This document shows positions 1 to 64,000 of a stretch of 64,000 nucleotides of DNA, in pieces. Under the pieces are notes generated by a model that did no database searches, was not told where the DNA came from, and worked only from the letters and a program-made list of their open reading frames with translations. How positions within the stretch are numbered: position 1 is the stretch's first letter; each line of letters opens with the position of its first letter. Origin of the DNA: Clostridia bacterium (lineage in GTDB: Bacteria > Bacillota > Clostridia > Christensenellales > RUG350). Both the position numbers and the translations under genes were made by a program. The stretch is from positions 1,692-65,691 of the forward strand of contig JAGBSX010000004.1 of the NCBI GenBank assembly GCA_017631635.1, read 5' to 3'.

Positions 1-233
1 GTATTATCCCTATCTTTAGCTGCCAAATCATACATTTCGTTTTTTTCATCTTCATTGAGCCCAAGAACTTCAACAATCTTTTCCATTTTATCGGGCGAAG
101 GGGAATTTCTATTACCATTTTCAATATCGCTTATATAAGCGGGTGCGAGAACAAGTAATTCTGCGAGTTTCCTTAAATTTATACCTTTTTCTAATCTTTT
201 TTCTTTAATAAATGCTCCAAATGTTTTTTCCAT
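1..233 (-). CDS. XRE-family HTH transcriptional regulator (runs off window start)
   Basis: Not in the ORF track. Manual translation from ATG at 233: MEKTFGAFIKEKRLEKGINLRKLAELLVLAPAYISDIENGNRNSPSPDKMEKIVEVLGL..., a typical XRE pattern. RBS AAGGAG upstream. AT-rich, unlike the core DNA. Confidence 0.85.
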   Translation of the reverse strand, partial: MEKTFGAFIKEKRLEKGINLRKLAELLVLAPAYISDIENGNRNSPSPDKMEKIVEVLGLNEDEKNEMYDLAAKDRDN

Positions 234-297
234 AATTTTCTCCTTAAAATTACGCTAAAATTACAATAAACATTAACTCGTTCGCTTGTCTGCTAAC

Positions 298-326
298 AAT
301 ATAACATTTAAAATTTTGTTTGTCAA
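298..326 (-). promoter_or_regulatory. sigma-A-type promoter of the XRE gene
   Basis: Minus strand TTGACA (326-321), 17 nt spacer, TATATT (303-298). Imperfect inverted repeat GTTCGC-N6-GCTAAC (280-297) just downstream. Confidence 0.6.
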
Positions 327-483
327 CAGTTTTTTACAAGATTTTGTATTTTTTTCGATTTTTTTAGACAAATATAAAAAGTGCCACAAAATAGAAAAAA
401 TCAAAGCAGGTAAAGAAAATTGCCACAAATTGCAATTTTGATACAAACCAAACGGGAGACCAATTTATATAAAAATAAAAATA

Positions 484-511
484 GCGTAGTGATAGGGATT
501 TATCACTACGC
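484..511 (-). terminator. intrinsic terminator of the pyr operon
   Basis: Perfect 11-bp stem GCGTAGTGATA/TATCACTACGC, followed by a T-rich run on the minus strand, just after the pyrB stop. Confidence 0.8.
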
Positions 512-537
512 CACATATAGTGTGCTGATTTTTTAAG

Positions 538-1617
538 TTATTTCACGATAGAGTCGCAGTATACGCAACGGAGTACGCCGTCTGCTGTCACTCTAGCAGA
601 TGGTACTAGTCCTCTCTCGTTGGTAGTCACGCAACGTGGATTTTGACACGCTACGTCGTGGACTATACCCTCGCCTCTGACTCGGCTTACCTTGGTCTTG
701 TCCTCACTATCACCTATGAGTTTGAGGATAAGTGCCATACGCATAAACTTGCCGTTCATAGCCTGTCTAAAGTAGGCTGCTCTAGGGTCACTATCTACCT
801 CGACTGATATCTCATTGACTCTAGGTAGTGGGTGGAGGACTATCATATCCTCTTTGGCAAGATTCATCTTTTCTGTGGTGAGTGTGTATACGTCTCTAAG
901 GCGTAGATACTCGTCGTAGGAGGCAAATCTCTCCCCTTGCACCCTAGTCATATATAGTACGTCTAGAGTAGGCATAACCTCCTCCATCTCGCTGACTTCG
1001 ATACATTTCATACCACTAGCGCCTATGACCTCCTCCTTGATATAGCCAGGGAGTTTGAGTTCGTCTGGAGATATGAGGACTATCTCGTTGCCCTCGTATC
1101 TAGATAGCGCAGATATGAGTGAGTGTACTGTCCTACCGTACTTGAGGTCTCCACAAAATCCTACTCTCAAGTGGTCTAGTCTACCTATCTCTCTATATAT
1201 AGTGAGTATGTCGGCTAGAGTCTGGGTAGGGTGACAATGTCCACCGTCGCCTGCATTGATGACAGGGATAGAGGCATTTTCACTAGCCACCAATGGCGCG
1301 CCCTCTAGTGGGTGGCGTGTGGCTATGATGTCTGCATAGTGACTGACTACTTGGGCTGTGTCTGCCATAGTCTCACCCTTGGCTGCAGATGAATTGCTAG
1401 CACCACTAAATCCTAGCACGCTACCTCCTAGTCCTAGCATAGCAGACTCAAAACTAAGTCTAGTACGGGTACTAGGCTCAAAGAATAGAGTCGCTAGTAT
1501 CTTTCCGTTGAGTGAGTCACGGGACTTGTCAGGGGTGTCGATAATGTCGATAGCCGTAGCCATCAATTCGTCCAACTCTTGGGTAGTAAAATCACATATA
1601 TCTATCAAACTTCTCAT
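538..1617 (-). CDS. pyrB: aspartate carbamoyltransferase catalytic subunit with C-terminal PyrI-like Zn-binding extension
   Basis: FFEPSTRTRLSF, HCHPTQTLAD and HPLPRVNEI motifs. C-terminal CQNPRC...CVYC. Start moved to MRSLID (ATG 1617). Confidence 0.95.
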   Translation of the reverse strand: MRSLIDICDFTTQELDELMATAIDIIDTPDKSRDSLNGKILATLFFEPSTRTRLSFESAMLGLGGSVLGFSGASNSSAAKGETMADTAQVVSHYADIIATRHPLEGAPLVASENASIPVINAGDGGHCHPTQTLADILTIYREIGRLDHLRVGFCGDLKYGRTVHSLISALSRYEGNEIVLISPDELKLPGYIKEEVIGASGMKCIEVSEMEEVMPTLDVLYMTRVQGERFASYDEYLRLRDVYTLTTEKMNLAKEDMIVLHPLPRVNEISVEVDSDPRAAYFRQAMNGKFMRMALILKLIGDSEDKTKVSRVRGEGIVHDVACQNPRCVTTNERGLVPSARVTADGVLRCVYCDSIVK

Positions 1618-1618
1618 A

Positions 1619-2251
1619 TTATTTCTCCATCCAACTCTCGTCTTGAGGGTTATTTCTAAACTTGATGAGTCTAGCCACGTCGCTAGCATCTATATATCCC
1701 TCTTCGGCGGCTACTTCGGCTACTGCGTCAAAGCAAGTGAGTGATACGTTCTTGACAGATGCGGCGGCTAGTCTGTCTAGTCCCTTTTGCATACCGTATG
1801 TAAATATGCTGACTACTCCTAGCACCTCTGCTCCCTCTTCTCGTAGAGCCTCGACAACCTCGATAACGCTACCTCCTGTGGAGATAAGGTCCTCTACTAC
1901 TACTACCTTTTGACCTTTCTCTAGTCTGCCCTCGATACGATTGCCTCTGCCGTGGTCTTTGGCGCTACTGCGGACGTATCCCATAGGCATATTTAGGATA
2001 TGTCCTACGATAGCGGCGTGCGCTATACCTGCAGTAGAAGTACCCATGAGTACCTCTGCCTCTGGATAATGCTCCTTGACAAGTTTGGCTAGTCCATTTT
2101 CTACGTGGTCACGCACCTCGGGGGCTGTGAGAGTGAGTCTATTGTCGGTGTATACTGGACTCTTGATACCACTAGCCCAAGTAAATGGTTGGTCTGGTCT
2201 AAAAAATACTGCCTTGATAGAAAGTAAATCTTTTGCGATAATCTTTTGCAT
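1619..2251 (-). CDS. pyrE: orotate phosphoribosyltransferase
   Basis: WASGIKSPVYTDNR and the PRPP motif VVVVEDLISTGGS. Confidence 0.95.
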   Translation of the reverse strand: MQKIIAKDLLSIKAVFFRPDQPFTWASGIKSPVYTDNRLTLTAPEVRDHVENGLAKLVKEHYPEAEVLMGTSTAGIAHAAIVGHILNMPMGYVRSSAKDHGRGNRIEGRLEKGQKVVVVEDLISTGGSVIEVVEALREEGAEVLGVVSIFTYGMQKGLDRLAAASVKNVSLTCFDAVAEVAAEEGYIDASDVARLIKFRNNPQDESWMEK

Positions 2252-2263
2252 AATTGCCTCCTA

Positions 2264-2962
2264 TTAGTCTACGAATTCGGCTACTGCCCTTTGGTATGCC
2301 GATACTGGGTCAGTAGCACCTGTGATAGGTCTACCCATTACTATATAATCTGAGCCTATCTCTTTGGCTACGGCTGGGGTAGTGACTCTCTTTTGGTCTC
2401 CTACCTCTCCGTCGGCAAATCTAACTCCCGGGGTGACTGTGAAAAATCCCGAGCCACATCTATCGTGTACTTTGCCTGCCTCTAGTGGCGAACATACTAC
2501 TCCGTCTAGCCCTGCCTCACTAGCACACTTGGCGTAGTGCATAACTACTTCGTCTATAGGTCTATCTATGAGCAAATCTGCTCTCATAGACTCCTCGTCG
2601 GTAGAGGTGAGTTGGGTGACGGCTATGAGCATAGGTCTACTGCCGTCCTCACGAGTAAGTCCCTCTAGTGCGGCTCTCATCATATTCTTGGTGCCACCTG
2701 CGTGTAGATTGGTCATATCTACGTCTAGTCTGGAGAGTACTGCCATGGATTTCTTGACGGTGTTGGGGATATCGTGGAGTTTGAGATCCAAAAATATCTT
2801 GTGACCTCTATCTTTGAGTTCTCTCACGATACTAGGTCCTTCGGCATAATATAATTCCATACCTATCTTGACAAATGGTCTAATATCTCCAAATTTGTCC
2901 AAAAATTCTAACGTCTTTTGCTTGCTGTCAAAGTCACAAGCGATAATCACGTCTCTACCCAT
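2264..2962 (-). CDS. pyrF: orotidine-5'-phosphate decarboxylase
   Basis: FLDLKLHDIPNTV, TPGVR and GRPIT motifs. Confidence 0.95.
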   Translation of the reverse strand: MGRDVIIACDFDSKQKTLEFLDKFGDIRPFVKIGMELYYAEGPSIVRELKDRGHKIFLDLKLHDIPNTVKKSMAVLSRLDVDMTNLHAGGTKNMMRAALEGLTREDGSRPMLIAVTQLTSTDEESMRADLLIDRPIDEVVMHYAKCASEAGLDGVVCSPLEAGKVHDRCGSGFFTVTPGVRFADGEVGDQKRVTTPAVAKEIGSDYIVMGRPITGATDPVSAYQRAVAEFVD

Positions 2963-3870
2963 TAGATTACTCCTCCTATGATATCTGTTAGTTTGTCCAC
3001 ACGGTACTTCGCCATAACTTTAGGCAAGTCCTCTATAATCTCTTTGCAAGCGTATGGATTGACTAGGTTCATAGAACCTATCTCTACGGCAGTAGCACCT
3101 GCCATCATCATCTCTAGTACGTCCTCTGCACTAGATACGCCACCCATACCTACCACAGGTATCTTGACGGCGTTGTACACCTTGTTGACCATATTGAGCG
3201 CTACGGGGAATACTGCACTACCGCTAAATCCTCCCGTGCGATTGGCGAGGATAGGCTTGCGTGTGTTGAGATTGATACGCATACCTACTAGGGTATTGAT
3301 GAGGCTCACAGCATCTGCTCCCTCACTCTCTACTGCCCTCGCTATCTGGGTGATGTCGGTGACGTTGGGAGATAGTTTGATAACTAGAGGTTTCTCGGTC
3401 ACTCTCCTCACAGCCTTGGTCACCTCTCCTGCACACACAGGGTCAGTACCAAAACTCATACCTCCTCCGTGTACGTTGGGGCAAGATATATTTACCTCTA
3501 TCCAACCTATATCCTCTACCTTGTCTAGTTTGCTAACTACCTCTACGTATTCGTCGATAGAAAATCCACTCACGTTCGCCATCACAGGCTTGTGAAAGAC
3601 CTGTCTCATCTTGGGTAGTTCTTCGCTAATAACTCTGTCTACACCTGGGTTTTGTAGTCCTACTGCATTGAGTAGTCCACCCGTACACTCTGCTATACGT
3701 GGAGTGGGATTGCCATACCTAGTCTCTCTAGTAGTTCCCTTGAAAGAAAACGTGCCTAGTACGTTGATATCGTACAATTCGGCAAATTCGTAGCCGTATC
3801 CAAAAGTACCACTAGCAGGTATGATAGGATTGTCTAGAGTGATGCCACATAGATTAACACTTAGTTCCAT
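2962..3870 (-). CDS. pyrD: dihydroorotate dehydrogenase B, catalytic subunit
   Basis: PASGTFG, NAVGLQNPG, NISCPNV and KLSPN motifs. Start moved to MELSV (RBS AGGAG). Confidence 0.95.
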   Translation of the reverse strand: MELSVNLCGITLDNPIIPASGTFGYGYEFAELYDINVLGTFSFKGTTRETRYGNPTPRIAECTGGLLNAVGLQNPGVDRVISEELPKMRQVFHKPVMANVSGFSIDEYVEVVSKLDKVEDIGWIEVNISCPNVHGGGMSFGTDPVCAGEVTKAVRRVTEKPLVIKLSPNVTDITQIARAVESEGADAVSLINTLVGMRINLNTRKPILANRTGGFSGSAVFPVALNMVNKVYNAVKIPVVGMGGVSSAEDVLEMMMAGATAVEIGSMNLVNPYACKEIIEDLPKVMAKYRVDKLTDIIGGVI

Positions 3871-4592
3871 AGTATCTCCTCCTTGAGCATAACTGGACCT
3901 TCCTTGCATATACGCTTGTAACCGGTAAGTGTCTCGCAAGTGCATCCCATACAAGCACCAAATCCACAGCCCATACGCTCTTCAAAACTAAGTTGACCAC
4001 TAGTAGCGCTAGCCTTGTGCAAAGCCTTGAGCATAGGCTCTGGTCCACACGCATAAAAGTAGGTGTACTCTAGATCTCTAATAGCGTCGGTGACAAATCC
4101 TCGTATACCCTCGCTACCGTCTACGGTAGTCACGTATACCTCTGCGCCGAGTCTAGCAAATTGCTCTCTATAAAACACCTCGCTAGAAGTATTAAATCCT
4201 AGTATCACTCTCACTCTCTTGCCCTCTCCAATCAGTCTCTTGGCGAGATTGTACATAGGTGGGACACCTACGCCTCCTCCTATGAGTAGAGGCGCATCTC
4301 CACTAGGCGTCGTATCGTAGCCGTTGCCTAGTCCCGTGAGGATATCCAACTCCCCCTCTGTCAAGGTAGATAGATATCTAGTACCTTTGCCTACTACCTT
4401 GTAGATAATGGTGAGTACATCCCCCTCTACGTCGCACACGGATATAGGTCTACGCAAATACATGCCATCTAGCGCTATATTCACGAATTGTCCTGCGCGA
4501 GTGATATCAGAGCAATCTCCTCTAAGCGTCATCTTGTATACATTAGAGGTGAGTGGCTCGTTTGATATAATGCTAAATATTGACTTTTTCAT
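3861..4592 (-). CDS. pyrK: dihydroorotate dehydrogenase B, electron-transfer subunit
   Basis: LRRPISV, GGGVGVPP and the 2Fe-2S motif EERMGCGFGACMGC...C. Start moved to MKKSIF. Confidence 0.93.
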   Translation of the reverse strand: MKKSIFSIISNEPLTSNVYKMTLRGDCSDITRAGQFVNIALDGMYLRRPISVCDVEGDVLTIIYKVVGKGTRYLSTLTEGELDILTGLGNGYDTTPSGDAPLLIGGGVGVPPMYNLAKRLIGEGKRVRVILGFNTSSEVFYREQFARLGAEVYVTTVDGSEGIRGFVTDAIRDLEYTYFYACGPEPMLKALHKASATSGQLSFEERMGCGFGACMGCTCETLTGYKRICKEGPVMLKEEILWN

Positions 4593-4600
4593 ATCTCTCC

Positions 4601-7600
4601 TTAGGCATCTATGGTAGATACTCTGATAGTCTGCTCTTCTAGTACGTCTAGTAGTACTCTCACGGTGTCTAGTGAGGTAAACATATTGACGTTGTGCTCG
4701 ATAGCACATTTTCTAATCTCTCTACCGTCTGTAGAGGAGTCGGTAGCACCTATGTCGCTAGTATTGATGACGTAGGCGATATATCCACTCCTAATTGCAC
4801 TAGGTATCTCGTCGCTACCCTCGTTGAGTTTCTTGAGGACGTGAGTCCTGATACCATTTGCCTTGAGGTAGGTAGCAGTACCACTAGTAGCCTCGATATT
4901 GAATCCTAGGTCGTAGAATCTCTTGACTAGTGGTAGAGCCTCTTCTTTGTCCTTGTCAGCGATAGTGACGAATACCGTGCCGTAATTTTGCACGTTCATA
5001 CCTGATGCTTGCAAAGCCTTGTACAATGCACGATTGAGCGTATCGTCATAGCCGATAGCCTCTCCTGTGGACTTCATCTCTGGAGATAGATATGCGTCTA
5101 GTCCTCTGATCTTGTTGTACGAGAATACTGGAACTTTGACGTACCATCTCTTCTTCTCCTCAGGATATATCACGTCGATACCTTGCTCCTTGAGAGATTT
5201 GCCCATGATGACCTCGGTCGCTATGTCTGCTAGGCTATAGCCTGTCGCTTTGGACAAAAATGGTACTGTACGTGATGAACGAGGATTGACCTCTATGATA
5301 TATATCTTCTCATCCTTATCTACGATAAATTGGATATTGTATAGTCCTATGATGCCTATACCTAGTCCTAGTTGCTTGGCGTAACCTAGTATAGTCTCCT
5401 TGACCTTGTCGGAGATAGAATAACTAGGATATACCGATATAGAGTCTCCAGAGTGTACTCCAGTACGCTCTACTAGTTCCATTATACCTGGTACGAATAC
5501 GTCCTTGCCATCACATATAGCATCTATCTCGACCTCTTTGCCGACGATATATTTGTCTACGAGTACAGGCTTGTCCTCATCCACCTCAACGGCTGTCTTG
5601 AGATATACACGTAGTTGCTCTTCGTTGGAGACTATACGCATAGCGCGTCCTCCTAGTACGAAACTAGGTCTGACTAGTACAGGATATCCTATCTCGCTAG
5701 CGGCTCTCACTCCTGCCTCTATATTAGTCACAGCCATACCCTTGGGTTGAGGTATACCTAGAGAGGTGAGCACTTTCTCAAAAGCATCTCTATTCTCTGC
5801 TCTGTCGATAGCCTCGCAATCTGTACCTATTATCTTGACACCTCTAGAGTATAGTGGCTCTGCTAGGTTGATAGCAGTCTGTCCACCTAGTGATGCTATC
5901 ACTCCCTCTGGACTCTCAAAGTCTACTATATTTAGCACGTCTTCTGGAGTGAGTGGCTCAAAATACAACTTGTCGGCAGTAGTGTAATCGGTAGATACGG
6001 TCTCAGGGTTGTTGTTGATGATGATAGCCTCGTAGCCAGACTTCTTGATAGTAGATACTGCGTGCACGGTAGAATAGTCAAACTCTACACCTTGTCCTAT
6101 ACGGATAGGACCTGCTCCTAGTACCACCGTCTTGGGAGAAGTGGTGATGATAGACTGATTAGCCCCTGTATAACTAGAGTAGAAGTATGGTATGTATGCA
6201 CCCGTGAACAAAGTGTCTACCATACGATAGACAGGGACTATACCCTCTCTTTTTCGCAAGGCTCTGACTTCATCCTCAGTCTTATTCCATAGTTTGGCTA
6301 TGTATCTATCGCAAAAGCCTAGTACCTTGGCAGAACGAAGTACCTCTACGTCTCCTACGTTACCTTTGAGTTCGTTCTCCTTGTCGATAATGCCCTTGAT
6401 CATCTCTAGGAAGTATGGAGTAATCTTGGTAATCTCGTGTACCTCCTCCACACTAGCGCCTCTAGCGATAACCTCGGCTACTGCAAATATACTGTCTGCT
6501 CTAAACTCCTTGAGGTAATCTAGCAATTCCTCCTTGGTCATAGGGTCAAACTTGGCTATATAGACGTGGTGCGCTCCTATCTCTAGCGAACGAAGTCCCT
6601 TCAAAAATGCCTCGGTGAGATTTGAGCCTATACCCATGGATTCGCCAGTAGCCTTCATCTGAGTACCTAGTAGGTTGGAGGCAGTAGCGAATTTGTCAAA
6701 TGGAAAACGTGGGAATTTGGTGACTACGTAGTCTAGCACAGGCTCTTTGGACGCCTTGCCCTCGCATATCTCTATCTCGTCTAGCGTCATGCCTACTGCT
6801 ATCTTGGCTGTGACACGGGCTATAGGATATCCACTAGCCTTGGACGCTAGCGCTGACGAGCGAGATACTCGTGGGTTTACCTCTATGAGGTAATATTCGC
6901 TAGTGTATGGATTGAGCGCAAACTGCACGTTGCAACCACCCTCTATCTTGAGTTCTCTGATTATCTTGAGCGCAGAAGATTTGAGCATATTGAAATCGTG
7001 GTCGTTGAGCGTCATGATAGGTGCTACTACGATACTGTCGCCTGTATGCACTCCTACTGGATCGATATTCTCCATACCACAAATGGTGATAGCGAGGTCA
7101 GTACGGTCACGCATTACCTCAAACTCTATCTCCTTGTATCCTCTCACACTCTTCTCTATGAGTACTTGGTGAACTGGAGACAACTTAAATGCATTGATAC
7201 CTATCTCCTCTAGTTCTTCGTCATTGTAAGCAAAACCTCCACCTGTACCTCCTAGCGTAAATGCTGGGCGTAGTACGACGGGATATCCTATACGGTGAGC
7301 AGCCTCTTTGGCTTGGGCTAGGTCGTAGGTAATCTCGCTAGGTATGGTAGGCTCTCCTATGGAGATACACATTTGCTTGAACAAATCTCTGTCCTCTGCC
7401 CTCTCTATACTATCGCTAGAAGTACCTAGTAGTTCTACCCTACACTCGTCTAGTACACCTTTTTTCTTGAGTTGCATAGCGAGGTTTAGTCCAGTCTGTC
7501 CACCTATACCTGGTAGTATGGCATCTGGTCTCTCGTGACGAATAATCTTGGCTACGTACTCTAGAGTAAGTGGCTCCATATACACCTTGTCTGCTATGGT

Positions 7601-7774
7601 GGTGTCTGTCATGATGGTAGCAGGGTTGGAGTTGACTAGTACTACCTCGTAGCCCTCCTCCTTGAGCGCTAGACAAGCCTGTGTGCCTGCATAGTCAAAT
7701 TCGGCTGCTTGTCCTATGACGATAGGTCCTGAACCTATGATAAGTATTTTCTTGATGTCAGTTCTCTTTGCCAT
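4601..7774 (-). CDS. carB: carbamoyl-phosphate synthase large subunit
   Basis: GSGPIVIGQAAEFDY, two ATP-grasp halves (EVNPRVSRSS, EVNPRSSRT) and a C-terminal MGS domain. Confidence 0.96.
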   Translation of the reverse strand: MAKRTDIKKILIIGSGPIVIGQAAEFDYAGTQACLALKEEGYEVVLVNSNPATIMTDTTIADKVYMEPLTLEYVAKIIRHERPDAILPGIGGQTGLNLAMQLKKKGVLDECRVELLGTSSDSIERAEDRDLFKQMCISIGEPTIPSEITYDLAQAKEAAHRIGYPVVLRPAFTLGGTGGGFAYNDEELEEIGINAFKLSPVHQVLIEKSVRGYKEIEFEVMRDRTDLAITICGMENIDPVGVHTGDSIVVAPIMTLNDHDFNMLKSSALKIIRELKIEGGCNVQFALNPYTSEYYLIEVNPRVSRSSALASKASGYPIARVTAKIAVGMTLDEIEICEGKASKEPVLDYVVTKFPRFPFDKFATASNLLGTQMKATGESMGIGSNLTEAFLKGLRSLEIGAHHVYIAKFDPMTKEELLDYLKEFRADSIFAVAEVIARGASVEEVHEITKITPYFLEMIKGIIDKENELKGNVGDVEVLRSAKVLGFCDRYIAKLWNKTEDEVRALRKREGIVPVYRMVDTLFTGAYIPYFYSSYTGANQSIITTSPKTVVLGAGPIRIGQGVEFDYSTVHAVSTIKKSGYEAIIINNNPETVSTDYTTADKLYFEPLTPEDVLNIVDFESPEGVIASLGGQTAINLAEPLYSRGVKIIGTDCEAIDRAENRDAFEKVLTSLGIPQPKGMAVTNIEAGVRAASEIGYPVLVRPSFVLGGRAMRIVSNEEQLRVYLKTAVEVDEDKPVLVDKYIVGKEVEIDAICDGKDVFVPGIMELVERTGVHSGDSISVYPSYSISDKVKETILGYAKQLGLGIGIIGLYNIQFIVDKDEKIYIIEVNPRSSRTVPFLSKATGYSLADIATEVIMGKSLKEQGIDVIYPEEKKRWYVKVPVFSYNKIRGLDAYLSPEMKSTGEAIGYDDTLNRALYKALQASGMNVQNYGTVFVTIADKDKEEALPLVKRFYDLGFNIEATSGTATYLKANGIRTHVLKKLNEGSDEIPSAIRSGYIAYVINTSDIGATDSSTDGREIRKCAIEHNVNMFTSLDTVRVLLDVLEEQTIRVSTIDA

Positions 7775-7778
7775 AATG

Positions 7779-8996
7779 TTATTCTCCTATATTTTTGTAT
7801 ATTATCTCGTTGTCCTTAACAGTCAGTAGGTTGACACCTCTCATACTCGCTCCCTCGTATGGAGTGGCTCTACCTAATGATACGAATTCGTCTGGATTGA
7901 CGACAAATTCTCTATCCATATCCCATATACTATAATCGCATCTAGTATCTAGGTCAAATCTACGTCTAGGATTTAGCGATAGACATCTCACGATAGTGTC
8001 CATATCTACTATCCCCTCTCGCACTAGATACGTGTACAAAGTAGCGAAGGCTGTCTCTATACCTACTATACCAAATGCGCTACCTCTAAGTCCTCTACTC
8101 TTCTCCTCTATAGAGTGAGGAGCGTGATCGGTGGCTATCATATCCACAGTACCGTCTAGCACTCCCTCTATGAGCGCATCTCTGTCTCTAGGCAGTCCTA
8201 GTGGTGGATTCATCTTGAACCTACCCTCGTCTATAAGGTCGGAGGTAGTGAGTGTGAGATAGTGAGGCGCTGTCTCGCAAGTGACGTCTACTCCATCTCT
8301 CTTGGCATCTCTGATGAGGTCTACGCTCTCCTTGGTGGAGACGTGGCATACGTGGTACTTCACTCCCGTATCTTTGGCTAACTGTAGGTCTCTCTCTACC
8401 TGCGAGTATTCTACGCTAGGTGGTATGGCGTCGTGAGAGTATCTAGTGGCGAAATCGCACTCTCGTATGTATCCTCTAGCGATAGAGGTATCCTCACAAT
8501 GAGCGACTATCATCTTGCCTAGTCTACGAGCCTCTATCATAGCGTCTCGCATAAGGGAGGTATCCCTCACGTCCTTGCCATCGTCAGAGTAGGCTATAGC
8601 CAAATCTCTCAAACTCTGCATATCGACTAGTGTCTCTCCTCTCTCTCCTCGTGTGATAGATGCGTAAGGGTGAACTCTGACTACTGCATCTCTATCTATC
8701 AAATCTCTCTGCATCTGGATAGCAGACACGCAGTCTGGTACGGGATTGAGATTGGGCATAGTGAGGACGTCGGTATATCCTCCTCTAGCGCACGCACGCG
8801 TACCTGTATATATAGTCTCCTTGTACGAAAAACCCGGCTCTCTGAGGTGAACGTGTACGTCACAAAAACCGGGTAAAACTACAACTTGTGAAAAATCTAA
8901 ACTAGTGGCTATCTCCTCTGGGATAGTCATATCAACGGTAGGCATATCTGCTAGACGTAGATACTGTAATGATGCTTGAGTGTCTATTAGTTTCAT
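7779..8996 (-). CDS. pyrC: dihydroorotase
   Basis: DVHVHLREPG, MPNLNP, KMNPPL and ATDHAPH motifs. Confidence 0.94.
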   Translation of the reverse strand: MKLIDTQASLQYLRLADMPTVDMTIPEEIATSLDFSQVVVLPGFCDVHVHLREPGFSYKETIYTGTRACARGGYTDVLTMPNLNPVPDCVSAIQMQRDLIDRDAVVRVHPYASITRGERGETLVDMQSLRDLAIAYSDDGKDVRDTSLMRDAMIEARRLGKMIVAHCEDTSIARGYIRECDFATRYSHDAIPPSVEYSQVERDLQLAKDTGVKYHVCHVSTKESVDLIRDAKRDGVDVTCETAPHYLTLTTSDLIDEGRFKMNPPLGLPRDRDALIEGVLDGTVDMIATDHAPHSIEEKSRGLRGSAFGIVGIETAFATLYTYLVREGIVDMDTIVRCLSLNPRRRFDLDTRCDYSIWDMDREFVVNPDEFVSLGRATPYEGASMRGVNLLTVKDNEIIYKNIGE

Positions 8997-9007
8997 CTAT
9001 ACCTCAA

Positions 9008-9124
9008 AAAAAATCTTGCCTAGAGTGGCAAGATTCCCTAATTTGCTCAAAAAAAGCCCACGGAAATCTCCTCTAGAGTCCGTGTCTATAGAACCTTGTC
9101 AATCTCTCTGTACTGACTTAAAAG
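9008..9124 (-). promoter_or_regulatory. PyrR-binding-loop-type attenuator leader of the pyr operon
   Basis: Minus strand UUUAA-GUCAGU-ACAGAGAG-AUUGAC-AAGG resembles the PyrR binding loop. It is followed by hairpin CACGGA...UCCGUG plus U run, and a second hairpin AAUCUUGCC/GGCAAGAUU plus U run before the pyrC RBS. Confidence 0.7.
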
Positions 9125-9136
9125 TTTATTTTTTAG

Positions 9137-9165
9137 ATTATACCACACATGACATACATTGTCAA
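9137..9165 (-). promoter_or_regulatory. sigma-A promoter of the pyr operon
   Basis: Perfect TTGACA-17-TATAAT with extended -10 TG. Confidence 0.85.
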
Positions 9166-9236
9166 ACTATATGAGGTCATATACTCAAATTTGTCAAAAT
9201 TCTATAAAACGTCAAAACCTTGCCTAGTTTGCACCA

Positions 9237-9265
9237 AAAAAGACACCCAAGTCTAAACTTGGGTG
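9237..9265 (-). terminator. intrinsic terminator of the pur operon
   Basis: Stem CACCCAAG/CTTGGGTG plus T run on the minus strand, after the purL stop. Confidence 0.75.
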
Positions 9266-9272
9266 CTTAATT

Positions 9273-12200
9273 TTACCTAAAATACTTGACTGCCGACTCA
9301 AACATCTTGATATCAAATTCGCCAAGTACGTTTTTGTATAGATAACTACCTATACGCTCGCTGTGTCCCATCTTGCCAAATACTCTGCCGTCTGGAGAGG
9401 TGATACCCTCTATAGCGTAGGTAGAGTCGTTAGGATTGTATCTAACGTCATCAGTAGCGTATCCGTCTAGGTCTACGTATTGGGTAGCGATTTGACCATT
9501 GAGCGCTAGTCTCTTGACTGTCTCTTCGTCTGCCAAGAATCTACCCTCTCCGTGAGAAATAGGTACTGTATACACGTCACCTACTTGAGTACCTCTGAGC
9601 CATGGAGACTTGTTGGAGGCGACTCTCACTCTGACTAGTTTGGACTGGTGGCGAGAGATAGTATTGAAGGTAAGGGTTGGATTTAGAGCATCTGCATCTA
9701 CTATACGGCCGTATGGTACTAATCCCAACTTGACTAATGCTTGGAATCCATTGCATATACCACACATGAGTCCATCACGATTGTCTAGTAGGTCGTGAAC
9801 TCCCTCTTTGATAGCCTGATTTCTAAAGAAAGCCATGATAAACTTGCCACTACCATCAGGCTCGTCTCCACCACTAAATCCTCCTGGTACGAATATCATC
9901 TGCGCATCTTTGAGTTCGCTCGCGAACTCATCTACGCTACTAGATATCATATCACTATTTAGATTGCGAATAACTATGGTCTTGACATCTGCACCAGCGT
10001 CCCTCATTACTTTGGCACTATCAAACTCGCAGTTAGTACCTGGGAAGACAGGTATGAGTACCTTTGGCTTGGCTACCTTGATAGCAGGGGATGCTACGGA
10101 ACTCGCATTGTAAGTGAAAGTCTCTAGTCTAGTAGCAGGTCTATTCTCTAGTACGGTAAATACGCTATCTAGTCTGCCTTCGTATAGGGCTAGTAGTCTA
10201 GCAGTAGCCACACTCTCTCCTCTATACACTATGCTATCTCCATCGGTGACTTTACCTATAGTATCGCCTACCTCTAGGTCGGTAGTCTCTATGATAAATG
10301 CTCCGTAGTTGTAGCCAAATATGGTATCCATAGATACGCTATCTGCGTACTCAAATCCATAGCCATTACCTATAGCCATCTTGAGAATACCCTCTGCTAC
10401 GCCACCATAAGTAGGTGTCCAGCAGGATAGTATCTCTCCTCTACGCATCATAGAGGTGATGAGTGAATAATTGGCTATCAAACTCTCTGCAGTAGGTAGT
10501 CCGTCTCCACCTAGAGTAGGTCTGATGAGCGCTACTCTGCTACTTGCTCTCTTGAATTCGCCTGATATTACCTCGCTAGCGTCTCCTGTGGTGACTGCGA
10601 AAGACACCAAAGTAGGTGGTACGTCAAGATCCTCAAATGATCCACTCATAGAGTCCTTGCCACCGATAGAGCCTACCCCAAAGTCTAGTTGAGCCTTAAA
10701 TGCTCCTAGTAACGCGCTAAGTGGCTTGCCCCAACGCTTGCCGTCCTTCATAGGTTTCTCAAAATACTCTTGGAAAGTGAGGTATACCTCCTCAAAACTA
10801 GCACCCGTAGCGATAAGTTTGCTAATACTCTCCACTACTGCTAGGTATGCTCCGTGATAAGGGGACTTCTCACTAATATATGGATTGTATCCCCATGACA
10901 TATACGATACGGTGTCGGTATGACCTTGCTCTACGGATACTTTGTGTACCATAGATTGGATAGGTGTGAGTTGGTACTTGCCTCCAAATGGCATAAGCAC
11001 CGTACCTGCTCCTATGGTAGAGTCAAATCTCTCACTAAGACCTCTCTTTGAACATACGTTGAGGTCGGAGGCTAGACTCTCCATATTTGACACGAAGTCT
11101 CCTGATACTACTCTATCATAATCCTCTGGCTTGGATAGTACGATATCTACGTGTTTCTCAGCACCGTTGCTATTTAGGAATTCTCTAGAGATATCTACTA
11201 TAGTCTTGCCGTTCCAACGCATACGTAGTCTAGGCTCGCTAGTCACCCTCGCTACTACCGTAGCCTCTAGGTTTTCTTGACTGGCTAGTGCTATGAATTT
11301 GTCTACGTTTTCACTCTCGACGACTACTGCCATACGCTCTTGAGATTCGCTAATGGCTAGTTCTGTACCATCTAGTCCGTCGTACTTCTTGGGTACTCGA
11401 TTGAGGTCGATATCTAGTCCGTCTGCCAACTCTCCGATAGCCACGGAGACTCCTCCTGCACCGAAGTCGTTGCACCTCTTGATCATACGAGTAGCCTCGC
11501 TATTTCTAAACAATCTCTGAAGTTTGCGCTCTTCTGGGGCATTACCCTTTTGGACCTCTGCTCCACAAGTCTCTAGAGATTGGGCAGTATGTTTTTTGCT
11601 AGAACCAGTCGCACCACCACAACCGTCTCTACCTGTACGGCCTCCTAGTAGTATGACTATATCTCCCTCCTCTGGTCTCTCTCTGCGTACGTTTGCCTCT
11701 GGTGCGGCTGCTATGACTGCACCTATCTCCATACGCTTGGCGGCGTATCCATCGTGGTACAATTCATCTACCATACCTGTCGCTAGTCCTATCTGGTTGC
11801 CGTACGAAGAATATCCTGCTGCTGCAGTCTGTACTATCTTTCGTTGAGGTAGTTTGCCCTCGATAGTCTCCTCTATAGGTCTAGTAGGATCGGCTGCTCC
11901 AGTCACACGCATAGCGGCGTAGACGTATGATCTACCTGATAGTGGATCTCTGATAGCACCACCTATACAAGTGGCTGCTCCACCAAATGGCTCTATCTCG
12001 GTAGGGTGATTGTGTGTCTCGTTTTTGAATAGTAGTAGCCATGGCTCTTTGACACCGTCTACCTCGACCTCTATCTTGACTGTACAAGCATTAATCTCTT
12101 CACTCTCATCTAGTTTGTCAAGTTTGCCCTCCTTCTTGAGGTGCTTGACTGCTAGGGTGGCTACGTCCATTAGATTGATAGGCTTGGTCCTGCCTAGGCT

Positions 12201-12959
12201 ACGGCGTGTAGCGATATATCTATCGTACGCCTCGCGCAAGGTCTCGTCCTCAAAAGTCACGTTGTCTATCGTGGTGAGGAAGGTAGTGTGTCTACAATGG
12301 TCAGACCAATAGGTATCTATCATACGTATCTCGGTGATAGTAGGATTGCGACCTTCGCTGACAAAATAATCTCTACAAAATCTAACGTCATCTAGATCCA
12401 TAGCCAAAGAATATTTGCTCAAAAATCCTGCTAGTCCCTCTTCGTCTAGGTCTATAAATCCGTCTAGTGTCTCTACTGTGGTAGGTATATCGTACTCTAC
12501 GCTCAAAGTAGCAGGCAAATCTAGTGACGCCTCTCTAGCCTCGACTGGGTTGATGACGTATTTTTTGATCTTATCCACCTCATCACTAGTGAGGTCTCCT
12601 GCTAGTACGTATACCTTGGCAGTACGGATAAGTGGTCTATCTCCACAAGATATAATCTGTATACATTGGCTAGCACTATCTGCTCTTTGGTCAAATTGAC
12701 CTGGTAGATACTCTACTGCAAATACCACTCCACCCTCACTATCGTAGTCAGGGGTGGCTATATCTAGTTGGGGCTCGCTAAATACCGTGTCTACTGCCTC
12801 GTCAAACAAAGCCTTGTCGATATTCTCTGCATCATATCTATTGAGTATGCGTACACCTGTCAATGATGATATGCCCAACAAATTCTTGAGTTCTGTGTAT
12901 AGTGAGTGTGCCTCGTGCGCTAATTCTTTTTTCTTCTCTACGTATATCCTGTATACCAT
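9273..12959 (-). CDS. purL: phosphoribosylformylglycinamidine synthase (single-chain clostridial PurL)
   Basis: WSDHCRH, NETHNHPT and ESQERM motifs. Glutaminase domain GICNGFQ with GKMGHSE. Confidence 0.95.
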   Translation of the reverse strand: MVYRIYVEKKKELAHEAHSLYTELKNLLGISSLTGVRILNRYDAENIDKALFDEAVDTVFSEPQLDIATPDYDSEGGVVFAVEYLPGQFDQRADSASQCIQIISCGDRPLIRTAKVYVLAGDLTSDEVDKIKKYVINPVEAREASLDLPATLSVEYDIPTTVETLDGFIDLDEEGLAGFLSKYSLAMDLDDVRFCRDYFVSEGRNPTITEIRMIDTYWSDHCRHTTFLTTIDNVTFEDETLREAYDRYIATRRSLGRTKPINLMDVATLAVKHLKKEGKLDKLDESEEINACTVKIEVEVDGVKEPWLLLFKNETHNHPTEIEPFGGAATCIGGAIRDPLSGRSYVYAAMRVTGAADPTRPIEETIEGKLPQRKIVQTAAAGYSSYGNQIGLATGMVDELYHDGYAAKRMEIGAVIAAAPEANVRRERPEEGDIVILLGGRTGRDGCGGATGSSKKHTAQSLETCGAEVQKGNAPEERKLQRLFRNSEATRMIKRCNDFGAGGVSVAIGELADGLDIDLNRVPKKYDGLDGTELAISESQERMAVVVESENVDKFIALASQENLEATVVARVTSEPRLRMRWNGKTIVDISREFLNSNGAEKHVDIVLSKPEDYDRVVSGDFVSNMESLASDLNVCSKRGLSERFDSTIGAGTVLMPFGGKYQLTPIQSMVHKVSVEQGHTDTVSYMSWGYNPYISEKSPYHGAYLAVVESISKLIATGASFEEVYLTFQEYFEKPMKDGKRWGKPLSALLGAFKAQLDFGVGSIGGKDSMSGSFEDLDVPPTLVSFAVTTGDASEVISGEFKRASSRVALIRPTLGGDGLPTAESLIANYSLITSMMRRGEILSCWTPTYGGVAEGILKMAIGNGYGFEYADSVSMDTIFGYNYGAFIIETTDLEVGDTIGKVTDGDSIVYRGESVATARLLALYEGRLDSVFTVLENRPATRLETFTYNASSVASPAIKVAKPKVLIPVFPGTNCEFDSAKVMRDAGADVKTIVIRNLNSDMISSSVDEFASELKDAQMIFVPGGFSGGDEPDGSGKFIMAFFRNQAIKEGVHDLLDNRDGLMCGICNGFQALVKLGLVPYGRIVDADALNPTLTFNTISRHQSKLVRVRVASNKSPWLRGTQVGDVYTVPISHGEGRFLADEETVKRLALNGQIATQYVDLDGYATDDVRYNPNDSTYAIEGITSPDGRVFGKMGHSERIGSYLYKNVLGEFDIKMFESAVKYFR

Positions 12960-14230
12960 TATTTTGCCTCCAAGGCTCTCAATGCCTTTTGTCCTATATC
13001 GTGTCTAAAATAAGCACCCTCAAAGTCAACCTTAGTCACTTTGTCATATGCGCATTTGATAGCGTTCTCGAGTGTGTCGCTGACTGCTGTCACACCTAGT
13101 ACTCTACCTCCACTAGTCACCATATCTCCGTCTACGATAGATGCTCCTGCGACGTATACGCTGTCACTCACACTATCGTCTATAGTGATAACCTTACCCT
13201 TTGGGTAAGATGCTGGATATCCACCACTAGCGACTATCACGCAACAAGCAGATTTGTCACTAAACTTCACCTCTATATCTGCTAGTCTCTCCTCGGTGAC
13301 TGCCATCATAACCTCTAGCAAATCACTCTGCATAAGTGGTAGTACGACTTGTGTCTCTGGATCGCCAAATCTACAGTTGTACTCTATTACCTTAGGTCCA
13401 TTTGGGGTGAGCATAAGTCCGAAGTATAGACAACCCTTGAACTTGCGTCCTTCACTATTCATAGCCTCCATAGTAGGTATGAAGATAGTGTCGTAGCATA
13501 GTCTCGCTATCTCCTCGGTGTAATATGGATTGGGAGCGATAGTACCCATACCACCTGTATTTAGTCCGGTGTCTCCGTCTCCCACTCTCTTGTGATCCAT
13601 ACTAGATATCATAGGTATCAAAGTAGTACCGTCTGTAAATGCAAGCACAGACACCTCTGGTCCTGTCAAAAATTCTTCGATAACTACACTATCTCCACTA
13701 GCACCAAAGACCTTGCCTAGCATCATGCTATCTACTGCCTCTATAGCCTCCTCTAGCGTGAGGGCTATGATGACACCTTTGCCTAGTGCTAGTCCATCTG
13801 CTTTGACCACGATAGGCATATCTTGGCTCTTGAGATACTCGACTGCCTCGTCTCTATCGGTAAATACCTCGTATTTGGCAGTAGGGATAGCGTACTTCTT
13901 CATTAGATTTTTCGAAAAAGCTTTGCTACCCTCGATAATAGCAGCCTTTTTGTCTGGTCCAAAGCAAGGTATACCTACCTCGTTGAGCCTGTCTACGCAT
14001 CCTAGTACCAACGGATCGTCTGGCGCTACGATAGCATAATCGATAGAGTGCTTGATAGCAAAATCTACGATAGCGTCCAAATCTTTGGCAGAGATATCTA
14101 CGCACTCGGCATCCTTGGCGATACCACCGTTGCCTGGGAGTGCGTAAATCTTGTCTACGTTGTTATTCTTCTTGACGGATTTGATGATGGCGTGCTCTCT
14201 GCCACCTCCGCCTACTACTAATATATTCAT
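12959..14230 (-). CDS. purD: phosphoribosylamine-glycine ligase
   Basis: GGGGREHA, KADGLALGKGV, NTGGMG and EYNCRFGDPE motifs. Confidence 0.96.
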   Translation of the reverse strand: MNILVVGGGGREHAIIKSVKKNNNVDKIYALPGNGGIAKDAECVDISAKDLDAIVDFAIKHSIDYAIVAPDDPLVLGCVDRLNEVGIPCFGPDKKAAIIEGSKAFSKNLMKKYAIPTAKYEVFTDRDEAVEYLKSQDMPIVVKADGLALGKGVIIALTLEEAIEAVDSMMLGKVFGASGDSVVIEEFLTGPEVSVLAFTDGTTLIPMISSMDHKRVGDGDTGLNTGGMGTIAPNPYYTEEIARLCYDTIFIPTMEAMNSEGRKFKGCLYFGLMLTPNGPKVIEYNCRFGDPETQVVLPLMQSDLLEVMMAVTEERLADIEVKFSDKSACCVIVASGGYPASYPKGKVITIDDSVSDSVYVAGASIVDGDMVTSGGRVLGVTAVSDTLENAIKCAYDKVTKVDFEGAYFRHDIGQKALRALEAK

Positions 14231-14243
14231 CAATACTCCTCTA

Positions 14244-15482
14244 TTAGTCCTCGTACAAAGGGAACTTCTCGCAAAGTGCCATTACTTCTGCCTTTACTCT
14301 ATCCTTGTTGCCCTCAAAATCTTCGGCTATATCCTTCATCCAAACGGCTATCTTCTTCATCTGATCTTCCTTAAATCCTCTAGAGGTGACGGCAGGTGTA
14401 CCTACTCTGATACCACTAGTGACAAATGCGGACTCTGGATCATTTGGGATAGTATTCTTGTTGACGGTGATATTTACCTCGTCTAGGCGATATTCCATCT
14501 CCTTGCCTGTGATACCATAAGGGCGCAAATCTACTAGCATTAGGTGATTGTCGGTGTCTCCTGATACTACTCTAAATCCTTGCTCCTTTAGACTCTCGCA
14601 TAGCACCTTGGCATTTTTGACTATCTGGGTTTGATAAGCCTTAAACTCATCTGTCATAGCCTCTCCTAGGGCTACTGCCTTGGCTGCGATAATGTGCATA
14701 AGTGGTCCACCTTGAGTACCAGGGAATACTGCCTTGTCTATCTGCTTGGCATATTGCTCCTTGCAGAGGATAAGTCCTCCTCTAGGTCCTCTCAAAGTCT
14801 TGTGAGTGGTGGTAGTCACTACGTCAGCATATGGTACTGGGCTAGGATGTAGTCCTGCGGCTACTAGTCCTGCGATATGAGCCATATCTACCATATATAT
14901 AGCACCCACCTCGTCGCATATCTCACGAATCTTCTTGAAATCTATAGTACGTGCGTATGCACTAGCACCTGCTATGATCATCTTGGGTTGACACTCGATA
15001 GCGATACGACGCATCTCTTCGTAATCTAGCATCTCTGTATCTGGAGATACGTTGTATGGTACGATATTGAAATATTTGCCTGATATATTGACAGGGCTAC
15101 CGTGTGAGAGGTGTCCACCGTTGGCTAGATTTAGTCCCATTACGGTATCGCCTGGCTTAACAAATGCGAAAAATGCAGCCAAGTTAGCACTAGCGCCACA
15201 ATGTGGTTGAACGTTGGCGTGCTCTGCACCAAACAACTTCTTGGCTCTGTCTCTAGCGATATCCTCTACGATATCTACGTATTGGCAACCACCATAGTAT
15301 CTCTTGCCAGGGAATCCCTCTGCGTACTTGTTGGTGAGTACTGTGCCTGCGGCTAGTAGTACTGCCTTGCTAACTACGTTTTCACTAGCGATAAGTTCGA
15401 TATTGTGTCTCTGGCGTTGGAGTTCTAGGTCGCAAGCCTCGTATACCTCTCTATCGTAATTCTTAAGTTCTTCAAAAAACAT
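14244..15482 (-). CDS. glyA: serine hydroxymethyltransferase
   Basis: LIASEN, NKYAEG and the PLP motif [13 protein letters not shown]. Confidence 0.97.
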
Positions 15483-15498
15483 ATCTACTATATCCTCC

Positions 15499-16677
15499 TT
15501 AATGATGGAACAATCTCTGTCCTGTAAATGCCATGGCTATACCACGGTCGTTGCACTCTTGTATCACTATATCGTCTCTGATAGAACCACCTGGCTCTGC
15601 GATATAATCTACGCCACTCATATATGCTCTCACGACGTTGTCGCTAAAGGGGAAGAAAGCGTCGCTACCTAGTGATACACCTCTCTTGGTGGCTAGATAC
15701 GCTCTCTGCTCCTCTACTGTAAACGGCTCTGGGCGTGTGGTGAAATATCTCTGCCATACTCCGTCTGCACATATATCCTCTTCGTTCTTGTTGACGTAGG
15801 CGTCTACGGCATTGTCTCTATCTGGTCTAGAGATATCATCTCTAAATGGTAGGTTGATAACCTTGTCGTGTTGACGTAAGAACCAAGTATTTGCCTTGTC
15901 TCCTGCTAGGCGAGTACAATGTATACGGGATTGTTGTCCTGCGCCTACTCCGATAGCCTGTCCGTCTACTGCGTAGCATACCGAATTGGATTGGGTATAC
16001 TTGAGGGTGATGAGGGCGACTATGAGGTCTCTCTTTGCCTCATCAGGGAGTTGAGCCACGGTGACCACGTTGTTTAGACAAGCCTCGTCTATCACGCAAT
16101 TGTTGCGAAGTTGCTCAAAGGTGATGCCGAATACTTGCTTGCTCTCCATCTCCATAGGTACGTAGTCTGGGTCTATCTTGACTATATTGTAATTACCTTT
16201 TCTCTTGCTCTTTAGCAATTCTAGCGCCTCGTCGGTGTAGCCTGGGGCTATCACTCCGTCGGACACTTCTCTATATATAAGTTGCGCTGTGGTGAGATCG
16301 CACACGTCTGATAGAGACACCCAGTCTCCAAACGAGCACATACGATCAGTACCTCTAGCCCTAGCGTATGCGCACGCTAGTAGAGAATCGTCTAGTCCCT
16401 CTATATCGTCTACAAAACAAGCCTTCTTGAGGGTGTCGGATAGCACTACTCCTACTGCTGCAGAGGTAGGGCTGACGTGCTTGAAAGAGGTGGCTGCTGG
16501 TAGAGAGGTGGCCATCTTGAGTTCTTTGACTAATTGCCAACCGTTGAGTGCGTCCAAAAAGTTGATATAACCTGGTCTACCATTGAGTATCTCGATAGGT
16601 AATTCTCCACCTTCGATATACAATCTGGCTGGGTTTTGGTTGGGATTACAACCATATTTGAGTATGTATTCTTGCAT
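15499..16677 (-). CDS. purH: AICAR transformylase, short form lacking the IMP-cyclohydrolase domain
   Basis: [26 protein letters not shown] and SDAFFPF motifs. No N-terminal MGS/IMPCH domain. Confidence 0.9.
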
Positions 16678-16692
16678 AATATTCTCCTAGCG

Positions 16693-17415
16693 TTATTTTA
16701 GGTGTTTGTTGATAAGTCTGTCTACGTATTCGCCACTCTCTAGCGAGGTGTATCTCACGTATAGAGATATGCGATTGTCTTTGTCCAAATTGTCCCAAAT
16801 AGAGGTAGTGAATAGGTCTATATCGTCTGGTATAGATACTCTCTCTGGCTCTCCTTGGAAGGTAGGTAGTGGATTGCCATCAGTCACGTAGGTGTGGATA
16901 AAATGTCCTACTCCTGCTAGTGATGGATAGTCGTAGGTGTATCTACTGCAAGCACTACCCTCTCTATCTGCGCTCTTGAGTATGCTCATAGCATACTCAA
17001 AGTCTCCCTCCCCGTACTCTAGTATACCACTAATGCGTGGAGTGAGGTTGGGAGCGTCTGGCTCAAAGCAACGGCTCTTGAGACTCTCTCTCATATCCTT
17101 GCCCAACTTGAGTCCATCTACTATGGTGTCAGTCTGGTCGCCATTGGTGACTACTACCTTGTCTGTATATACTCTAATAGGTGAATATATGATGAGGCTA
17201 GGATCTTCGACTAGACTCTCGTCATATGGATATATGGTCACGTCGTCTCCCTCTTTGACAAAGACACGATTGCGGGAGTTGTTGCTACGTCCCATTATGA
17301 AATATGCTATTACACTATTGTCGCCATCGGCACTCTTGCCTATCACGATACCTCTGCCTGCATACGAATTGCCTGCTAGGATATCTGCTATATTATCCAA
17401 CTTGTATACGTCCAT
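16693..17415 (-). CDS. purO: IMP cyclohydrolase, PurO-like (Ntn fold)
   Basis: YAGRGIVIG, YFIMGRSNNSRNR, NGDQTD and FEPDAPNLTPRISG motifs. Adjacent to short purH. Start MDVYK overlaps the purN stop. Confidence 0.8.
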   Translation of the reverse strand: MDVYKLDNIADILAGNSYAGRGIVIGKSADGDNSVIAYFIMGRSNNSRNRVFVKEGDDVTIYPYDESLVEDPSLIIYSPIRVYTDKVVVTNGDQTDTIVDGLKLGKDMRESLKSRCFEPDAPNLTPRISGILEYGEGDFEYAMSILKSADREGSACSRYTYDYPSLAGVGHFIHTYVTDGNPLPTFQGEPERVSIPDDIDLFTTSIWDNLDKDNRISLYVRYTSLESGEYVDRLINKHLK

Positions 17416-18017
17416 TATTTTCTCCATTTGCTTGATACTAATTCTACGGCTAATGGCAATATCTGCCACTCTGCCTCTTGCATAACTCTTCTTTGCAATA
17501 CCTCGGGGGTATCTCCATCTTGTATATAGACGGCCTTTTGCATGATAATCTCTCCACCGTCTGCTATCTCGTTGACGTAATGCACGGTAGCACCAGTCAC
17601 CTTAACTCCGTATTTGAGCGCCTCCTCGTGTACTCTCAATCCATAATATCCCTCTCCACAAAAAGATGGTATTAGTGATGGATGTACGTTGAGTATCCTC
17701 TTGTCGTATCGGCGAGTAAAGTCCCCTGAGAGTATAGTCATAAATCCTGCTAGTACTATCACGTCTATAGCATAATCGTCTAGCACCTCGATAAGTGCCG
17801 ACTCAAAAGCCTCTTGAGTGCCTAGAGCCTTCTTATCTACGACCACAGCGTCTATACCTGCCTCGCGCGCTCTAGTGAGTGCGTACGCCTTGTCGTTGGT
17901 AGCCACTACTAGTACTATCTCTCCACTAGTGATGATACCTGACTTCTCGGCGTCTATGAGGGCTTGGAGATTGGTGCCTCCTCCTGATACGAATACTGCT
18001 ATCTTAGTCTTATTCAT
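17415..18017 (-). CDS. purN: phosphoribosylglycinamide formyltransferase
   Basis: [17 protein letters not shown] and GATVHYV motifs. Confidence 0.95.
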
Positions 18018-19056
18018 ATATAATCTCTACCTTGGTATCAGTCTCTATCATACTACCTAGTACGTATGCGTCTTCGCCTTGAGATTTGAGTATCTCTAGG
18101 GCTACGTCTACGTCCTCTTTGGCTACTATGATAGACATACCTACACCCATATTGAAGGTATTGAACATATCTCTCTCATCTATGCCACCCTTCTCCATGA
18201 GTAGTTCGAATATAGGTAGTACTCTCACGTCTTTGCGATTGATGACTATGCCTAGTCCATCCTTGATAGAACGTGGCATATTCTCATAAAATCCTCCACC
18301 TGTGATGTGAGATATTCCCTTGATATCAACCTTGCCGTATAGAGCTGATACAGCCTTGACGTATATCTTGGTAGGAGTGAGCAAAGTCTCTCCTAGGCTC
18401 TTGCCACCTAGTCTCTCCACAGGGGTATGCAAATCGGTATTCTCTACGTCAAACACCTTGCGCACTAGTGAAAAACCATTTGAGTGAACGCCTGATGATG
18501 GTAGGGCTATCATCACGTCTCCTGCCACCATACGATTCTTGTCAATGACGTCCTTCTTGTCTACGATACCTACGGCAAATCCTGCTAGGTCGTATTCGTC
18601 CACAGGGTAAAATCCCGGCATCTCGGCAGTCTCTCCACCGATAAGTTCTGCTCCAGATTGGACACAACCGTCTGCTACGCCTGATACTATGCGTTCGATA
18701 CGCTCGGGGATATTCTTGCCACAGGCGATATAATCCAAGAAAAATAGTGGTTTAGCACCGACACAGAGCACGTCGTTGACACACATAGCCACACAGTCTA
18801 CTCCGACCGTATCGTGCTTGTCCATCAAAAACGCCATCTTTAGTTTTGTACCGACGCCGTCTGTACCTGATACCAAGATAGGATTGGTATATCCTGTGAG
18901 ATCTAGGGCAAATAGTCCTCCAAATCCTCCTATATCCTCACTACTATTACCTAGCATAGTGCGTGCTACGTGTTTCTTGATAAGTTCTACTGCCTTGTAT
19001 CCAGCGGTAATATCTACGCCTGCTGCTGCATAACTATCTGATCTTGATTGATTCAT
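18010..19056 (-). CDS. purM: phosphoribosylformylglycinamidine cyclo-ligase
   Basis: [25 protein letters not shown] and FNMGVGM motifs. Confidence 0.96.
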
Positions 19057-19072
19057 AATTGTCTCCTAATAA

Positions 19073-20500
19073 TTATTCTCTGCCGTTCCAGCAATAAGTG
19101 CATAGTTTGCACTCTTCTATTCCTATAGACTCTACCAAACCTTGCAAAGTTTGGAATTCTAACGAGTCAAATCCTAGTTTGTCACACATAGTTTGTCTGA
19201 GTCTCTTGCCTCTATCCGTGTTAGAATCACGATATTCGTCTATATATTGCAAGCCGTCCTCTCCCTCTAGTTCGATTATCACTCTGCGAGTAATTAAATC
19301 GACGTCGGAGGTATTTCGTGAGAAGTTGAGATACTTGCACGCATACATGATAGGTGGACAAGCCGACCTCATGTGTACAGCCTTGGCTTTGTTTTCGTAC
19401 AAAAATTCTGCCGTTTCCTTTAGTTGAGTACCTCTGACTATACTATCGTCTACCATCATCAGGCTCTTGCCCTCGATAAGGTCGTAGATAGGTATCTGTT
19501 TCATCTTGGCTACACGTGAGCGATCGCTCTGTGTATTTGGCATAAAACTGCGTTGCCAAGTAGGAGAATACTTGATGTATGGTCTAGCGAAAGACACTCC
19601 GGATTCGTTGGCATAGCCTATGGCGTGTGGCGTACCACTATCTGGTACTCCTCCTACGTAGTCTATCTTAGGTAAAGTGCCGTTTAGTTTCTCGTCACGT
19701 GCCATGATTTGACCATTTCGACATCTCATCATCTCTACGTTGACACCCTCGTAGGTGGAGGTAGGATATCCGTAATAACTCCACAAGAAGGAACATATGC
19801 GCATCTTTTCGTGAGGGGCTGATAGCTCTACATAACCGTCTACACTCAACTCTCCAATCTCGCCAGGTCCTAACTCTTTGATATCCTCGTAGCCTAGTTT
19901 GTGATACGAAAAACTCTCTAGGGCTACTGCGTATCCATCTTCGCATTTGCCCACTAGTACGGGTAGTCTACCCACCTTGTCTCTAGCGACTATGATATGG
20001 CCGTCAGATTTGAGTATGAGGATAGATGCAGTACCCTCTATCACCTCTGAGGCGAAGAGTATACCCTCTACGAAACTATCCTTTTGGTTAATCATAGCGG
20101 CTACGAGTTCGGTGGTATTGACAGCACCTCTATCTATCGTGGCGAAGTGGTGACCTCCTCCTGAGGATAGATATTTGTTGATAAGGTCCTCTTTGTTGTT
20201 GATCACACCTATCACGCATAGTGCGTAAGTGCCTAGATTTGACCTAATGATGAGAGGTTGAGGCTCGCTATCATTGATACAACCTATACCAGAAGTACCC
20301 TTGAAGTCCTCAAATATCTTCTCAAACTTCGTCCTAAAAGGAGTCTTTTTGATACGGTGTATCTCCCTTTGCAATCCCGACTCCTCGTCGTATATCGCTA
20401 TACCACCAGTATTCGTACCTAGGTGAGAGTGGTAATCCGTACCAAAATACAAATCTTCTAGACAATCTCTCTTGGATACTACTCCAAAAAATCCACCCAT
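19073..20500 (-). CDS. purF: amidophosphoribosyltransferase-like protein lacking the N-terminal catalytic Cys
   Basis: PRPP motif VDDSIVRGT, plus VPDSG, SACPP and CTYCW. Begins MGGFFG instead of MCG. Confidence 0.88.
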   Translation of the reverse strand: MGGFFGVVSKRDCLEDLYFGTDYHSHLGTNTGGIAIYDEESGLQREIHRIKKTPFRTKFEKIFEDFKGTSGIGCINDSEPQPLIIRSNLGTYALCVIGVINNKEDLINKYLSSGGGHHFATIDRGAVNTTELVAAMINQKDSFVEGILFASEVIEGTASILILKSDGHIIVARDKVGRLPVLVGKCEDGYAVALESFSYHKLGYEDIKELGPGEIGELSVDGYVELSAPHEKMRICSFLWSYYGYPTSTYEGVNVEMMRCRNGQIMARDEKLNGTLPKIDYVGGVPDSGTPHAIGYANESGVSFARPYIKYSPTWQRSFMPNTQSDRSRVAKMKQIPIYDLIEGKSLMMVDDSIVRGTQLKETAEFLYENKAKAVHMRSACPPIMYACKYLNFSRNTSDVDLITRRVIIELEGEDGLQYIDEYRDSNTDRGKRLRQTMCDKLGFDSLEFQTLQGLVESIGIEECKLCTYCWNGRE

Positions 20501-20510
20501 ATATATCTCC

Positions 20511-21194
20511 TTATTTAGCGAAGAAAAGTTTGGACAAAGTCATAGGATCTATATACTCTCCGTCCTTGTATACTCTCATATTGCCAGATGCTATCTCGTC
20601 TATGAGCATAACGCTACCGTCTGGAGCATAGCCAAACTCAAACTTGATGTCGTATAGTACCAAGCCCTTGTCTAGCAAATCGTCTGCTACGACTTTGGTA
20701 ATCTTGCGAGTCATCTCAGCGATATCGTCGTATTGCTTGTCAGTCATAACGCCTAGCACTACTAGTCCCTCTTTGGTGACTAGTGGATCGCCCTTGGCGT
20801 CGTTCTTGAAGGTCATCTCTACGTATGCTGGTAGGTCTGCTCCCTCCTCGATATAATCTCCATATCTACGGATAAAACTACCTACTGCCTTGTGACGACA
20901 TATAACCTCTAGTCCTTGACCAAATACTTTGGCTGGAAGTACCTCCATAGTGGTATCATCTAGATTTGCCTTGACGTAATGAGTCTTGATACCCTCTACG
21001 TCCAACTTTTCAAAAAAGTACTTGCTCATACGTAGGTTGACGTCGCCTACACCATCTATGGTGAGTCCTACGCTATTCTCGCCTGGATCAAATACTCCGT
21101 CCTTGCCGGTGCAATCGTCCTTGAACTTGAGCAATACGTTGCCGTTTGGCAATTCAAATACGTCCTTGGTCTTACCTGTGTAAATCTTCTTCAT
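20511..21194 (-). CDS. purC: SAICAR synthetase
   Basis: [15 protein letters not shown] and LIDEI motifs. Confidence 0.93.
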
Positions 21195-21254
21195 AGTAGT
21201 TTCTCCTAAAAAATATTTTTATTAAATTTTGCTGGTCGCCCAGTCGTTAACTCA

Positions 21255-21749
21255 TTAACCTCTTACCTTATCTAGTATGGTAGCATCTTTTTTGAGGACT
21301 ACATCTCTGTCTGCCTGTCTCTTGGCATCTAGTAGTCCTCTCAATCTATCGTCGCATACTGCTAGTATCTCTATGGCTAGTAGCGCTGCATTTGCGCCAC
21401 CGTCGATAGCCACCGTCGCTACTGGTATACCACTAGGCATCTGTACGGTAGATAGCAATGCATCTAGTCCGTCTAGATTGGTACTCTTGCAAGGGATACC
21501 TATCACAGGTAGGGTGGTATATGACGCTATCACTCCACCTAGGTGCGCTGCCATACCTGCACATGCGATAATCACGCCAAAGTCCTTGTCTCTAGCAGAC
21601 TTGGCGAACTCCGACGCCTCTAGTGGCGTGCGATGTGCCGAATATACGTGTACCTCGTATGGTACGCTAAATTGCTCTAGCACCTTGACTGCTTTGGCTA
21701 TGACGGGTGCGTCGCTATCGCTACCCATGATGATGGCTACTTTCTTCAT
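21255..21749 (-). CDS. purE: AIR carboxylase / N5-CAIR mutase
   Basis: MGSDSD, SAHRTP, AGMAAHL and QMPSGIPVATV motifs. Confidence 0.96.
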   Translation of the reverse strand: MKKVAIIMGSDSDAPVIAKAVKVLEQFSVPYEVHVYSAHRTPLEASEFAKSARDKDFGVIIACAGMAAHLGGVIASYTTLPVIGIPCKSTNLDGLDALLSTVQMPSGIPVATVAIDGGANAALLAIEILAVCDDRLRGLLDAKRQADRDVVLKKDATILDKVRG

Positions 21750-21769
21750 ACAATACCTCCATTTTGATT

Positions 21770-21892
21770 AAAAAAGGCACACCTATTTCGTAAAAAATAT
21801 GTGTGCCCAGACGGTCGGCTAGGGAGTATTTCCTCCTTCTCCTATATATCTACTCCACTGTGGTTCTCCACAATAATCCGTCAGTAGTAGAC
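21770..21892 (-). ncRNA. ZMP/ZTP (pfl-motif) riboswitch with terminator expression platform
   Basis: Minus strand UCUACU-ACUGACGGA...UGUGG-AGAA-CCACA...AGUAGA (P1/P2). 3' GCCGACCGUCUGGGC, with GACGG/CCGUC pseudoknot pairing. Terminator GGCACAC/GUGUGCC-UUUUUU overlaps the aptamer end. Confidence 0.9.
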
Positions 21893-21914
21893 ATACTTTA
21901 AAAATTATATTTTT

Positions 21915-21943
21915 ATCCTACCATATAAAACTCTCGTTGTCAA
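21915..21943 (-). promoter_or_regulatory. sigma-A promoter of the pur operon
   Basis: TTGACA-17-TAGGAT with TG extension, just upstream of the riboswitch. Confidence 0.7.
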
Positions 21944-22026
21944 GTGAGAGTGAGGGGTTTTGGGGTAAAAAAATTCAATTATATACTGTGTATATACCTC
22001 TACGATACCAAATCTCTCTATCTCAC

Positions 22027-22055
22027 AAAAAAAAGACGCTATTTTTCATAGCGTC
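22027..22055 (-). terminator. groESL terminator
   Basis: Stem GACGCTAT/ATAGCGTC plus T8 on the minus strand. Confidence 0.8.
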
Positions 22056-22095
22056 CTTATAATATTTTGTTGTATTATGCACTAAGCACTATATC

Positions 22096-24022
<1,927 letters not shown>

Positions 24023-24304
24023 ATCTAACCTCCTAATATATAAACCTCGTGTAATTTTTCAAAAGGTCGGCAAGCGTACATCTTGCCAAACTAACTTATC
24101 ATAGTATATCATTATTTGCTAAAATAATAAAGTAAAAATACTAATGTTTTTTAATAATTTTGACTTAATTTGAAGGTGCATAGACAAATATCTAGCCTAT
24201 ATATCAAGTTTTTTTATAAAATTTTGTACATATACCTCAAAATCTCTACCCATATCCCCTATTTTGTGTTATACTAGTATCATCAACAAATGGAGTGTAT
24301 CACT

Positions 24305-24754
24305 ATGGACAAATGGGATAAGAGATTTATACAAATGGCAGAACAAGTCGCCACTTGGTCTAGTTGCTATCAAGAAAATAGACAAATAGGCGCAGTAATC
24401 GTCAAAAATAAGCGCATATTGACTACCGGTTATAACGGTGCAGGTTGCGGAATCGTCTCCTGCAAAGAAAGAGGAGAGTGCCTACGTCGCAAACTAGAGA
24501 TACCATCTGGTACTCGCCAAGAATTGTGCTATGCTATCCACGCCGAACAAAACGCCATCGTCCAAGCAGCACGTATGGGTATATCTATCGAAGGCGCTAC
24601 CCTATACTGTACTCATCAACCTTGCTCTATATGTGCAAAACTAATCATCAATAGTGGTATTTCTCGTGTAGTGTATCGCCACGGATATCCAGACGAATTT
24701 GCTACGCAAATGCTAGACGAAGCAGGAGTAGTGGTCGAGAGATACCAAGACTAA
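24305..24754 (+). CDS. dCMP deaminase / ComEB-family cytidine deaminase
   Basis: TTGYNG, HAEQNAI and PCSIC zinc motifs. Start moved to MDKWDK (RBS GGAG). Confidence 0.88.
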   Translation: MDKWDKRFIQMAEQVATWSSCYQENRQIGAVIVKNKRILTTGYNGAGCGIVSCKERGECLRRKLEIPSGTRQELCYAIHAEQNAIVQAARMGISIEGATLYCTHQPCSICAKLIINSGISRVVYRHGYPDEFATQMLDEAGVVVERYQD

Positions 24755-24770
24755 TCTAGGCATACTATCA

Positions 24771-24804
24771 AATAGCCCTCATAAGATATAGGGGGCTATT
24801 TTTT
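24771..24804 (+). terminator. terminator-like hairpin overlapping the RBS of the next gene
   Basis: Stem AATAGCCC/GGGCTATT plus T run. Confidence 0.6.
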
Positions 24805-24805
24805 A

Positions 24806-25501
24806 ATGTCAAATATAGATTATCAACCATATTATTACAAAAAACCTACTCCCAAATCCCCTCGCAAATCTAGAGGACAAATACTACTAGTGATGATAGT
24901 GATGATTGTATTTTGTCTAACGGTATTGTACGTCTACAAGCCTATAGACTCCCTCTATGAGTATCGTGAGTATTACGCTGTATATAGCGACGTGGTAGAA
25001 GATATATCTACAGCAAATTCGCTATCCTCTATGGTCAAGGCTAGGGGTGGAGCAGGATATGTATATAAATGTAGCGAGGGATATGCTATATTCACCTCGA
25101 TATACACCTCTCTAGACAATGCCCAACAAGTGGCAAATTCTCTATCTACTACCGACGCAAATGCTGGTGTTTACACTCTGCGCACTCGCCAAAATATATC
25201 TAGAGACGTACTAAATATACTCTCCTCTTCGCACGAGGCTTATCTCACCCTGTACGAAATGAGCAATCAGGCAGACTCTCACTCCTTACTAGAAGAACAG
25301 GCTCTCTCGCAGGTACTATCTATCATCAATAATTTTGAGAAAAGATACGGCGAATTGGGGGCGTTGTCTAGTGATGACCAAACTTATGTAATAGCCGTCA
25401 CAGACAACCAACTCGCCTATCTCAACGATTTGGCGAAAGATAGCGCCAAATCTAGCAAAATCAGGTATTGTTATAGTGCTATGATTTGTTCGCAACTCTA
25501 A
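24806..25501 (+). CDS. membrane-anchored hypothetical protein, possible SPOR-like domain
   Basis: 231 aa ORF with a hydrophobic helix near residues 27-44 and a YAVY...ARGGAGYV segment. The SPOR call is tentative. Confidence 0.6.
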   Translation: MSNIDYQPYYYKKPTPKSPRKSRGQILLVMIVMIVFCLTVLYVYKPIDSLYEYREYYAVYSDVVEDISTANSLSSMVKARGGAGYVYKCSEGYAIFTSIYTSLDNAQQVANSLSTTDANAGVYTLRTRQNISRDVLNILSSSHEAYLTLYEMSNQADSHSLLEEQALSQVLSIINNFEKRYGELGALSSDDQTYVIAVTDNQLAYLNDLAKDSAKSSKIRYCYSAMICSQL

Positions 25502-25749
25502 ATCTCGCCCACATCTTTTGCATCAGAGTTCTCGTCTACCTCTTTTGTAGCCGAATTCTCGTCAACATTTGCAGGCGTCTGACTACCGTCTGGGGCTGTC
25601 AGCACTCCTAGTAGCACTAGCACTCCTGATAGCGCCGTCACTACTTCATTGACGTAATCTGCATCTATCCTGATGCCCAACGTAGTGAGCAATATCACTA
25701 CTGCTCCACATAGCGACATCCAAAATGATACCGTCCTAAATTTATTCAT
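25498..25749 (-). CDS. holin-like small membrane protein
   Basis: 83 aa. N-terminal KFRTVSFW, two hydrophobic helices, GVLT motif and a charged tail. Confidence 0.6.
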   Translation of the reverse strand: MNKFRTVSFWMSLCGAVVILLTTLGIRIDADYVNEVVTALSGVLVLLGVLTAPDGSQTPANVDENSATKEVDENSDAKDVGEI

Positions 25750-25979
25750 ACTCCCTCCTTTTTGTCCGCGTTGAGATGAGAATCTAGCGAACCTTTTATC
25801 TCCTTGATATCTTCTTTAATCTCTTCGACGGCTTGTAGTGAGGAGGCAAGTCGAGATATCACTTCTTGGTATTTATTTTCTCTCTTGCGACTGTCTGTCA
25901 GTAGGTACACTAGCAGACTGACGAACAACAACGCCCATAGTCCGTTCGTCGCAGCCTCTTGTATCAAACTTTCCCACAT
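25746..25979 (-). CDS. BhlA/UviB-family holin-like protein
   Basis: NGLWALLFVSLLVYLL...RKRENKYQEVI pattern: one TM helix plus a coiled coil. Confidence 0.75.
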   Translation of the reverse strand: MWESLIQEAATNGLWALLFVSLLVYLLTDSRKRENKYQEVISRLASSLQAVEEIKEDIKEIKGSLDSHLNADKKEGV

Positions 25980-26005
25980 ATTAGCCTCCTATTGCTTGGT
26001 TTAGT

Positions 26006-26923
26006 TTACTTTTTCATCATCAGATAGTATCTGAGTCTATCGTAGTACAGTCCTAGGTATTGCTTGAGCGACTCGTCTCTCTCCAATTCCTCTAGGGCAG
26101 TAGCCTTGGGCAAATCGTCGTAATATGATAGCGCTACGGTGTATCTTCGCTCATAATTGTCCTTCTTGTAGCCACTATATCCGTGCTCTGCCTCATACGC
26201 CTCTTGCTCGGCTTTGAGTTGCTTTTGCTGTTCTTGAAATTTGGCTCTCTCTGCTTGGTAGGCACTCTCCTTCTTGTCTATCTCGTTGTTGTACTTGATT
26301 ATCTTGTCGTTGGTGTCTTTGAGTTGGGCTTTGAGTTTGTCTATGTGATTTTGCACCTCTTGGGCATAACGTATCTCATAGTTATCTAATGCCTTGTCCA
26401 ACTCCTCTTGGTAAGTGTCTATCTCTGCGTCGAGAGTCTCTTGCTTGATAGTCAATTTGTCTATCTCTGCCTGCACGTCCATATCCTTGAGTGTATCTAT
26501 CTCCTCAGATACGCTATCTGGTATGGAGGAGTTCGCCACTCCCTTGTCTACGGCGTTGAGTCTCGCTTCTTTCTTGTCCTCATCAGCATCTTCTTCGATA
26601 GCAGATATATGAGCGTCGCTATTTTTCTCATTGGCGATTTTCTCATCCTCTATCTTGGATATCTCCCTCTCTACGCTTGCCTTTTTGTCGGCTATCTTCT
26701 CATCTACCTCAGGTCTCAATTCTTCTTTGGCCTGAGATTCTATCTCTTCATCTGTCTTGGAGACTACCTCTAGTTTCGTTAGTCCTAGCGTCTCAGGCAT
26801 AGTGGGTACGGGATTTTCTCTGTCGTACTCATCTTGCAAAGATTGTAGTTGGTCGTACATATCTCGCTTGCTAGCCTTTTTGCTCTCGTTAAGGGTAGTC
26901 ACCTTTTGAATATCAATCTTCAT
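26006..26923 (-). CDS. acidic coiled-coil protein, possible virion or ejection protein
   Basis: 305 aa, rich in E/D/K/Q, heptad-like. RBS GGAGG. Lies within the phage-like operon. Confidence 0.6.
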   Translation of the reverse strand: MKIDIQKVTTLNESKKASKRDMYDQLQSLQDEYDRENPVPTMPETLGLTKLEVVSKTDEEIESQAKEELRPEVDEKIADKKASVEREISKIEDEKIANEKNSDAHISAIEEDADEDKKEARLNAVDKGVANSSIPDSVSEEIDTLKDMDVQAEIDKLTIKQETLDAEIDTYQEELDKALDNYEIRYAQEVQNHIDKLKAQLKDTNDKIIKYNNEIDKKESAYQAERAKFQEQQKQLKAEQEAYEAEHGYSGYKKDNYERRYTVALSYYDDLPKATALEELERDESLKQYLGLYYDRLRYYLMMKK

Positions 26924-26977
26924 ATCTGTATACCTCCGGTATTTGATTTAGATGCTTGATGCGTCTCTTGTACAAGT

Positions 26978-27088
26978 TTAGAGTGATTTCGTCCATATAC
27001 TCTTCATCTCCTCTACCTTTTTCTCTAGGTAATGTATACGCATCTGCATATCCTCTATATCTAGTCTTAATCTATTTAATTTATCCAT
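26978..27088 (-). CDS. 36-aa coiled-coil micro-ORF, overlapped by a second open frame (26913-27071)
   Basis: Manual translation MDKLNRLRLDIEDMQMRIHYLEKKVEEMKSIWTKSL. GAGG RBS overlaps the upstream stop. Confidence 0.4.
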   Translation of the reverse strand: MDKLNRLRLDIEDMQMRIHYLEKKVEEMKSIWTKSL

Positions 27089-27095
27089 AATTACC

Positions 27096-28577
27096 TCACG
27101 TGTAGTCTATCACTATGACGGGAGAGGTGATGCTCATCTCACTCTCATAGCACCTAAACTCTATACTCATCTTGTCAAAACGCCTATTGACAGGCACTTT
27201 GCGTGTGTATCCACCCTTGAGGTCGTAGCGATACCTATCGCCGTCTAGTGTGACGAACATCTTGGTATCACCCTTGGGAGTGAGAGTGATAGAACGCAAC
27301 AGTTTGCATTTGTCTGGATAACCGACGTCCGTCAATCCACTCACCCACTTCTTCTCTAGCCTAGTACCATACAGAGCGCCACTATCGTCTAGTTGGCAAT
27401 AATTCATATTCTCTATGCCGATAGGAGACCTATTGAACATATACAATTTCGCTCCGTTTCTCCCCTTGAAGCATAGCAAGTTGTCTACTTTTATACCTTT
27501 GACAATCTCCACTTCTTTGGTACGCATATCGTATAGAATAATGCTATTTACGTTAGGATTGTATCTGTCGTGTGGCTCTCCCTCCGAGAGTGGCTCGCCA
27601 TAGTCTAATAATGCCGTCACTACGTACTTGGAGTCGTAGTAGCAACCTTGTCCAAAACTAGCCTTTTTGGCTCGTAGCGAATCATAACTGTCCATCACTT
27701 TGTACGCATCTACTCCGTCAAATACGAATACTCCCTCCTCACTACAAAACATTATCTTGTCTGCACATACGGTGATAGTGTCGGGGTATATCATGCCAGA
27801 GGATACCAATATCCTGCGCATAGAAAATTCGGATTGGTTGCTGTATGCCGTGATTCTGTACACACCGTATTCGCAAAATACGTACACGTAGTCCAAAAAA
27901 CTCACCACTTTGTACGGTCTGCCACACGTGTGGTCTATATCTATATATCCACCTGCATCATAGGAGACTTCCCAGTTGTCAGGTTGCATAGGAGCGCTAA
28001 ACCATACTCTAGGACTCGTAGCACCCGATACTCCAAATATTCTCTCATAATGCTTGCATATAGAGACGACTCTGGGCGAATTCTCTACCAAAGTGAGATG
28101 AGTATCGTCTAGTATGTAAATACCCAAACTAGACGCTATGATTAGCACGTCTTTGTCGTCGTAATGGTAGTTGATAGCATCTCCAAAGGTGAGTACCGTA
28201 CTAGTATGCAGAGATGTTCCCTCTTGCACACTCCTATTGATATATACCTCTATGATACTCTCGTCGTCAGTCATGACTATCCTGTCGTCCCACTCTCCAG
28301 TCTTGTTGTCGTATCTGTGGTACTGCCATGTCTTGGTTGGGACTAAGCCATAACATCTGAGTTGATAAGTCTCGCCACTATTAGTCTGATAAGTAGCCTT
28401 GTCTATGCCGTAGGAGGAGACTATCGCTCCGTTTTTGACAGCGCAGTTGTACATGAGTTTGGCTGTGTCTAGCGACAATATATTCTCCTCCACGTCTGCT
28501 CTAGGTTGTCTAAACCTATCTAGCCTCATCCTCCTACGAGTAGGGCGTGGAGTACGTGTAGAACTATTGACTATCAT
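27096..28577 (-). CDS. putative tail nozzle / head-stabilisation protein (P22 gp10 / T7 gp12-like)
   Basis: 493 aa, beta-rich, with HYERIFG, RVWFS and VFCEYGVYRI segments. Follows the adaptor-like gene. Confidence 0.55.
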   Translation of the reverse strand: MIVNSSTRTPRPTRRRMRLDRFRQPRADVEENILSLDTAKLMYNCAVKNGAIVSSYGIDKATYQTNSGETYQLRCYGLVPTKTWQYHRYDNKTGEWDDRIVMTDDESIIEVYINRSVQEGTSLHTSTVLTFGDAINYHYDDKDVLIIASSLGIYILDDTHLTLVENSPRVVSICKHYERIFGVSGATSPRVWFSAPMQPDNWEVSYDAGGYIDIDHTCGRPYKVVSFLDYVYVFCEYGVYRITAYSNQSEFSMRRILVSSGMIYPDTITVCADKIMFCSEEGVFVFDGVDAYKVMDSYDSLRAKKASFGQGCYYDSKYVVTALLDYGEPLSEGEPHDRYNPNVNSIILYDMRTKEVEIVKGIKVDNLLCFKGRNGAKLYMFNRSPIGIENMNYCQLDDSGALYGTRLEKKWVSGLTDVGYPDKCKLLRSITLTPKGDTKMFVTLDGDRYRYDLKGGYTRKVPVNRRFDKMSIEFRCYESEMSITSPVIVIDYT

Positions 28578-29107
28578 GAGAACCTCCTAGCCTTGATAGT
28601 GGCTGATTCGTTCCTAGTAGCGCTGATAATACCGTCTGTAAACTTCTTGTCAAATTTCAAACTCTCCTCATAGCGCTGTCTAATCATAGCAAATTCGGAC
28701 GCTATACCATAGCCTAGTACTCTCTCAGTCAATCTAACTGGTAGGATGACCTCGTCCTCCAACTCGTATGCCTCTGGTATATACCTATAGTTGACTATCG
28801 CATTAGACAGTCTATTTACCTTGATATAATCGTGCATCACTCTATACTCCACGGGATTACCGTCTAGGGTGTATACGCATTTGATAGCATAGCATTTGCG
28901 TGGCAAACTTGATAGAGGTATCTTGTCGTCTACGACTGCCACCTTTTGCTCTGCTAGGTATGGTATAAACTGCTCGGCTATCTGCGAAAATATCGAATTG
29001 GCACTATGCACCAGTAGTCTAGTATCCGTGTGTGTATCGTCGTCTAGTATACTGTCGTCTATCTCTAGTAGTATGCAAGTGTCTTTTAGTATTTCTCTCA
29101 ACGTCAT
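28574..29107 (-). CDS. putative head-tail adaptor (tail tubular A-like)
   Basis: 177 aa, with YRYIP...LGYGIASEF segment. Position after capsid genes matches podovirus synteny. Confidence 0.5.
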   Translation of the reverse strand: MTLREILKDTCILLEIDDSILDDDTHTDTRLLVHSANSIFSQIAEQFIPYLAEQKVAVVDDKIPLSSLPRKCYAIKCVYTLDGNPVEYRVMHDYIKVNRLSNAIVNYRYIPEAYELEDEVILPVRLTERVLGYGIASEFAMIRQRYEESLKFDKKFTDGIISATRNESATIKARRFS

Positions 29108-29109
29108 AT

Positions 29110-29481
29110 CTATATCTCCTTGTATTGAGGCATCACTCTGGTACGGGTAGTATCGATATATTTGCCCAGTTGATTAGCCTTGTATCTCATCTCGTCAATT
29201 TGTTGACTCTCCATATCTCGAGTGATTTTTTCGTTTTGACAATCCATCTCTTGGATAAATTTCTCCACGTTGTCCACTCTAGTACGTAGCACTCTATCTA
29301 TCGCCCTACAATCTAGCGAATCATAAGGCAACACCACGCAAAGCGTAGGTTTTTGCCTTGCGTGGTGTATCTCATAACGGTGCTTGGTCAAATTGTACAC
29401 GGGATAATATCCATCGTCTATCTCTCTGAGCCTATCGGCCACGTCGTACACGTCGCCCCTAATATGCACCAGTCTATCCAT
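29110..29481 (-). CDS. hypothetical phage-like protein
   Basis: 123 aa ORF with RBS, in operon after the capsid gene. Confidence 0.65.
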   Translation of the reverse strand: MDRLVHIRGDVYDVADRLREIDDGYYPVYNLTKHRYEIHHARQKPTLCVVLPYDSLDCRAIDRVLRTRVDNVEKFIQEMDCQNEKITRDMESQQIDEMRYKANQLGKYIDTTRTRVMPQYKEI

Positions 29482-29483
29482 AA

Positions 29484-30656
29484 TTATTTGGTCAATCCTG
29501 TGATGACACCCATAGCGCCTGGTCTATCGCAGATAAGTTCGGCGTACTTGACCAAGGTAGCAGTAAAGACAGGTAGACCTGGCTTTTGTTGAAGTATCTT
29601 GCCATTTTCACTCTCTAGCCATCTCCAATCGCATAGTTGATGCATCTTGAAGTCCTCACTATTGATGAAGTACATAGAACCTCTATCTATGAATTTGCTT
29701 GCGACCAATGGTACTCCGTTGAAAGCCACGGACTTAAATCCACCGTCTAGTTCCATATAGTCGATATTTCGTCTATTGGTATCTAGCAACTTGATATACG
29801 TTCTACGCAATGCATAGGTAGTAGCGATATAGTCGACGGTCGAATTAAATCTCTCCTCTATACGGTCCTCGATATCTTGCAACAAAGATAGTGACATAGA
29901 AGAAGATTGACTGCACTCCGATACGTAAGGCTTGAGCCAATCGTTGCTATATCTCTCTATACCGTAGATATTTTCGTTAAACGCTACACCTTTGAGACCA
30001 GTGATCTCATTGTCCTTAGAGCCTTGCACGTATATAGATACGTTTTCGCCTGGTACTGCCTTGAGAGGATTGTCCAATACTACGTAATTCTCTGCCTCTA
30101 GCACCTCTTTGATACGCGCTGAGCCGATACTCTCTCCATTTTCCTCATACACCTCTATCACTAGACCTGGGTGCAAATACTTGCTGTCTTGGATAGGTAG
30201 ATAGTATGGTGAATTGAAATTTTGGTAATCTACATTACCTGTGGTAAGTAGACCGCTACCATTACCGTATAGCATACGTGATAGGTTGTATTTGCTAGCC
30301 TTGATGAGACCTTCCATCTCGTTGGTCAATAGGTTGATAAACGCACCTGCAGTATTCTCACTAGCACGTATAGCCTTGTCACTAATCTCAATAGTGCCGA
30401 ATATATTCTTGAGAGTAGTCTTGAACTGTGTGTATGCGTTGCTACTAGCCATAGGTAGAGCACCTGCCTCGCTACCACATCCTATACCACCGTTGATACC
30501 ATAAGGTACTAGTTTGACTAGTTCTTTGCCCCATACGTCTTGGGAAGTCTGCTCGATCTTGGTGAGAAGTGGATCTGTCTTTAAGTTAAGTTGTTCTGCG
30601 ACGACACCTAGATACAATGTCTTGAGTGCGTCTTCTGCTGTAGTTAATGTAATCAA
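29484..30656 (-). CDS. phage major capsid protein (HK97-fold type)
   Basis: 390 aa, TTG start with AAGGAG. GTIEISDKAI, LSRMLYGNGSG, FNGVPLVASKF and YAELIC..P segments typical of capsid proteins. Sits after portal and scaffold. Confidence 0.8.
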   Translation of the reverse strand: MITLTTAEDALKTLYLGVVAEQLNLKTDPLLTKIEQTSQDVWGKELVKLVPYGINGGIGCGSEAGALPMASSNAYTQFKTTLKNIFGTIEISDKAIRASENTAGAFINLLTNEMEGLIKASKYNLSRMLYGNGSGLLTTGNVDYQNFNSPYYLPIQDSKYLHPGLVIEVYEENGESIGSARIKEVLEAENYVVLDNPLKAVPGENVSIYVQGSKDNEITGLKGVAFNENIYGIERYSNDWLKPYVSECSQSSSMSLSLLQDIEDRIEERFNSTVDYIATTYALRRTYIKLLDTNRRNIDYMELDGGFKSVAFNGVPLVASKFIDRGSMYFINSEDFKMHQLCDWRWLESENGKILQQKPGLPVFTATLVKYAELICDRPGAMGVITGLTK

Positions 30657-30684
30657 TTTTTTGTTCTCCTTTTTTTTAGTTGGC

Positions 30685-31239
30685 TTATTTTAGCATCTTG
30701 TATGCCATAGCCGAAGCCTCACGAATAGTGCGAGGTTTTTTGGCAGGGGTCACGAATACTTCTCCGCCTCTAGCCATAATAGTAGGCGAATTCATATCAG
30801 CCAACGACTCTATATAATCGGCTATAATCTTTTGTCTAATTCTCTCGTTTGTGTAAACGTATCCGTCCAAAAAGTCGTCGTCTTGTACCATATCCTCAGG
30901 AGTCTTGTATTCTTGGGCAAGTATCTTGAGTAATGCCAAAGATAGACCTTCTTCGTTAGTGGCTAACGAAGGTTCGTCCAACAAGATTTTTCCTATCTTT
31001 CCTGCGTATCGGCGTGCGAGAGGATATATGGATATGAATTCGGCTATCTTATCCTGCCAATCCTCTCTCTGATATAGTGGCAAGGTCGTAGCATTATCCT
31101 CTACGACCTTGTTGTCACTCACGTTTTGTTCGTACTCTTTGAGTTGCTGACATTTTTTGGTAAACTCAGCCTCTAGTTTGAGGTACGCCTCGTATAATGC
31201 TTGTTCATCTTTAAATTTTCCGTATTTATTGTTGCTCAT
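30685..31239 (-). CDS. putative capsid scaffolding protein
   Basis: GKFKDEQALYEAYLKLEAEF resembles podovirus scaffold N-termini. Lies between portal and capsid. Confidence 0.6.
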   Translation of the reverse strand: MSNNKYGKFKDEQALYEAYLKLEAEFTKKCQQLKEYEQNVSDNKVVEDNATTLPLYQREDWQDKIAEFISIYPLARRYAGKIGKILLDEPSLATNEEGLSLALLKILAQEYKTPEDMVQDDDFLDGYVYTNERIRQKIIADYIESLADMNSPTIMARGGEVFVTPAKKPRTIREASAMAYKMLK

Positions 31240-33076
31240 TTTGTATCTCCTTAACTGAATTGATATCTTGGTAGGCTATATGTTCTCTGATGTGTCTATC
31301 TATAGCCTCGTTGTCTCTGTGTGATATTAGTGCTTTGGTGTGTTCTTCTACGTGTAGTTTGTGATCGTCAAATTCGTTGACCGTAGCACCGTCGCCACGT
31401 AGTAGCGACATATTTTCGCTGACTGCTACCTTGTGATGTACCTCTGTGACGTCGGTGGCTAAGTCTGGGAGCGAAAATCCTAGCGCCTCCACTAGTTTTG
31501 ACTTCGCTCTAGGTGTGAGATTGCCATTTTCGTCATGTAGTAGTCCCATCTTGTACATCTCAATGAGGGTATTTCTCCTACTTTCTGGACTATACAGAGC
31601 CTCTGCTCCAGTCTCAAATACTATATAATCCACGTCGATATCTGCCCTAGAGAAATAGAATACCTCTATATCGCCATTTTCTCCACTGTGTCTCTTGAGT
31701 CTAGTACCTCCTGCGAACTGCTTGTATAGGCGTAGGATTTGAGAAGACAACTCCTTCATAGCATTCCTGATGCTGTCTGCACTACCTATCATACGAGTAT
31801 CGTCCTGCTCTAGTAGGAGATTGATAGCCTTACCAGATGCGTTGAGAGTAGGTACGGATGAATACTGCATAGTCTCACTCACTCCGCTGATAGAGGTAAA
31901 CTCCTTGAGCAGTCTCTCCTCTTCGTACAAAAAGTCGTTTGGCAAACTGCCACCGTCTAGTAGTCTAGGAGGGGTGCTACCTTGTCGGTATATGAGAATC
32001 TTGCCTGGAGACAATCCCTCTTCCTCTAGATTGTCCGTATCTACGCTACCGTCCTCTACTGCTAGCACACCCATAGATATACGGTTGATAAATTCGTGCT
32101 TGCGATTTTTGATAGCGTTGAAAGCCCTCTGCACAGGGATACTTCTCTCTATGACGCTGACTCCAAAAAATGCTCCTGGTATCAGCACCGAAGTCTGCCG
32201 GACAAAAGGAAAAGTCCTCTCTCCTCCCACTCCGTTGATATATGGCAAGTCTCCGTCGTAGAGTATCTTGTCGGAGGCTACTATAGTCAATCTGCCTAGT
32301 GGTCTATCCTTAGTAGGGGCTGTGTATCTCTCTATGACGATAGCGTGATTTGACTTCTTGCTACTGCTCATCTTGGGGACGGTAGCAGTATAGCCTAGTC
32401 CACCTAGCACGTCGGAGTTGTCCATAGAGAATACGTCCACCTCTTCGGCAGTCACATCCTCACCCCATATATCTTTGATATATGCTATATCGTATGCCTT
32501 GGCGTGTATAATACTTCTACAGTCACTCACTTTGGCACAATTTAGCGAGTCGGGGTATATCTCATAAGGTGGACAAACGCTGATCTGCACGTCTCCCTCT
32601 TTGATACTCTTTTTGTTCTTGACACCTATCGTTCTACCTGTCGAATTGTCCCAGCCTACCTTATAAAAGACCGTACCACACACCTCGCTCCAAGCATTCG
32701 CCTCGGCGCGAAGCGCTTTGAGATTTTTCTCCTCGGAGACTGCCTTGAGTATCTTGGTGGATAGTCTGGCTGTGTTGATATCCTCATCATCATTTGACGA
32801 CGGTCTCACGCTGACTTCGGCATCTACTCTAGTGAGTTTGGCTATACGCGTCTCCATGATAGGCGCTATATGATTGTATACCTCTCTCTCTTGCCAAAAA
32901 TACTGCTTGCCCACGTCCTCTATCTCTCCTCTAGGAGATATCTCCGTGTATTGATTGCCTAGCAAAAAGTTCATATTTAGACGCCATTGTAATTCGTACG
33001 ACCTGCGTTCTTCTCGTCTTCTGTCAAAGTCTCTATGGACGTCTTGCAATAGTTCTTCATAAAACTGTTTCTTCAT
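31226..33076 (-). CDS. phage portal protein (P22-like)
   Basis: 616 aa, with FLLGNQY, YNHIAPI, PVQRAFN and SISGVSE...SGKAI..LLEQD segments. Follows the terminase genes. Confidence 0.8.
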   Translation of the reverse strand: MKKQFYEELLQDVHRDFDRRREERRSYELQWRLNMNFLLGNQYTEISPRGEIEDVGKQYFWQEREVYNHIAPIMETRIAKLTRVDAEVSVRPSSNDDEDINTARLSTKILKAVSEEKNLKALRAEANAWSEVCGTVFYKVGWDNSTGRTIGVKNKKSIKEGDVQISVCPPYEIYPDSLNCAKVSDCRSIIHAKAYDIAYIKDIWGEDVTAEEVDVFSMDNSDVLGGLGYTATVPKMSSSKKSNHAIVIERYTAPTKDRPLGRLTIVASDKILYDGDLPYINGVGGERTFPFVRQTSVLIPGAFFGVSVIERSIPVQRAFNAIKNRKHEFINRISMGVLAVEDGSVDTDNLEEEGLSPGKILIYRQGSTPPRLLDGGSLPNDFLYEEERLLKEFTSISGVSETMQYSSVPTLNASGKAINLLLEQDDTRMIGSADSIRNAMKELSSQILRLYKQFAGGTRLKRHSGENGDIEVFYFSRADIDVDYIVFETGAEALYSPESRRNTLIEMYKMGLLHDENGNLTPRAKSKLVEALGFSLPDLATDVTEVHHKVAVSENMSLLRGDGATVNEFDDHKLHVEEHTKALISHRDNEAIDRHIREHIAYQDINSVKEIQNEQQ

Positions 33077-33296
33077 CTTGCTTTTCCTCTTTTTTCTTCC
33101 TATTTTTGCTCAACATATTGTTGATGCCTTTGGGGACGATTAGTTTTCCTATACTCTCGTACATCTCTCCTAGACAATGCTCGCATATGTTTAGTTGAGT
33201 ACGAATATCCCCTCCCTTACTAAACGAATAGGTTGCCAAATTGTCGCAACCACCCATATCGCATCTTACTGTAGTATTTAGTTTTGTAGTTATCAT
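33057..33296 (-). CDS. small Cys-rich (putative Zn-finger) protein
   Basis: 79 aa with CDMGGC...CEHC. Coupled to neighbouring genes. Confidence 0.6.
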   Translation of the reverse strand: MITTKLNTTVRCDMGGCDNLATYSFSKGGDIRTQLNICEHCLGEMYESIGKLIVPKGINNMLSKNRKKKEEKQDEETVL

Positions 33297-33559
33297 AAAT
33301 CCTCCATTTCTTTTAATTCTTCTAGCAGTTTTTCTCTCTCTGCCACGAGTTCTTCTTCACTCATATCGTCGTATTCGCTACTCTCACCATCTATCCCCAT
33401 GATTACCTTGATAGAGGACAAATCGGGTGGCACGTGTTTGGTAGTCACACGCCTCTTTTTGAGAGAGACCTCTCCGTCTACCACGTCGTATTCTTCTACC
33501 ACCTCTTGGGTGTCGTAGCCTCTTGCTTTTTTGCGCAATATCTTGTCTATGTCTTCCAT
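33293..33559 (-). CDS. terminase small-subunit-like protein lacking the N-terminal HTH
   Basis: LRKKARGYDTQE...TTKHVPPD matches the C-terminal oligomerisation motif of a firmicute TerS family. Only 88 aa. Confidence 0.6.
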   Translation of the reverse strand: MEDIDKILRKKARGYDTQEVVEEYDVVDGEVSLKKRRVTTKHVPPDLSSIKVIMGIDGESSEYDDMSEEELVAEREKLLEELKEMEDL

Positions 33560-35022
33560 TTTTTACCTCCGTATCTGCGTACTTGCCTAATCAGTCGATT
33601 TTTGTCCTTGCCTATCACGGACAACTGCTCCTCTATCTTGGGTGGCTCGGGGCGTGAGGCTACGTAATACCTCAATTCGTCTAGCGCGTGGTCGTCTACC
33701 TTGACAGGTCTATCACCCTTGCCGTAGCGATAGGATTTGAGTTCTCTAATCATATTGACACACGACCTAAATATAAATATCTTGGGGGGATCGGTAAACA
33801 ATCCTCTCACTCTAGCGATACCACTCCACACATCCTTGTCTACGCGAGTATTCACCACGATACCTCTATCAAAGAACAAATTGGCTACAGACTTGGGGCT
33901 AGAGAGTGTAGTCTGCTCGGCAGCACTATCTATGAGCGCTGATATACGCCCCTCTTTGTCGGTGGGCCACTCTAGACTCCTCGCTATATCCTTGATAGCC
34001 TTGGCATGATAATCTATATCTCTACCTGCCTCGTAATGCTCGGCTATCACGTATATATTTGAGTCGTAGTCCACTGCATAAAAGTGGCAGGACAAAGGAT
34101 TGTTGAGACCGGGGTCTATAGAGATATTGTCATACCAGTCTTTGGGTACGTCAAAGGGGTCTATCACGTGTATGGCAGGATCAAATTCGGGATACACTAG
34201 TCCGTGCTCCGACCTAAATCTACCGTATCTCCTACTGTCTAGGTCTGCCTGCGACATAGACTTCGTCAACCTCTCCACATCCCTAGGATCTAGATAAGGA
34301 TTGTCTGCCCACTCCATAGAGATATACCATATATCTTCACTCTGGGACAGATATATCCTATCGTGTACCCAAGTCAATCCTTTGAGAGGCGTCATAGTGC
34401 AATATATATCTCCACTACGGTCTAGCACTCTCATCACACACTCGTCATAGATATCTTCTGGTGGCTCTTCGTCAAACCAAACGTAGTCGAGAGACGCTCC
34501 TTGAAATTTTTCTCTACCAGCCTCGCAACTCTTGAAACTAATGGTAGAGGTCGTACCGAATACGTTGCGTATAGTCACGTAGTCTATGATACCATTTTCG
34601 GGAGATGCCCTAGAGCCACTCACCATACCTATCGACACTATCCAAGATGGTGGGAGATATGAGAGTATTTTCTTCTGGGCGACGTCTCTCTGCACCTCAT
34701 AACTGAGTGAGACTACCCAGCCCGTCACACCTGCCTTGTTGGGTAGATAAGGATGTATACCTCTAGCCCTCCATATCGTTTCTACTGCGCCACACTCCGT
34801 CTTGCCACTACGATTTCCTCCAAAAACAAAACGGACCTTTTTGCCCGCTTTGTGAAATGCTATTTGTTTGTGGTGAACCTTGTCCTTGTTGTAGTTATTT
34901 AGTCTAAATTCTGCACGCCGTAGATACAGGTGCTTGTCTATTTGCTTGATTTTGTTGATGATAGTAGATGCGTCCTTGATGCTTTCGCTAGCATCTACTG
35001 TTTTTCGACTGTTTTTTTGCAT
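33547..35022 (-). CDS. terminase large subunit (P22-like)
   Basis: Walker A GGNRSGKT, Walker B VWFDEEP, coupling motif TMTP, nuclease acidic residues ISIDPG and DDHALDELRY. Confidence 0.92.
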   Translation of the reverse strand: MQKNSRKTVDASESIKDASTIINKIKQIDKHLYLRRAEFRLNNYNKDKVHHKQIAFHKAGKKVRFVFGGNRSGKTECGAVETIWRARGIHPYLPNKAGVTGWVVSLSYEVQRDVAQKKILSYLPPSWIVSIGMVSGSRASPENGIIDYVTIRNVFGTTSTISFKSCEAGREKFQGASLDYVWFDEEPPEDIYDECVMRVLDRSGDIYCTMTPLKGLTWVHDRIYLSQSEDIWYISMEWADNPYLDPRDVERLTKSMSQADLDSRRYGRFRSEHGLVYPEFDPAIHVIDPFDVPKDWYDNISIDPGLNNPLSCHFYAVDYDSNIYVIAEHYEAGRDIDYHAKAIKDIARSLEWPTDKEGRISALIDSAAEQTTLSSPKSVANLFFDRGIVVNTRVDKDVWSGIARVRGLFTDPPKIFIFRSCVNMIRELKSYRYGKGDRPVKVDDHALDELRYYVASRPEPPKIEEQLSVIGKDKNRLIRQVRRYGGKKWKT

Positions 35023-35100
35023 ACAATTTGTATTCCTCCTACCTTAGGTATGCTCTAATTCTTTGATTTTTTTCTAACTTCGTGATATAATGCTATAGAG

Positions 35101-35865
35101 GTGCGTATGAAAAAGTTAGCAATCATACTATTTTCTATAGCGATTATGATATCTAGTCTGTCCACCGTTGCTCTAGCAAACGGTAGTTCGCAGGCGTATT
35201 TTAAGGTGACTTATCCTAGCGCCGTACTGTACGTAGATAGTGAGTGTACCCAAGTATATTTTGGCATCACCGAGAACTGCTACGTAGAGATGCTCACTAA
35301 TGGCACGGAGACTTGTAGAGTCTCCTATATGGATATAGAGGGCTATATGGACAGGTCTCACCTATCCGCATCTCCTGCCGAATCTTGGGTGACTGATTAT
35401 CATCACCAAGAGAAGACTATCACTTCGTCAAGGAAGTCATTCCTCTACACCTCGATAGACCTAGAGGACAGTATCGCCGAGATATCCAAAAATGCTACTC
35501 TCACAGTCATAGGTATATATCCACTAGACACTACCCTACTATATTGTAGAGATTCTCTAGGCAACGTAGGATACGTAGAGAGTGGAGATACTAGTTGGTC
35601 TAGTAGTGACACACTACTACCTCCTATCAATTCCAACGGCTCGACCTCTGATGACAATGGTGGCTCTACACCACCACCGTCAAGCGACGTGTCAAACAAC
35701 GCCGACCCTCTACGCATAATACTCATACTAGGCATATGCATACCTGCAGGTATTATCGTATATCTATTGTTCAAACCTGTCACCAAGGTAGACAATAGAT
35801 ACATCAGCGACTCTCCCAAGAAGAGAGGATACTTCGAGGTAGAGGACTACGATTACGAAGAGTGA
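35101..35865 (+). CDS. secreted, membrane-anchored protein with putative SH3b-like repeats
   Basis: Signal peptide, two segments ending in GY[MV], a Ser/Pro/Gly linker, a C-terminal TM helix and an acidic tail. TGN-TATAAT promoter at about 35074-35082. Confidence 0.6.
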   Translation: MRMKKLAIILFSIAIMISSLSTVALANGSSQAYFKVTYPSAVLYVDSECTQVYFGITENCYVEMLTNGTETCRVSYMDIEGYMDRSHLSASPAESWVTDYHHQEKTITSSRKSFLYTSIDLEDSIAEISKNATLTVIGIYPLDTTLLYCRDSLGNVGYVESGDTSWSSSDTLLPPINSNGSTSDDNGGSTPPPSSDVSNNADPLRIILILGICIPAGIIVYLLFKPVTKVDNRYISDSPKKRGYFEVEDYDYEE

Positions 35866-36359
35866 TGATATCCACTCGTGACCAATCGTAGCATCTTTTG
35901 AAAGAGCGTCTCCTCTGCGTACTCCGTCTGGATACGCGTGGCGTCATACCCTACCGAATCAAAATATTTTTGAATAAGTTTGATAGCAGTAGCGTATCTC
36001 CTATAGTAGGTACGTATAGATATTTGCAATGATTTAGCGATGGTGTTTGAATCCATCGCTTTAAAATACTTCAATATCAATACTTTTGAATATATATGAG
36101 GTATATGTGCTAGCCCCTTGTCCACCAATACCTTCATATTGACGATACCTGCCAAACGGTGATTGAGTTGTATAGTAGTCGCTAATAACTTGTCCGTAGA
36201 TATGTGGTGCTTGACGTCATAATCAAACTTGACTCGTTCTCTGAGGTCCTCATTGAGCGCCCTATAATATTTGCCCAAATATCTGTAGCAATAAAGCAAC
36301 GTCTTAGTGTAAGTGTAGTCCAAAATAACGGACTCACTAGCCGTTTTGATAGATTTCAT
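35853..36359 (-). CDS. ArpU/RinA-like or sigma region-4-like HTH transcriptional regulator
   Basis: Start MKSIKT with AGGAGG RBS. C-terminal LILKYFKAMDSNTIAKSLQISIRTYYRRYATA is a region-4-type HTH. Confidence 0.65.
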   Translation of the reverse strand: MKSIKTASESVILDYTYTKTLLYCYRYLGKYYRALNEDLRERVKFDYDVKHHISTDKLLATTIQLNHRLAGIVNMKVLVDKGLAHIPHIYSKVLILKYFKAMDSNTIAKSLQISIRTYYRRYATAIKLIQKYFDSVGYDATRIQTEYAEETLFQKMLRLVTSGYHHSS

Positions 36360-36582
36360 ATTGTGCCTCCTGATTGTAGCGAATTCGCCATCGACCTTGG
36401 GGCTAAAGTCGTGGTACAACTTCGCCTGTATGATTTGATTATATACCCTGATTTTCGCTAAAGTCAAGATTGCGTGCCACAATCGACCAAACTAGTCATT
36501 ATAGTACCATTTTCGACACTTTTCGCTCGATTTATGGCAGACTTACTGCCACTTGTCAAGCCCCTTTCCACCCCCAAAAAGC

Positions 36583-36765
36583 AAAAAAAACACCACCCGT
36601 TAGGGTGTGTTCAATAGAGATTTTTCTCTTATTGGGAGTGGTACGGCACATAGCCGTGCCACTTCCTTTTTTCGTTCAAAAGACTTGCGGGATTGCGCCC
36701 ACTCCGTTGTAGAATATTTCTACTGCCTCTTTTCTTTTGCCATTCGCCTTTTTCGATTGGTGGTA
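36583..36765 (-). ncRNA. candidate structured small RNA or leader
   Basis: TTGACT-17-TATAAG promoter (36794-36766), four hairpins, then a terminator ACACACCC/GGGTGGTGT plus T8. No matching family recognised. Confidence 0.4.
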
Positions 36766-36862
36766 CTTATACAATATAATTTAAGTAAAGTCAACGCCGA
36801 CCTATCCAAAAATACGGACATGTCGGCGTTTTTGAAAAAAGTTTTTCAAATTGGTCAAATTA

Positions 36863-37279
36863 TTATAAATCTTCTTTTATATAATTATATGTACTAACAT
36901 CGATTTCTCCATTGTAAAACTTATCTATAAGCTTTCTATACAAAGATCTATTCGTCTCGTCTATAAGATAAAATAGAGTTAAAGAAGATTGTAATTTAAT
37001 CGCATCTATTTCTCCCATAATTATTGTGGGGCTATTTTCTTTTGTTTGCAACAATATATTACAACACTCTAAATACCGATTGTGTAGAAGTTTATTAGAA
37101 CAAAAAGTTTTTGCCTCCTCTACGTCAGCAATTCCATAAAAAACAGCCCTATCACTTTTCCCAAGAAATCGTAACTGCGGGAAAATATACCACATCCAAT
37201 GAGTTCTCTTTTTCTCATTGCGAAGTTCTTCTATAACATTTTTATAAACATTTTCTTGTGCTTTAATAAATCGTTCCAT
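36863..37279 (-). CDS. DUF1810-family protein
   Basis: MERFIKAQ...KRTHWMWYIFPQL and DAIKLQSSLTLF motifs. Confidence 0.85.
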   Translation of the reverse strand: MERFIKAQENVYKNVIEELRNEKKRTHWMWYIFPQLRFLGKSDRAVFYGIADVEEAKTFCSNKLLHNRYLECCNILLQTKENSPTIIMGEIDAIKLQSSLTLFYLIDETNRSLYRKLIDKFYNGEIDVSTYNYIKEDL

Positions 37280-37331
37280 CTTTAGCCATTTCTCTCCTTT
37301 GTTATTTTACTGATTCTTCGACGGGAGCGAT

Positions 37332-37685
37332 TTACTCCATAGGTTTAATCATTGATTCGATTAAGATGATTTCATCTTCGGTTAAAGCTTTATGCCAATC
37401 TTTACGCAATTCGTTAAGTTTCTTAAATCCTTGTATAATTAAAAAGTTTTCAGCATTTATAAATTGTTGCCTGTAATCATCTTCTGCCGGCATATTGTTT
37501 CTATTCGCAGTATTCCATAGAACTCTCTCTAAAAAATACTTGTTAGTCAAATCGAATATATGCCTTTTCATCTCTTCAAATCTATTGTAATAATAAAGTG
37601 TGCGAAGTTTATCAACATCATCTAACAAATCTTTTATTTCTTTAATATCCTTAAAAGTTTCCAATGTCGCTCTAAAGTCACTCAT
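37332..37685 (-). CDS. hypothetical protein
   Basis: 117 aa with AAGGAGG RBS. No recognised motif. Confidence 0.65.
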   Translation of the reverse strand: MSDFRATLETFKDIKEIKDLLDDVDKLRTLYYYNRFEEMKRHIFDLTNKYFLERVLWNTANRNNMPAEDDYRQQFINAENFLIIQGFKKLNELRKDWHKALTEDEIILIESMIKPME

Positions 37686-37911
37686 TTTTATTTTCCTCCT
37701 TTGTTTTTCTTGGATTATATAACAAAGTTGTTAAACTTAATCTTGACAAATCCTTAACAAAACTTAATTTTGCTTATTATATCATGAAAATTGCAATTTG
37801 TGTATCTACAAAACATCTACAATTGGACTACTTTCGGGATATTTTTACTATTTTTTAATAAAAAAATTAAATTATACTCGTCCTATTTTTCACTATAAAT
37901 GCTATCCCAAA

Positions 37912-40014
37912 TCAATTATCTTCCCCAACTGCAATCTGAAACCAACCAACTAAATCATATATCTCTATCAATTGTTTTGCATAATATCTAGCACGATTAG
38001 AACTAATGCACCCCTCAACATAATAAATCGTACCTTTTATTCCAATTGGTTCTGTAAGTAATGTTGAATTATCGGAAATTATAGGGTCTTTCAAACCTTC
38101 AATTTTTTTCGATGTAGATTTATGTACCGTGTTATTTTCAACTATTTCCACAAATTTCTCTCGATCGAAATCGTACAGAATTTCACAAACAATTGGTAAT
38201 ACGTCTTTCCATTTAGTAATTGGATATTCTTTATCGTCAAATCTAATCAAAGTGGGCTTTTCGCCTTCCATTGGTGTAACATCATCAGACATATCGTAAA
38301 CACCTGCTTCAAATTCAAATGTAGGTGCCTTGGTATCATAATCGCGAGTACGTTTTAACGGAGCAGTGATGGCTATGCAAATCCTGTTCGCAATTTCTTC
38401 ATTTCTATCCTTTATTTGTTCTTCTTTCCACTCACGATATTTATCGTTTTTTGCTATTTCATTTGTAATTACAAATTGAACGTCCGCAATATGTTTTAAT
38501 TTTACACCCCAAGCTTTATTTGAATTTTTAGAATTGTAACCTTGCGACATAGGAACTAAATTTCCTATACAATTCAAATACTTATTGCGCATATCTTTTG
38601 CGTTTTCTTCACCGCCATAATATTGAATCCACCAAGGGGAGAATGTTTGTGGCATAAGATGTTCCATTGTTACTTTGGTTATATCCACAGGAATATTGCA
38701 CCGTTCGTATTCTTCGGTCTTTACCAAAATAGCCCTTGCGTAATTAACATTAACACTTTCTTTTAGGTTTTGCTTAAATTCTTCATCGTCCGGGAATCTT
38801 CCTGCGGGAGAACTGCTATTTGATAACTCAAAATAGATATTATCATAACTACATTCTAAGCCGCCGTCAATCTTTCTTAATAATTGGTTGACGACAGTTC
38901 TCATTGCACCCCCACCACCTGAAACAGCACAAACTCTATACCTTGCCATATAATCAAACAATAAGTTCAATATTTTTTCAAGCTCTCTCGACTTGTTTAT
39001 ATACAGTTTATCAAACAAGCATAAATATAGTGGCATTAAATCGTCTGTTTTCAAAAGATTTAACATAATTATAAGCTTGTTTATCTTTTCATTTTCACAA
39101 TTTTCGAACTTGAAATAGGCAAAATATTTTGCATATCTACTCATTTCATCAAGAATTTCTATGTGGGTTATTTCTGGTTGATTTACATAATCATCTCTGA
39201 ATTTTTTATAAATCTTTTCCTGTTCAACATCTTCAAAGATTTTCATAACCAAAAAATCGCGAGCAAATCTTGAAATGTTTTCATTTGAAACAGTTCTTTC
39301 AATTTTTATCCAATAATTTTTATACAACAACTCTTGTTCTTCAATGGAATTGGAAAGCAACAAGCAGTTTCTTATCAAATCCGCAGGCGATAATCTTTTT
39401 CCTGTCGAATTGATTTTTTCAAAGACGGTTTGTACCGCTTCAAGATTATCTTCTATTTGCAAGTTTACATCAACAACTTCCAACTTCGTAATAGTATTAT
39501 AAATATCTTTAAGTGGAATCGACGATTCCCTTAACAACGAGATAAAATGAAAATAGTTTTTAATGATATTATTTTTCTTGTCGTTTTCTCTTACTAGACC
39601 TTTTACAACCATATTGAAACTATCGGCATCATACGACGTTTGTTTTAATCTAACTCTATATAAATCTCCGCCATTGTCGTTCTCTAAATATCTAATCGTG
39701 ATATTTTCGTCGGGAATATTTTGTCTTTTCATTTCATCACGAATTGCACACAATAAAAGTAGAATCGTTGTAACACGTTGTTGTCCGTCAACCAATATAA
39801 ATTCACTAAACGAAGCTCCATTATTTTTTCCTTCATAGTAAACTATATTACCAAGGTAATGCGTTTTTTTAGACTTATAGGAATTAATTATATCTTCAAA
39901 TAATTCATCGCATTGTTCGAACGACCATTCGTAATTACGTTGAAAGGGTGGAATAATAAATACTTTATCCAATCCACCTATAAACTTCAAAATGTTTGTT
40001 TCGCTTGCTTTCAT
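37912..40014 (-). CDS. GmrSD-type modification-dependent restriction protein (DUF262 + DUF1524 HNH) with extra C-terminal domain
   Basis: IPPFQRNYEW, VDGQQRVTT, FEKINSTGKRLS, and TMEHLMPQ...IGNLVP..NSKNSN. About 140 extra C-terminal residues. Confidence 0.88.
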   Translation of the reverse strand: MKASETNILKFIGGLDKVFIIPPFQRNYEWSFEQCDELFEDIINSYKSKKTHYLGNIVYYEGKNNGASFSEFILVDGQQRVTTILLLLCAIRDEMKRQNIPDENITIRYLENDNGGDLYRVRLKQTSYDADSFNMVVKGLVRENDKKNNIIKNYFHFISLLRESSIPLKDIYNTITKLEVVDVNLQIEDNLEAVQTVFEKINSTGKRLSPADLIRNCLLLSNSIEEQELLYKNYWIKIERTVSNENISRFARDFLVMKIFEDVEQEKIYKKFRDDYVNQPEITHIEILDEMSRYAKYFAYFKFENCENEKINKLIIMLNLLKTDDLMPLYLCLFDKLYINKSRELEKILNLLFDYMARYRVCAVSGGGGAMRTVVNQLLRKIDGGLECSYDNIYFELSNSSSPAGRFPDDEEFKQNLKESVNVNYARAILVKTEEYERCNIPVDITKVTMEHLMPQTFSPWWIQYYGGEENAKDMRNKYLNCIGNLVPMSQGYNSKNSNKAWGVKLKHIADVQFVITNEIAKNDKYREWKEEQIKDRNEEIANRICIAITAPLKRTRDYDTKAPTFEFEAGVYDMSDDVTPMEGEKPTLIRFDDKEYPITKWKDVLPIVCEILYDFDREKFVEIVENNTVHKSTSKKIEGLKDPIISDNSTLLTEPIGIKGTIYYVEGCISSNRARYYAKQLIEIYDLVGWFQIAVGEDN

Positions 40015-40076
40015 AAAATTTCTCCTTCGTTTTTTCTATTCTCTACACTAAATATGACAGTTTTGGTCATATTTAC

Positions 40077-40862
40077 TTATTTTCTCTCCCTTAACCTTAA
40101 CCTTCTAAAAAATGTTGCTCTACTTATTTTTAATATCAAAGACGCTTGGTCTGCGGATATTTTCCCATGCAAATAATCATTTGCAACTCTATCAAAGAGT
40201 AATGGATCAATTTTTATTTGTCCACGACCTTTATAAACATTTTGTTCTTTCGCTTTTTCTATTCCACACCTTCTAAGCCTTTTTTTGCGCTCAAATTCAC
40301 GGATATACATCGGCATTAAAAGTCTGTAATAGTAAAGGCGAGATTTGTCGTCTATTATAATATCATCAGCATAAAGATAATCGCCAAAGCAAATAATTTC
40401 AAGCAATTTTTTATTGAGACTATCCGACCTTCTTACCAAATCGTACATAGAGCGCTCTTTATAACTAACAGCATCTTTACCGTCAAAAGGCATAACGAAA
40501 AATCTATCGCCTGAATATCTCTTGTTTGTTTTAATGAGCCATTCTAAGCGGTTCAATGCTTGCATACCGCTTTCTTCCATCAACGCCCACAAATCTTCAC
40601 GATGTTCACTTGGCGTTCTTTCCTCAATAAAAGTGGGAACTATATTCTTACGTTCATATACGGCTCTTTTCAAACTCAAATCAAGTCCGGGAATACCCTG
40701 AAATAAGTGGTCAGGCAACATATCAATAACGTTATAAAATGGACGAAATATATAGTTAAATGCACCGTCTTCCCATTCTTCATATTCAATTTTAGCAATT
40801 TTGTAAATGAACTTATAATCGTCTTCAAGACAGATAAAGCCCATTGTAGTTAACTTTCTCAT
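40077..40862 (-). CDS. HipA-N-terminal/HipS-like protein fused to a serine-resolvase-type C-terminal arm and HTH
   Basis: N-terminal PTFIEERTP..HREDLWALM...NRLEWLIKTN..YSGDRF. C-terminal EFERKKRLRRCGIEKAKEQNVYKGR...ISRATFFRRL. Confidence 0.65.
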   Translation of the reverse strand: MRKLTTMGFICLEDDYKFIYKIAKIEYEEWEDGAFNYIFRPFYNVIDMLPDHLFQGIPGLDLSLKRAVYERKNIVPTFIEERTPSEHREDLWALMEESGMQALNRLEWLIKTNKRYSGDRFFVMPFDGKDAVSYKERSMYDLVRRSDSLNKKLLEIICFGDYLYADDIIIDDKSRLYYYRLLMPMYIREFERKKRLRRCGIEKAKEQNVYKGRGQIKIDPLLFDRVANDYLHGKISADQASLILKISRATFFRRLRLRERK

Positions 40863-40863
40863 T

Positions 40864-41721
40864 TTATTTCTCCGTTAATTTCTTGTAAGCGGGGAGCAAT
40901 ATTTTTTCAAATCTTTGTCTTAATATATATTTGTAAAATTCTTTATGGGTATCGGTTAAAAACGTGGTTTCGTCAATCAATTCGTCGATTTTTTTTTGCG
41001 AATATCTTTCACATATTTTTATAACCGCTTCATTACATTCCTGAAACTCTAATGAATTAATTACTTCAAAATACGAACTCTTTTTGCCGTTTAATTGAAC
41101 TTGCGACGTGGGGAATTTATAAATCCTTTCGTTTGTCATTTCTTCCGACTGCATAATTTGTTTCATCATATCATCATCTACAAGCTGAGAATAAAGTGAT
41201 GAGCCATTGTCAAAAACGGGGGCAAGTGTATATTTGTTGTTCTTTTTTAAGAATCCCCAATTCCCACCGTGTCTATCAAAGTTGCCAATTAATGCGTCTA
41301 CAACGTAAATATCCCAAAACATACTTATCGTTTCTTGAACGTTTGTAAGTTTTACATTATCTCGAAGCATTTGCATTATATCTTGATAGGAATATTGATA
41401 GGTTTCCTTGTCTTGTTCAAGCGAACTTTCGCCAACATCGTTAAAGGGCACGAATTGCGTTTCGCCGTTAATAAAATTTTTGCACGCCACAACTTGCTCG
41501 CCATTGTATAATCCAAGATAGGTGTCTTGCGTTTCAAAGCCAAGCAACTCAAAAATATGCGAGCCGACGTACTCAGAGATGTGATTAAGACGTTTTACAC
41601 CGAAATTTGTTTGCTTTTGAAATTTAATCATATATTCAAAGCCGTCAACATTTACGCCAAATTTACGTTCTGTTCCACCGTAATATGTGTTAGTTCTTTC
41701 GTATTTTGAAAAGTCTATCAT
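40864..41721 (-). CDS. HipA-like / CtkA-family Ser/Thr kinase
   Basis: YYGGTERKFGV, YMIKF, SEYVGSHIF, IGNFDRHGGNWG and APVFDNGSSL motifs. Confidence 0.85.
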   Translation of the reverse strand: MIDFSKYERTNTYYGGTERKFGVNVDGFEYMIKFQKQTNFGVKRLNHISEYVGSHIFELLGFETQDTYLGLYNGEQVVACKNFINGETQFVPFNDVGESSLEQDKETYQYSYQDIMQMLRDNVKLTNVQETISMFWDIYVVDALIGNFDRHGGNWGFLKKNNKYTLAPVFDNGSSLYSQLVDDDMMKQIMQSEEMTNERIYKFPTSQVQLNGKKSSYFEVINSLEFQECNEAVIKICERYSQKKIDELIDETTFLTDTHKEFYKYILRQRFEKILLPAYKKLTEK

Positions 41722-41771
41722 ATAATCTCCTCAATAAATCAATAGGGTTATGTTTCTATTTTGACACAATA

Positions 41772-41800
41772 ACAATAACACATATTAGAAGTAATGTCAA
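41772..41800 (-). promoter_or_regulatory. promoter of the kinase operon
   Basis: TTGACA (41800-41795), 17 nt spacer, TATTGT with TG extension. Confidence 0.55.
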
Positions 41801-41814
41801 GCAATTATGGTGTC

Positions 41815-41848
41815 TGTATCAATAGAATTATAAATTTATTTTGATACA
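41815..41848. promoter_or_regulatory. res-site-like inverted repeat
   Basis: TGTATCAA-N18-TTGATACA with TTATAA near the centre. Confidence 0.4.
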
Positions 41849-42059
41849 TTTTGTTATTTTTAGCTTAAAAGATATTTGTGCATAGAAAAAGAACTTAGAT
41901 TTTACGTCTAAGTTCTAACTTTCTCTGATTCACCCAAAATATTGTATTCCTATGATGATTTTTATTTGTCTTTCAAAATCCCTATAAAATACACCGAGCC
42001 AAAAGTGGTTTTTATCAGCAGTTCATCAGGTTCGTATTCTCTCGATTCATTTCTATATC

Positions 42060-42091
42060 AAAATATCCCCTCTACTGCGAGGGGATATTTT
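42060..42091 (-). terminator. terminator downstream of tRNA-Thr
   Basis: Stem AAAATATCCCC/GGGGATATTTT. Confidence 0.8.
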
Positions 42092-42095
42092 GATA

Positions 42096-42171
42096 TGGAG
42101 CTGGTGACGGGACTTGAACCTGCGACCTGCTGATTACGAATCAGCTGCACTACCGACTGTGCTACACCAGC
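42096..42171 (-). tRNA. tRNA-Thr(CGT)
   Basis: GCTGGTGTAGCACAGTCGGTAGTGCAGCTGATTCGTAATCAGCAGGTCGCAGGTTCAAGTCCCGTCACCAGCTCCA: full cloverleaf, anticodon loop TT-CGT-AA, encoded CCA. Confidence 0.96.
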
Positions 42172-42224
42172 ATTTACTATATTTTACTTTTGTTTAGATA
42201 TACTTTCTTCTCTTCGCTATATTC

Positions 42225-42368
42225 TACGAATCAGCTGCACTTCGTCGCAATTCGTTCCTCTCTAGACTTTATCCTAAAGTCTAATTTTATGACGATTGCT
42301 CCTCTTTCCCACAAACCCACTTCGTTACGGTTTGCGTGAGCCCTATATTTGTGCTACACCAGCATTTA
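42225..42368 (-). pseudogene. partial duplicate of the tRNA-Thr 5' half, interrupted by a 108-nt palindromic insert
   Basis: 42225-42241 and 42350-42368 repeat the tRNA and its flank. The D-loop is replaced by an insert with hairpins TAGACTTT/AAAGTCTA and CAAACC/GGTTTG. Confidence 0.75.
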
Positions 42369-42405
42369 TTATATTTTATTGTATTGAGGCGTCATATGAT
42401 TAAAG

Positions 42406-42478
42406 TGCAGGCACCCGGATTCGCACGCGGGATTTCCTAGGGTTAAGTAGGTGTAATTCCTCTTATACGATAACCTGC
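42406..42478 (-). pseudogene. degenerate 73-nt tRNA-like element
   Basis: Acceptor-like GCAGGT(T)A/TGCCTGC plus A73, D-arm GTAT-AAGAGGAA-TTAC, anticodon-like CCTA/TAGG, T-like arm CCCG(C)G-TGCGAAT-CCGGG. Confidence 0.5.
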
Positions 42479-42515
42479 GTTTGTTTTTAGATTTTTCTCT
42501 CTAACAACGAAGATA

Positions 42516-42544
42516 ATTTTAGCATATTTTTTGCAAGTGAGCAA
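42516..42544 (-). promoter_or_regulatory. promoter of the tRNA locus
   Basis: TTGCTC-17-TAAAAT with TG extension. Confidence 0.65.
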
Positions 42545-42547
42545 GTA

Positions 42548-42574
42548 AAATACGGTGCTTTTCGCACCGTATTT
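42548..42574 (-). terminator. terminator after the DivIVA-like gene
   Basis: Perfect 11-bp stem AAATACGGTGC/GCACCGTATTT. Confidence 0.75.
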
Positions 42575-42575
42575 G

Positions 42576-43130
42576 TCATATTAGTCCCAAATCTCTACAT
42601 ATATCCTCTAGATTATCCTCTGGGTGTAGAGCCTCGTCTATATCAAAGTGTCCTATGTCGTCCACCTTGACCTCTGGCATTATAGAGGTCATATGCAGGT
42701 CGTCTTTCATCACGCTCACCAAGTCGCACTCTACCTCGTGCATCACTCTAGCGAAGGCTTTGAGTTCGTCATCTATATCGCTACGAGTGGCTAGGTCTGC
42801 GTAGAAGTTGAGCCACTTTCGTTCAAATTGCTTGAGTCTCTGTACTGCTAGAGCGTATCTAGCGAGTATGGCTTTGTCTACCTCTTCGGCTTTCTCGGCG
42901 CTATACTCTATGGCTCTACCCACCGACGCCTCCTTGCGTCTAAGGTCTCTCACCTCTTCGACAAGTTCGATATTCATTTTCTTGAGTTCGTCTATACGCT
43001 CCTGCTGATGAGAGAGTTTGGTCTCATAATCTCTCTTGATTAGACCTATATATTCCTCTACCTCTACAGGGTCGTAGCCTCGCTTGGCTATAGAAAATTT
43101 CATATTTTTACCATCCATTATTTTCTTCAT
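42576..43130 (-). CDS. DivIVA-domain coiled-coil protein
   Basis: FSIAKRGYDPVEVEEYI is the DivIVA signature, followed by a coiled coil. Confidence 0.8.
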   Translation of the reverse strand: MKKIMDGKNMKFSIAKRGYDPVEVEEYIGLIKRDYETKLSHQQERIDELKKMNIELVEEVRDLRRKEASVGRAIEYSAEKAEEVDKAILARYALAVQRLKQFERKWLNFYADLATRSDIDDELKAFARVMHEVECDLVSVMKDDLHMTSIMPEVKVDDIGHFDIDEALHPEDNLEDICRDLGLI

Positions 43131-43183
43131 TATCTCCTATTTCGCTTGTCGAATACTGTGACAATATCTCCGATATTGTCTGA

Positions 43184-44608
43184 TTATAAATCTTGGCTAG
43201 AGGAGAGCAATTTTCTCTTCTCCTCTCTCAAGGTGTCTGATAGGTCCACCTTGTATTCGTGAGGGTTGGATATACGCTTGTACTCCTCCCACAATTCATC
43301 TATAGACCTCTTGGCGTAGGCTATTATCTCATCGATACTAGGTCTATCGTACACTAGGCGACCACCTAGGTATATAGGTACGCTGAGTTCTCTCATCTCA
43401 TAATCTACGAAGGTAGTCTTCTTCCACGTCTCTAGTGGGTGTGTGATAGTCAATGGCTTGGTGACGTCGTACACCTCGTCTTTGAGTGCTATGAGGTCTG
43501 CGGCTGCCTTGCCGTCCTTGTATATACGGTACACAGTCTTGAATCCTGGGTTGGTGACCTTCTCTAGAGTGTCGCTCACTTTGATACGGTTGACCATACG
43601 ACCGTTTTCTTCGATAGCGGCTAATTTGTACACTCCACCTAGGCTAGGATTGTTGTGCGAAGTGATTAGTTTAGTACCGATACCATAGGTGTCTATCATA
43701 GCACCTTGGACGTTGAGCGAATTGATAACGAATTCGTCTATATCTCCAGATGCTATTATCTTGGCATTTGGATAGCCTGCATCATCTAGCATCTTGCGAG
43801 CCTTTTTGCTAAGATATGCTAGGTCTCCACTATCTAGTCTAATACCGACCGGCTCAAATCCTGCTAGTCTCAATTCGTCAAACACCTTGATAGCATTGGG
43901 TACACCACTCTTGAGAGTGTCGTAGGTGTCTACTAGTAGTACGCAACTATTTGGATATATGGCGGCATAGTTCCTAAATGCAGTCAATTCATCTCCAAAA
44001 CTCATTATCCAACTGTGTGCATGTGTGCCTGATACAGGTACTCCTAGTTCTTTGCCTGTCAATACGTTGGACGTGCCTACGCAACCACTAATCATAGCGG
44101 CTCTAGCGCCATAATATCCTGCATCTGGACCTTGCGCTCTGCGTAGTCCAAACTCCATAACTCCCTTGCCCCTAGCAGCATATACTATACGGCTAGCCTT
44201 GGAGGCTATGAGTGTCTGGTGGTTGAGTATATTTAGCAAGGTGGTCTCTAGTAGTTGAGCCTCAAACAATGGCGCTTTGATAGTCATGATAGGCTCGTAT
44301 GGAAATACTATAGTACCCTCTGGGACTGCATAGATATCTCCCGTGAACTTAAAGTCCTTGATTCTATCGAAAAAGTCCTCTCCAAAGGTATTGAGTCCTC
44401 TGAGGTACTCTATATCTTCGCTAGTAAATTTGATATTCTCTATATAATCTATCGCTTGCTCTAGTCCGCACGCTACGGCATAATTCATATGTGGTGTAGG
44501 ACGATAAAATATATCGAAGATAGCCTGTTTTTTGTCTAGGCCTGTCTTCATAAATCCATACATCATAGTAAGTTCGTAAAAGTCTGTAAGTAAAGTAAGA
44601 TTTCGCAT
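43184..44608 (-). CDS. pncB: nicotinate phosphoribosyltransferase
   Basis: LLTDFYELTM, EFGLRRAQG, GTHAHSW, LVDTYD and RLDSGDL motifs. Start moved to MRNLT. Confidence 0.95.
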   Translation of the reverse strand: MRNLTLLTDFYELTMMYGFMKTGLDKKQAIFDIFYRPTPHMNYAVACGLEQAIDYIENIKFTSEDIEYLRGLNTFGEDFFDRIKDFKFTGDIYAVPEGTIVFPYEPIMTIKAPLFEAQLLETTLLNILNHQTLIASKASRIVYAARGKGVMEFGLRRAQGPDAGYYGARAAMISGCVGTSNVLTGKELGVPVSGTHAHSWIMSFGDELTAFRNYAAIYPNSCVLLVDTYDTLKSGVPNAIKVFDELRLAGFEPVGIRLDSGDLAYLSKKARKMLDDAGYPNAKIIASGDIDEFVINSLNVQGAMIDTYGIGTKLITSHNNPSLGGVYKLAAIEENGRMVNRIKVSDTLEKVTNPGFKTVYRIYKDGKAAADLIALKDEVYDVTKPLTITHPLETWKKTTFVDYEMRELSVPIYLGGRLVYDRPSIDEIIAYAKRSIDELWEEYKRISNPHEYKVDLSDTLREEKRKLLSSSQDL

Positions 44609-44609
44609 A

Positions 44610-45146
44610 TCAATCCTCCTTGGTATATTCTTTGATAGATACCCTAGGTATCTCATAGCCGTCTGAATAATTAGCGTTTCTCTCTATCAATACAACGCTA
44701 ATCACTAGTAGTACTAGACCTCCTACCGCGATAATCCAACTGATAGTAGTGCCTATCATAAGTAGCACCACCATCAAGATAGAATATATGCTAGACCTGA
44801 GTACAAATCTAGATTTTGATACAAATATATAACTGCCTAGTAGAGTAAAGGTAAAGAAAGTAAATATCAATGGCCACACCACACTCATACCACCTATCAC
44901 GAAATATCCTGCCAACAAGGTAGTAGTTAGCGCTAGCCCTATTGAGCAAAATATGACAGCAGGACTATATCCTCTAGCGTAGCATCTAAATACGTACACT
45001 AGTGTGGTCAATGCGTACAATATACCTAGGTATAGAGTACTCTTGCCTACGGCAAAATCGACACCTACGGCATCTAGCACCACTATAGATATAGTGAGTA
45101 TCACGAGTAGTGATATGGCTAATATCGTCTTTAGATACTTCTTCAT
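44610..45146 (-). CDS. multi-pass membrane protein
   Basis: About six hydrophobic segments. Start MKKYLK. Confidence 0.7.
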   Translation of the reverse strand: MKKYLKTILAISLLVILTISIVVLDAVGVDFAVGKSTLYLGILYALTTLVYVFRCYARGYSPAVIFCSIGLALTTTLLAGYFVIGGMSVVWPLIFTFFTFTLLGSYIFVSKSRFVLRSSIYSILMVVLLMIGTTISWIIAVGGLVLLVISVVLIERNANYSDGYEIPRVSIKEYTKED

Positions 45147-46363
45147 AGTTCTCCTAGGCAAATAGCACCTGCCTTTCTAAACTTGAGCACACTCACGCTA
45201 GGAAATAGAGTGGACATATACTTCACGTACTCCTCCACGTACTTGTCTTCGCAAAAAGTAAGTATAGTCCCTGCGAATCCTCCTCCGTGTACTCTATAAC
45301 CTCTCACTCCTCTACATCTAGCAGATATGGTGAGTGCTAGAGGGATAAATTGGTCTACGTCGCCTGGTACGTAGCAGTTTTGTAGTAGTTGATACGAACT
45401 CATACCTGACTGCGTGAGAGTGTAATAAAACAAATCGTCACGATTGTCCACGACTGATTGGCGAGCCATATCTACCCTCTTGTTCTCCTCAAAGAAGTGC
45501 AAGGCTCTCATGATAGGTCTGCCACCCAACTTCTGCTTGAGTAGAGGTATACTCTCCTCAAACTTGGCGATAGGCACTCTCCTTAGGCAATCCTCACCCA
45601 ATTCACCTGCTACAGCCTCCATCTCTGCACGGATAGACGCGTAATGCTCCGTCAAGTCGCTATGGTCTCCACCTGTCGCTATGAGCACCATACTCACTCC
45701 CTCAAACTGGGGAGTCAATCTCTCTACTATAGGTTCTGCAGGGTTCTCAAAATCCATATAAGTCACCCCACCTGCCGCTATAGCAAACTGGTCTAGTAGT
45801 CCACAAGGCTTGCCAAAATATTCTACCTCTGCATAATGTGCCGCTTGAGCCAAAAACTCGTACGGTATGCTATCGTCATTGTATAGATAGGAGAGTATCT
45901 CTCCTACTAGCACCTCAAAGGCAGCCGAAGAAGACACTCCTGCACCCTTGGGGACGTTGCTATTCATAGTAGCGCAAAAGCCTCCTATACGCTTGCCGTG
46001 AGTGGCGAAGTAGTGCGCCACACCCTTGACTACTGCGATAGAAGTACCCTCTTCGCTATCTACTTTGGACAAATCCTCTAGATTTACCTCAAAAGGTGGA
46101 TATCCCTCGCTATTGATACGAATATATCCATCACACCTGCCGACTATCGCCATAATGTCTAGATTGATAGCACTAGCCATTACTTTGCCTCTATTGTGGT
46201 CGGTGTGATTGCCTACTAGTTCTACTCTGCCTGGTGAAGAAAAGATATATTCTCCTCTACCGTAGGTGGATAGGTGAATATCTGCCAAAGTCTCTGCTCT
46301 AGCGACGTCAGTAGCCGAACAGTTATCTATTATCTTGCTCTTAGTGGTCTCATTGATAATCAT
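45143..46363 (-). CDS. galK: galactokinase (GHMP kinase)
   Basis: SPGRVELVGNHTDH, PKGAGVSSSAA, GKPCGLLDQ and HGGGFAG motifs. Confidence 0.85.
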   Translation of the reverse strand: MIINETTKSKIIDNCSATDVARAETLADIHLSTYGRGEYIFSSPGRVELVGNHTDHNRGKVMASAINLDIMAIVGRCDGYIRINSEGYPPFEVNLEDLSKVDSEEGTSIAVVKGVAHYFATHGKRIGGFCATMNSNVPKGAGVSSSAAFEVLVGEILSYLYNDDSIPYEFLAQAAHYAEVEYFGKPCGLLDQFAIAAGGVTYMDFENPAEPIVERLTPQFEGVSMVLIATGGDHSDLTEHYASIRAEMEAVAGELGEDCLRRVPIAKFEESIPLLKQKLGGRPIMRALHFFEENKRVDMARQSVVDNRDDLFYYTLTQSGMSSYQLLQNCYVPGDVDQFIPLALTISARCRGVRGYRVHGGGFAGTILTFCEDKYVEEYVKYMSTLFPSVSVLKFRKAGAICLGEL

Positions 46364-46426
46364 ATTTGCTCCTAAAAAAATGACTTGTAAATGCTACAAG
46401 TCAGTTTTTGCCTAAAGTTATGTAAA

Positions 46427-46654
46427 TTACTTGTGGCTGTCGATATAGTTGACGATATCACCGATAGTCTTGAGACCTACGATATCCTCATCTGGTATGC
46501 TGATACCAAACTCGGTATCAAAGTTGCTGATAAGGATATATATATCCAAACTGTCAGCTTGCAAATCTGCTACGATATCGCTATCCATAGTGATTTGGTC
46601 TACGGTTATGCCTAATTGTTCTGCAAACAAGTTGCTTACTTTCTCAAATGTCAC
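46427..46654 (-). CDS. acpP: acyl carrier protein
   Basis: DLQADSLD phosphopantetheine motif in an acidic 75 aa protein. Confidence 0.9.
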   Translation of the reverse strand: MTFEKVSNLFAEQLGITVDQITMDSDIVADLQADSLDIYILISNFDTEFGISIPDEDIVGLKTIGDIVNYIDSHK

Positions 46655-46742
46655 AATAGTGTCCTCCGTGTGATTTTATATTATTTTATAATATACTATA
46701 TTGATTTTACTATATGGTATTTATGTTTGTCAACTATTTTGA

Positions 46743-47891
46743 CTATTTCTCTCTTTTTGGTGGTGATCCTAGATATTTGTACAAGGTACACCTCATCTCG
46801 CTATTGTATAGAGTTTGTTTCTTCACAGCACCTATACCTATAGCCTCCTCGGTATAAGGATATGCCGTGAGTAGATACATAGACCACTCCTCCAGCGACC
46901 TATACACTCTGCCCACCTCTTTATACAATGCATGCACTTGCTTGTCGGTGAGTAGTCTCTCTCCATAAGGAGGATTGGTGATGATGACACCGTGCTTGTA
47001 TCTACTGGACAACTCCCTCACGTCTTGTCGTTGAAAATGTATATATCTATCCACACCTGCTCTTCTCGCGTGATGCATAGCGATAGATATGCAGTTTTGG
47101 TCTATATCAAATCCACTTATGCGTAATTCTCTATCCTCCACGATATTGTCCTGTGCCTCTTGGCGCACTCTATCTATCTGTGTATCGACACCTCTATAGG
47201 ATAGATATTCAAAATCTCTATGTATATTTGGCGCTCTATGTGTGGCTATCATAGCGGCTTCGATAGGTATAGTACCCGATCCACAAAAGGGGTCTATCAG
47301 CACTCTATCCTCTCTCCATACGCTAGATAATATGATAGATGAGGCTAGTGTCTCTCTCAAGGGGGCTTTGACTGATAGGTCTCTATATCCTCTCTTGTTG
47401 AGAGATGAGCCTGATGTGTCTAGCGACACGGTGACTCTATCCTCTACTATGGAGACCTCTATAGTATACAACGGACCACTCTCATCTAGACTAATCAAAT
47501 GATATTGCTCTTTGAGTCTATCTACTATCGCCTTCTTGCTGACACTCTGTATACTAGACAATGCATATAGTTCGCTCTTGACACTCTTGGCTAGCGTGAC
47601 CACCTTGGCATCAGAGGGCAAAATATCTCTCCACGACATCTCTGTCAGTCTATCGTACAGTTCGTCAAAGGTGCTAGCGACAAATTGGGATAATACTATA
47701 TATATTCTATTTGCCGTACGCAGATTGACACTAAGCCTACCTAGGTCGTATATGCTACCTGTGGTAGAGACTCTGCCATAGTTGGCAGGTCCAGCCTCAT
47801 ATCCTAAGGATATGAGTTCTCTCTTGACTACCTGCTCCGAGCCTGATGCTACCGATACGTTGATATGTAATTGTCCATCAAATATACTCAC
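46743..47891 (-). CDS. rlmL: THUMP-domain 23S rRNA m2G2445 methyltransferase (RlmL/YpsC-like)
   Basis: LDTSGSSLNKRGYR, APLRETLA, DPFCGSGTI and TNPPYGERL motifs. Confidence 0.85.
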   Translation of the reverse strand: MSIFDGQLHINVSVASGSEQVVKRELISLGYEAGPANYGRVSTTGSIYDLGRLSVNLRTANRIYIVLSQFVASTFDELYDRLTEMSWRDILPSDAKVVTLAKSVKSELYALSSIQSVSKKAIVDRLKEQYHLISLDESGPLYTIEVSIVEDRVTVSLDTSGSSLNKRGYRDLSVKAPLRETLASSIILSSVWREDRVLIDPFCGSGTIPIEAAMIATHRAPNIHRDFEYLSYRGVDTQIDRVRQEAQDNIVEDRELRISGFDIDQNCISIAMHHARRAGVDRYIHFQRQDVRELSSRYKHGVIITNPPYGERLLTDKQVHALYKEVGRVYRSLEEWSMYLLTAYPYTEEAIGIGAVKKQTLYNSEMRCTLYKYLGSPPKREK

Positions 47892-49452
47892 TAGATAGTA
47901 TCTCCTCTGCTATCATCACACCGTCTACAGACGCACTCATTATGCCACCTGCGTAGCCTGCGCCCTCTCCACAAGGGTACAATGCACGGATATTTGACTG
48001 ACCACTCTCGTCTCTAATTATCCTAATAGGCGCGCTAGACCTAGTCTCTACACCTGTGAGGATAGCGTCCTTGTCTGCGAATCCTTTGAGTTTGTGGTCA
48101 AATACTAGTATCGCTTGCTTGATAGAGTCGTATACGTACTCAGGCAATATCTCACTCAAGTCCTTCATCTTGACGCCTAGAGGATAAGTCGGCTTGACCT
48201 TGCCTATCTCGTTGGGTAGCGAATACAACATATTGCCTACCGTTTGGCAAGGGGCTAAATACGAGCCTGTACACTCGTAGGCTAGTCTCTCGTACTTTTG
48301 TTGGAATTCTACTCCTGCTAATACGTCCTCCCCCTCGAAGTCTAGTGGAGTCACACTCACTAGTATAGCGCTATTTGAATTGATATTGTCACGTTTAGAA
48401 TTGCTCATACCGTTGACTACCACACTACCCTCTTCGCTAGTAGCCGGCACGACCTCTCCACCTGGACACATACAAAAGGTATATACTCCTCTGCCGTTGT
48501 CTAGGTGAGTAGCGAGTTTGTAATCAGCAGTCACGTCCTCTCTACCATATTGGGAGAGGTTGATATCCTCTCTCCTATGCTCTATACGTACTCCTATGGA
48601 GAAAGATTTCTTCTCAATATATACACCTATATCTCTCAATCTGCGATAGGTGTCTCTAGCACTATGACCTATTGCCAATACGATAGCATCTGCGTAGAGA
48701 GTGTGAGTACACTCTCCCTCTCGATACACTACTCCTCTAGCCCTGCCATTATCTACTATTATATCCTCCACAGTCGCCGAAAATATCACTCTAGCACCCA
48801 AGTCTATCAACTGGCGACGAATATTCTTGACTACTTGGCGTAGTATATCCGTACCTATATGAGGCTTGCTCTCGTACCTAATATTATCTGGCGCACCTGC
48901 ATCTATGAGGGCTTGTACGACGTAGGATATGCGTGGGTTTTTGATACCTGTGGTGAGTTTGCCATCACTAAAAGTACCTGCGCCACCCTCTCCGAACTGA
49001 ATATTAGAATTGGTATTCAATTTGCCTGTAGCGACAAAATTCTCTATGCTACGCACTCTATCGTCTACACTCTCTCCTCTCTCTAATATAGTCACCTTGA
49101 CACCACTCCTAGACAGGGCAAGCGCAGACATTAGTCCTGCAGGACCACTACCTATCACTATGATGTGAGAGTCTACTCTAGGTGTCTTTGGGAGGACTAC
49201 CTCGTAGACCTTGGGCAGAGATACTACCTCTATCCCTAGTCTCTTGGCTACCTTATCCTCCTCCACTATACTAGCAAGTAGGCTAATGACGTATCTAATA
49301 CCTATACTATTTTTCTTACGAGCGTCTATCGACCTAGACAAAATAGTATAAGATAAGACGGAGGTGATATCCACCTTCGCCTTCTTGGCGATAGCACTCT
49401 TGAGTTGGCTATCCGTGTATGGTATAGGTAATGTCAATTCAAATCTTAGCAT
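47878..49452 (-). CDS. uncharacterised FAD-dependent oxidoreductase (COG2509-type)
   Basis: GSGPAGL, QFGEGGAGTFSDGKL, FCMCPGG, GVETRSS and GEGAGYAGGI motifs. Confidence 0.85.
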   Translation of the reverse strand: MLRFELTLPIPYTDSQLKSAIAKKAKVDITSVLSYTILSRSIDARKKNSIGIRYVISLLASIVEEDKVAKRLGIEVVSLPKVYEVVLPKTPRVDSHIIVIGSGPAGLMSALALSRSGVKVTILERGESVDDRVRSIENFVATGKLNTNSNIQFGEGGAGTFSDGKLTTGIKNPRISYVVQALIDAGAPDNIRYESKPHIGTDILRQVVKNIRRQLIDLGARVIFSATVEDIIVDNGRARGVVYREGECTHTLYADAIVLAIGHSARDTYRRLRDIGVYIEKKSFSIGVRIEHRREDINLSQYGREDVTADYKLATHLDNGRGVYTFCMCPGGEVVPATSEEGSVVVNGMSNSKRDNINSNSAILVSVTPLDFEGEDVLAGVEFQQKYERLAYECTGSYLAPCQTVGNMLYSLPNEIGKVKPTYPLGVKMKDLSEILPEYVYDSIKQAILVFDHKLKGFADKDAILTGVETRSSAPIRIIRDESGQSNIRALYPCGEGAGYAGGIMSASVDGVMIAEEILSSEYI

Positions 49453-50578
49453 TTATACTATCTGCCACTATGCTAGCCGATATCCAAGCCCAAGCCAAAT
49501 TGTATCCACCGCATAGTCCGTCTATATCTAGAGCCTCTCCTATTATATACATATTGGGCATAGATGAGATGGACAAATCAGCCTCTACCTCATCTATACT
49601 ATATCCACCCGATACTACTTGTCCCTCTTCGATAGGTCTAGTACCACTCACCGTGAAGTCAAATGACTTGAGAGATATAGCCACCTCTCTAGCCCTATTG
49701 ACAAAACTCTCGTAGTCGTCTACTCCTACTCCTGCTCTACCTAGTATCACCTCGGACAAATTCCTCACCGTGATACCGTCTAGTGCATAGAGGGCTGTAT
49801 CTGCCCGTCTTGAGGATAGCATATCCGTCAAGGTATCTAGTGATATATCAGGCAATATATCTAGGCTAATGCGATACTTAGCCTCAGTATCTCGTGCTAT
49901 ATGAGCACTCATATTCATCACACATATACCGCTGAGACCATACTTGCGAAATAGTACTTCGCCCCTCTCTCGATATATCTGCTCTCCATCTCTATATAGA
50001 GTGGCTAGACATTTGACTCTCACTCCGTCTAGAGACTTGTATCTCTCTATGCACTCTAGTGGTACTAGTGATGCTCTAGGAGATATCTTCTTGATACCAA
50101 AACCGTCCAATATATCGCTACCACCACCAGTAGCCACCACTACTATATCGTGGTGATATCTACCACTATCCGTGACCACCGTGTAGCCGACTTCGTCTCT
50201 CTCTATCCTGTGCACTTGATTGCTGTCAAATATACAATCGGCATTAGATATCAACACGTCTTGGACGGTGCGTGCCGAATTGGTGATAGGGTATACTCTA
50301 CCTTCATCATCTACTCGTAGCAATATCCCCAACTTCTCAAACAACTCTCTCTGGTAATCGTATCCATACTTGTCTAGATATCTAGAGACAAAATCAGGGT
50401 GATTGTAGCAGTCGGCAGTCAAATTGGCATTGGTAAGATTGCACCTACCGTTGCCTGTGACTAGGATTTTTTTGCCTAGTTTTGCATTTTTGTCATATAC
50501 GGTCGCACCATTGAGTAGTACTGCAGTCATTAGACCTGCAGCACCACCACCTATGATAGCGACGCTACCTCTAGCCAT
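49439..50578 (-). CDS. HI0933/YhiN/BaiN-family flavoprotein
   Basis: GGGAAGL, GKKILVTGNGRCNLTN, and GEALDIDGLCGGYNL motifs. Confidence 0.88.
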   Translation of the reverse strand: MARGSVAIIGGGAAGLMTAVLLNGATVYDKNAKLGKKILVTGNGRCNLTNANLTADCYNHPDFVSRYLDKYGYDYQRELFEKLGILLRVDDEGRVYPITNSARTVQDVLISNADCIFDSNQVHRIERDEVGYTVVTDSGRYHHDIVVVATGGGSDILDGFGIKKISPRASLVPLECIERYKSLDGVRVKCLATLYRDGEQIYRERGEVLFRKYGLSGICVMNMSAHIARDTEAKYRISLDILPDISLDTLTDMLSSRRADTALYALDGITVRNLSEVILGRAGVGVDDYESFVNRAREVAISLKSFDFTVSGTRPIEEGQVVSGGYSIDEVEADLSISSMPNMYIIGEALDIDGLCGGYNLAWAWISASIVADSINAKI

Positions 50579-52007
50579 TGATGAGCCCCATAGCGAAATC
50601 TAGTCGCCTCATAGTCTCGTCTTTGCCTAGTATATCTGCCATCTCGATAGCGCCACCTGGAGTAGATGCTTTGCCTGTGATAGCCACTCTCACGGTCCAT
50701 AGTACTTGACCGTTTTTGACTCCCATATCGGTAGCCAAGCCTATGAGAGTATCGTGGATATTCTCTGCCGTCCACTCTATATCACCTAGCACCTGTTTTA
50801 CTCTAGGCAATACTACTCTAGCCACCTCTACGTCAGTCTTCATCTTCTTGTGGTAGTATAGTTCGCTATCAAATGCCTCGTACTCCTCCAAAAAATTCAC
50901 CATATCAGGTATCTCTGATAGTATCTCTACTCTAGGTATGAGTAGTGGAGCGAATTTGATATAATCGTACTTGCCTGCTATCTTGCTCTTCTCATAATAA
51001 GGTGTCGCTAGAGCGTTGAACTCATCTACACTCAAGGACTTGATATATTCGCCGTTGAGCCAACGCATCTTTGCCTCGTCAAATATAGCGCTAGACTTGT
51101 TGACACCTGCTACGGTGAATAGGTCTATGAGTTCTGCCATAGATAATCTCTCTCTATCATTTTTTGGAGACCAACCTAGCAATGCTATATAGTTGACTAT
51201 AGCCTCTGGTAGATAACCCTTGGCTATGAAGTCCTCGAAGTTGGCGTCTCCATAACGCTTGGACAATTTCCTAGTAGCGTCTTTCATAATAGGTGGCAAA
51301 TGCACGTATTGAGGTCTCTCCCAACCAAATGCGTCGTAGATAAGATTGTACTTGGGGGTAGAGGATAGGTACTCTGTACCTCTCATTACGTGAGTGATAC
51401 CCATGAGGTGGTCGTCTATGACGTTGGCAAAGTTGTAGGTAGGCATACCGTCGCTCTTGAGCAATATGTTGTCCTCTAGGTCGCTACAGTCTACTGCTAT
51501 ATGTCCGTACACCAAGTCGTCGTATTCGCTGATACCGGAGGTAGGGATATTTTGCCTAATGACGTATGGCTCGCCTGCCTCTATGCGACGTCTAGCCTCC
51601 TGTATGGAGACGTGGTGTAGACAATGCTTGTCATATTTGCGATTACCGTTTTCGTCGGTGAGAGACTCTAGTCTCTCTTTGGTACAAAAGCAATAGTACG
51701 CTCCACCTAGTTCGACTAGTTTTTCGGCATACTCTTTGTACAGAGGTTTTCTCTCACTCTGTATATATGGACCTACTCCACCGTCTTTGTCTGGACCTTC
51801 GTCGTGTTCTAGACCTGCTGTCGCTAGAGTGCTATATACCACTTCTACTGCACCCTCCGTGTATCTCTCTTGGTCTGTGTCCTCTATACGCAATATAAAA
51901 TCGCCTCCGTTGTGGCGCGCAAATAAATACGCATACAACGCAGTACGCAAATTGCCTATGTGCATAAATCCCGTGGGGCTTGGGGCAAATCTAGTACGAA
52001 CTTTCAT
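50571..52007 (-). CDS. gltX: glutamate--tRNA ligase
   Basis: RFAPSPTGFMHIG (HIGN) and KLSKR. Start moved to MKVRT. Confidence 0.96.
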   Translation of the reverse strand: MKVRTRFAPSPTGFMHIGNLRTALYAYLFARHNGGDFILRIEDTDQERYTEGAVEVVYSTLATAGLEHDEGPDKDGGVGPYIQSERKPLYKEYAEKLVELGGAYYCFCTKERLESLTDENGNRKYDKHCLHHVSIQEARRRIEAGEPYVIRQNIPTSGISEYDDLVYGHIAVDCSDLEDNILLKSDGMPTYNFANVIDDHLMGITHVMRGTEYLSSTPKYNLIYDAFGWERPQYVHLPPIMKDATRKLSKRYGDANFEDFIAKGYLPEAIVNYIALLGWSPKNDRERLSMAELIDLFTVAGVNKSSAIFDEAKMRWLNGEYIKSLSVDEFNALATPYYEKSKIAGKYDYIKFAPLLIPRVEILSEIPDMVNFLEEYEAFDSELYYHKKMKTDVEVARVVLPRVKQVLGDIEWTAENIHDTLIGLATDMGVKNGQVLWTVRVAITGKASTPGGAIEMADILGKDETMRRLDFAMGLING

Positions 52008-52126
52008 ATTATTCTCCTTGTGTGTACAATTTGTTGCAACTTTTTGATTTTTAGAATATAATAACATAGATAGCAATATCTTTCATTATATACAGTATAA
52101 CACATATTTTTGTTAAGGTCATTGAA

Positions 52127-53425
52127 ATGAACAAAGAAATATTCAAAAATTTTTATAATTCTTTATCTAGATTGATATCTTGCCCATCCGTAGAGGGCAA
52201 ACCTCAAAAAAACGCACCTTTTGGCAAGGGTGTGAGAGATGCCCTAGACGTCACGCTAGATATAGCCAAGTCTCTAGGATACTCCACCATAGACCACGAT
52301 GGATACTGTGGTGTGGCAGAGGTAGGCGAAGGAGAACCTTTCGCTATACTAGGTCACGTGGACGTAGTGCCTATATCTGGAGAGTGGTATACCCCACCCT
52401 TCACACTCACTACACTAGACGACGTGATGTACGGCAGAGGTGTGTCTGATGACAAAGGTCCACTACTTGCGTGTATGTACGCTACTCGTCAACTACTAGA
52501 CGAAGGCTATATCCCTAGTAGGAGAATACGATTTATCATAGGTTGCAACGAAGAGAGTGGCTGGAAGTGCATAGACCATTTTAACGAGGTGGACTCTATG
52601 CCACTAGAGGGATTTACTCCAGACGGGTCTTTCCCTGTGGTGTACTGCGAAAAGGGTATATGCCAACTCACCCTACATTTTCCTGCTCCCGTGGGTATAT
52701 CTCACGTAGATGGTGGCAAGAGGGCAAATATGGTAGCAGATGAGTGCGTATGTACTCTATCTAGACCTAGTGCGTACGGTAGCATAGAGGGTGTTGAGAT
52801 ATCTAGCAATAGACTCACTCTATCGGCTCGTGGCAAATCTTCGCACGGCGCACACCCCGAACTAGGTGACAACGCCATAGTCAAGATGCTAGGCGCATTG
52901 TCCAAACTATACCCAGACTACTACCTGCCTATCTACAATGCCCTCAAGGATATATATGCCTCTGGTATAGGTCTAGCAGGCGAAGATGATAGTGGCAAAT
53001 GTACCTTGTGCGTAGGACAGATATCTCTATCAAATACCCTAGATATCACCATAGATATCCGATACCCAGCCATTACCTACACTATAGGCAAATGTATCGA
53101 CACTCTGCGTGACACCTTTGGCGTAGACGTGGTGGGAGAATATAGAGACCAACCACCTCTATACGTCCCCAAGGACACTCCACTAGTCAAGAGCCTACTA
53201 CAAGCCTACAACAAAGTGACTGGCTTAAATGCCAAACCTATCGCTATAGGTGGTGGTACTTATGCTAGAGCGCTAGAGAGAGGAGTGGCTTTTGGTGGAG
53301 AATTTAGCGACTACGATACTCATATGCACGAGCCAAATGAACGTATGCCTATATCCGTACTAGAGAAGATGTACGATATATACTACGAGGGTATCAAGAA
53401 CACTTGCTTTTATCCACTAGACTAA
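52127..53425 (+). CDS. M20 dipeptidase (PepV/Sapep-like)
   Basis: GHVDVVP, GRGVSDDKGP, GCNEESG, GGGTYAR and MHEPNE motifs. Confidence 0.88.
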   Translation: MNKEIFKNFYNSLSRLISCPSVEGKPQKNAPFGKGVRDALDVTLDIAKSLGYSTIDHDGYCGVAEVGEGEPFAILGHVDVVPISGEWYTPPFTLTTLDDVMYGRGVSDDKGPLLACMYATRQLLDEGYIPSRRIRFIIGCNEESGWKCIDHFNEVDSMPLEGFTPDGSFPVVYCEKGICQLTLHFPAPVGISHVDGGKRANMVADECVCTLSRPSAYGSIEGVEISSNRLTLSARGKSSHGAHPELGDNAIVKMLGALSKLYPDYYLPIYNALKDIYASGIGLAGEDDSGKCTLCVGQISLSNTLDITIDIRYPAITYTIGKCIDTLRDTFGVDVVGEYRDQPPLYVPKDTPLVKSLLQAYNKVTGLNAKPIAIGGGTYARALERGVAFGGEFSDYDTHMHEPNERMPISVLEKMYDIYYEGIKNTCFYPLD

Positions 53426-53431
53426 ATATAT

Positions 53432-53462
53432 CCCCTATCCGTATGAGATAGGGGCTTTTTAT
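53432..53462 (+). terminator. terminator after the dipeptidase gene
   Basis: Stem CCCCTATC/GATAGGGG plus T run. Confidence 0.75.
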
Positions 53463-53557
53463 TTGCAAAATACTACCAAGGTACTTCTCTCTAAAAACTC
53501 CTAGCATTATTTTTATACATTTTCATATATAGCGCATATTATATATGGAGGTGTATT

Positions 53558-54577
53558 ATGAAAATATTACTCACAGGTGGTGGTACTGCAGGTCACGTAA
53601 TGCCATTTGTCGCACTAGCGCCGTATCTGACCAAACGTTTTGAAGAGATAGTGTACGTAGGTAGCGAGTGTGGTATGGAGAGAGGTATAGTCTCATCTCT
53701 ATCTATCCCCTACTACTCCACTCCTACAGTCAAATATGATAGAGGGAGACCTCTATCTCTACTGACTATCCCCTTCTCACTACACCAAGCCAAAAGCAAG
53801 GCTATATCTCTACTCAAAACTTTGCGTCCCGACGTAGTATTCTCAAAAGGTGGCTACGTAGCGCTACCTACCACTTTGGCAGCGCATACGCTAGGTATAC
53901 CTATAGCCATACACGAGAGTGACTACTCTATGGGCCTAGCCAACAAGTTGTCCTCTCGCTACGCAGACCTGATATTGACCAATTTCCATGACACGCACCC
54001 TAGAGGAGAAGTGGTGGGTATACCACTACGAGATAGTATATTTTCTCACAATTTGCCCACTAACCAATACCGTATAGACAAAAACTTACCTACTATACTA
54101 GTGACTGGTGGCTCTAGTGGAGCGAAGTCACTCAACGACTGTATCCTACAGTCTCTAGATAGACTGCTACCTAGATACAATCTAATTCATCTCACAGGTG
54201 GCAAATGCCCTCACGTGATCAGAGATAGGTACATCCCTATATCCTACACAGAGGATATAGGTAGTCTATTTAGGTTAAGCGACCTAGTCGTATCTAGAGC
54301 AGGGGCTAATACTGCCACCGAACTACTCGCACTAGGCAAAAAAGTGCTATTCGTCCCTCTATCTAGTGGCAGAGGAGACCAGATAGAAAATGCGAAATAT
54401 TACCAAGATGCAGGATATTCGTTGACTCTAAAAGATGAGGATTTGAGTGTGGATAGTATCGTGGAGAAGATAGAGGCATTGTCTCACTTTAGCCCAAAGC
54501 CATACCCATATGACCGTGACACACCACGCCGTATAGTAGAGATACTATACAATCTAACAATCTCTCAAAATAAATAA
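53558..54577 (+). CDS. murG: MurG-family glycosyltransferase
   Basis: TGGGTAGHV, KGGYVALP, HESD, GGSSGA and SRAGANT motifs. Confidence 0.85.
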   Translation: MKILLTGGGTAGHVMPFVALAPYLTKRFEEIVYVGSECGMERGIVSSLSIPYYSTPTVKYDRGRPLSLLTIPFSLHQAKSKAISLLKTLRPDVVFSKGGYVALPTTLAAHTLGIPIAIHESDYSMGLANKLSSRYADLILTNFHDTHPRGEVVGIPLRDSIFSHNLPTNQYRIDKNLPTILVTGGSSGAKSLNDCILQSLDRLLPRYNLIHLTGGKCPHVIRDRYIPISYTEDIGSLFRLSDLVVSRAGANTATELLALGKKVLFVPLSSGRGDQIENAKYYQDAGYSLTLKDEDLSVDSIVEKIEALSHFSPKPYPYDRDTPRRIVEILYNLTISQNK

Positions 54578-54648
54578 TTGGACAAATGTCCATCTCTACT
54601 TGATAAACACCACAAACACGCCTATATAGGTGTGTTTTTTGATAAAAT

Positions 54649-54678
54649 TTGACAATATATTCTCTATCGTGCTAAAAT
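54649..54678 (+). promoter_or_regulatory. sigma-A promoter of the GtrA-family gene
   Basis: TTGACA-18-TAAAAT with TG extension. Confidence 0.65.
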
Positions 54679-54700
54679 AAGTCATACATAGGAGGTCATT

Positions 54701-55183
54701 ATGAGCAATCAACCTACCAAAAATAGTAGCGACAAAAAAGAATTGTTTAGAGTTATCAAATATACTCTAGTAGCGGCTAGTGCAGGTATCATACAATTTG
54801 GTACGTTTGCATTATTTACAGAAGTATTTGGACTGACAGACTGGTGGCTATCTTATCTACCATCACTCATACTCTCCGTACTGTGGAACTTCACTATCAA
54901 TAGAAAATACACCTTCAAGTCTGCCTCAAACGTACCTATCGCCATGGTGAAAGTGGCTGTATTTTATCTAATATTCACACCACTATCCACCATATTTGGA
55001 GACTGGCTCCAAGGTGCAGGCTGGGACGGATACGTGATAGAGATAGTAGTGATGATACTCAACTTCGTACTCGAATTTCTATACCAGAGATTCTTCGTAT
55101 TCAAAGACTCTATCGATTCAGCCGTACCATCTGTCAAGGTTGAGGCAGATAGCGAAGATGCTATCATAGTGGACAAGGACTAA
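54701..55183 (+). CDS. GtrA-family membrane protein
   Basis: Four TM helices, with NFTINRKYTFKS and FLYQRFFVF motifs. Confidence 0.85.
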   Translation: MSNQPTKNSSDKKELFRVIKYTLVAASAGIIQFGTFALFTEVFGLTDWWLSYLPSLILSVLWNFTINRKYTFKSASNVPIAMVKVAVFYLIFTPLSTIFGDWLQGAGWDGYVIEIVVMILNFVLEFLYQRFFVFKDSIDSAVPSVKVEADSEDAIIVDKD

Positions 55184-55200
55184 CAAATATAAACCCAACA

Positions 55201-55231
55201 AAAAAATCTGCTAACTACTAGCAGATTTTTT
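55201..55231. terminator. bidirectional terminator
   Basis: AAAAAATCTGCTA/TAGCAGATTTTTT between convergent genes. Confidence 0.85.
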
Positions 55232-55246
55232 ATTTGTCTTATTTGA

Positions 55247-55621
55247 TTAGTTGCCTAGATACTCTCTCATCACTTTGAGCAAATCTTCGCTAACTACGTG
55301 CTCTATCCTGCACGCATTGTCTTCGGCTATCTCAGGGGTAGCGCCTATCTTCATGAGTACCTCGGTGATGACGTGGTGTCTATCGTATATCTCATTGGCC
55401 TTATCCCTACCTGCGTCGGTGAAATTAATCTCTCCACCTTTGCCTATGGTGATATATCCTGCTTGTTGGAGTAGATTGACTGCCCTAGACACGGACGCTC
55501 TAGAATAATTTAACTCTATGGCTATATCTATCGAACGAACGATAGGCATCTTAGTCTTGAGTACGAGTATCGTCTCTAGATACATCTCTTGGGACTCGTG
55601 ATATTTCATATAATTCTCCAC
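55247..55621 (-). CDS. DtxR/MntR-family metal-dependent regulator
   Basis: ESQEMYLETI, SRASVSRAV, RHHVITE and ACRIEH motifs. Confidence 0.9.
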   Translation of the reverse strand: MENYMKYHESQEMYLETILVLKTKMPIVRSIDIAIELNYSRASVSRAVNLLQQAGYITIGKGGEINFTDAGRDKANEIYDRHHVITEVLMKIGATPEIAEDNACRIEHVVSEDLLKVMREYLGN

Positions 55622-55690
55622 CTATTTGATACGGATATTATACTACACCTATCACTAGTTGTCAATCAAAAAAAATCTCCCCAAAATATA

Positions 55691-55720
55691 TACTCACTAC
55701 CTACGCATAGGCAGTGAGTA
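55691..55720 (-). terminator. feo operon terminator
   Basis: Stem TACTCACT/AGTGAGTA after the Cys-rich ORF. Confidence 0.6.
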
Positions 55721-55725
55721 TCTTA

Positions 55726-55896
55726 TTATTTATCTTCTTCGTGGTGGCAAGTACAATGTTGACAATTAGCGCTCTTGCAGTTAGTAGAGTCTGGGCAACC
55801 TATACATTTGACTCCCTTTTTCTTGGCTCTCACTATATAGTATATCGCACCACCTACTATACCTACTATGAGTAATATGGCTATTATCTCTCCCAT
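55726..55896 (-). CDS. FeoB-associated Cys-rich membrane protein
   Basis: Not in the ORF track. Manual translation MGEIIAILLIVGIVGGAIYYIVRAKKKGVKCIGCPDSTNCKSANCQHCTCHHEEDK. Confidence 0.85.
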   Translation of the reverse strand: MGEIIAILLIVGIVGGAIYYIVRAKKKGVKCIGCPDSTNCKSANCQHCTCHHEEDK

Positions 55897-55900
55897 ATGC

Positions 55901-57892
55901 TCAACCTACCTTCTTCACACGATTTTTCAATATGAGTATAGTGTAGACAGCCACGATACCTAGTAGTATTATCCAACCTAGTATAGGCATCCATATCTCA
56001 CCAAATACCCCTCCTGTGATCAGAGTACCTACGAAATATATCAAAAATGCTACTGCATATCCTATGGAGAACTGCATACCTATACCTGCCCAAAACCATC
56101 TCTTGTCCTTAATTTCGGCACTCATAGCCCCTATCGCGGCAAAACATGGTGGACTAAATAGGTTAAACGCCAAAAATGCTAATCCTGCCACCTTGGTAAT
56201 AGCGAATATCGCTGCCACCTCACTAGCACCACTCTCTAGTATCATATCGTCCACGTTGATAAAGTTGGTCACACCGTAGCACACGGCTAGAGTGCCTACT
56301 AGATTCTCTTTGGCGATAAATCCAGTCACCGTAGCAGCCGCCATTTGCCAAGCCACCACACCTATAAAAGGTGCTATTATATATGCTATAGGAGATGCTA
56401 TAGTGGCGAGTATAGAGGTACTCTCTGCACCCTCTCCCACTACTTGAAAACTCCAGTCAAAGGTCTGCATCAAGTGTACTACGAAATTGCATACTAGTAT
56501 GACAGTACCTGCCTTGACTATATACGCCCAACCTCTAGAGAGCATAGACTTGCACGCACCCAGTAGGCTTGGGGATTTGTACTCGGGTAATTCTATGATA
56601 AAATACGACTTTTTGTTCTTGACACCCGTGATGAGTTTGACGAGTAATGCCCCTAGTATAATGATGGCGATACCTACGAAGTACATAATCGTACCTACCC
56701 AAGGGGAGTCTCCGAAAAACACTCCTGCGAATAGTGCTATAACAGGCAATTTCGCTCCACATGGCATAAATGGTGTGAGCATAGCAGTCGCCTTGCGCTC
56801 TTTGTCATCTCTGATAGTCCTACACGCCATCACTCCAGGCACGGCGCAACCCGTACCTATGATAAAGGGTATGATAGACTTGCCAGACAGTCCCACCTTC
56901 TTGAATATAGGGTCTAGTATGACGGAGGCTCTAGACATATAGCCACAATCTTCTAACAATGCTATTAGGAAATACATCACCATAACTAATGGCAAAAATC
57001 CTACCACGGCTATCAATCCACCTATTATACCGTCGACTAGTATCGAACTCCATATATCCAGTTGACCAGACGAGCCTGCCAGAGCATCTGCGACTAATGA
57101 TTGACCTGCCTCTAGCCACCCTGCTAGCAAGTCTGCTAGCCAAGGTCCTAACCACGCTTGGGATATACCAAATACCAAAAACATAACTAATGCAAATATA
57201 GGTATACCTACCCACCTATTTGTGAGTATGGCGTCTATCTTGTCTTGGAGATTGTTGTCTATACGAGGTCGCTTGGTCTCTACTCTGCGTACGATATCGT
57301 TGACAAAGTCAAATCTATCTTTGTCAGCCTCTATCATAGCATCTTTGTCCTCTCCGTCCATGCTCGCCTGCTCATAAGGAGACGTCTTTTTAGTACCTAG
57401 GAGAGATACTGCTGTAGATATCAACAGTTCTAGTCCCTTTGATACTGTAGAGATAGTCTCCACTACAGGACAATTGAGCAAACGAGACAACTGCGGTATA
57501 TCGATAATCGTTTGTTTTTTCTCGTTGACGTCCACCTTGTTGAGCGCAACTACTACAGGTACGCCTAGTTCGAGTAGTTGGGTAGTGAAAAATAAACTAC
57601 GACTTAGATTGGTAGAGTCTACTATATTGATGATGACGTCTGGATTGTTCTCTCGTACGTAGGTGGATGTAATACTCTCCTCCGAGGTATATGCAGACAT
57701 ACTATAAGCACCCGGTAGGTCTACTGCCACCACATCCAAACCATTGGTATATCTCTTCTTGACTAGGCTTTGCTTGCTATCCACCGTGACGCCTGCCCAG
57801 TTTCCCACTCTCTCGCTACTACCCGTGAGGGCGTTAAACATAGTAGTCTTGCCACTATTGGGATTGCCAGCGAGTGCTATGCGAATCGACAT
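55901..57892 (-). CDS. feoB: ferrous iron transporter FeoB
   Basis: GNPNSGKTT, GNWAGVTV, DLPGAY, NKVD and PFMPCGAKLP motifs. Start moved to MSIRI. Confidence 0.95.
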   Translation of the reverse strand: MSIRIALAGNPNSGKTTMFNALTGSSERVGNWAGVTVDSKQSLVKKRYTNGLDVVAVDLPGAYSMSAYTSEESITSTYVRENNPDVIINIVDSTNLSRSLFFTTQLLELGVPVVVALNKVDVNEKKQTIIDIPQLSRLLNCPVVETISTVSKGLELLISTAVSLLGTKKTSPYEQASMDGEDKDAMIEADKDRFDFVNDIVRRVETKRPRIDNNLQDKIDAILTNRWVGIPIFALVMFLVFGISQAWLGPWLADLLAGWLEAGQSLVADALAGSSGQLDIWSSILVDGIIGGLIAVVGFLPLVMVMYFLIALLEDCGYMSRASVILDPIFKKVGLSGKSIIPFIIGTGCAVPGVMACRTIRDDKERKATAMLTPFMPCGAKLPVIALFAGVFFGDSPWVGTIMYFVGIAIIILGALLVKLITGVKNKKSYFIIELPEYKSPSLLGACKSMLSRGWAYIVKAGTVILVCNFVVHLMQTFDWSFQVVGEGAESTSILATIASPIAYIIAPFIGVVAWQMAAATVTGFIAKENLVGTLAVCYGVTNFINVDDMILESGASEVAAIFAITKVAGLAFLAFNLFSPPCFAAIGAMSAEIKDKRWFWAGIGMQFSIGYAVAFLIYFVGTLITGGVFGEIWMPILGWIILLGIVAVYTILILKNRVKKVG

Positions 57893-57914
57893 ATCATACC
57901 TCCTAAAATACTCA

Positions 57915-57930
57915 GTTAGCACAGGCTAAC
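57915..57930. promoter_or_regulatory. palindromic operator upstream of feoB
   Basis: GTTAGC-ACAG-GCTAAC. Confidence 0.65.
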
Positions 57931-57958
57931 ACAACTACAAAAAAATAATATCTCTCTC

Positions 57959-58174
57959 TTATCTCACAGATATCGCTCTAGCCAAATCTAGGTCGATACT
58001 GTATCTAGAGTCCTTGATAGCGACTATACAACCATTTTTGTTGCGTGATACTACCTCGATAGGCTCACCCTCATAGCACCCTAGCGAAAACAAAAAAGTA
58101 TCTATCCCCTCGTCCTCGGTACGTATAGAGTCTACGGTGTATTTGGTCAAAATATCTGCATCAAATAGTGTCAT
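57959..58174 (-). CDS. feoA: FeoA
   Basis: FLFSLGCYEGEPIEV...DSRYSID. Start moved to MTLFD. Confidence 0.88.
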   Translation of the reverse strand: MTLFDADILTKYTVDSIRTEDEGIDTFLFSLGCYEGEPIEVVSRNKNGCIVAIKDSRYSIDLDLARAISVR

Positions 58175-58193
58175 AATATCTCCTATCCACTTT

Positions 58194-58248
58194 GTTAGCA
58201 ATGGCTAACTTTTTCAAGAATTATATATTATTTATATTTTTTTGTCAA
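58194..58248 (-). promoter_or_regulatory. feo promoter with palindromic operator
   Basis: Perfect TTGACA (58248-58243)-17-TATAAT (58225-58220). GTTAGC-AATG-GCTAAC at 58194-58209. Confidence 0.8.
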
Positions 58249-58291
58249 TCAAATTAGCACTGTTTTTGCGATTTTTTTCTACAATTTTATC

Positions 58292-58329
58292 AAAAAAACT
58301 CCTCCCTATCCCTACGGACTAGGAGGAGT
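58292..58329 (-). terminator. his operon terminator
   Basis: Stem ACTCCTCC/GGAGGAGT plus T run on the minus strand. Confidence 0.65.
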
Positions 58330-58356
58330 GATAATCTATACTTATTTAGTCATTAC

Positions 58357-59016
58357 TTATTTAGTCATTTTCTCTTGCTTGACCTTGTGGTCAATGACGT
58401 GGCGAGATGAGAGTTCTCTCCTGATATCCTCTAGCGATATGCCCATCTCTACCATCATCACCATCACGTGATAGCATAGGTCGGCTACTTCGTAGATAGT
58501 CTCAGCCTTATCGTTTGCCTTGCCTGCGATAATCACCTCGGTACACTCTTCGCCCACTTTTTTGAGTATCTTGTCTATGCCTTTCTTAAATAAATAAGTG
58601 GTATACGAGCCTTCTGGCAAAGTCTCCTTTCTACCTAGTAGCAAATCGTACAATCCGTCTAGCGAAAATTCGTTCTTATCTTCGTTGATATAAATCTTGT
58701 CATTAAAGCAAGACTCCGTACCCGTGTGGCAGGCAGGACCGTCCTTTTCCACCTCTACGACTAGTGCGTCTCTATCGCAATCGGCTGTGATAGATACCAC
58801 GTGTTGATAATTGCCACTAGTCTCTCCCTTTAGCCAAAGTTGTCCTCTAGAGCGACTAAAAAAGCAAGTTTTCTTTTGCTCCATAGTGATATTTAGGCTC
58901 TCTTCGTTCATATATGCGAGAGTTAGCACCTTTTTGCTCAATGCGTCTACTACTATAGCAGGTATCAAACCTTTTTCATCAAATTTCAAATCTTTAATCT
59001 CAATCACGATACTCAC
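58357..59016 (-). CDS. hisIE: bifunctional phosphoribosyl-AMP cyclohydrolase / phosphoribosyl-ATP pyrophosphatase
   Basis: LWLKGETSGN, DCDRDA, ACHTG, SYT and KKVGEE motifs. The start may be the GTG at 59007. Confidence 0.94.
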   Translation of the reverse strand: MSIVIEIKDLKFDEKGLIPAIVVDALSKKVLTLAYMNEESLNITMEQKKTCFFSRSRGQLWLKGETSGNYQHVVSITADCDRDALVVEVEKDGPACHTGTESCFNDKIYINEDKNEFSLDGLYDLLLGRKETLPEGSYTTYLFKKGIDKILKKVGEECTEVIIAGKANDKAETIYEVADLCYHVMVMMVEMGISLEDIRRELSSRHVIDHKVKQEKMTK

Positions 59017-59768
59017 CTTACATTTATATTTTGCCCTTTTAGTTTATTTTTCAAATCTCTGATACTCACTTCACCAAAGTGAAATATAGATGCTGCTAGC
59101 CCAGCGTCGATAGTGGGGACTTCTCTAAATAGGGTGATGAAATCCTCTATACTACCTGCGCCACCCGAGGCTATCACAGGCACGTTGACTATATCACACA
59201 CCTCTTTGAGTAGTGGTATATCAAAGCCCTTCTTCACTCCGTCGGTATCGATAGAGTTGACGACCACCTCGCCTGCGCCGTTTGACACGCATCTCTTTAT
59301 CCACTCTAGCGCATCAATCCCTGTATTTTCTCTACCACCTTTGGCAAATACGGTGTACTTACCCCCTACTCTCTTGACGTCTACGGATAGCACTACGCAT
59401 TGACTACCGTACTTCAATGCTCCATATCTCACGAGGTCTGGATTTTTGATAGCGCCCGAATTGACACTAACCTTGTCAGCGCCACACTTTAGCACTCTAT
59501 CAAAATCCTCGATAGTATTGATACCACCACCTACTGTCAAGGGGATAAAGACCTGCCTAGCGACCTCCGTTAGCACCTCGGTAAATAGTTTTCGACCGTC
59601 GCTACTAGCAGTTATGTCATAAAAGACCAATTCATCTGCGCCGTGGCTACTATAATATTTGCCTAGTTCGATAGGTGAATTGACGTCCTTTAGGTTGTCA
59701 AAATTAACTCCCTTGACCACCTTGCCGTCCTTGACGTCAAGGCAAGGGATTATTCTCTTGGTAATCAT
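59013..59768 (-). CDS. hisF: imidazole glycerol phosphate synthase subunit HisF
   Basis: RIIPCLDV, VVKGVNF and IASGGAG motifs. Confidence 0.95.
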   Translation of the reverse strand: MITKRIIPCLDVKDGKVVKGVNFDNLKDVNSPIELGKYYSSHGADELVFYDITASSDGRKLFTEVLTEVARQVFIPLTVGGGINTIEDFDRVLKCGADKVSVNSGAIKNPDLVRYGALKYGSQCVVLSVDVKRVGGKYTVFAKGGRENTGIDALEWIKRCVSNGAGEVVVNSIDTDGVKKGFDIPLLKEVCDIVNVPVIASGGAGSIEDFITLFREVPTIDAGLAASIFHFGEVSIRDLKNKLKGQNINVR

Positions 59769-60478
59769 CTCACTACCTCCAAAGCGTCCTCTAGTCTAAC
59801 AGCCCCTGTATAATACGCCTTGCCTATGATAGCGCCGTACAAGTTGAGAGCGTCTAGCGCAATCACATCCTCTATAGAGGACACTCCACCAGAGGCAGTT
59901 ATCTCTAGGTCATATCTCTCACTCAACTGCTTGTATAGGAGTCTATTAGTACCTTGCATAGCGCCGTCTTTGGAGATATCTGTGCAAATTATATATTTGA
60001 CACCGTAGGATTGCATCAAATTGCAAAACTCAAAGCAATCGTAATTTGACTTCTCCTCCCAACCTTTGATAGCCACGTATCCGTCTTTGACGTCTATACC
60101 TACGGCTATCTTATCTCCGTAGAGTTTTAGTGCCTCTAGCAAAAAGGTTTGGTCCACCACGGCAGCCGTACCCAATATAACTCGGTCTACACCTGCGTCG
60201 ATATATCTCTTAATAGTCTCTATACTCCTGATACCTCCACCTATCTCTACAAATAGGTCGGTATTCTTCGCTATTTGCTCTACTATCTCTAGATTTGGAG
60301 TAGTACCAAACTTCGCCCCCTCTAGGTCTACCACGTGTATATACTTCGCGCCAGCCTTCTCAAAATCTTTGGCTACGGCTAGAGGGTCTTCACTATACAC
60401 AGTCATCTTGGAGTAGTCGCCTTTGTAGAGTCTCACGACTTTTTTTTCATACAAATCTATAGCAGGAAAAATGTTCAT
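59765..60478 (-). CDS. hisA: ProFAR isomerase
   Basis: FPAIDL, HVVDLEGA, GGGIRS and TDISKDG motifs. Confidence 0.95.
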   Translation of the reverse strand: MNIFPAIDLYEKKVVRLYKGDYSKMTVYSEDPLAVAKDFEKAGAKYIHVVDLEGAKFGTTPNLEIVEQIAKNTDLFVEIGGGIRSIETIKRYIDAGVDRVILGTAAVVDQTFLLEALKLYGDKIAVGIDVKDGYVAIKGWEEKSNYDCFEFCNLMQSYGVKYIICTDISKDGAMQGTNRLLYKQLSERYDLEITASGGVSSIEDVIALDALNLYGAIIGKAYYTGAVRLEDALEVVR

Positions 60479-60492
60479 TTTCTCATCCTTTT

Positions 60493-61098
60493 TTAGTTAA
60501 TTTCGGCAAACGCTTTGAGGATTTTGAGACCTACGTCGCCACTTTTTTCGGGGTGAAATTGACACCCGTACACGTTGTCCTTTTGCACTATCGCCGTGAT
60601 AGGTATACCATAGTCGGTAGTAGCGACTAGAGACTCTTCACAGTCTATAGCGTGGTATGAGTGAACGAAATATACAAAATCATTTTCATTGATATACTTA
60701 AGTATTGGACTGTCCTTCTCAAATCGTAGACAATTCCAACCTATATGTGGGATTTTGTATTGTTGAGGTAGGTCAATATACACCACCTTGCCACCGACAA
60801 GCCCTAGTCCCTCGTGCTCGCCGTACTCATAACTCTTGTCAAATAGCATCTGCATACCTAGACAAACACCTAGTAGTGGCTTGCCTTTCTTGACTTCTTC
60901 GACTATTATCTTGTCTAGTCCACTCTCGTAGAGTTTTTGACTAGCGTCGCCAAAAGCACCTACACCTGGCAGTATCAATTTGTCTGCATTTCTTATCACG
61001 TCGGCGTCACTAGTGATGACTACCTCCTCTCCTATCGCGCCAAATGATGAGGTGAGAGAAAAGAGATTGCCTACGCCGTAATCTATAATGGCTATCAT
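60493..61098 (-). CDS. hisH: imidazole glycerol phosphate synthase glutaminase subunit HisH
   Basis: DYGVGNL, GVCLGMQ, FVHSY and QFHPEKS motifs. Confidence 0.95.
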   Translation of the reverse strand: MIAIIDYGVGNLFSLTSSFGAIGEEVVITSDADVIRNADKLILPGVGAFGDASQKLYESGLDKIIVEEVKKGKPLLGVCLGMQMLFDKSYEYGEHEGLGLVGGKVVYIDLPQQYKIPHIGWNCLRFEKDSPILKYINENDFVYFVHSYHAIDCEESLVATTDYGIPITAIVQKDNVYGCQFHPEKSGDVGLKILKAFAEIN

Positions 61099-61685
61099 CA
61101 AAGGACCCCTTTTGTAGATGGTATCTCATCAGCGAAATCTTTGTCGATAGCGACGGCAGTCTTTAGCGAACGAGCGAAAGACTTAAATGCACCCTCTACG
61201 ATATGGTGAGCATTAGTACCTGCCATCTTGACTACGTGCAAGGTAATACCTGCGTGACGCACAAATGCCAAAAAGAATTCTTCTACCAATTCTACAGGAA
61301 AATCTCCTATCTTGCTCGCTCTAGTAGGCAAGTCAAGTCGTAGATAACTGCGACCAGAGATATCTATCGCAGTCAATATCAAACTCTCATCCATAGGCAA
61401 AGTAGTAGTACCGTATCTCACTATACCCTTCATATCTCCTAGTGCTTTCTTGACGGCTTGACCTAGTACTATACCTACGTCCTCAACCGTGTGGTGATAA
61501 TCCACGTTGATATCACCCTGACACGATACCTTTAGGTCAAATCTAGCGTGGCGAGAGAACAACTCTAGCATATGGTCAAAAAATCCACAACCAGTATTTA
61601 TTTCACTAGCACCGCTACCATCTAGATTGATATAGAGATTGATATCAGTTTCTTTAGTTTTTCTTGATAAATTTATTTCTCTCAT
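61098..61685 (-). CDS. hisB: imidazoleglycerol-phosphate dehydratase
   Basis: RKTKET, DYHHTVED, NAHHIVE and PSTKG motifs. Confidence 0.95.
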   Translation of the reverse strand: MREINLSRKTKETDINLYINLDGSGASEINTGCGFFDHMLELFSRHARFDLKVSCQGDINVDYHHTVEDVGIVLGQAVKKALGDMKGIVRYGTTTLPMDESLILTAIDISGRSYLRLDLPTRASKIGDFPVELVEEFFLAFVRHAGITLHVVKMAGTNAHHIVEGAFKSFARSLKTAVAIDKDFADEIPSTKGVL

Positions 61686-62743
61686 TGTAGTTCTCCCAAT
61701 ATATTTTTTACTTTGCTTACAAATATTTGCATTTCTTGTATACTGCCGATAGTTATTCTAATATACTCGGCTATCCTGTCTTTGTCAAAATGCCTGATGA
61801 GGATACCGTTTTCTTTGAGTTTTAGATACAAGTCTTTGCCAGATATATCCTTGCTCTTGGCAAACACAAAGTTAGCCTGTGATGGTAGCACCTCAAATCC
61901 CAACTTCTCTAGTTCTACGGTAGTATATTCTCTATTTTTCTTTATAATCTCGGCGTTAGACTTGTAATACTCATCATCCTCTAGAGCATTTAACCCTGCG
62001 ATTTGTGTCAGAGTGTTGACGTTGTAGGGGTTGGTCGAATATTTTATCTTCTCCAAATCCAATATCAACTCTTCATCTGCTATCGCAAAGCCTAGTCTAG
62101 CACCTGCCATACTCCTTGACTTTGAGAAGGTATATACGCATATGAGATTTTTGTACATCTGTGTCAAATACTTCACGTCCGTGCCACCGAAGTCCACGTA
62201 TGCGTGGTCTACTACCACTACGCTATCACTATTGGTGGAGAGTATCTTCTCTAGTTCGACTACTGATATCTCTATGCCAGTAGGAGCATTTGGACTAGCG
62301 ATAACTATCAGTTGGTTGATACCACAAAATCTCTCGCTATCTAGCGAAAAGTCTTCTTTGAGAGGTATCACTCTACTCTTGAGACCGTACAATGATGCAA
62401 ATACACTATAAAATCCATAAGTGATATCTGCATAAGCGACACCTCGCTCACCATACGCCATAAATATAAAATTCAGTATCTCGTCAGAACCGTTGCCGAC
62501 AAAGACATTGGTGGACTTGGTATCATAAACTTGTGCTATTTTGTCCTTGAGCGCTTTGCAAGTAGGATCGCAGTACAACCTCAACGACTGCACGCTACTA
62601 TCATCTATAGCCTCCACCACCCTATCGCTAGGAGCGAAAGGTGATTCGTTGGTATTTAGTTTGATATAACTCCTATCCCTAGGTTGTTCTCCCGGGGTAT
62701 ATGCGTCCAACTTATCTATTTGGTTTTTTACATATCTACTCAT
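61682..62743 (-). CDS. hisC: histidinol-phosphate aminotransferase
   Basis: LNTNESP, GNGSDE and the PLP motif TFSKSRSMAGARLG. Confidence 0.93.
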   Translation of the reverse strand: MSRYVKNQIDKLDAYTPGEQPRDRSYIKLNTNESPFAPSDRVVEAIDDSSVQSLRLYCDPTCKALKDKIAQVYDTKSTNVFVGNGSDEILNFIFMAYGERGVAYADITYGFYSVFASLYGLKSRVIPLKEDFSLDSERFCGINQLIVIASPNAPTGIEISVVELEKILSTNSDSVVVVDHAYVDFGGTDVKYLTQMYKNLICVYTFSKSRSMAGARLGFAIADEELILDLEKIKYSTNPYNVNTLTQIAGLNALEDDEYYKSNAEIIKKNREYTTVELEKLGFEVLPSQANFVFAKSKDISGKDLYLKLKENGILIRHFDKDRIAEYIRITIGSIQEMQIFVSKVKNILGELQ

Positions 62744-62745
62744 TT

Positions 62746-64000
62746 TTAATCTTCAAACCTAATTTTCGCACTATTTGCATGTGCATCCAATCCTTCCTTT
62801 TTTGCAAAGTACACTACATCCTCGTACACCTCTGCTAGCGCTTCTTGGGTGTAATAGGTGTATTGTGTCTTCTTGATGAAGTCGTCTACCGATAGAGGGC
62901 TAGAAAATCTAGCAGTACCCGAGGTGGGTAGAGTGTGATTTGGTCCAGCGTAATAGTCCCCTAGCGCCTCTGGGCAATATCTACCCAAAAATACGCTACC
63001 TGCATTAGTTATCTTGTCTAGATATTCAAATGGATTGTTCACCATCAACTCTAGGTGCTCTGGAGCGATACGATTGCTCACCTCTATCACCTCTGACAAG
63101 TCTTTGGCTAGGATAATCTTGCCATTGACATCGATAGATACCCTCGCTATATCTCGTCTAGGTAGAGTCTCTAGTTGTCTCTCTATCTCGATTTGCACCT
63201 GTTCTGCTAGAGAGGTACTATCAGTCACCAATACTGCGCTAGCCATCTTGTCGTGCTCTGCTTGGGACAATAAGTCACTCGCGATATGTCTAGCATTTGA
63301 CCTCTCGTCAGCGATGATGAGTATCTCGCTAGGCCCTGCTATCATATCTATATTTACCTTGCCATACACCTGTCTCTTTGCCTCGGCAACGAAGGCGTTG
63401 CCAGGGCCTACTATCTTGTCTACCTTGGCTATCGTCTGCGTACCGTATGCTAGCGCGGCTATCGCTTGCGCTCCACCTACCTTGTACACTTTGTCTACAC
63501 CTGCTATAGAGGCTGCGACTAGGATATTTGGGTTGATTTTGCCTTGGCTATTTGGGGGAGTGGTTATACATATCTCACTACACCCTGCTATCTTGGCAGG
63601 TATGCTATCCATCAATACCGTAGATGGATATACTGCCGTGCCACCTGGGACGTAGAGACCTACTCTCTCGATAGGAGTTATCTTTTGACCTATTATCACT
63701 CCGTTTTCTTTCTTGATTTCAAAGCCCTCTCTCAACTGCTTGGAGTGAAATAGTTTGATATTTTCGCTAGCCTTTCGTAGTATCTCTACAAATTCGCTGT
63801 CTACTAGCGAAAATGCCTCTTCAAATTCTTCGCTAGTGACTATCAGACTATCTAATTGGCACTTGTCAAATTTTTCTGCATAATAGTATAGTGCTTGATC
63901 GCCGTTTTTGCTAACGTCCTCTATGATAGCCTTGACTACCTCCTCGACGTTGACGCTACTCTCCTCTCTAGCGAATATATCTTCTTTTAGTTTAGAATAA
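62746..64000 (-). CDS. hisD: histidinol dehydrogenase (start lies beyond the window end)
   Basis: YVPGG, IDMIAGPSE, SQAEHD and APEHLEL motifs. The frame stays open to the window edge. Confidence 0.95.
   Translation of the reverse strand, partial: YSKLKEDIFAREESSVNVEEVVKAIIEDVSKNGDQALYYYAEKFDKCQLDSLIVTSEEFEEAFSLVDSEFVEILRKASENIKLFHSKQLREGFEIKKENGVIIGQKITPIERVGLYVPGGTAVYPSTVLMDSIPAKIAGCSEICITTPPNSQGKINPNILVAASIAGVDKVYKVGGAQAIAALAYGTQTIAKVDKIVGPGNAFVAEAKRQVYGKVNIDMIAGPSEILIIADERSNARHIASDLLSQAEHDKMASAVLVTDSTSLAEQVQIEIERQLETLPRRDIARVSIDVNGKIILAKDLSEVIEVSNRIAPEHLELMVNNPFEYLDKITNAGSVFLGRYCPEALGDYYAGPNHTLPTSGTARFSSPLSVDDFIKKTQYTYYTQEALAEVYEDVVYFAKKEGLDAHANSAKIRFED

Follow-up and report, generated by a model that had tools for sequence, protein, structure and literature searches.

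The window, by which we mean the whole stretch of 64,000 nucleotides analysed, carries a chromosomal, virus-derived module of an uncultured gut Clostridia bacterium that we interpret, with moderate confidence, as a set of podovirus head, packaging and tail-hub genes that has been domesticated and would make particles packaging host DNA in the manner of a gene transfer agent (GTA). For the domestication part of this explanation taken alone our confidence is high. A domesticated, GTA-like element is supported by the co-linearity of the genes among relatives, the housekeeping flanks, a GC content that tracks that of the host, purifying selection and the remoteness of the nearest phages, and the gene content suggests that the particles would carry random host DNA.

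Gene content of the unit

The unit comprises 14 genes over ~11 kb (window 25498-36302). Twelve co-directional ORFs of at least 77 aa each, abutting or overlapping, form a minus-strand operon running from 35022 to 25498, and a sigma-like regulator gene (SIG) and an SH3b gene complete the set. The sole sizeable gap of the operon contains a 36-aa ORF (26978-27088). The first-pass annotation had given the same ORFs and coordinates for the operon, and its 4-bp convergent overlap at one end (25498-25501) and 78-bp divergent gap at the other (35023-35100) are both correct. It was wrong to treat the SH3 gene as a host-type flank, as this gene is a conserved member of the unit in other genomes, and it overlooked the regulator gene beyond, so that the unit is larger than first reported. 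With these two genes included, its statement that there are no life-cycle genes is not quite right: a phage-type sigma-like regulator belongs to the unit, while the absence of integrase, repressor and replication genes holds for the annotated part of the window (35.1-58 kb), and no att-like direct repeat flanks the module. The features are as follows.

36438-36467, minus strand: putative sigma-70-type promoter of SIG, TTGACT-18-TATAAT (11/12, consensus match only)
35853-36302, minus strand: SIG, sigma-region-4/phage late-regulator-like protein (family profile, conserved position)
35101-35865, plus strand: SH3b membrane protein, divergent (PF08239 in relatives, profile matches)
35063-35091, plus strand: sigma-70-type promoter-like site of the SH3b gene, TTGATT-17-TGnTATAAT
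33547-35022, minus strand: TerL, ATPase plus RNaseH-like nuclease (phrog_2, PF03237, PF17289)
33293-33559, minus strand: g2, truncated TerS-like protein, 88 aa (homologues match phrog_309)
33057-33296, minus strand: g3, small Cys4 zinc-ribbon protein, 79 aa (conserved Cys)
31226-33076, minus strand: portal, P22/SU10 type (PF16510, PF23899, phrog_156)
30685-31239, minus strand: scaffold-like protein, 184 aa (by gene position)
29484-30656, minus strand: major capsid protein, podovirus HK97-type (NF033394, phrog_14242)
29110-29481, minus strand: g7, conserved 123-aa protein (conserved at position)
28574-29107, minus strand: head-to-tail adaptor (phrog_2377)
27096-28577, minus strand: tail nozzle/tail hub of the P22 gp10, T7 gp12, SU10 class (AF2 with Foldseek, phrog_3287)
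26978-27088, minus strand: 36-aa coiled-coil ORF in the nozzle-DUF7934 gap, uncertain gene
26006-26923, minus strand: DUF7934 coiled-coil, Glu/Lys-rich protein (PF25588)
25746-25979, minus strand: BhlA-family holin-like protein (PF10960, phrog_2429)
25498-25749, minus strand: two-TM holin (phrog_297)

The packaging genes are well preserved. TerL matches phrog_2 (E 2e-28), PF03237 and PF17289, and it retains, as had been claimed from the single sequence, Walker A (G68-T75), Walker B (D184/E185), the coupling motif (T209-M210-T211) and the nuclease acidic residues (D303, D365 and D443/D444), each at least 95% conserved among 56 homologues; its identity between loci is 55-66%. By its family alignments g2 is a truncated small-terminase-like protein without the DNA-binding region. 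The earlier TerS-like call stands for the family, in which 20 of 22 members match TerS phrog_309, confined to positions about 192-243 of 319; the copy in the window itself has no significant match to TerS families (above E 0.01). The TerS of a related phage (L128) is 249 aa long and spans phrog_309 positions 127-285, DNA-binding-type matches included, and g2 aligns weakly with its residues 152-204. The TerS of the alphaproteobacterial RcGTA is similarly described as lacking DNA-recognition ability. In g3, found in 44 of the 81 related genome loci that make up our comparison sample, the four Cys are strongly conserved among 15 homologues, three without exception and one in at least 90%, with no match above chance to protein families or the PDB.

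The portal, capsid, adaptor and nozzle calls of the first-pass annotation are all borne out. The portal matches PF16510 P22_portal (E 6e-20), PF23899 SU10_portal and phrog_156 (E 8e-40), the capsid protein matches NF033394 capsid_maj_Podo at 232 bits and phrog_14242 (E 6e-42), and the adaptor, present in 61 of 81 loci, matches phrog_2377 head-tail adaptor Ad1 (E 1.7e-6). The top 20 Foldseek matches of the nozzle AF2 model (pLDDT 64) are all podovirus nozzles; in the PDB the Pa223 tail is matched (9nwi_Y, E 5e-16, TM 0.58), with GP4, SU10 7z4f_G, P22 gp10 (8eap_D, E 3e-10) and T7 gp12 also matched; its sequence profile further matches SU10 7z47_G (E 0.003) and phrog_3287. The scaffold call stands as to position, since 70 of 81 loci have such a gene in the space separating those for the portal and the capsid protein, and the assignment itself is positional since the protein has no family match in the searches run. 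The product of g7, at the same position in 56 of 81 loci and likewise without a family match, is probably a head or connector accessory.

At the end of the operon, the slot between nozzle and DUF7934 holds 0-3 variable genes in other loci, which are candidate fibres or receptor-binding proteins. In the window's copy and in the annotated parts of the window (35.1-58 kb) we find no endolysin, fibre or receptor-binding gene. The predicted coiled-coil protein and two holins are confirmed by matches of the DUF7934 protein, encoded in 55 of 81 loci, to PF25588 (E 9e-43), of the BhlA-family protein to PF10960 (E 2.7e-18) and phrog_2429 (E 2.5e-14), and of the two-TM protein (25498-25749) to phrog_297 holin (E 1.7e-7), which its homologue L021 also matches (E 4e-10).

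In 35 of 81 loci SIG is encoded on the strand of TerL, ~1 kb upstream of it. Its listed ORF extends to a TTG at 36482, and the family alignment sets the start at Met61, about 36302. The family profile matches sigma region-4 domains in the PDB (SigF 8jzt, E 6.5e-8; SigW; FliA) as well as phrog_36 transcriptional regulator (E 1e-7) and phrog_1740 sigma factor, with a weak match to PF08281. RcGTA is under the host regulators CtrA and GafA, whereas the module has this phage-type sigma-like regulator of its own. The SH3b gene sits on the opposite strand between SIG and TerL in 53 of 81 loci and encodes a protein with two SH3b-like repeats between a signal peptide and a C-terminal transmembrane helix, which a short tail follows; PF08239 SH3_3 is matched by 7 of 22 family members (best 2e-10), and the profile matches SH3b regions of cell-wall hydrolases (4krt, E 5e-4). 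The paired motif of the SH3b promoter-like site, read on the module strand as ATTATAyAC ... AAAAATAAAG, is seen again between TerL and SH3 in many loci, and our promoter-consensus and intergenic motif search identified no promoter or SIG-binding motif for the TerL operon.

A dedicated sigma-region-4 regulator next to a conserved, predicted cell-wall-binding membrane protein, together with conserved proteins without assigned function (g3, g7, DUF7934), could also point to a repurposed capsid that serves not DNA transfer but, for example, as a nanostructure made of protein or tied to the cell wall, or in differentiation, under its own sigma-like factor. We regard this as very improbable, since the best conserved proteins are TerL, with its ATPase and nuclease motifs, and the portal, the sole known role of both being DNA packaging.

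Composition, selection and spread

It is clear that the module is compositionally at home in its host. Across 55 loci the GC content of the module follows that of the flanks (r = 0.96, slope 0.99) over a range of 0.25-0.62. The claim that the module is host-like and unlike the nearby AT-rich island is confirmed by three measures: CTAG occurs at 8.0/kb in the module, 11/kb in host DNA and 0.37/kb in the island; the dinucleotide distance from the host is 51 for the module, within the host's own range (40 +/- 15), and 234 for the island; and the RSCU codon-usage correlation with the host is 0.91 for the module and 0.19 for the island.

All module ORFs are intact in the window and in the related species examined. 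Purifying selection acts on all 14 gene families, with median dN/dS values of 0.04-0.31 over 20 species pairs, which are approximate because many dS values are near saturation. The medians are 0.04 for TerL, 0.05 for the portal, 0.10 for the capsid protein, 0.11 for g2, 0.12 for both the adaptor and the DUF7934 protein, 0.19 for g7 and 0.23 for both SIG and the SH3b gene. The strongest constraint falls on TerL, the TerS remnant and the portal (0.04-0.11), which speaks for selection on DNA packaging. The divergence of the portal correlates with that of housekeeping proteins next to it (Spearman 0.5-0.8) and does not outpace it; the module and these neighboring genes co-diverge.

Cryptic prophage remnants are common in bacterial genomes, and the lack of lysogeny, replication, fibre and lysin genes (35.1-58 kb annotated) is what a decaying remnant with no current function might show. 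Such a remnant is effectively refuted by the intact ORFs, the GC amelioration and dN/dS values well below 1 for every gene, to which the conserved TerL catalytic motifs and the co-linearity kept in hosts 37 GC points apart may be added.

The portal family counts 4738 proteins at E<=1e-10, with matches in at least 595 species-level genomes, whose labels are for the most part Christensenellales or Clostridia. Family members are found on contigs of up to 537 kb, in a closed 1.8-Mb MAG and in the cultured isolates Anaerocaecibacter muris and Maliibacterium massiliense. Across the 81 loci the 14 genes are co-linear, among housekeeping genes (gyrA/gyrB-, ileS-, murG-, murC-, RNase J- and thyA/folA-like, named by eye from their sequences); the module does vary, in that some relatives (L034, L035 and L043) have no TerL at the locus. 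The order groEL-dCMP deaminase-module that had been predicted does not hold among relatives, position and shared housekeeping neighbors being kept within sub-clades only. With that exception the comparative tests proposed at the outset came out in favor of a long-resident, domesticated GTA-like or otherwise repurposed virion module.

Distance from phages

The capsid protein shares 27% identity with that of the nearest isolated phage, the best among 50,697 phage genomes. The nearest phage-like contigs, in IMG/VR (L122, L127/L128 and L130), reach 40-42% identity in the portal and 33-38% in the capsid protein. The PF16510/PF23899 portal is common to the module, these contigs and SU10/P22-like podoviruses, the adaptor-nozzle arrangement, nozzle fold and structural gene order are those of SU10/P22-like phages and their relatives, and the capsid family phrog_14242 is shared as well, the L128 capsid matching it at E 2e-84. 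The contigs are 35-65 kb long, against ~11 kb for the module, and tblastn of the window proteins against them gave no match for SIG, SH3b, DUF7934 or the holins. L128 differs further in its extra tail genes and in having another TerL (phrog_3717), the full-length 249-aa TerS, a gene of double length (395 aa) at the scaffold position, a 585-aa nozzle-position gene, numerous small genes upstream and at least four extra ones downstream.

IMG/VR also lists as viral 63 contigs with the module's portal. This would fit half of an autonomous element, either a split prophage with its replication and lysogeny genes elsewhere or a capsid-forming satellite of the cf-PICI kind that borrows its remaining parts, packaging mainly its own DNA. 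The cf-PICIs carry TerL, TerS, portal, capsid and connector genes of their own and make small capsids; missing fibres and lysin could come from a helper. We consider this improbable. Most of the 63 contigs are short fragments with the module only, integrase, excisionase and primase/replicase genes are absent from the annotated 35.1-58 kb and from the recurrent flank genes read in related loci, and att repeats do not flank the module. The same housekeeping neighbors recur within sub-clades, GC is ameliorated across a 37-point range, and the TerS has lost its DNA-recognition part.

Proposed mechanism and known particle systems

For the domesticated, GTA-like module, we propose that an ancestor of a large Christensenellales-type Clostridia group acquired it from an SU10/P22-like phage, after which it would have passed down with the chromosome and stayed functional. 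SIG, from its own housekeeping-type promoter, would switch on the TerL-to-holin operon in a subpopulation. Procapsids would be assembled by the portal, scaffold-like protein and capsid protein, and filled by a headful mechanism with more or less random host DNA by TerL and a TerS whose missing DNA-binding part would leave no pac-site specificity. The adaptor and nozzle would then seal the portal and provide a stubby tail, with the DUF7934 coiled-coil protein as a further possible virion component, and the two holin-type proteins, along with a lysin presumably encoded elsewhere, would release the particles by lysis.

The closest parallel is FpGTA of Faecalibacterium prausnitzii, a podovirus-like GTA published in January 2026 in Nat Commun, whose 40 nm particles carry 8.4-8.9 kb host fragments (PMC12946183). 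Its operon FpGTA I is, like the module, a chromosomal operon of ~10 kb in a gut Clostridia member, without lysogeny or replication genes, and a podovirus-like morphology such as that of FpGTA is predicted for the module from its genes. It encodes in the same order a TerS without a DNA-binding domain (PMC12946183), TerL, portal, scaffold position, capsid protein, small proteins, a tail nozzle whose annotation came from PDB 8eap, likewise among the best structural matches of the module nozzle, and a terminal coiled-coil 'TolA' protein (RCH50844.1), an abundant virion protein to which we liken the DUF7934 protein by position. The candidate new GTA-like system of the first-pass annotation is therefore of a known kind; its family nevertheless appears distinct from FpGTA at the sequence level and undescribed. 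Membership in the FpGTA family is not supported by indirect sequence tests: a GC-biased DNA pattern for the TerL Walker-A segment of the module family matched 96 stretches, none labelled Faecalibacterium or Gemmiger, the FpGTA capsid is named 'N4-gp56 family' and that of the module matches NF033394 only, and the Prp-like gene between portal and capsid in FpGTA has no match found in the module. The module, unlike FpGTA, has its TerS-like gene after TerL, includes the zinc-ribbon, sigma-like regulator and SH3b genes, and carries its holins within the main operon. FpGTA has a second operon that supplies fibres, a receptor-binding protein, holin and endolysin, and no such operon occurs in the annotated parts of the window (35.1-58 kb). 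GTA-like packaging of 4-7 kb fragments, with no gene cluster assigned, was reported for Christensenellaceae MAGs (HGM11616, QANA01; PMC12946183), and the present module family may explain it.

PBSX of Bacillus subtilis is likewise a phage-derived element fixed in the chromosome of a Gram-positive host, and it packages host DNA and leaves the cell by lysis (PMC12946183). The module could be a suicide particle or lysis device of this PBSX- or tailocin-like sort, possibly packaging host DNA, with competitor killing, release of DNA or nutrients, or biofilm matrix as its selected function rather than gene delivery. The FpGTA authors leave the same option open for FpGTA (PMC12946183). In the module, the BhlA-type holin-like gene at the operon end belongs to a PHROG family whose annotation is bacteriocin production or immunity, fibre and receptor-binding genes are missing from the copy in the window, and a function in immunity or self-recognition is conceivable for the conserved SH3b membrane protein. 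We nonetheless find it rather unlikely, as the strongest constraint lies on TerL, the TerS remnant and the portal, and the adaptor and nozzle, a DNA exit channel, are conserved. PBSX, a defective prophage that forms a GTA-like killer particle, is myovirus-like with a contractile tail, and the sheath, tube and baseplate genes of PBSX or R-tailocins are absent from the module, whose TerL scores 19.9 bits against TIGR01547 (PBSX-family TerL; cutoff 105).

The domesticated, GTA-like module also resembles RcGTA-type GTAs of Alphaproteobacteria, which are classed as viriforms (PMC9662315, PMC5721377), in being a vertically inherited head and packaging cluster under purifying selection, with host-like composition and far from any extant phage; in RcGTA, as we presume for the module, fibre and lysis functions lie apart from the main cluster. 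RcGTA belongs to a different phylum, goes back to a long-tailed, siphovirus-like ancestor and has no sequence relationship to the module besides shared folds.

Gene content of the module

An ORF listing of the window bears out the co-directional, tightly packed run that the first-pass annotation had placed at 25498-35022, with 12 minus-strand ORFs of at least 77 aa that abut or overlap between 35022 and 25498 and one sizeable gap, between the nozzle and DUF7934 genes, which a 36-aa ORF alone fills. The ends are also as described, with genes that overlap convergently by 4 bp at one and diverge across 78 bp at the other. To define the unit we searched 81 related genome loci with the window proteins (tblastn) and clustered all the ORFs of those loci all-against-all, which gave 14 families that travel together: SIG, a sigma-region-4-type regulator gene; SH3b, a membrane-protein gene on the opposite strand; and then, in the direction of SIG, TerL, g2 (TerS-like), g3 (zinc ribbon), portal, scaffold-like, capsid, g7 (a conserved 123-aa protein), adaptor, nozzle, zero to three variable genes, DUF7934, holin A and holin B. 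The genes of the originally described extent stand, but the unit is larger, its boundaries have been corrected and the regulator SIG had been missed.

Annotated genes of the module in the window (coordinates, strand, description)
35853-36302, minus strand, SIG; family profile matches sigma region-4 domains
35101-35865, plus strand, SH3b gene; signal peptide, two SH3b-like repeats, transmembrane helix and short tail (family alignment A7)
33547-35022, minus strand, TerL; phrog_2 E 2e-28, PF03237/PF17289
31226-33076, minus strand, portal of P22/SU10 type; PF16510 E 6e-20, PF23899
29484-30656, minus strand, podovirus major capsid protein; NF033394 at 232 bits, phrog_14242
28574-29107, minus strand, head-tail adaptor; phrog_2377
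27096-28577, minus strand, virion structural protein (nozzle); phrog_3287
26006-26923, minus strand, DUF7934 coiled-coil protein; PF25588 E 9e-43
25746-25979, minus strand, BhlA-family holin-like protein; PF10960 E 3e-18
25498-25749, minus strand, holin; phrog_297 E 2e-7

The portal type, the HK97-type capsid protein, the adaptor and the beta-propeller nozzle are those of a P22/SU10-like podovirus, which is the ancestry of the element and not its current identity. TerL keeps the motifs previously attributed to it (Walker A G68-T75, Walker B D184/E185, TMT 209-211 and the nuclease acidic residues D303, D365 and D443/D444), and all of these are at least 95% conserved across 56 homologues. Neither a tailspike nor a needle gene could be identified in the module, no endolysin was found in it, and the window's copy holds no fibre or receptor-binding gene.

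The 493-aa nozzle protein was modeled with AlphaFold2 from a shallow alignment of 7 sequences (pLDDT 64), and the best 20 Foldseek matches of this model in the PDB are all podovirus nozzle or tail-hub proteins, among them Pa223 (E 5e-16, TM 0.58), GP4, SU10, P22 gp10 (8eap_D, E 3e-10), VP1 and T7 gp12. These matches indicate that the predicted particle would have a portal-adaptor-nozzle axis. The slot between nozzle and DUF7934 is a variable cassette of 0-3 genes in related loci (e.g., L001:16173-18027, L045:15731-18706 and L052:16255-17379), with products of ~370 aa, of ~320, 600 and 80 aa, or of ~125 aa. PHROG scans gave no usable match for these slot genes, and the slot is likely the place of fibres or receptor-binding proteins. 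A second insertion, between TerL and g2 in L054, L061, L063 and L068 (also L038 and L060), encodes a repeat-rich protein of 695-1120 aa that has a signal sequence at its N terminus and is membrane-anchored at its C terminus.

The SIG family profile matches sigma region-4 domains (SigF 8jzt at E 6.5e-8, SigW and FliA) as well as, among PHROGs, phage regulators (phrog_36) and sigma factors. Judging from the family alignment (A2), the TTG listed as the SIG start at 36482 is probably spurious. SIG has its own near-consensus sigma-70-type promoter-like site. The SH3b gene, which had been taken for a host-type flank, is instead a kept part of the unit that lies at the same position and on the opposite strand in 53 of the 81 loci. 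PF08239 is matched by 7 of 22 members of its family, and the family profile matches SH3b regions of cell-wall hydrolases. A conserved sigma-70-type promoter-like site of its own lies in the intergenic region shared with TerL, and k-mers upstream of TerL, searched for a conserved promoter or a site for SIG, gave only this divergent site. Two sub-clades (L039, L055, L058, L059, L064, L079 and L080; L001, L052, L066 and L070) carry large (580-950 aa) membrane-anchored proteins on the opposite strand directly upstream of SIG, with a C-terminal transmembrane helix and basic tail like those of the SH3b protein, of which they may be paralogous partners.

Chromosomal residence, selection and composition

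The synteny predicted for relatives, with groEL and dCMP deaminase next to the module, is absent from all 81 related loci, and groEL, groES and dCMP deaminase adjoin the module nowhere else. As read from the sequences, the flanks elsewhere are housekeeping genes (gyrA/gyrB-, ileS-, rRNA methyltransferase-, rluA-, murG-, murC-, RNase J- and thyA/folA-like), the same genes recur as flanks within sub-clades only, and no integrase was seen among the flank genes. Across 55 loci the GC content of the module follows that of its flanks with r = 0.96 and a slope of 0.99 over a span of 0.25-0.62, and portal identity between loci correlates with that of the adjacent housekeeping proteins (Spearman 0.5-0.8), being as high or higher.

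The proposed comparison of dN/dS across related genomes, which we carried out by the Nei-Gojobori method on 20 species pairs, gave purifying selection in all 14 families, with medians of 0.04-0.31 that are approximate because many dS values are high. Constraint is strongest in TerL (0.04), portal (0.05), capsid (0.10) and g2 (0.11), followed by DUF7934 (0.12), adaptor (0.12), nozzle (0.14), the holins (0.16-0.18) and g7 (0.19), and then by SIG (0.23), SH3b (0.23), scaffold-like (0.26) and g3 (0.31).

Taken together, the GC tracking, the dN/dS values and the co-divergence with housekeeping proteins rule out a recent or decaying prophage and show a long-resident, selectively maintained element. 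A functional or recently defective prophage was rejected, as the annotated stretch at 35.1-58 kb has no integrase, repressor or replication gene and neither att repeats, a patchy occurrence at differing sites nor a foreign composition was found, and a decaying remnant is excluded by the signals of long residence and purifying selection. The search for direct repeats bracketing the module region found none, as had been claimed. The earlier statement that phage life-cycle genes are lacking holds for integration, replication and lysogeny genes, none of which turned up at 35.1-58 kb, where the window was annotated, or in the flank genes that recur across related loci, but not for regulation, since a phage-type late regulator is kept. 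The genes scanned at 42.5-58 kb are housekeeping (NAPRTase, galK, rlmL, gltX, murG and feoB).

Capsid-forming satellites of the cf-PICI type carry an integrase, an AlpA-type regulator and a primase/replicase beside their capsid genes. None of these expected genes was found at 35.1-58 kb of the window or in those flanks of related loci that were read, and a satellite of this type was rejected, as was a myovirus particle of the type of PBSX, the Bacillus subtilis defective-prophage particle.

The composition of the module is host-like in CTAG, dinucleotides and codon usage and unlike that of the neighboring AT-rich island, and the composition claim of the first-pass annotation, made for CTAG and TA, holds. 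CTAG avoidance is common in bacteria and the host of the window shows the opposite, with ~11 CTAG per kb (e.g., at 1-22000 and 42600-64000), roughly 3 times random expectation, and a TA relative abundance of 1.25; the module shares this CTAG/TA-rich signature.

Composition of the module, the host DNA and the AT-rich island
Module: CTAG 8.0/kb; dinucleotide distance to host 51; RSCU correlation with host 0.91
Host DNA: CTAG 11/kb; dinucleotide distance of its own 9.5-kb chunks 40 ± 15
AT-rich island: CTAG 0.37/kb; dinucleotide distance to host 234; RSCU correlation with host 0.19

The island itself (36600-42400, GC 0.32, codon usage unrelated to the host) is divided from the SIG gene by a strong hairpin terminator at 36634-36666 and ends at a tRNA-Thr (42096-42171), with partial tRNA-end repeats at 42135-42151 / 42225-42241 and 42158-42186 / 42350-42378. 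Its genes at 36.9-41.7 kb are defence-type, and it resembles a defence island with a tRNA as its insertion site.

Genes of the AT-rich island
36863-37279, DUF1810
37912-40014, GmrSD-type restriction enzyme
40864-41721, HipA-like kinase

Relation to phages and to known gene transfer agents

The capsid protein finds no closer match in 50,697 deposited phage genomes than 27% identity, to actinobacterial podophages. A related portal is encoded on 63 IMG/VR contigs, most of them fragments of 4-16 kb that contain the module only; most of these "viral" contigs are probably misclassified chromosomal module fragments, and those that are should not be counted as phages. The longer and more distant contigs L122, L127/L128 and L130, with 40-42% portal and 33-38% capsid identity, look like phage genomes by their gene content. 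Contig L128 differs from the module in having numerous small ORFs upstream, another kind of TerL (phrog_3717), a TerS of 249 aa, genes of 395 aa and 585 aa at the scaffold and nozzle positions, respectively, and several more downstream genes.

The comparison with L128 is informative for g2, which is 88 aa long. The TerS family phrog_309 is matched by 20 of 22 g2 members but only at profile positions ~192-243 of 319, whereas the L128 TerS covers positions 127-285, with DNA-binding-type matches, and g2 aligns (weakly) to residues 152-204 of that protein. This short coverage, set against the fuller L128 protein, indicates that g2 is what remains of a TerS after loss of the DNA-recognition part, an indirect hint of random rather than self packaging. 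The neighboring g3 is a conserved Cys4 zinc ribbon for which no known relatives were found; PDB profile searches with g2 and g3 gave chance-level matches only.

The closest known system is FpGTA, the podovirus-like gene transfer agent (GTA) of Faecalibacterium prausnitzii, published in January 2026 (PMC12946183) and the first GTA in a gut commensal. Its 10.5-kb operon makes 40-nm capsids with host fragments of 8.4-8.9 kb, its virion proteome is dominated by the portal, the capsid and a "TolA" coiled-coil protein, and its nozzle was annotated via PDB 8eap (PMC12946183). The module shares its gene order and operon layout (a TerS lacking a DNA-binding domain, TerL, portal, scaffold, capsid, nozzle and a coiled-coil virion protein), and g2 shares the absence of a DNA-binding domain reported for the FpGTA TerS (PMC12946183). 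The positional counterpart of DUF7934 is the third most abundant protein of the FpGTA particle (PMC12946183). However, the order of TerS and TerL differs, the holins of the module lie in the main operon while that of FpGTA lies in a second operon, the FpGTA capsid protein is named "N4-gp56 family" whereas the module capsid matches only NF033394, and no counterpart of the FpGTA Prp-like gene was found in the module. The second FpGTA operon (fibre, receptor-binding protein, holin and endolysin) was not seen in the annotated window parts, and its counterpart could be elsewhere in the genome of the module host.

Close membership in the FpGTA family is probably negative, as the indirect results speak against it: neither Faecalibacterium nor Gemmiger is among all 96 matches of a high-GC DNA pattern for the TerL Walker-A segment, the name Faecalibacterium is in none of 20 portal clusters whose representatives were picked for high GC or large cluster size, and among the FpGTA I products (RCH50844-RCH50852; F. 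prausnitzii ATCC 27766, CP030777:2536737-2546346) the capsid protein has another NCBIfam name and the Prp-like gene no counterpart found here. On these results we describe the predicted function of the element as GTA-like and its architecture as FpGTA-like. The claim of a new GTA-like system therefore needs to be narrowed, in that a podovirus-like GTA of gut Clostridia is already known and the module is a new member of this kind, probably a new family.

Christensenellaceae MAGs are likewise reported to show GTA-like packaging, with fragments of 4.1 and 7.1 kb for HGM11616 (sp900761075) and of 6.3 kb for QANA01 (sp019420265), and no gene cluster is assigned to them (PMC12946183). The module, of ~11 kb against published fragments of 4-7 kb, is an obvious candidate for this cluster. 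Full-text searches found no other papers linking Christensenellales to GTAs.

Proposed mechanism and distribution

The traits of GTAs and other viriforms, as taken from PMC9662315, are found here in phage-derived genes that are resident and vertically inherited (81 co-linear loci, sub-clade flanks and the GC correlation), in the lack of autonomous replication, integration and lysogeny genes at 35.1-58 kb and in related-locus flanks, and in the purifying selection on all families. The GTA-like interpretation of the first-pass annotation is thus supported, with corrected boundaries and an added regulator. From the components described we infer a sequence of steps that, read from the genes, would be GTA-like. 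SIG, which would be transcribed from a promoter of housekeeping type and is presumably restrained post-transcriptionally or by dosage, would activate the TerL-to-holin operon in some cells. Procapsids would form on the portal, TerL and the non-specific TerS remnant would package host DNA by headful, and the adaptor and nozzle would seal the head, with DUF7934 as a further virion protein; the holins, with a lysin encoded elsewhere, would then release the particles. Alternatively, the particles may act like PBSX instead of delivering DNA to recipients as a true GTA does.

GTAs are well documented mainly in Alphaproteobacteria. We propose tentatively, and with somewhat more doubt than confidence, that the module underlies the 4-7 kb packaging of gut Christensenellaceae, that it stems from an SU10/P22-like podovirus whose domestication is shared across the order by vertical descent and is distinct from that of FpGTA, and that it carries its own sigma-like on-switch and a dedicated cell-wall-binding membrane partner. 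If so, it could rank among the most widespread GTA families in gut Bacillota. The window points towards a further gut GTA family beside FpGTA, apparently separate from it and of far wider distribution. If active, the module would give a large clostridial group of the gut a lineage-wide route of gene exchange or of programmed lysis, and would account genetically for the capsid-packaged Christensenellaceae DNA that faecal viromes have already revealed. It offers a defined 14-gene unit, a candidate regulator and two cultured carriers, Anaerocaecibacter muris (CLA-AA-M11) and Maliibacterium massiliense.

Portal relatives number 4738 at E≤1e-10 in a 90%-clustered protein collection and 886 representatives at E≤1e-30 in a 50%-clustered library, and at least 595 stretches of one-genome-per-species GTDB contigs encode one. 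The portal-carrying records listed, on contigs of up to 537 kb, are almost all labelled Christensenellales, Christensenellaceae or Clostridia. Two DNA-pattern scans added further carriers, among them a closed 1.8-Mb Christensenellaceae MAG and A. muris, and the family portal is also carried by M. massiliense. The GroEL of the window host is 85% identical to that of uncultured Clostridia MAGs and 76% to that of A. muris, the sole named species among the top matches. The portal motifs KNRKHEF and YFWQERE, tried as family-wide anchors, are absent from 80 and 88 of 94 full-length representatives, respectively, and hold only in a Christensenellales-type clade.

In L034, L035 and L043 (also L032 and L040), TerL, SIG and the SH3b gene are missing at the locus while g2 through the holins are intact, and TerL of this sub-clade may have moved elsewhere in the genome (a split locus) or been lost. 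By reading of the sequences, HhH-GPD glycosylase-, NfeD- and flotillin-like genes replace TerL/SIG/SH3b upstream of g2 in this sub-clade. One 90%-identity portal cluster, P0064 (52% identical to the portal of the window), has 1773 members on contigs of up to 1.47 Mb, a size which implies one or more very abundant organisms among the carriers of the module.

Follow-up and report, generated by a model that had tools for sequence, protein, structure and literature searches.

GTAs are hard to distinguish from dead prophages. A small terminase (TerS) usually comprises a DNA-binding domain, an oligomerisation domain and a tail that binds the large terminase, TerL (PMC6854486). RcGTA gp1 (rcc01682), described as a "GTA-type" small terminase (Sherlock, Leong and Fogg, 2019; PMC6854486), has no DNA-binding domain; it binds DNA weakly and non-specifically, with a shift at micromolar concentration whatever the sequence, and it binds TerL via its C-terminal helix. 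The GTA TerS genes predicted in the same study were all located immediately upstream of terL, and their products were predicted to be almost all-helical. P22 and T4 TerS possess other DNA-binding surfaces (PMC6854486). In Faecalibacterium prausnitzii, a possible TerS without a DNA-binding domain (CDS15), described as upstream of TerL, was reported for FpGTA I (PMC12946183, Nat Commun 2026). That study also reported GTA-like packaging in Christensenellaceae virus-like particles from human stool, for HGM11616 (fragments of 4.1 and 7.1 kb) and QANA01 (6.3 kb), and no locus was assigned to it.

A podovirus-like module of head, packaging and holin genes, approximately 11 kb in length (25498-36482), was identified in the window, that is, the whole 64-kb stretch of DNA that was analysed. 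Along the minus strand, the order was regulator, opposite-strand gene, terL, a gene encoding an 88-aa protein (hereafter p88), a gene encoding a 79-aa protein, portal, scaffold, capsid, the rest of the module and the holin-like genes. The features were as follows:

35853..36359, minus strand: Sigma-70 region-4/DUF1492-like regulator (Sigma70_r4_2, 3.5e-4; DUF1492, 0.0097; phrog_36, 1.6e-8)
35101..35865, plus strand: opposite-strand gene between the regulator and terL, product with a signal peptide and a C-terminal transmembrane segment
33547..35022, minus strand: terL, large terminase, 491 aa (Terminase_6N, 2.8e-11; Terminase_6C; phrog_2, 2.1e-28)
33566-33570, minus strand: Shine-Dalgarno site GGAGG, read from the sequence, 6 nt before the p88 ATG and within the 3' end of terL
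33293..33559, minus strand: p88, HTH-less small-terminase homologue (assigned from ORF, frame, phrog_309, hhalign at 97% and dN/dS of 0.13)
33398..33538, minus strand: conserved core of p88, residues 8-54 (helix, long beta-hairpin, helix start; KKAxGY...KxKVTxKxVPPD), common to phrog_309 TerS
33299..33367, minus strand: acidic C-terminal helix of p88, residues 65-87 (MSEEELVAEREKLLEELKEME), matching the LTxEEL..L tail of canonical TerS
33057..33296, minus strand: gene translationally coupled to p88, product of 79 aa, Cys-rich (zinc-ribbon-like) and with a basic tail
31226..33076, minus strand: portal, P22-like (P22_portal, 6.5e-20; phrog_156, 7.6e-40)
30685..31239, minus strand: putative scaffolding protein, 184 aa (from its position between portal and capsid; kept in 65 of 80 loci)
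29484..30656, minus strand: major capsid protein (NF033394 capsid_maj_Podo, 9.5e-69; phrog_14242, 5.7e-42)
within 25498..29481, minus strand: 123-aa protein, rest of the module
28574-29107, minus strand: head-tail adaptor Ad1, rest of the module
27096-28577, minus strand: virion structural protein, 493 aa, rest of the module
26006-26923, minus strand: DUF7934 protein, rest of the module
25746-25979 and 25498-25749, minus strand: two holin-like genes, rest of the module, which ends at 25498

At the level of the element, the module resembled a GTA in carrying structural, packaging and lysis genes only: searches of 24.3-36.5 kb with Pfam, PHROG and NCBIfam revealed no integrase, replication, lysogeny or excision gene in or beside it. 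Neither an endolysin nor a clear receptor-binding protein could be recognised there, and the putative scaffolding protein had no family match in Pfam or PHROG. The regulator, located upstream of the module, was conserved in related loci; a promoter-like site (36467-36438) falls inside its longer TTG ORF. The opposite-strand gene, with homologues in at least 50 of 65 loci, occupies the place usually taken by terS. This layout of regulator, opposite-strand gene and terL was conserved in related loci, in which a TerS-sized ORF before terL was absent. Further, p88 aside, no TerS-like ORF was found upstream of terL or elsewhere in the 64-kb window. The Walker and nuclease motifs of TerL were invariant across 22 relatives. 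A search for a pac-like repeat array in 32900-36600 yielded two-copy matches at chance level only, which is weak evidence. The 79-aa protein has a basic tail (VPKS..KK..KR), and its gene is accessory, occurring in about 60% of the listed related loci; its AF2 model, computed without an alignment, had a pLDDT of 53 and was unusable.

The product of the p88 ORF (minus strand, 33293-33559) has 88 aa (MEDIDKILRKKARGYDTQEVVEEYDVVDGEVSLKKRRVTTKHVPPDLSSIKVIMGIDGESSEYDDMSEEELVAEREKLLEELKEMEDL); the ORF lies exactly where the first-pass annotation had placed it. Abridged, the protein reads MEDIDKILRKKARGYDTQ at its start, then TTKHVPPD and, at its end, EELKEMEDL; the KKARGY and KHVPPD sequences named in that annotation are residues 10-15 and 41-46, respectively. 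The ORF shares 13 nt with the end of terL and 4 nt with the downstream 79-aa gene (33057-33296). Its stop-to-stop frame runs from 33296 to 33562 and holds a single codon 5' of the ATG, so that an N-terminal extension or a hidden N-terminal domain is impossible. Neither an HTH nor any other domain was detected by Pfam in p88 or in 52 family members. The protein was strongly acidic, with a pI of 4.44 and 26 acidic versus 14 basic residues; the family median pI was 5.3. Conserved Lys residues were present on the hairpin of the family, and Lys-rich (Lys/Ala-rich) tails were seen on some of its members.

When p88 alone was searched against PHROG, phrog_309, annotated as "terminase small subunit", was the sole match; it was weak (E 0.011) and aligned residues 8-54 with profile positions 202-242 of 319. 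Among the 52 family members, 50 matched phrog_309, with a best E-value of 1.3e-10, and 24 matched phrog_23444, a second TerS family. For direct comparison, a canonical set of eight TerS was taken from annotated phages: Enterococcus EH-TP1 gp31, B. cereus CUBc25, Terrisporobacter TVCOM_ph1, C. difficile phiCDHM19 gp1, CUS-3, Faecalibacterium FP_Brigit, Acinetobacter ZC3 and Lactococcus Tuc2009 orf30. The three that were translated were 149-169 aa long, N-terminal Pfam matches to HTH families, or to packaging families that include an HTH, were found in the three scanned (Terminase_5, 5.5e-6; HTH_Tnp_1, 6.4e-6; HTH_23), and the genes lay immediately upstream of terL wherever the fetched stretch included terL. 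When the p88 family was compared with these TerS by hhalign, the probability was 97% (E 1e-10), with p88 columns 14-96 corresponding to TerS columns 74-165 of 170. In the reverse direction, an HMM built from the eight phage TerS found the p88-family ORFs in related loci down to 7.5e-10 and had no off-target matches there; its one other match was a genuine TerS upstream of terL in the provirus L127, described below. A fold search of BFVD with the p88 model placed three proteins named terminase small subunit at the top (E 4.6e-4 to 6.8e-4). On these profile and fold comparisons, p88 is a true homologue of the HTH-bearing phrog_309-type phage TerS; the small-terminase assignment of the first-pass annotation was thereby upheld by the two kinds of comparison, of profile and of structure, that it had itself put forward.

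The BFVD search also returned phage proteins of approximately 100 aa, including a 108-aa Leuconostoc phage "TerS", with marginal E-values. With Foldseek, the p88 model had no PDB match below E 0.1. Searches of the PDB by sequence with the single protein, the family profile and the canonical TerS profile gave HTH-level or chance matches only, and no solved structure of a phrog_309-type TerS was found by these sequence and profile searches. The Sf6 gp1 structure had been expected as a relative of phrog_309-type TerS and was set aside, as the profile search did not recover it.

The alignment showed which segments of the canonical protein are kept. p88 aligns solely to the C-terminal half of canonical TerS, starting at TerS column 74 in hhalign. 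It keeps the end of the helix C-terminal to the HTH, then the beta-hairpin with KKAxGY...KxKVTxKxVPPD, the opening turns of the helix after that, and the C-terminal (M/L)(T/S)xEEL..L helix, for which the family consensus is MTDEEL..EK.RLL and which has counterparts of the same type in the canonical tails NPYAELTKEQLLKL and LSTEELKRLAKL. What is lost is the whole N-terminal HTH of about 70 residues, together with the basic IFWLKNRKPxxWRDK segment, which follows the PPD motif in canonical TerS and appeared as a gap in hhalign; W119, L120, N122 and R123 of this segment were invariant in eight of eight phage TerS. In consequence, p88 is 41-48% shorter than its sequence relatives (88 aa versus 149-169 aa). 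The lack of an N-terminal HTH, already seen in the first pass, was borne out by the empty Pfam result, the C-terminal alignment and the closed frame, and the phage relatives do carry an HTH. The loss of FWLKNRKPxxWRDK, the retention of the C-terminal (M/L)(T/S)xEEL helix and the pI of 4.4 are points beyond that annotation.

In the AF2 model of p88 (mean pLDDT 85), a helix (residues 2-13) was followed by two strands (15-27 and 30-43), a helix (47-56) and a C-terminal helix (68-87); the strands form a beta-hairpin of 29 residues (15-43). By analogy with the usual TerS layout, the retained core, in which the first-pass annotation had seen an oligomerisation-type motif (KKARGY...KHVPPD), would correspond to the oligomerisation domain. 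This assignment is positional, because Foldseek against the PDB was empty and no solved structure was found. The missing FWLKNRKPxxWRDK segment may be needed for ring formation. By the same analogy, residues 65-87 would be the TerL-contact segment.

Conservation was examined in a set of 130 related loci with a TerL identity of at least 50% and sufficient downstream sequence. A p88-family gene was present in 126 of them and was located directly 3' of terL in 123, where "directly" means that the conserved core of p88 starts no more than 400 nt from the end of terL; the median gap from terL to the core in these 123 loci was 38 nt. The terL-terS order recorded in the first pass, p88 after terL, is thus the rule in related loci as well as here. 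Three loci had a gap of 2.8-5 kb between terL and p88, and in the one that was examined (L035) a gene encoding an 803-aa secreted protein was located between them. The median dN/dS of p88 was 0.13 (Nei-Gojobori, 96 pairs). A HMMER search with p88 gave 522 clusters at 50% identity (E <=1e-3), nearly all of the listed ones being 85-140 aa long, and a profile search gave 590 proteins; each named copy listed was a "hypothetical protein", and none had a Pfam domain. A word-indexed search with the single p88 protein found just two near-identical copies, the family being visible via HMMER and the genome loci.

In a tblastn search of 50,697 phage records, p88 had zero matches. Two "Bacteriophage sp." matches obtained via a p88 relative were rejected as p88-type genes: one lay in a 185-aa ORF just 5' of a 504-aa ORF, which is the usual terS-terL layout, and the other was at the beginning of a 5.4-kb contig.

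TerL relatives were found in at least 581 species genomes in a scan of one genome per species, and IMG/VR added 269. Relatives at 58-68% identity were located on contigs of up to about 1.1 Mb. The carriers fetched were mostly MAGs named Christensenellales, Christensenellaceae or simply Clostridia. TerL of cultured phages was at most about 30% identical to the module TerL, and in IMG/VR the identity fell from at least 54% straight to 41%, 33% and about 30%. Many copies of the module were classed as viral contigs in IMG/VR. A search for RNA or virome runs containing the module or a human-gut relative gave bulk gut metagenomes only and no RNA.

The GC content of the module (0.44) equalled that of the host flanks, and that of the neighbouring island was 0.32; across 49 loci with a GC range of 0.28-0.53, module GC tracked flank GC (r = 0.90). 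On one side, the module was flanked by a deaminase gene and groES/groEL, and on the other by the AT-rich island (DUF1810, GmrSD, HipA-like) and tRNA-Thr. In a related goat-gut strain, one contig spanned the module at about 1% divergence, and the AT-rich island was missing. Read joints had sides of just 20-33 nt and were not trusted. The spread over at least 581 species genomes, the dN/dS of 0.13 and the tracking of flank GC point towards vertical inheritance within a host clade, as in a GTA. The flanking genes, groESL and others, were not syntenic between species; this speaks against simple vertical descent and leaves flank synteny unusable as an argument for it. Upstream neighbours in related loci looked host-like by eye and included secreted proteins, a MATE-type transporter and a GyrA/ParC-like protein. 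The module may be a mobile element or a satellite. Of the satellites, the capsid-forming PICI type was set aside because integrase and replication genes are absent.

Compared with the phrog_309-type TerS (EH-TP1 gp31, phiCDHM19 gp1, Tuc2009 orf30, CUS-3 and FP_Brigit), p88 has in common the core LLKRAxGY...K..PPD, the beginning of the helix that comes next and the LTxEEL..L tail. In contrast, these phage proteins have an N-terminal HTH and the FWLKNRKPxxWRDK segment and, where the fetched stretch contained terL, are encoded directly 5' of it, whereas p88 has neither segment and is encoded 3' of terL. The canonical state beside the p88-linked TerL clade is pictured by L127 (IMG/VR UViG 2887785357_000001, GC 0.66), a predicted provirus of 34.8 kb with a homologous module (TerL 54%, portal 39% and capsid 34% identical), in which a full HTH TerS is encoded upstream of terL and no p88-type gene is found downstream. 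The tail of the L127 TerS, LSDEELRAHIARL, resembles that of p88.

RcGTA gp1 and p88 are both encoded in a cluster that derives from a phage and has no genes for replication or integration, and no sequence relationship was detected between them. Of the features used to define the GTA-type TerS (PMC6854486), p88 has no N-terminal DNA-binding domain and a length about 10-50% below that of phage counterparts; it differs in that its gene is not upstream of terL and its predicted fold is not almost entirely helical. The definition further takes in weak DNA binding regardless of sequence, a conserved C-terminal helix in contact with TerL, and a requirement for the protein in gene transfer. RcGTA gp1 is predicted to be nearly all-helical and is encoded 5' of terL, whereas p88 has a long beta-hairpin and is encoded 3' of terL; its C-terminal helix is predicted at residues 68-87 and conserved within the family. 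Unlike RcGTA gp1, p88 can be shown to descend from a family of HTH-bearing TerS. DNA and TerL binding were measured for RcGTA gp1, whereas p88 is known here from sequence and predicted structure. The first-pass annotation had stated that the RcGTA small terminase binds DNA weakly and non-specifically, which agrees with the published description, including the missing DNA-binding domain (PMC6854486). It had further stated that this protein works with the regulator GafA, for which the TerS paper gives no backing, as GafA occurs in it as a primer name only (PMC6854486).

FpGTA I and the p88 module are both podovirus-like elements of gut Clostridia, about 10.5-11 kb in length, with TerL, portal, scaffold and capsid genes. 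In FpGTA I, however, TerL (RCH50852) adjoins the portal (RCH50851), whereas two small genes lie between terL and the portal here, and the capsid is of the N4-gp56 type in FpGTA I and of NF033394 capsid_maj_Podo here. Identity of the module with FpGTA I was set aside on these two grounds. The module looks like a separate lineage, the TerS candidates of the two being compared by description.

The explanation that we propose, and which we regard as somewhat probable, is that p88 is the TerS of a compact chromosomal podovirus-like module, an HTH-less descendant of phrog_309-type TerS that docks TerL and serves a GTA-like, sequence-independent packaging. p88 would be made by translational coupling with TerL and would self-associate by means of the core that it retains. 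The acidic helix at its C-terminus would dock on TerL and would license or stimulate the TerL nuclease and ATPase at the portal. Packaging would then start on any DNA at hand and proceed by headful, as in a GTA. We propose that p88, being acidic and having no site-reading domain, would not select a pac site, so that the start of packaging would be non-specific. The homology to TerS, the loss of the HTH, the conserved position after terL, the action of purifying selection and the set of genes in the module are observations; from them we infer that p88 oligomerises, binds TerL and lacks sequence specificity, and that the element is a GTA. Sequence-independent, GTA-like packaging by the module, the inference drawn in the first-pass annotation, is plausible by analogy with RcGTA gp1 and FpGTA. 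On the whole, what that annotation observed holds, and its interpretation has partial support. The loss of the HTH alone is no proof of random packaging, as DNA can also be bound through different surfaces of TerS, and the pI of 4.44 is an indirect hint of weak, sequence-independent DNA binding. DNA binding could also be supplied by the adjacent 79-aa Cys-rich basic protein or by the Lys-rich tails of the family.

These other sources of DNA contact are central to a rather unlikely alternative, in which p88 is the TerS of a lineage of true phages, satellites or defective prophages whose packaging is still site-specific, with recognition via the basic hairpin face of an oligomer, the 79-aa protein or TerL. 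Such a role would suit the 79-aa protein, which is Cys-rich, has a basic tail and directly follows p88 in about 60% of the listed loci, and also the conserved hairpin Lys residues and the Lys-rich tails on some relatives; but the 79-aa gene is missing from many p88-bearing loci, and p88 itself is strongly acidic. The flanks vary among species and many copies are called viral in IMG/VR, which is consistent with a phage lineage, as is L127, whose TerL is 54% identical and whose 34.8-kb provirus has a normal HTH TerS upstream of terL. Yet integrase, replication and lysogeny genes are absent beside the module in the window, and so is a pac-like repeat array in 32900-36600. The phage proteins of about 100 aa in BFVD, among them the 108-aa Leuconostoc "TerS", also count in its favour, though with marginal E-values; against this, no p88-type gene was found in the cultured phages of the phage collection.

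That p88 is a TerS-derived fragment which no longer initiates packaging appears improbable. Such a fragment might, for example, restrain the TerL nuclease, act on the portal at head completion, or serve as a decoy against the TerS-TerL pairing of superinfecting phages. Two ancestral TerS segments are indeed lost, the gene lies in an atypical place between terL and the portal, and the protein is acidic; however, neither the module nor the window contains an alternative TerS, yet TerL is conserved with its motifs intact, p88 is co-inherited with the TerL clade (126 of 130 loci), and it keeps the C-terminal tail that binds TerL in RcGTA TerS. The chance that p88 is an accidental open frame or a decaying, functionless remnant is close to nil, such a reading being already refuted by conservation and selection. 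The gene is small, without a Pfam domain, and its own phrog_309 match is weak (E 0.011); p88 is nevertheless a real, selected gene, since it occurs in 126 of the 130 loci, adjoins terL in 123 and has a dN/dS of 0.13 over 96 pairs, and the 522 HMMER clusters, the conserved position, the SD site, the coupled gene overlaps and the mean AF2 pLDDT of 85 all argue against a chance frame.

From sequence comparison and modelling, the p88 locus is a widespread, unannotated GTA-like module, in which the position of the candidate TerS gene is unusual but conserved and in which the gene order and the predicted hairpin are unlike those of the described GTA TerS. We tentatively suggest, as a possibility somewhat short of an even chance, that the p88 family marks a widespread podovirus-like GTA of Christensenellales and related gut Clostridia, that its TerS arose via HTH loss and relocation behind terL, and that this GTA is the source of the 4-7 kb random host DNA in Christensenellaceae particles from human stool. 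GTA particles carry random pieces of host DNA too short to contain the genes that encode them; a particle with a capacity of 4-7 kb could not carry the 11-kb module. The module is accordingly put forward as a concrete candidate locus for the Christensenellaceae GTA-like packaging in human stool particles (PMC12946183), a link that is conjecture.

A TerS without a DNA-reading domain is proposed as a molecular signature of random packaging. The domain loss of p88 can be traced by sequence to a populous HTH TerS family, and it offers a natural before-and-after pair for the function of the HTH. p88 has no annotation in the public copies listed. It is nonetheless the mark of a compact module found in several hundred genomes of gut species, and a profile of p88 together with TerL would offer an easy way to search Clostridia for candidate GTAs. 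If packaging proves to be site-specific, the p88 family would show a TerS working without an HTH.

The genes and sequence features surrounding p88, the 88-aa small-terminase homologue lacking a helix-turn-helix (HTH) domain, and at the borders of the phage-like module were as follows (window coordinates).

25498-25979: two holin-like genes (BhlA family; phrog_297), the last genes of the module
33057-33296, minus strand: gene translationally coupled to p88, whose 79-aa product is Cys-rich and zinc-ribbon-like and has a basic C-terminal tail
35101-35865, plus strand: gene between the regulator gene and terL, whose product has a signal peptide and a C-terminal transmembrane segment
36800-41800: AT-rich island (GC 0.32 vs 0.44)
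37912-40014: gene for a GmrSD type IV restriction enzyme, within the AT-rich island
42096-42171: tRNA-Thr(CGT), adjoining the AT-rich island

The 79-aa Cys-rich protein could be a DNA-binding partner. Among the related loci printed, approximately 60% had a gene resembling it (CD...C.N.A ... C..C ... VPKS..KK) between p88 and the portal gene, and the others lacked one. An AF2 single-sequence model of the protein was not usable. Within the p88 family itself, long Lys/Ala-rich, histone H1-like tails, either N- or C-terminal, were present in some members (P0133, P0134, P0213, P0222, and P0244), and these tails could confer non-specific DNA binding. Two other database "relatives", P0251 and P0272, carried a p88-like N-terminus fused to unrelated sequence; in one, the sequence after the p88-like part may correspond to the C-terminal part of DapB, and in the other the p88-like part runs on into a capsid C-terminus. 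Both fusions are probably assembly or gene-calling artefacts.

The distance from terL to p88 was 2.8-5 kb in a few of the related loci (L035, L031, and L075). In L035, the one looked into, the gap contained a gene for an 803-aa secreted, membrane-anchored protein (L035:11534-13945). At least 50 of 65 related loci have retained the opposite-strand gene (35101-35865 in the window) in the same place, and its product had no family match. For the neighboring regulator gene (sigma-70 region-4/DUF1492-like), the listed ORF begins at TTG 36482, but this longer frame contains a sigma-70-like promoter (TTGACT, 18-nt spacer, TATAAT; 36467-36438), and the true start is therefore probably ATG 36359.

At the other end of the module, neither an endolysin nor a clear receptor-binding protein was recognized among the module genes; by analogy with FpGTA, the gene transfer agent of Faecalibacterium prausnitzii, more genes of the element may be located at a second locus. 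In a related goat-gut strain, the module was present and the AT-rich island was missing. The island also encoded a DUF1810 protein, a HipA_C-like kinase, and a 261-aa protein whose C-terminal HTH is invertase-like.

A high-GC (0.66) provirus (L127:7120-9579) encodes a TerL 54% identical to that of the window. In this provirus, terL is still preceded by the gene for a canonical HTH small terminase and is not followed by a p88-type gene, whereas in the window p88 lies downstream of terL. L127 provides a natural comparison for the loss of the HTH domain.
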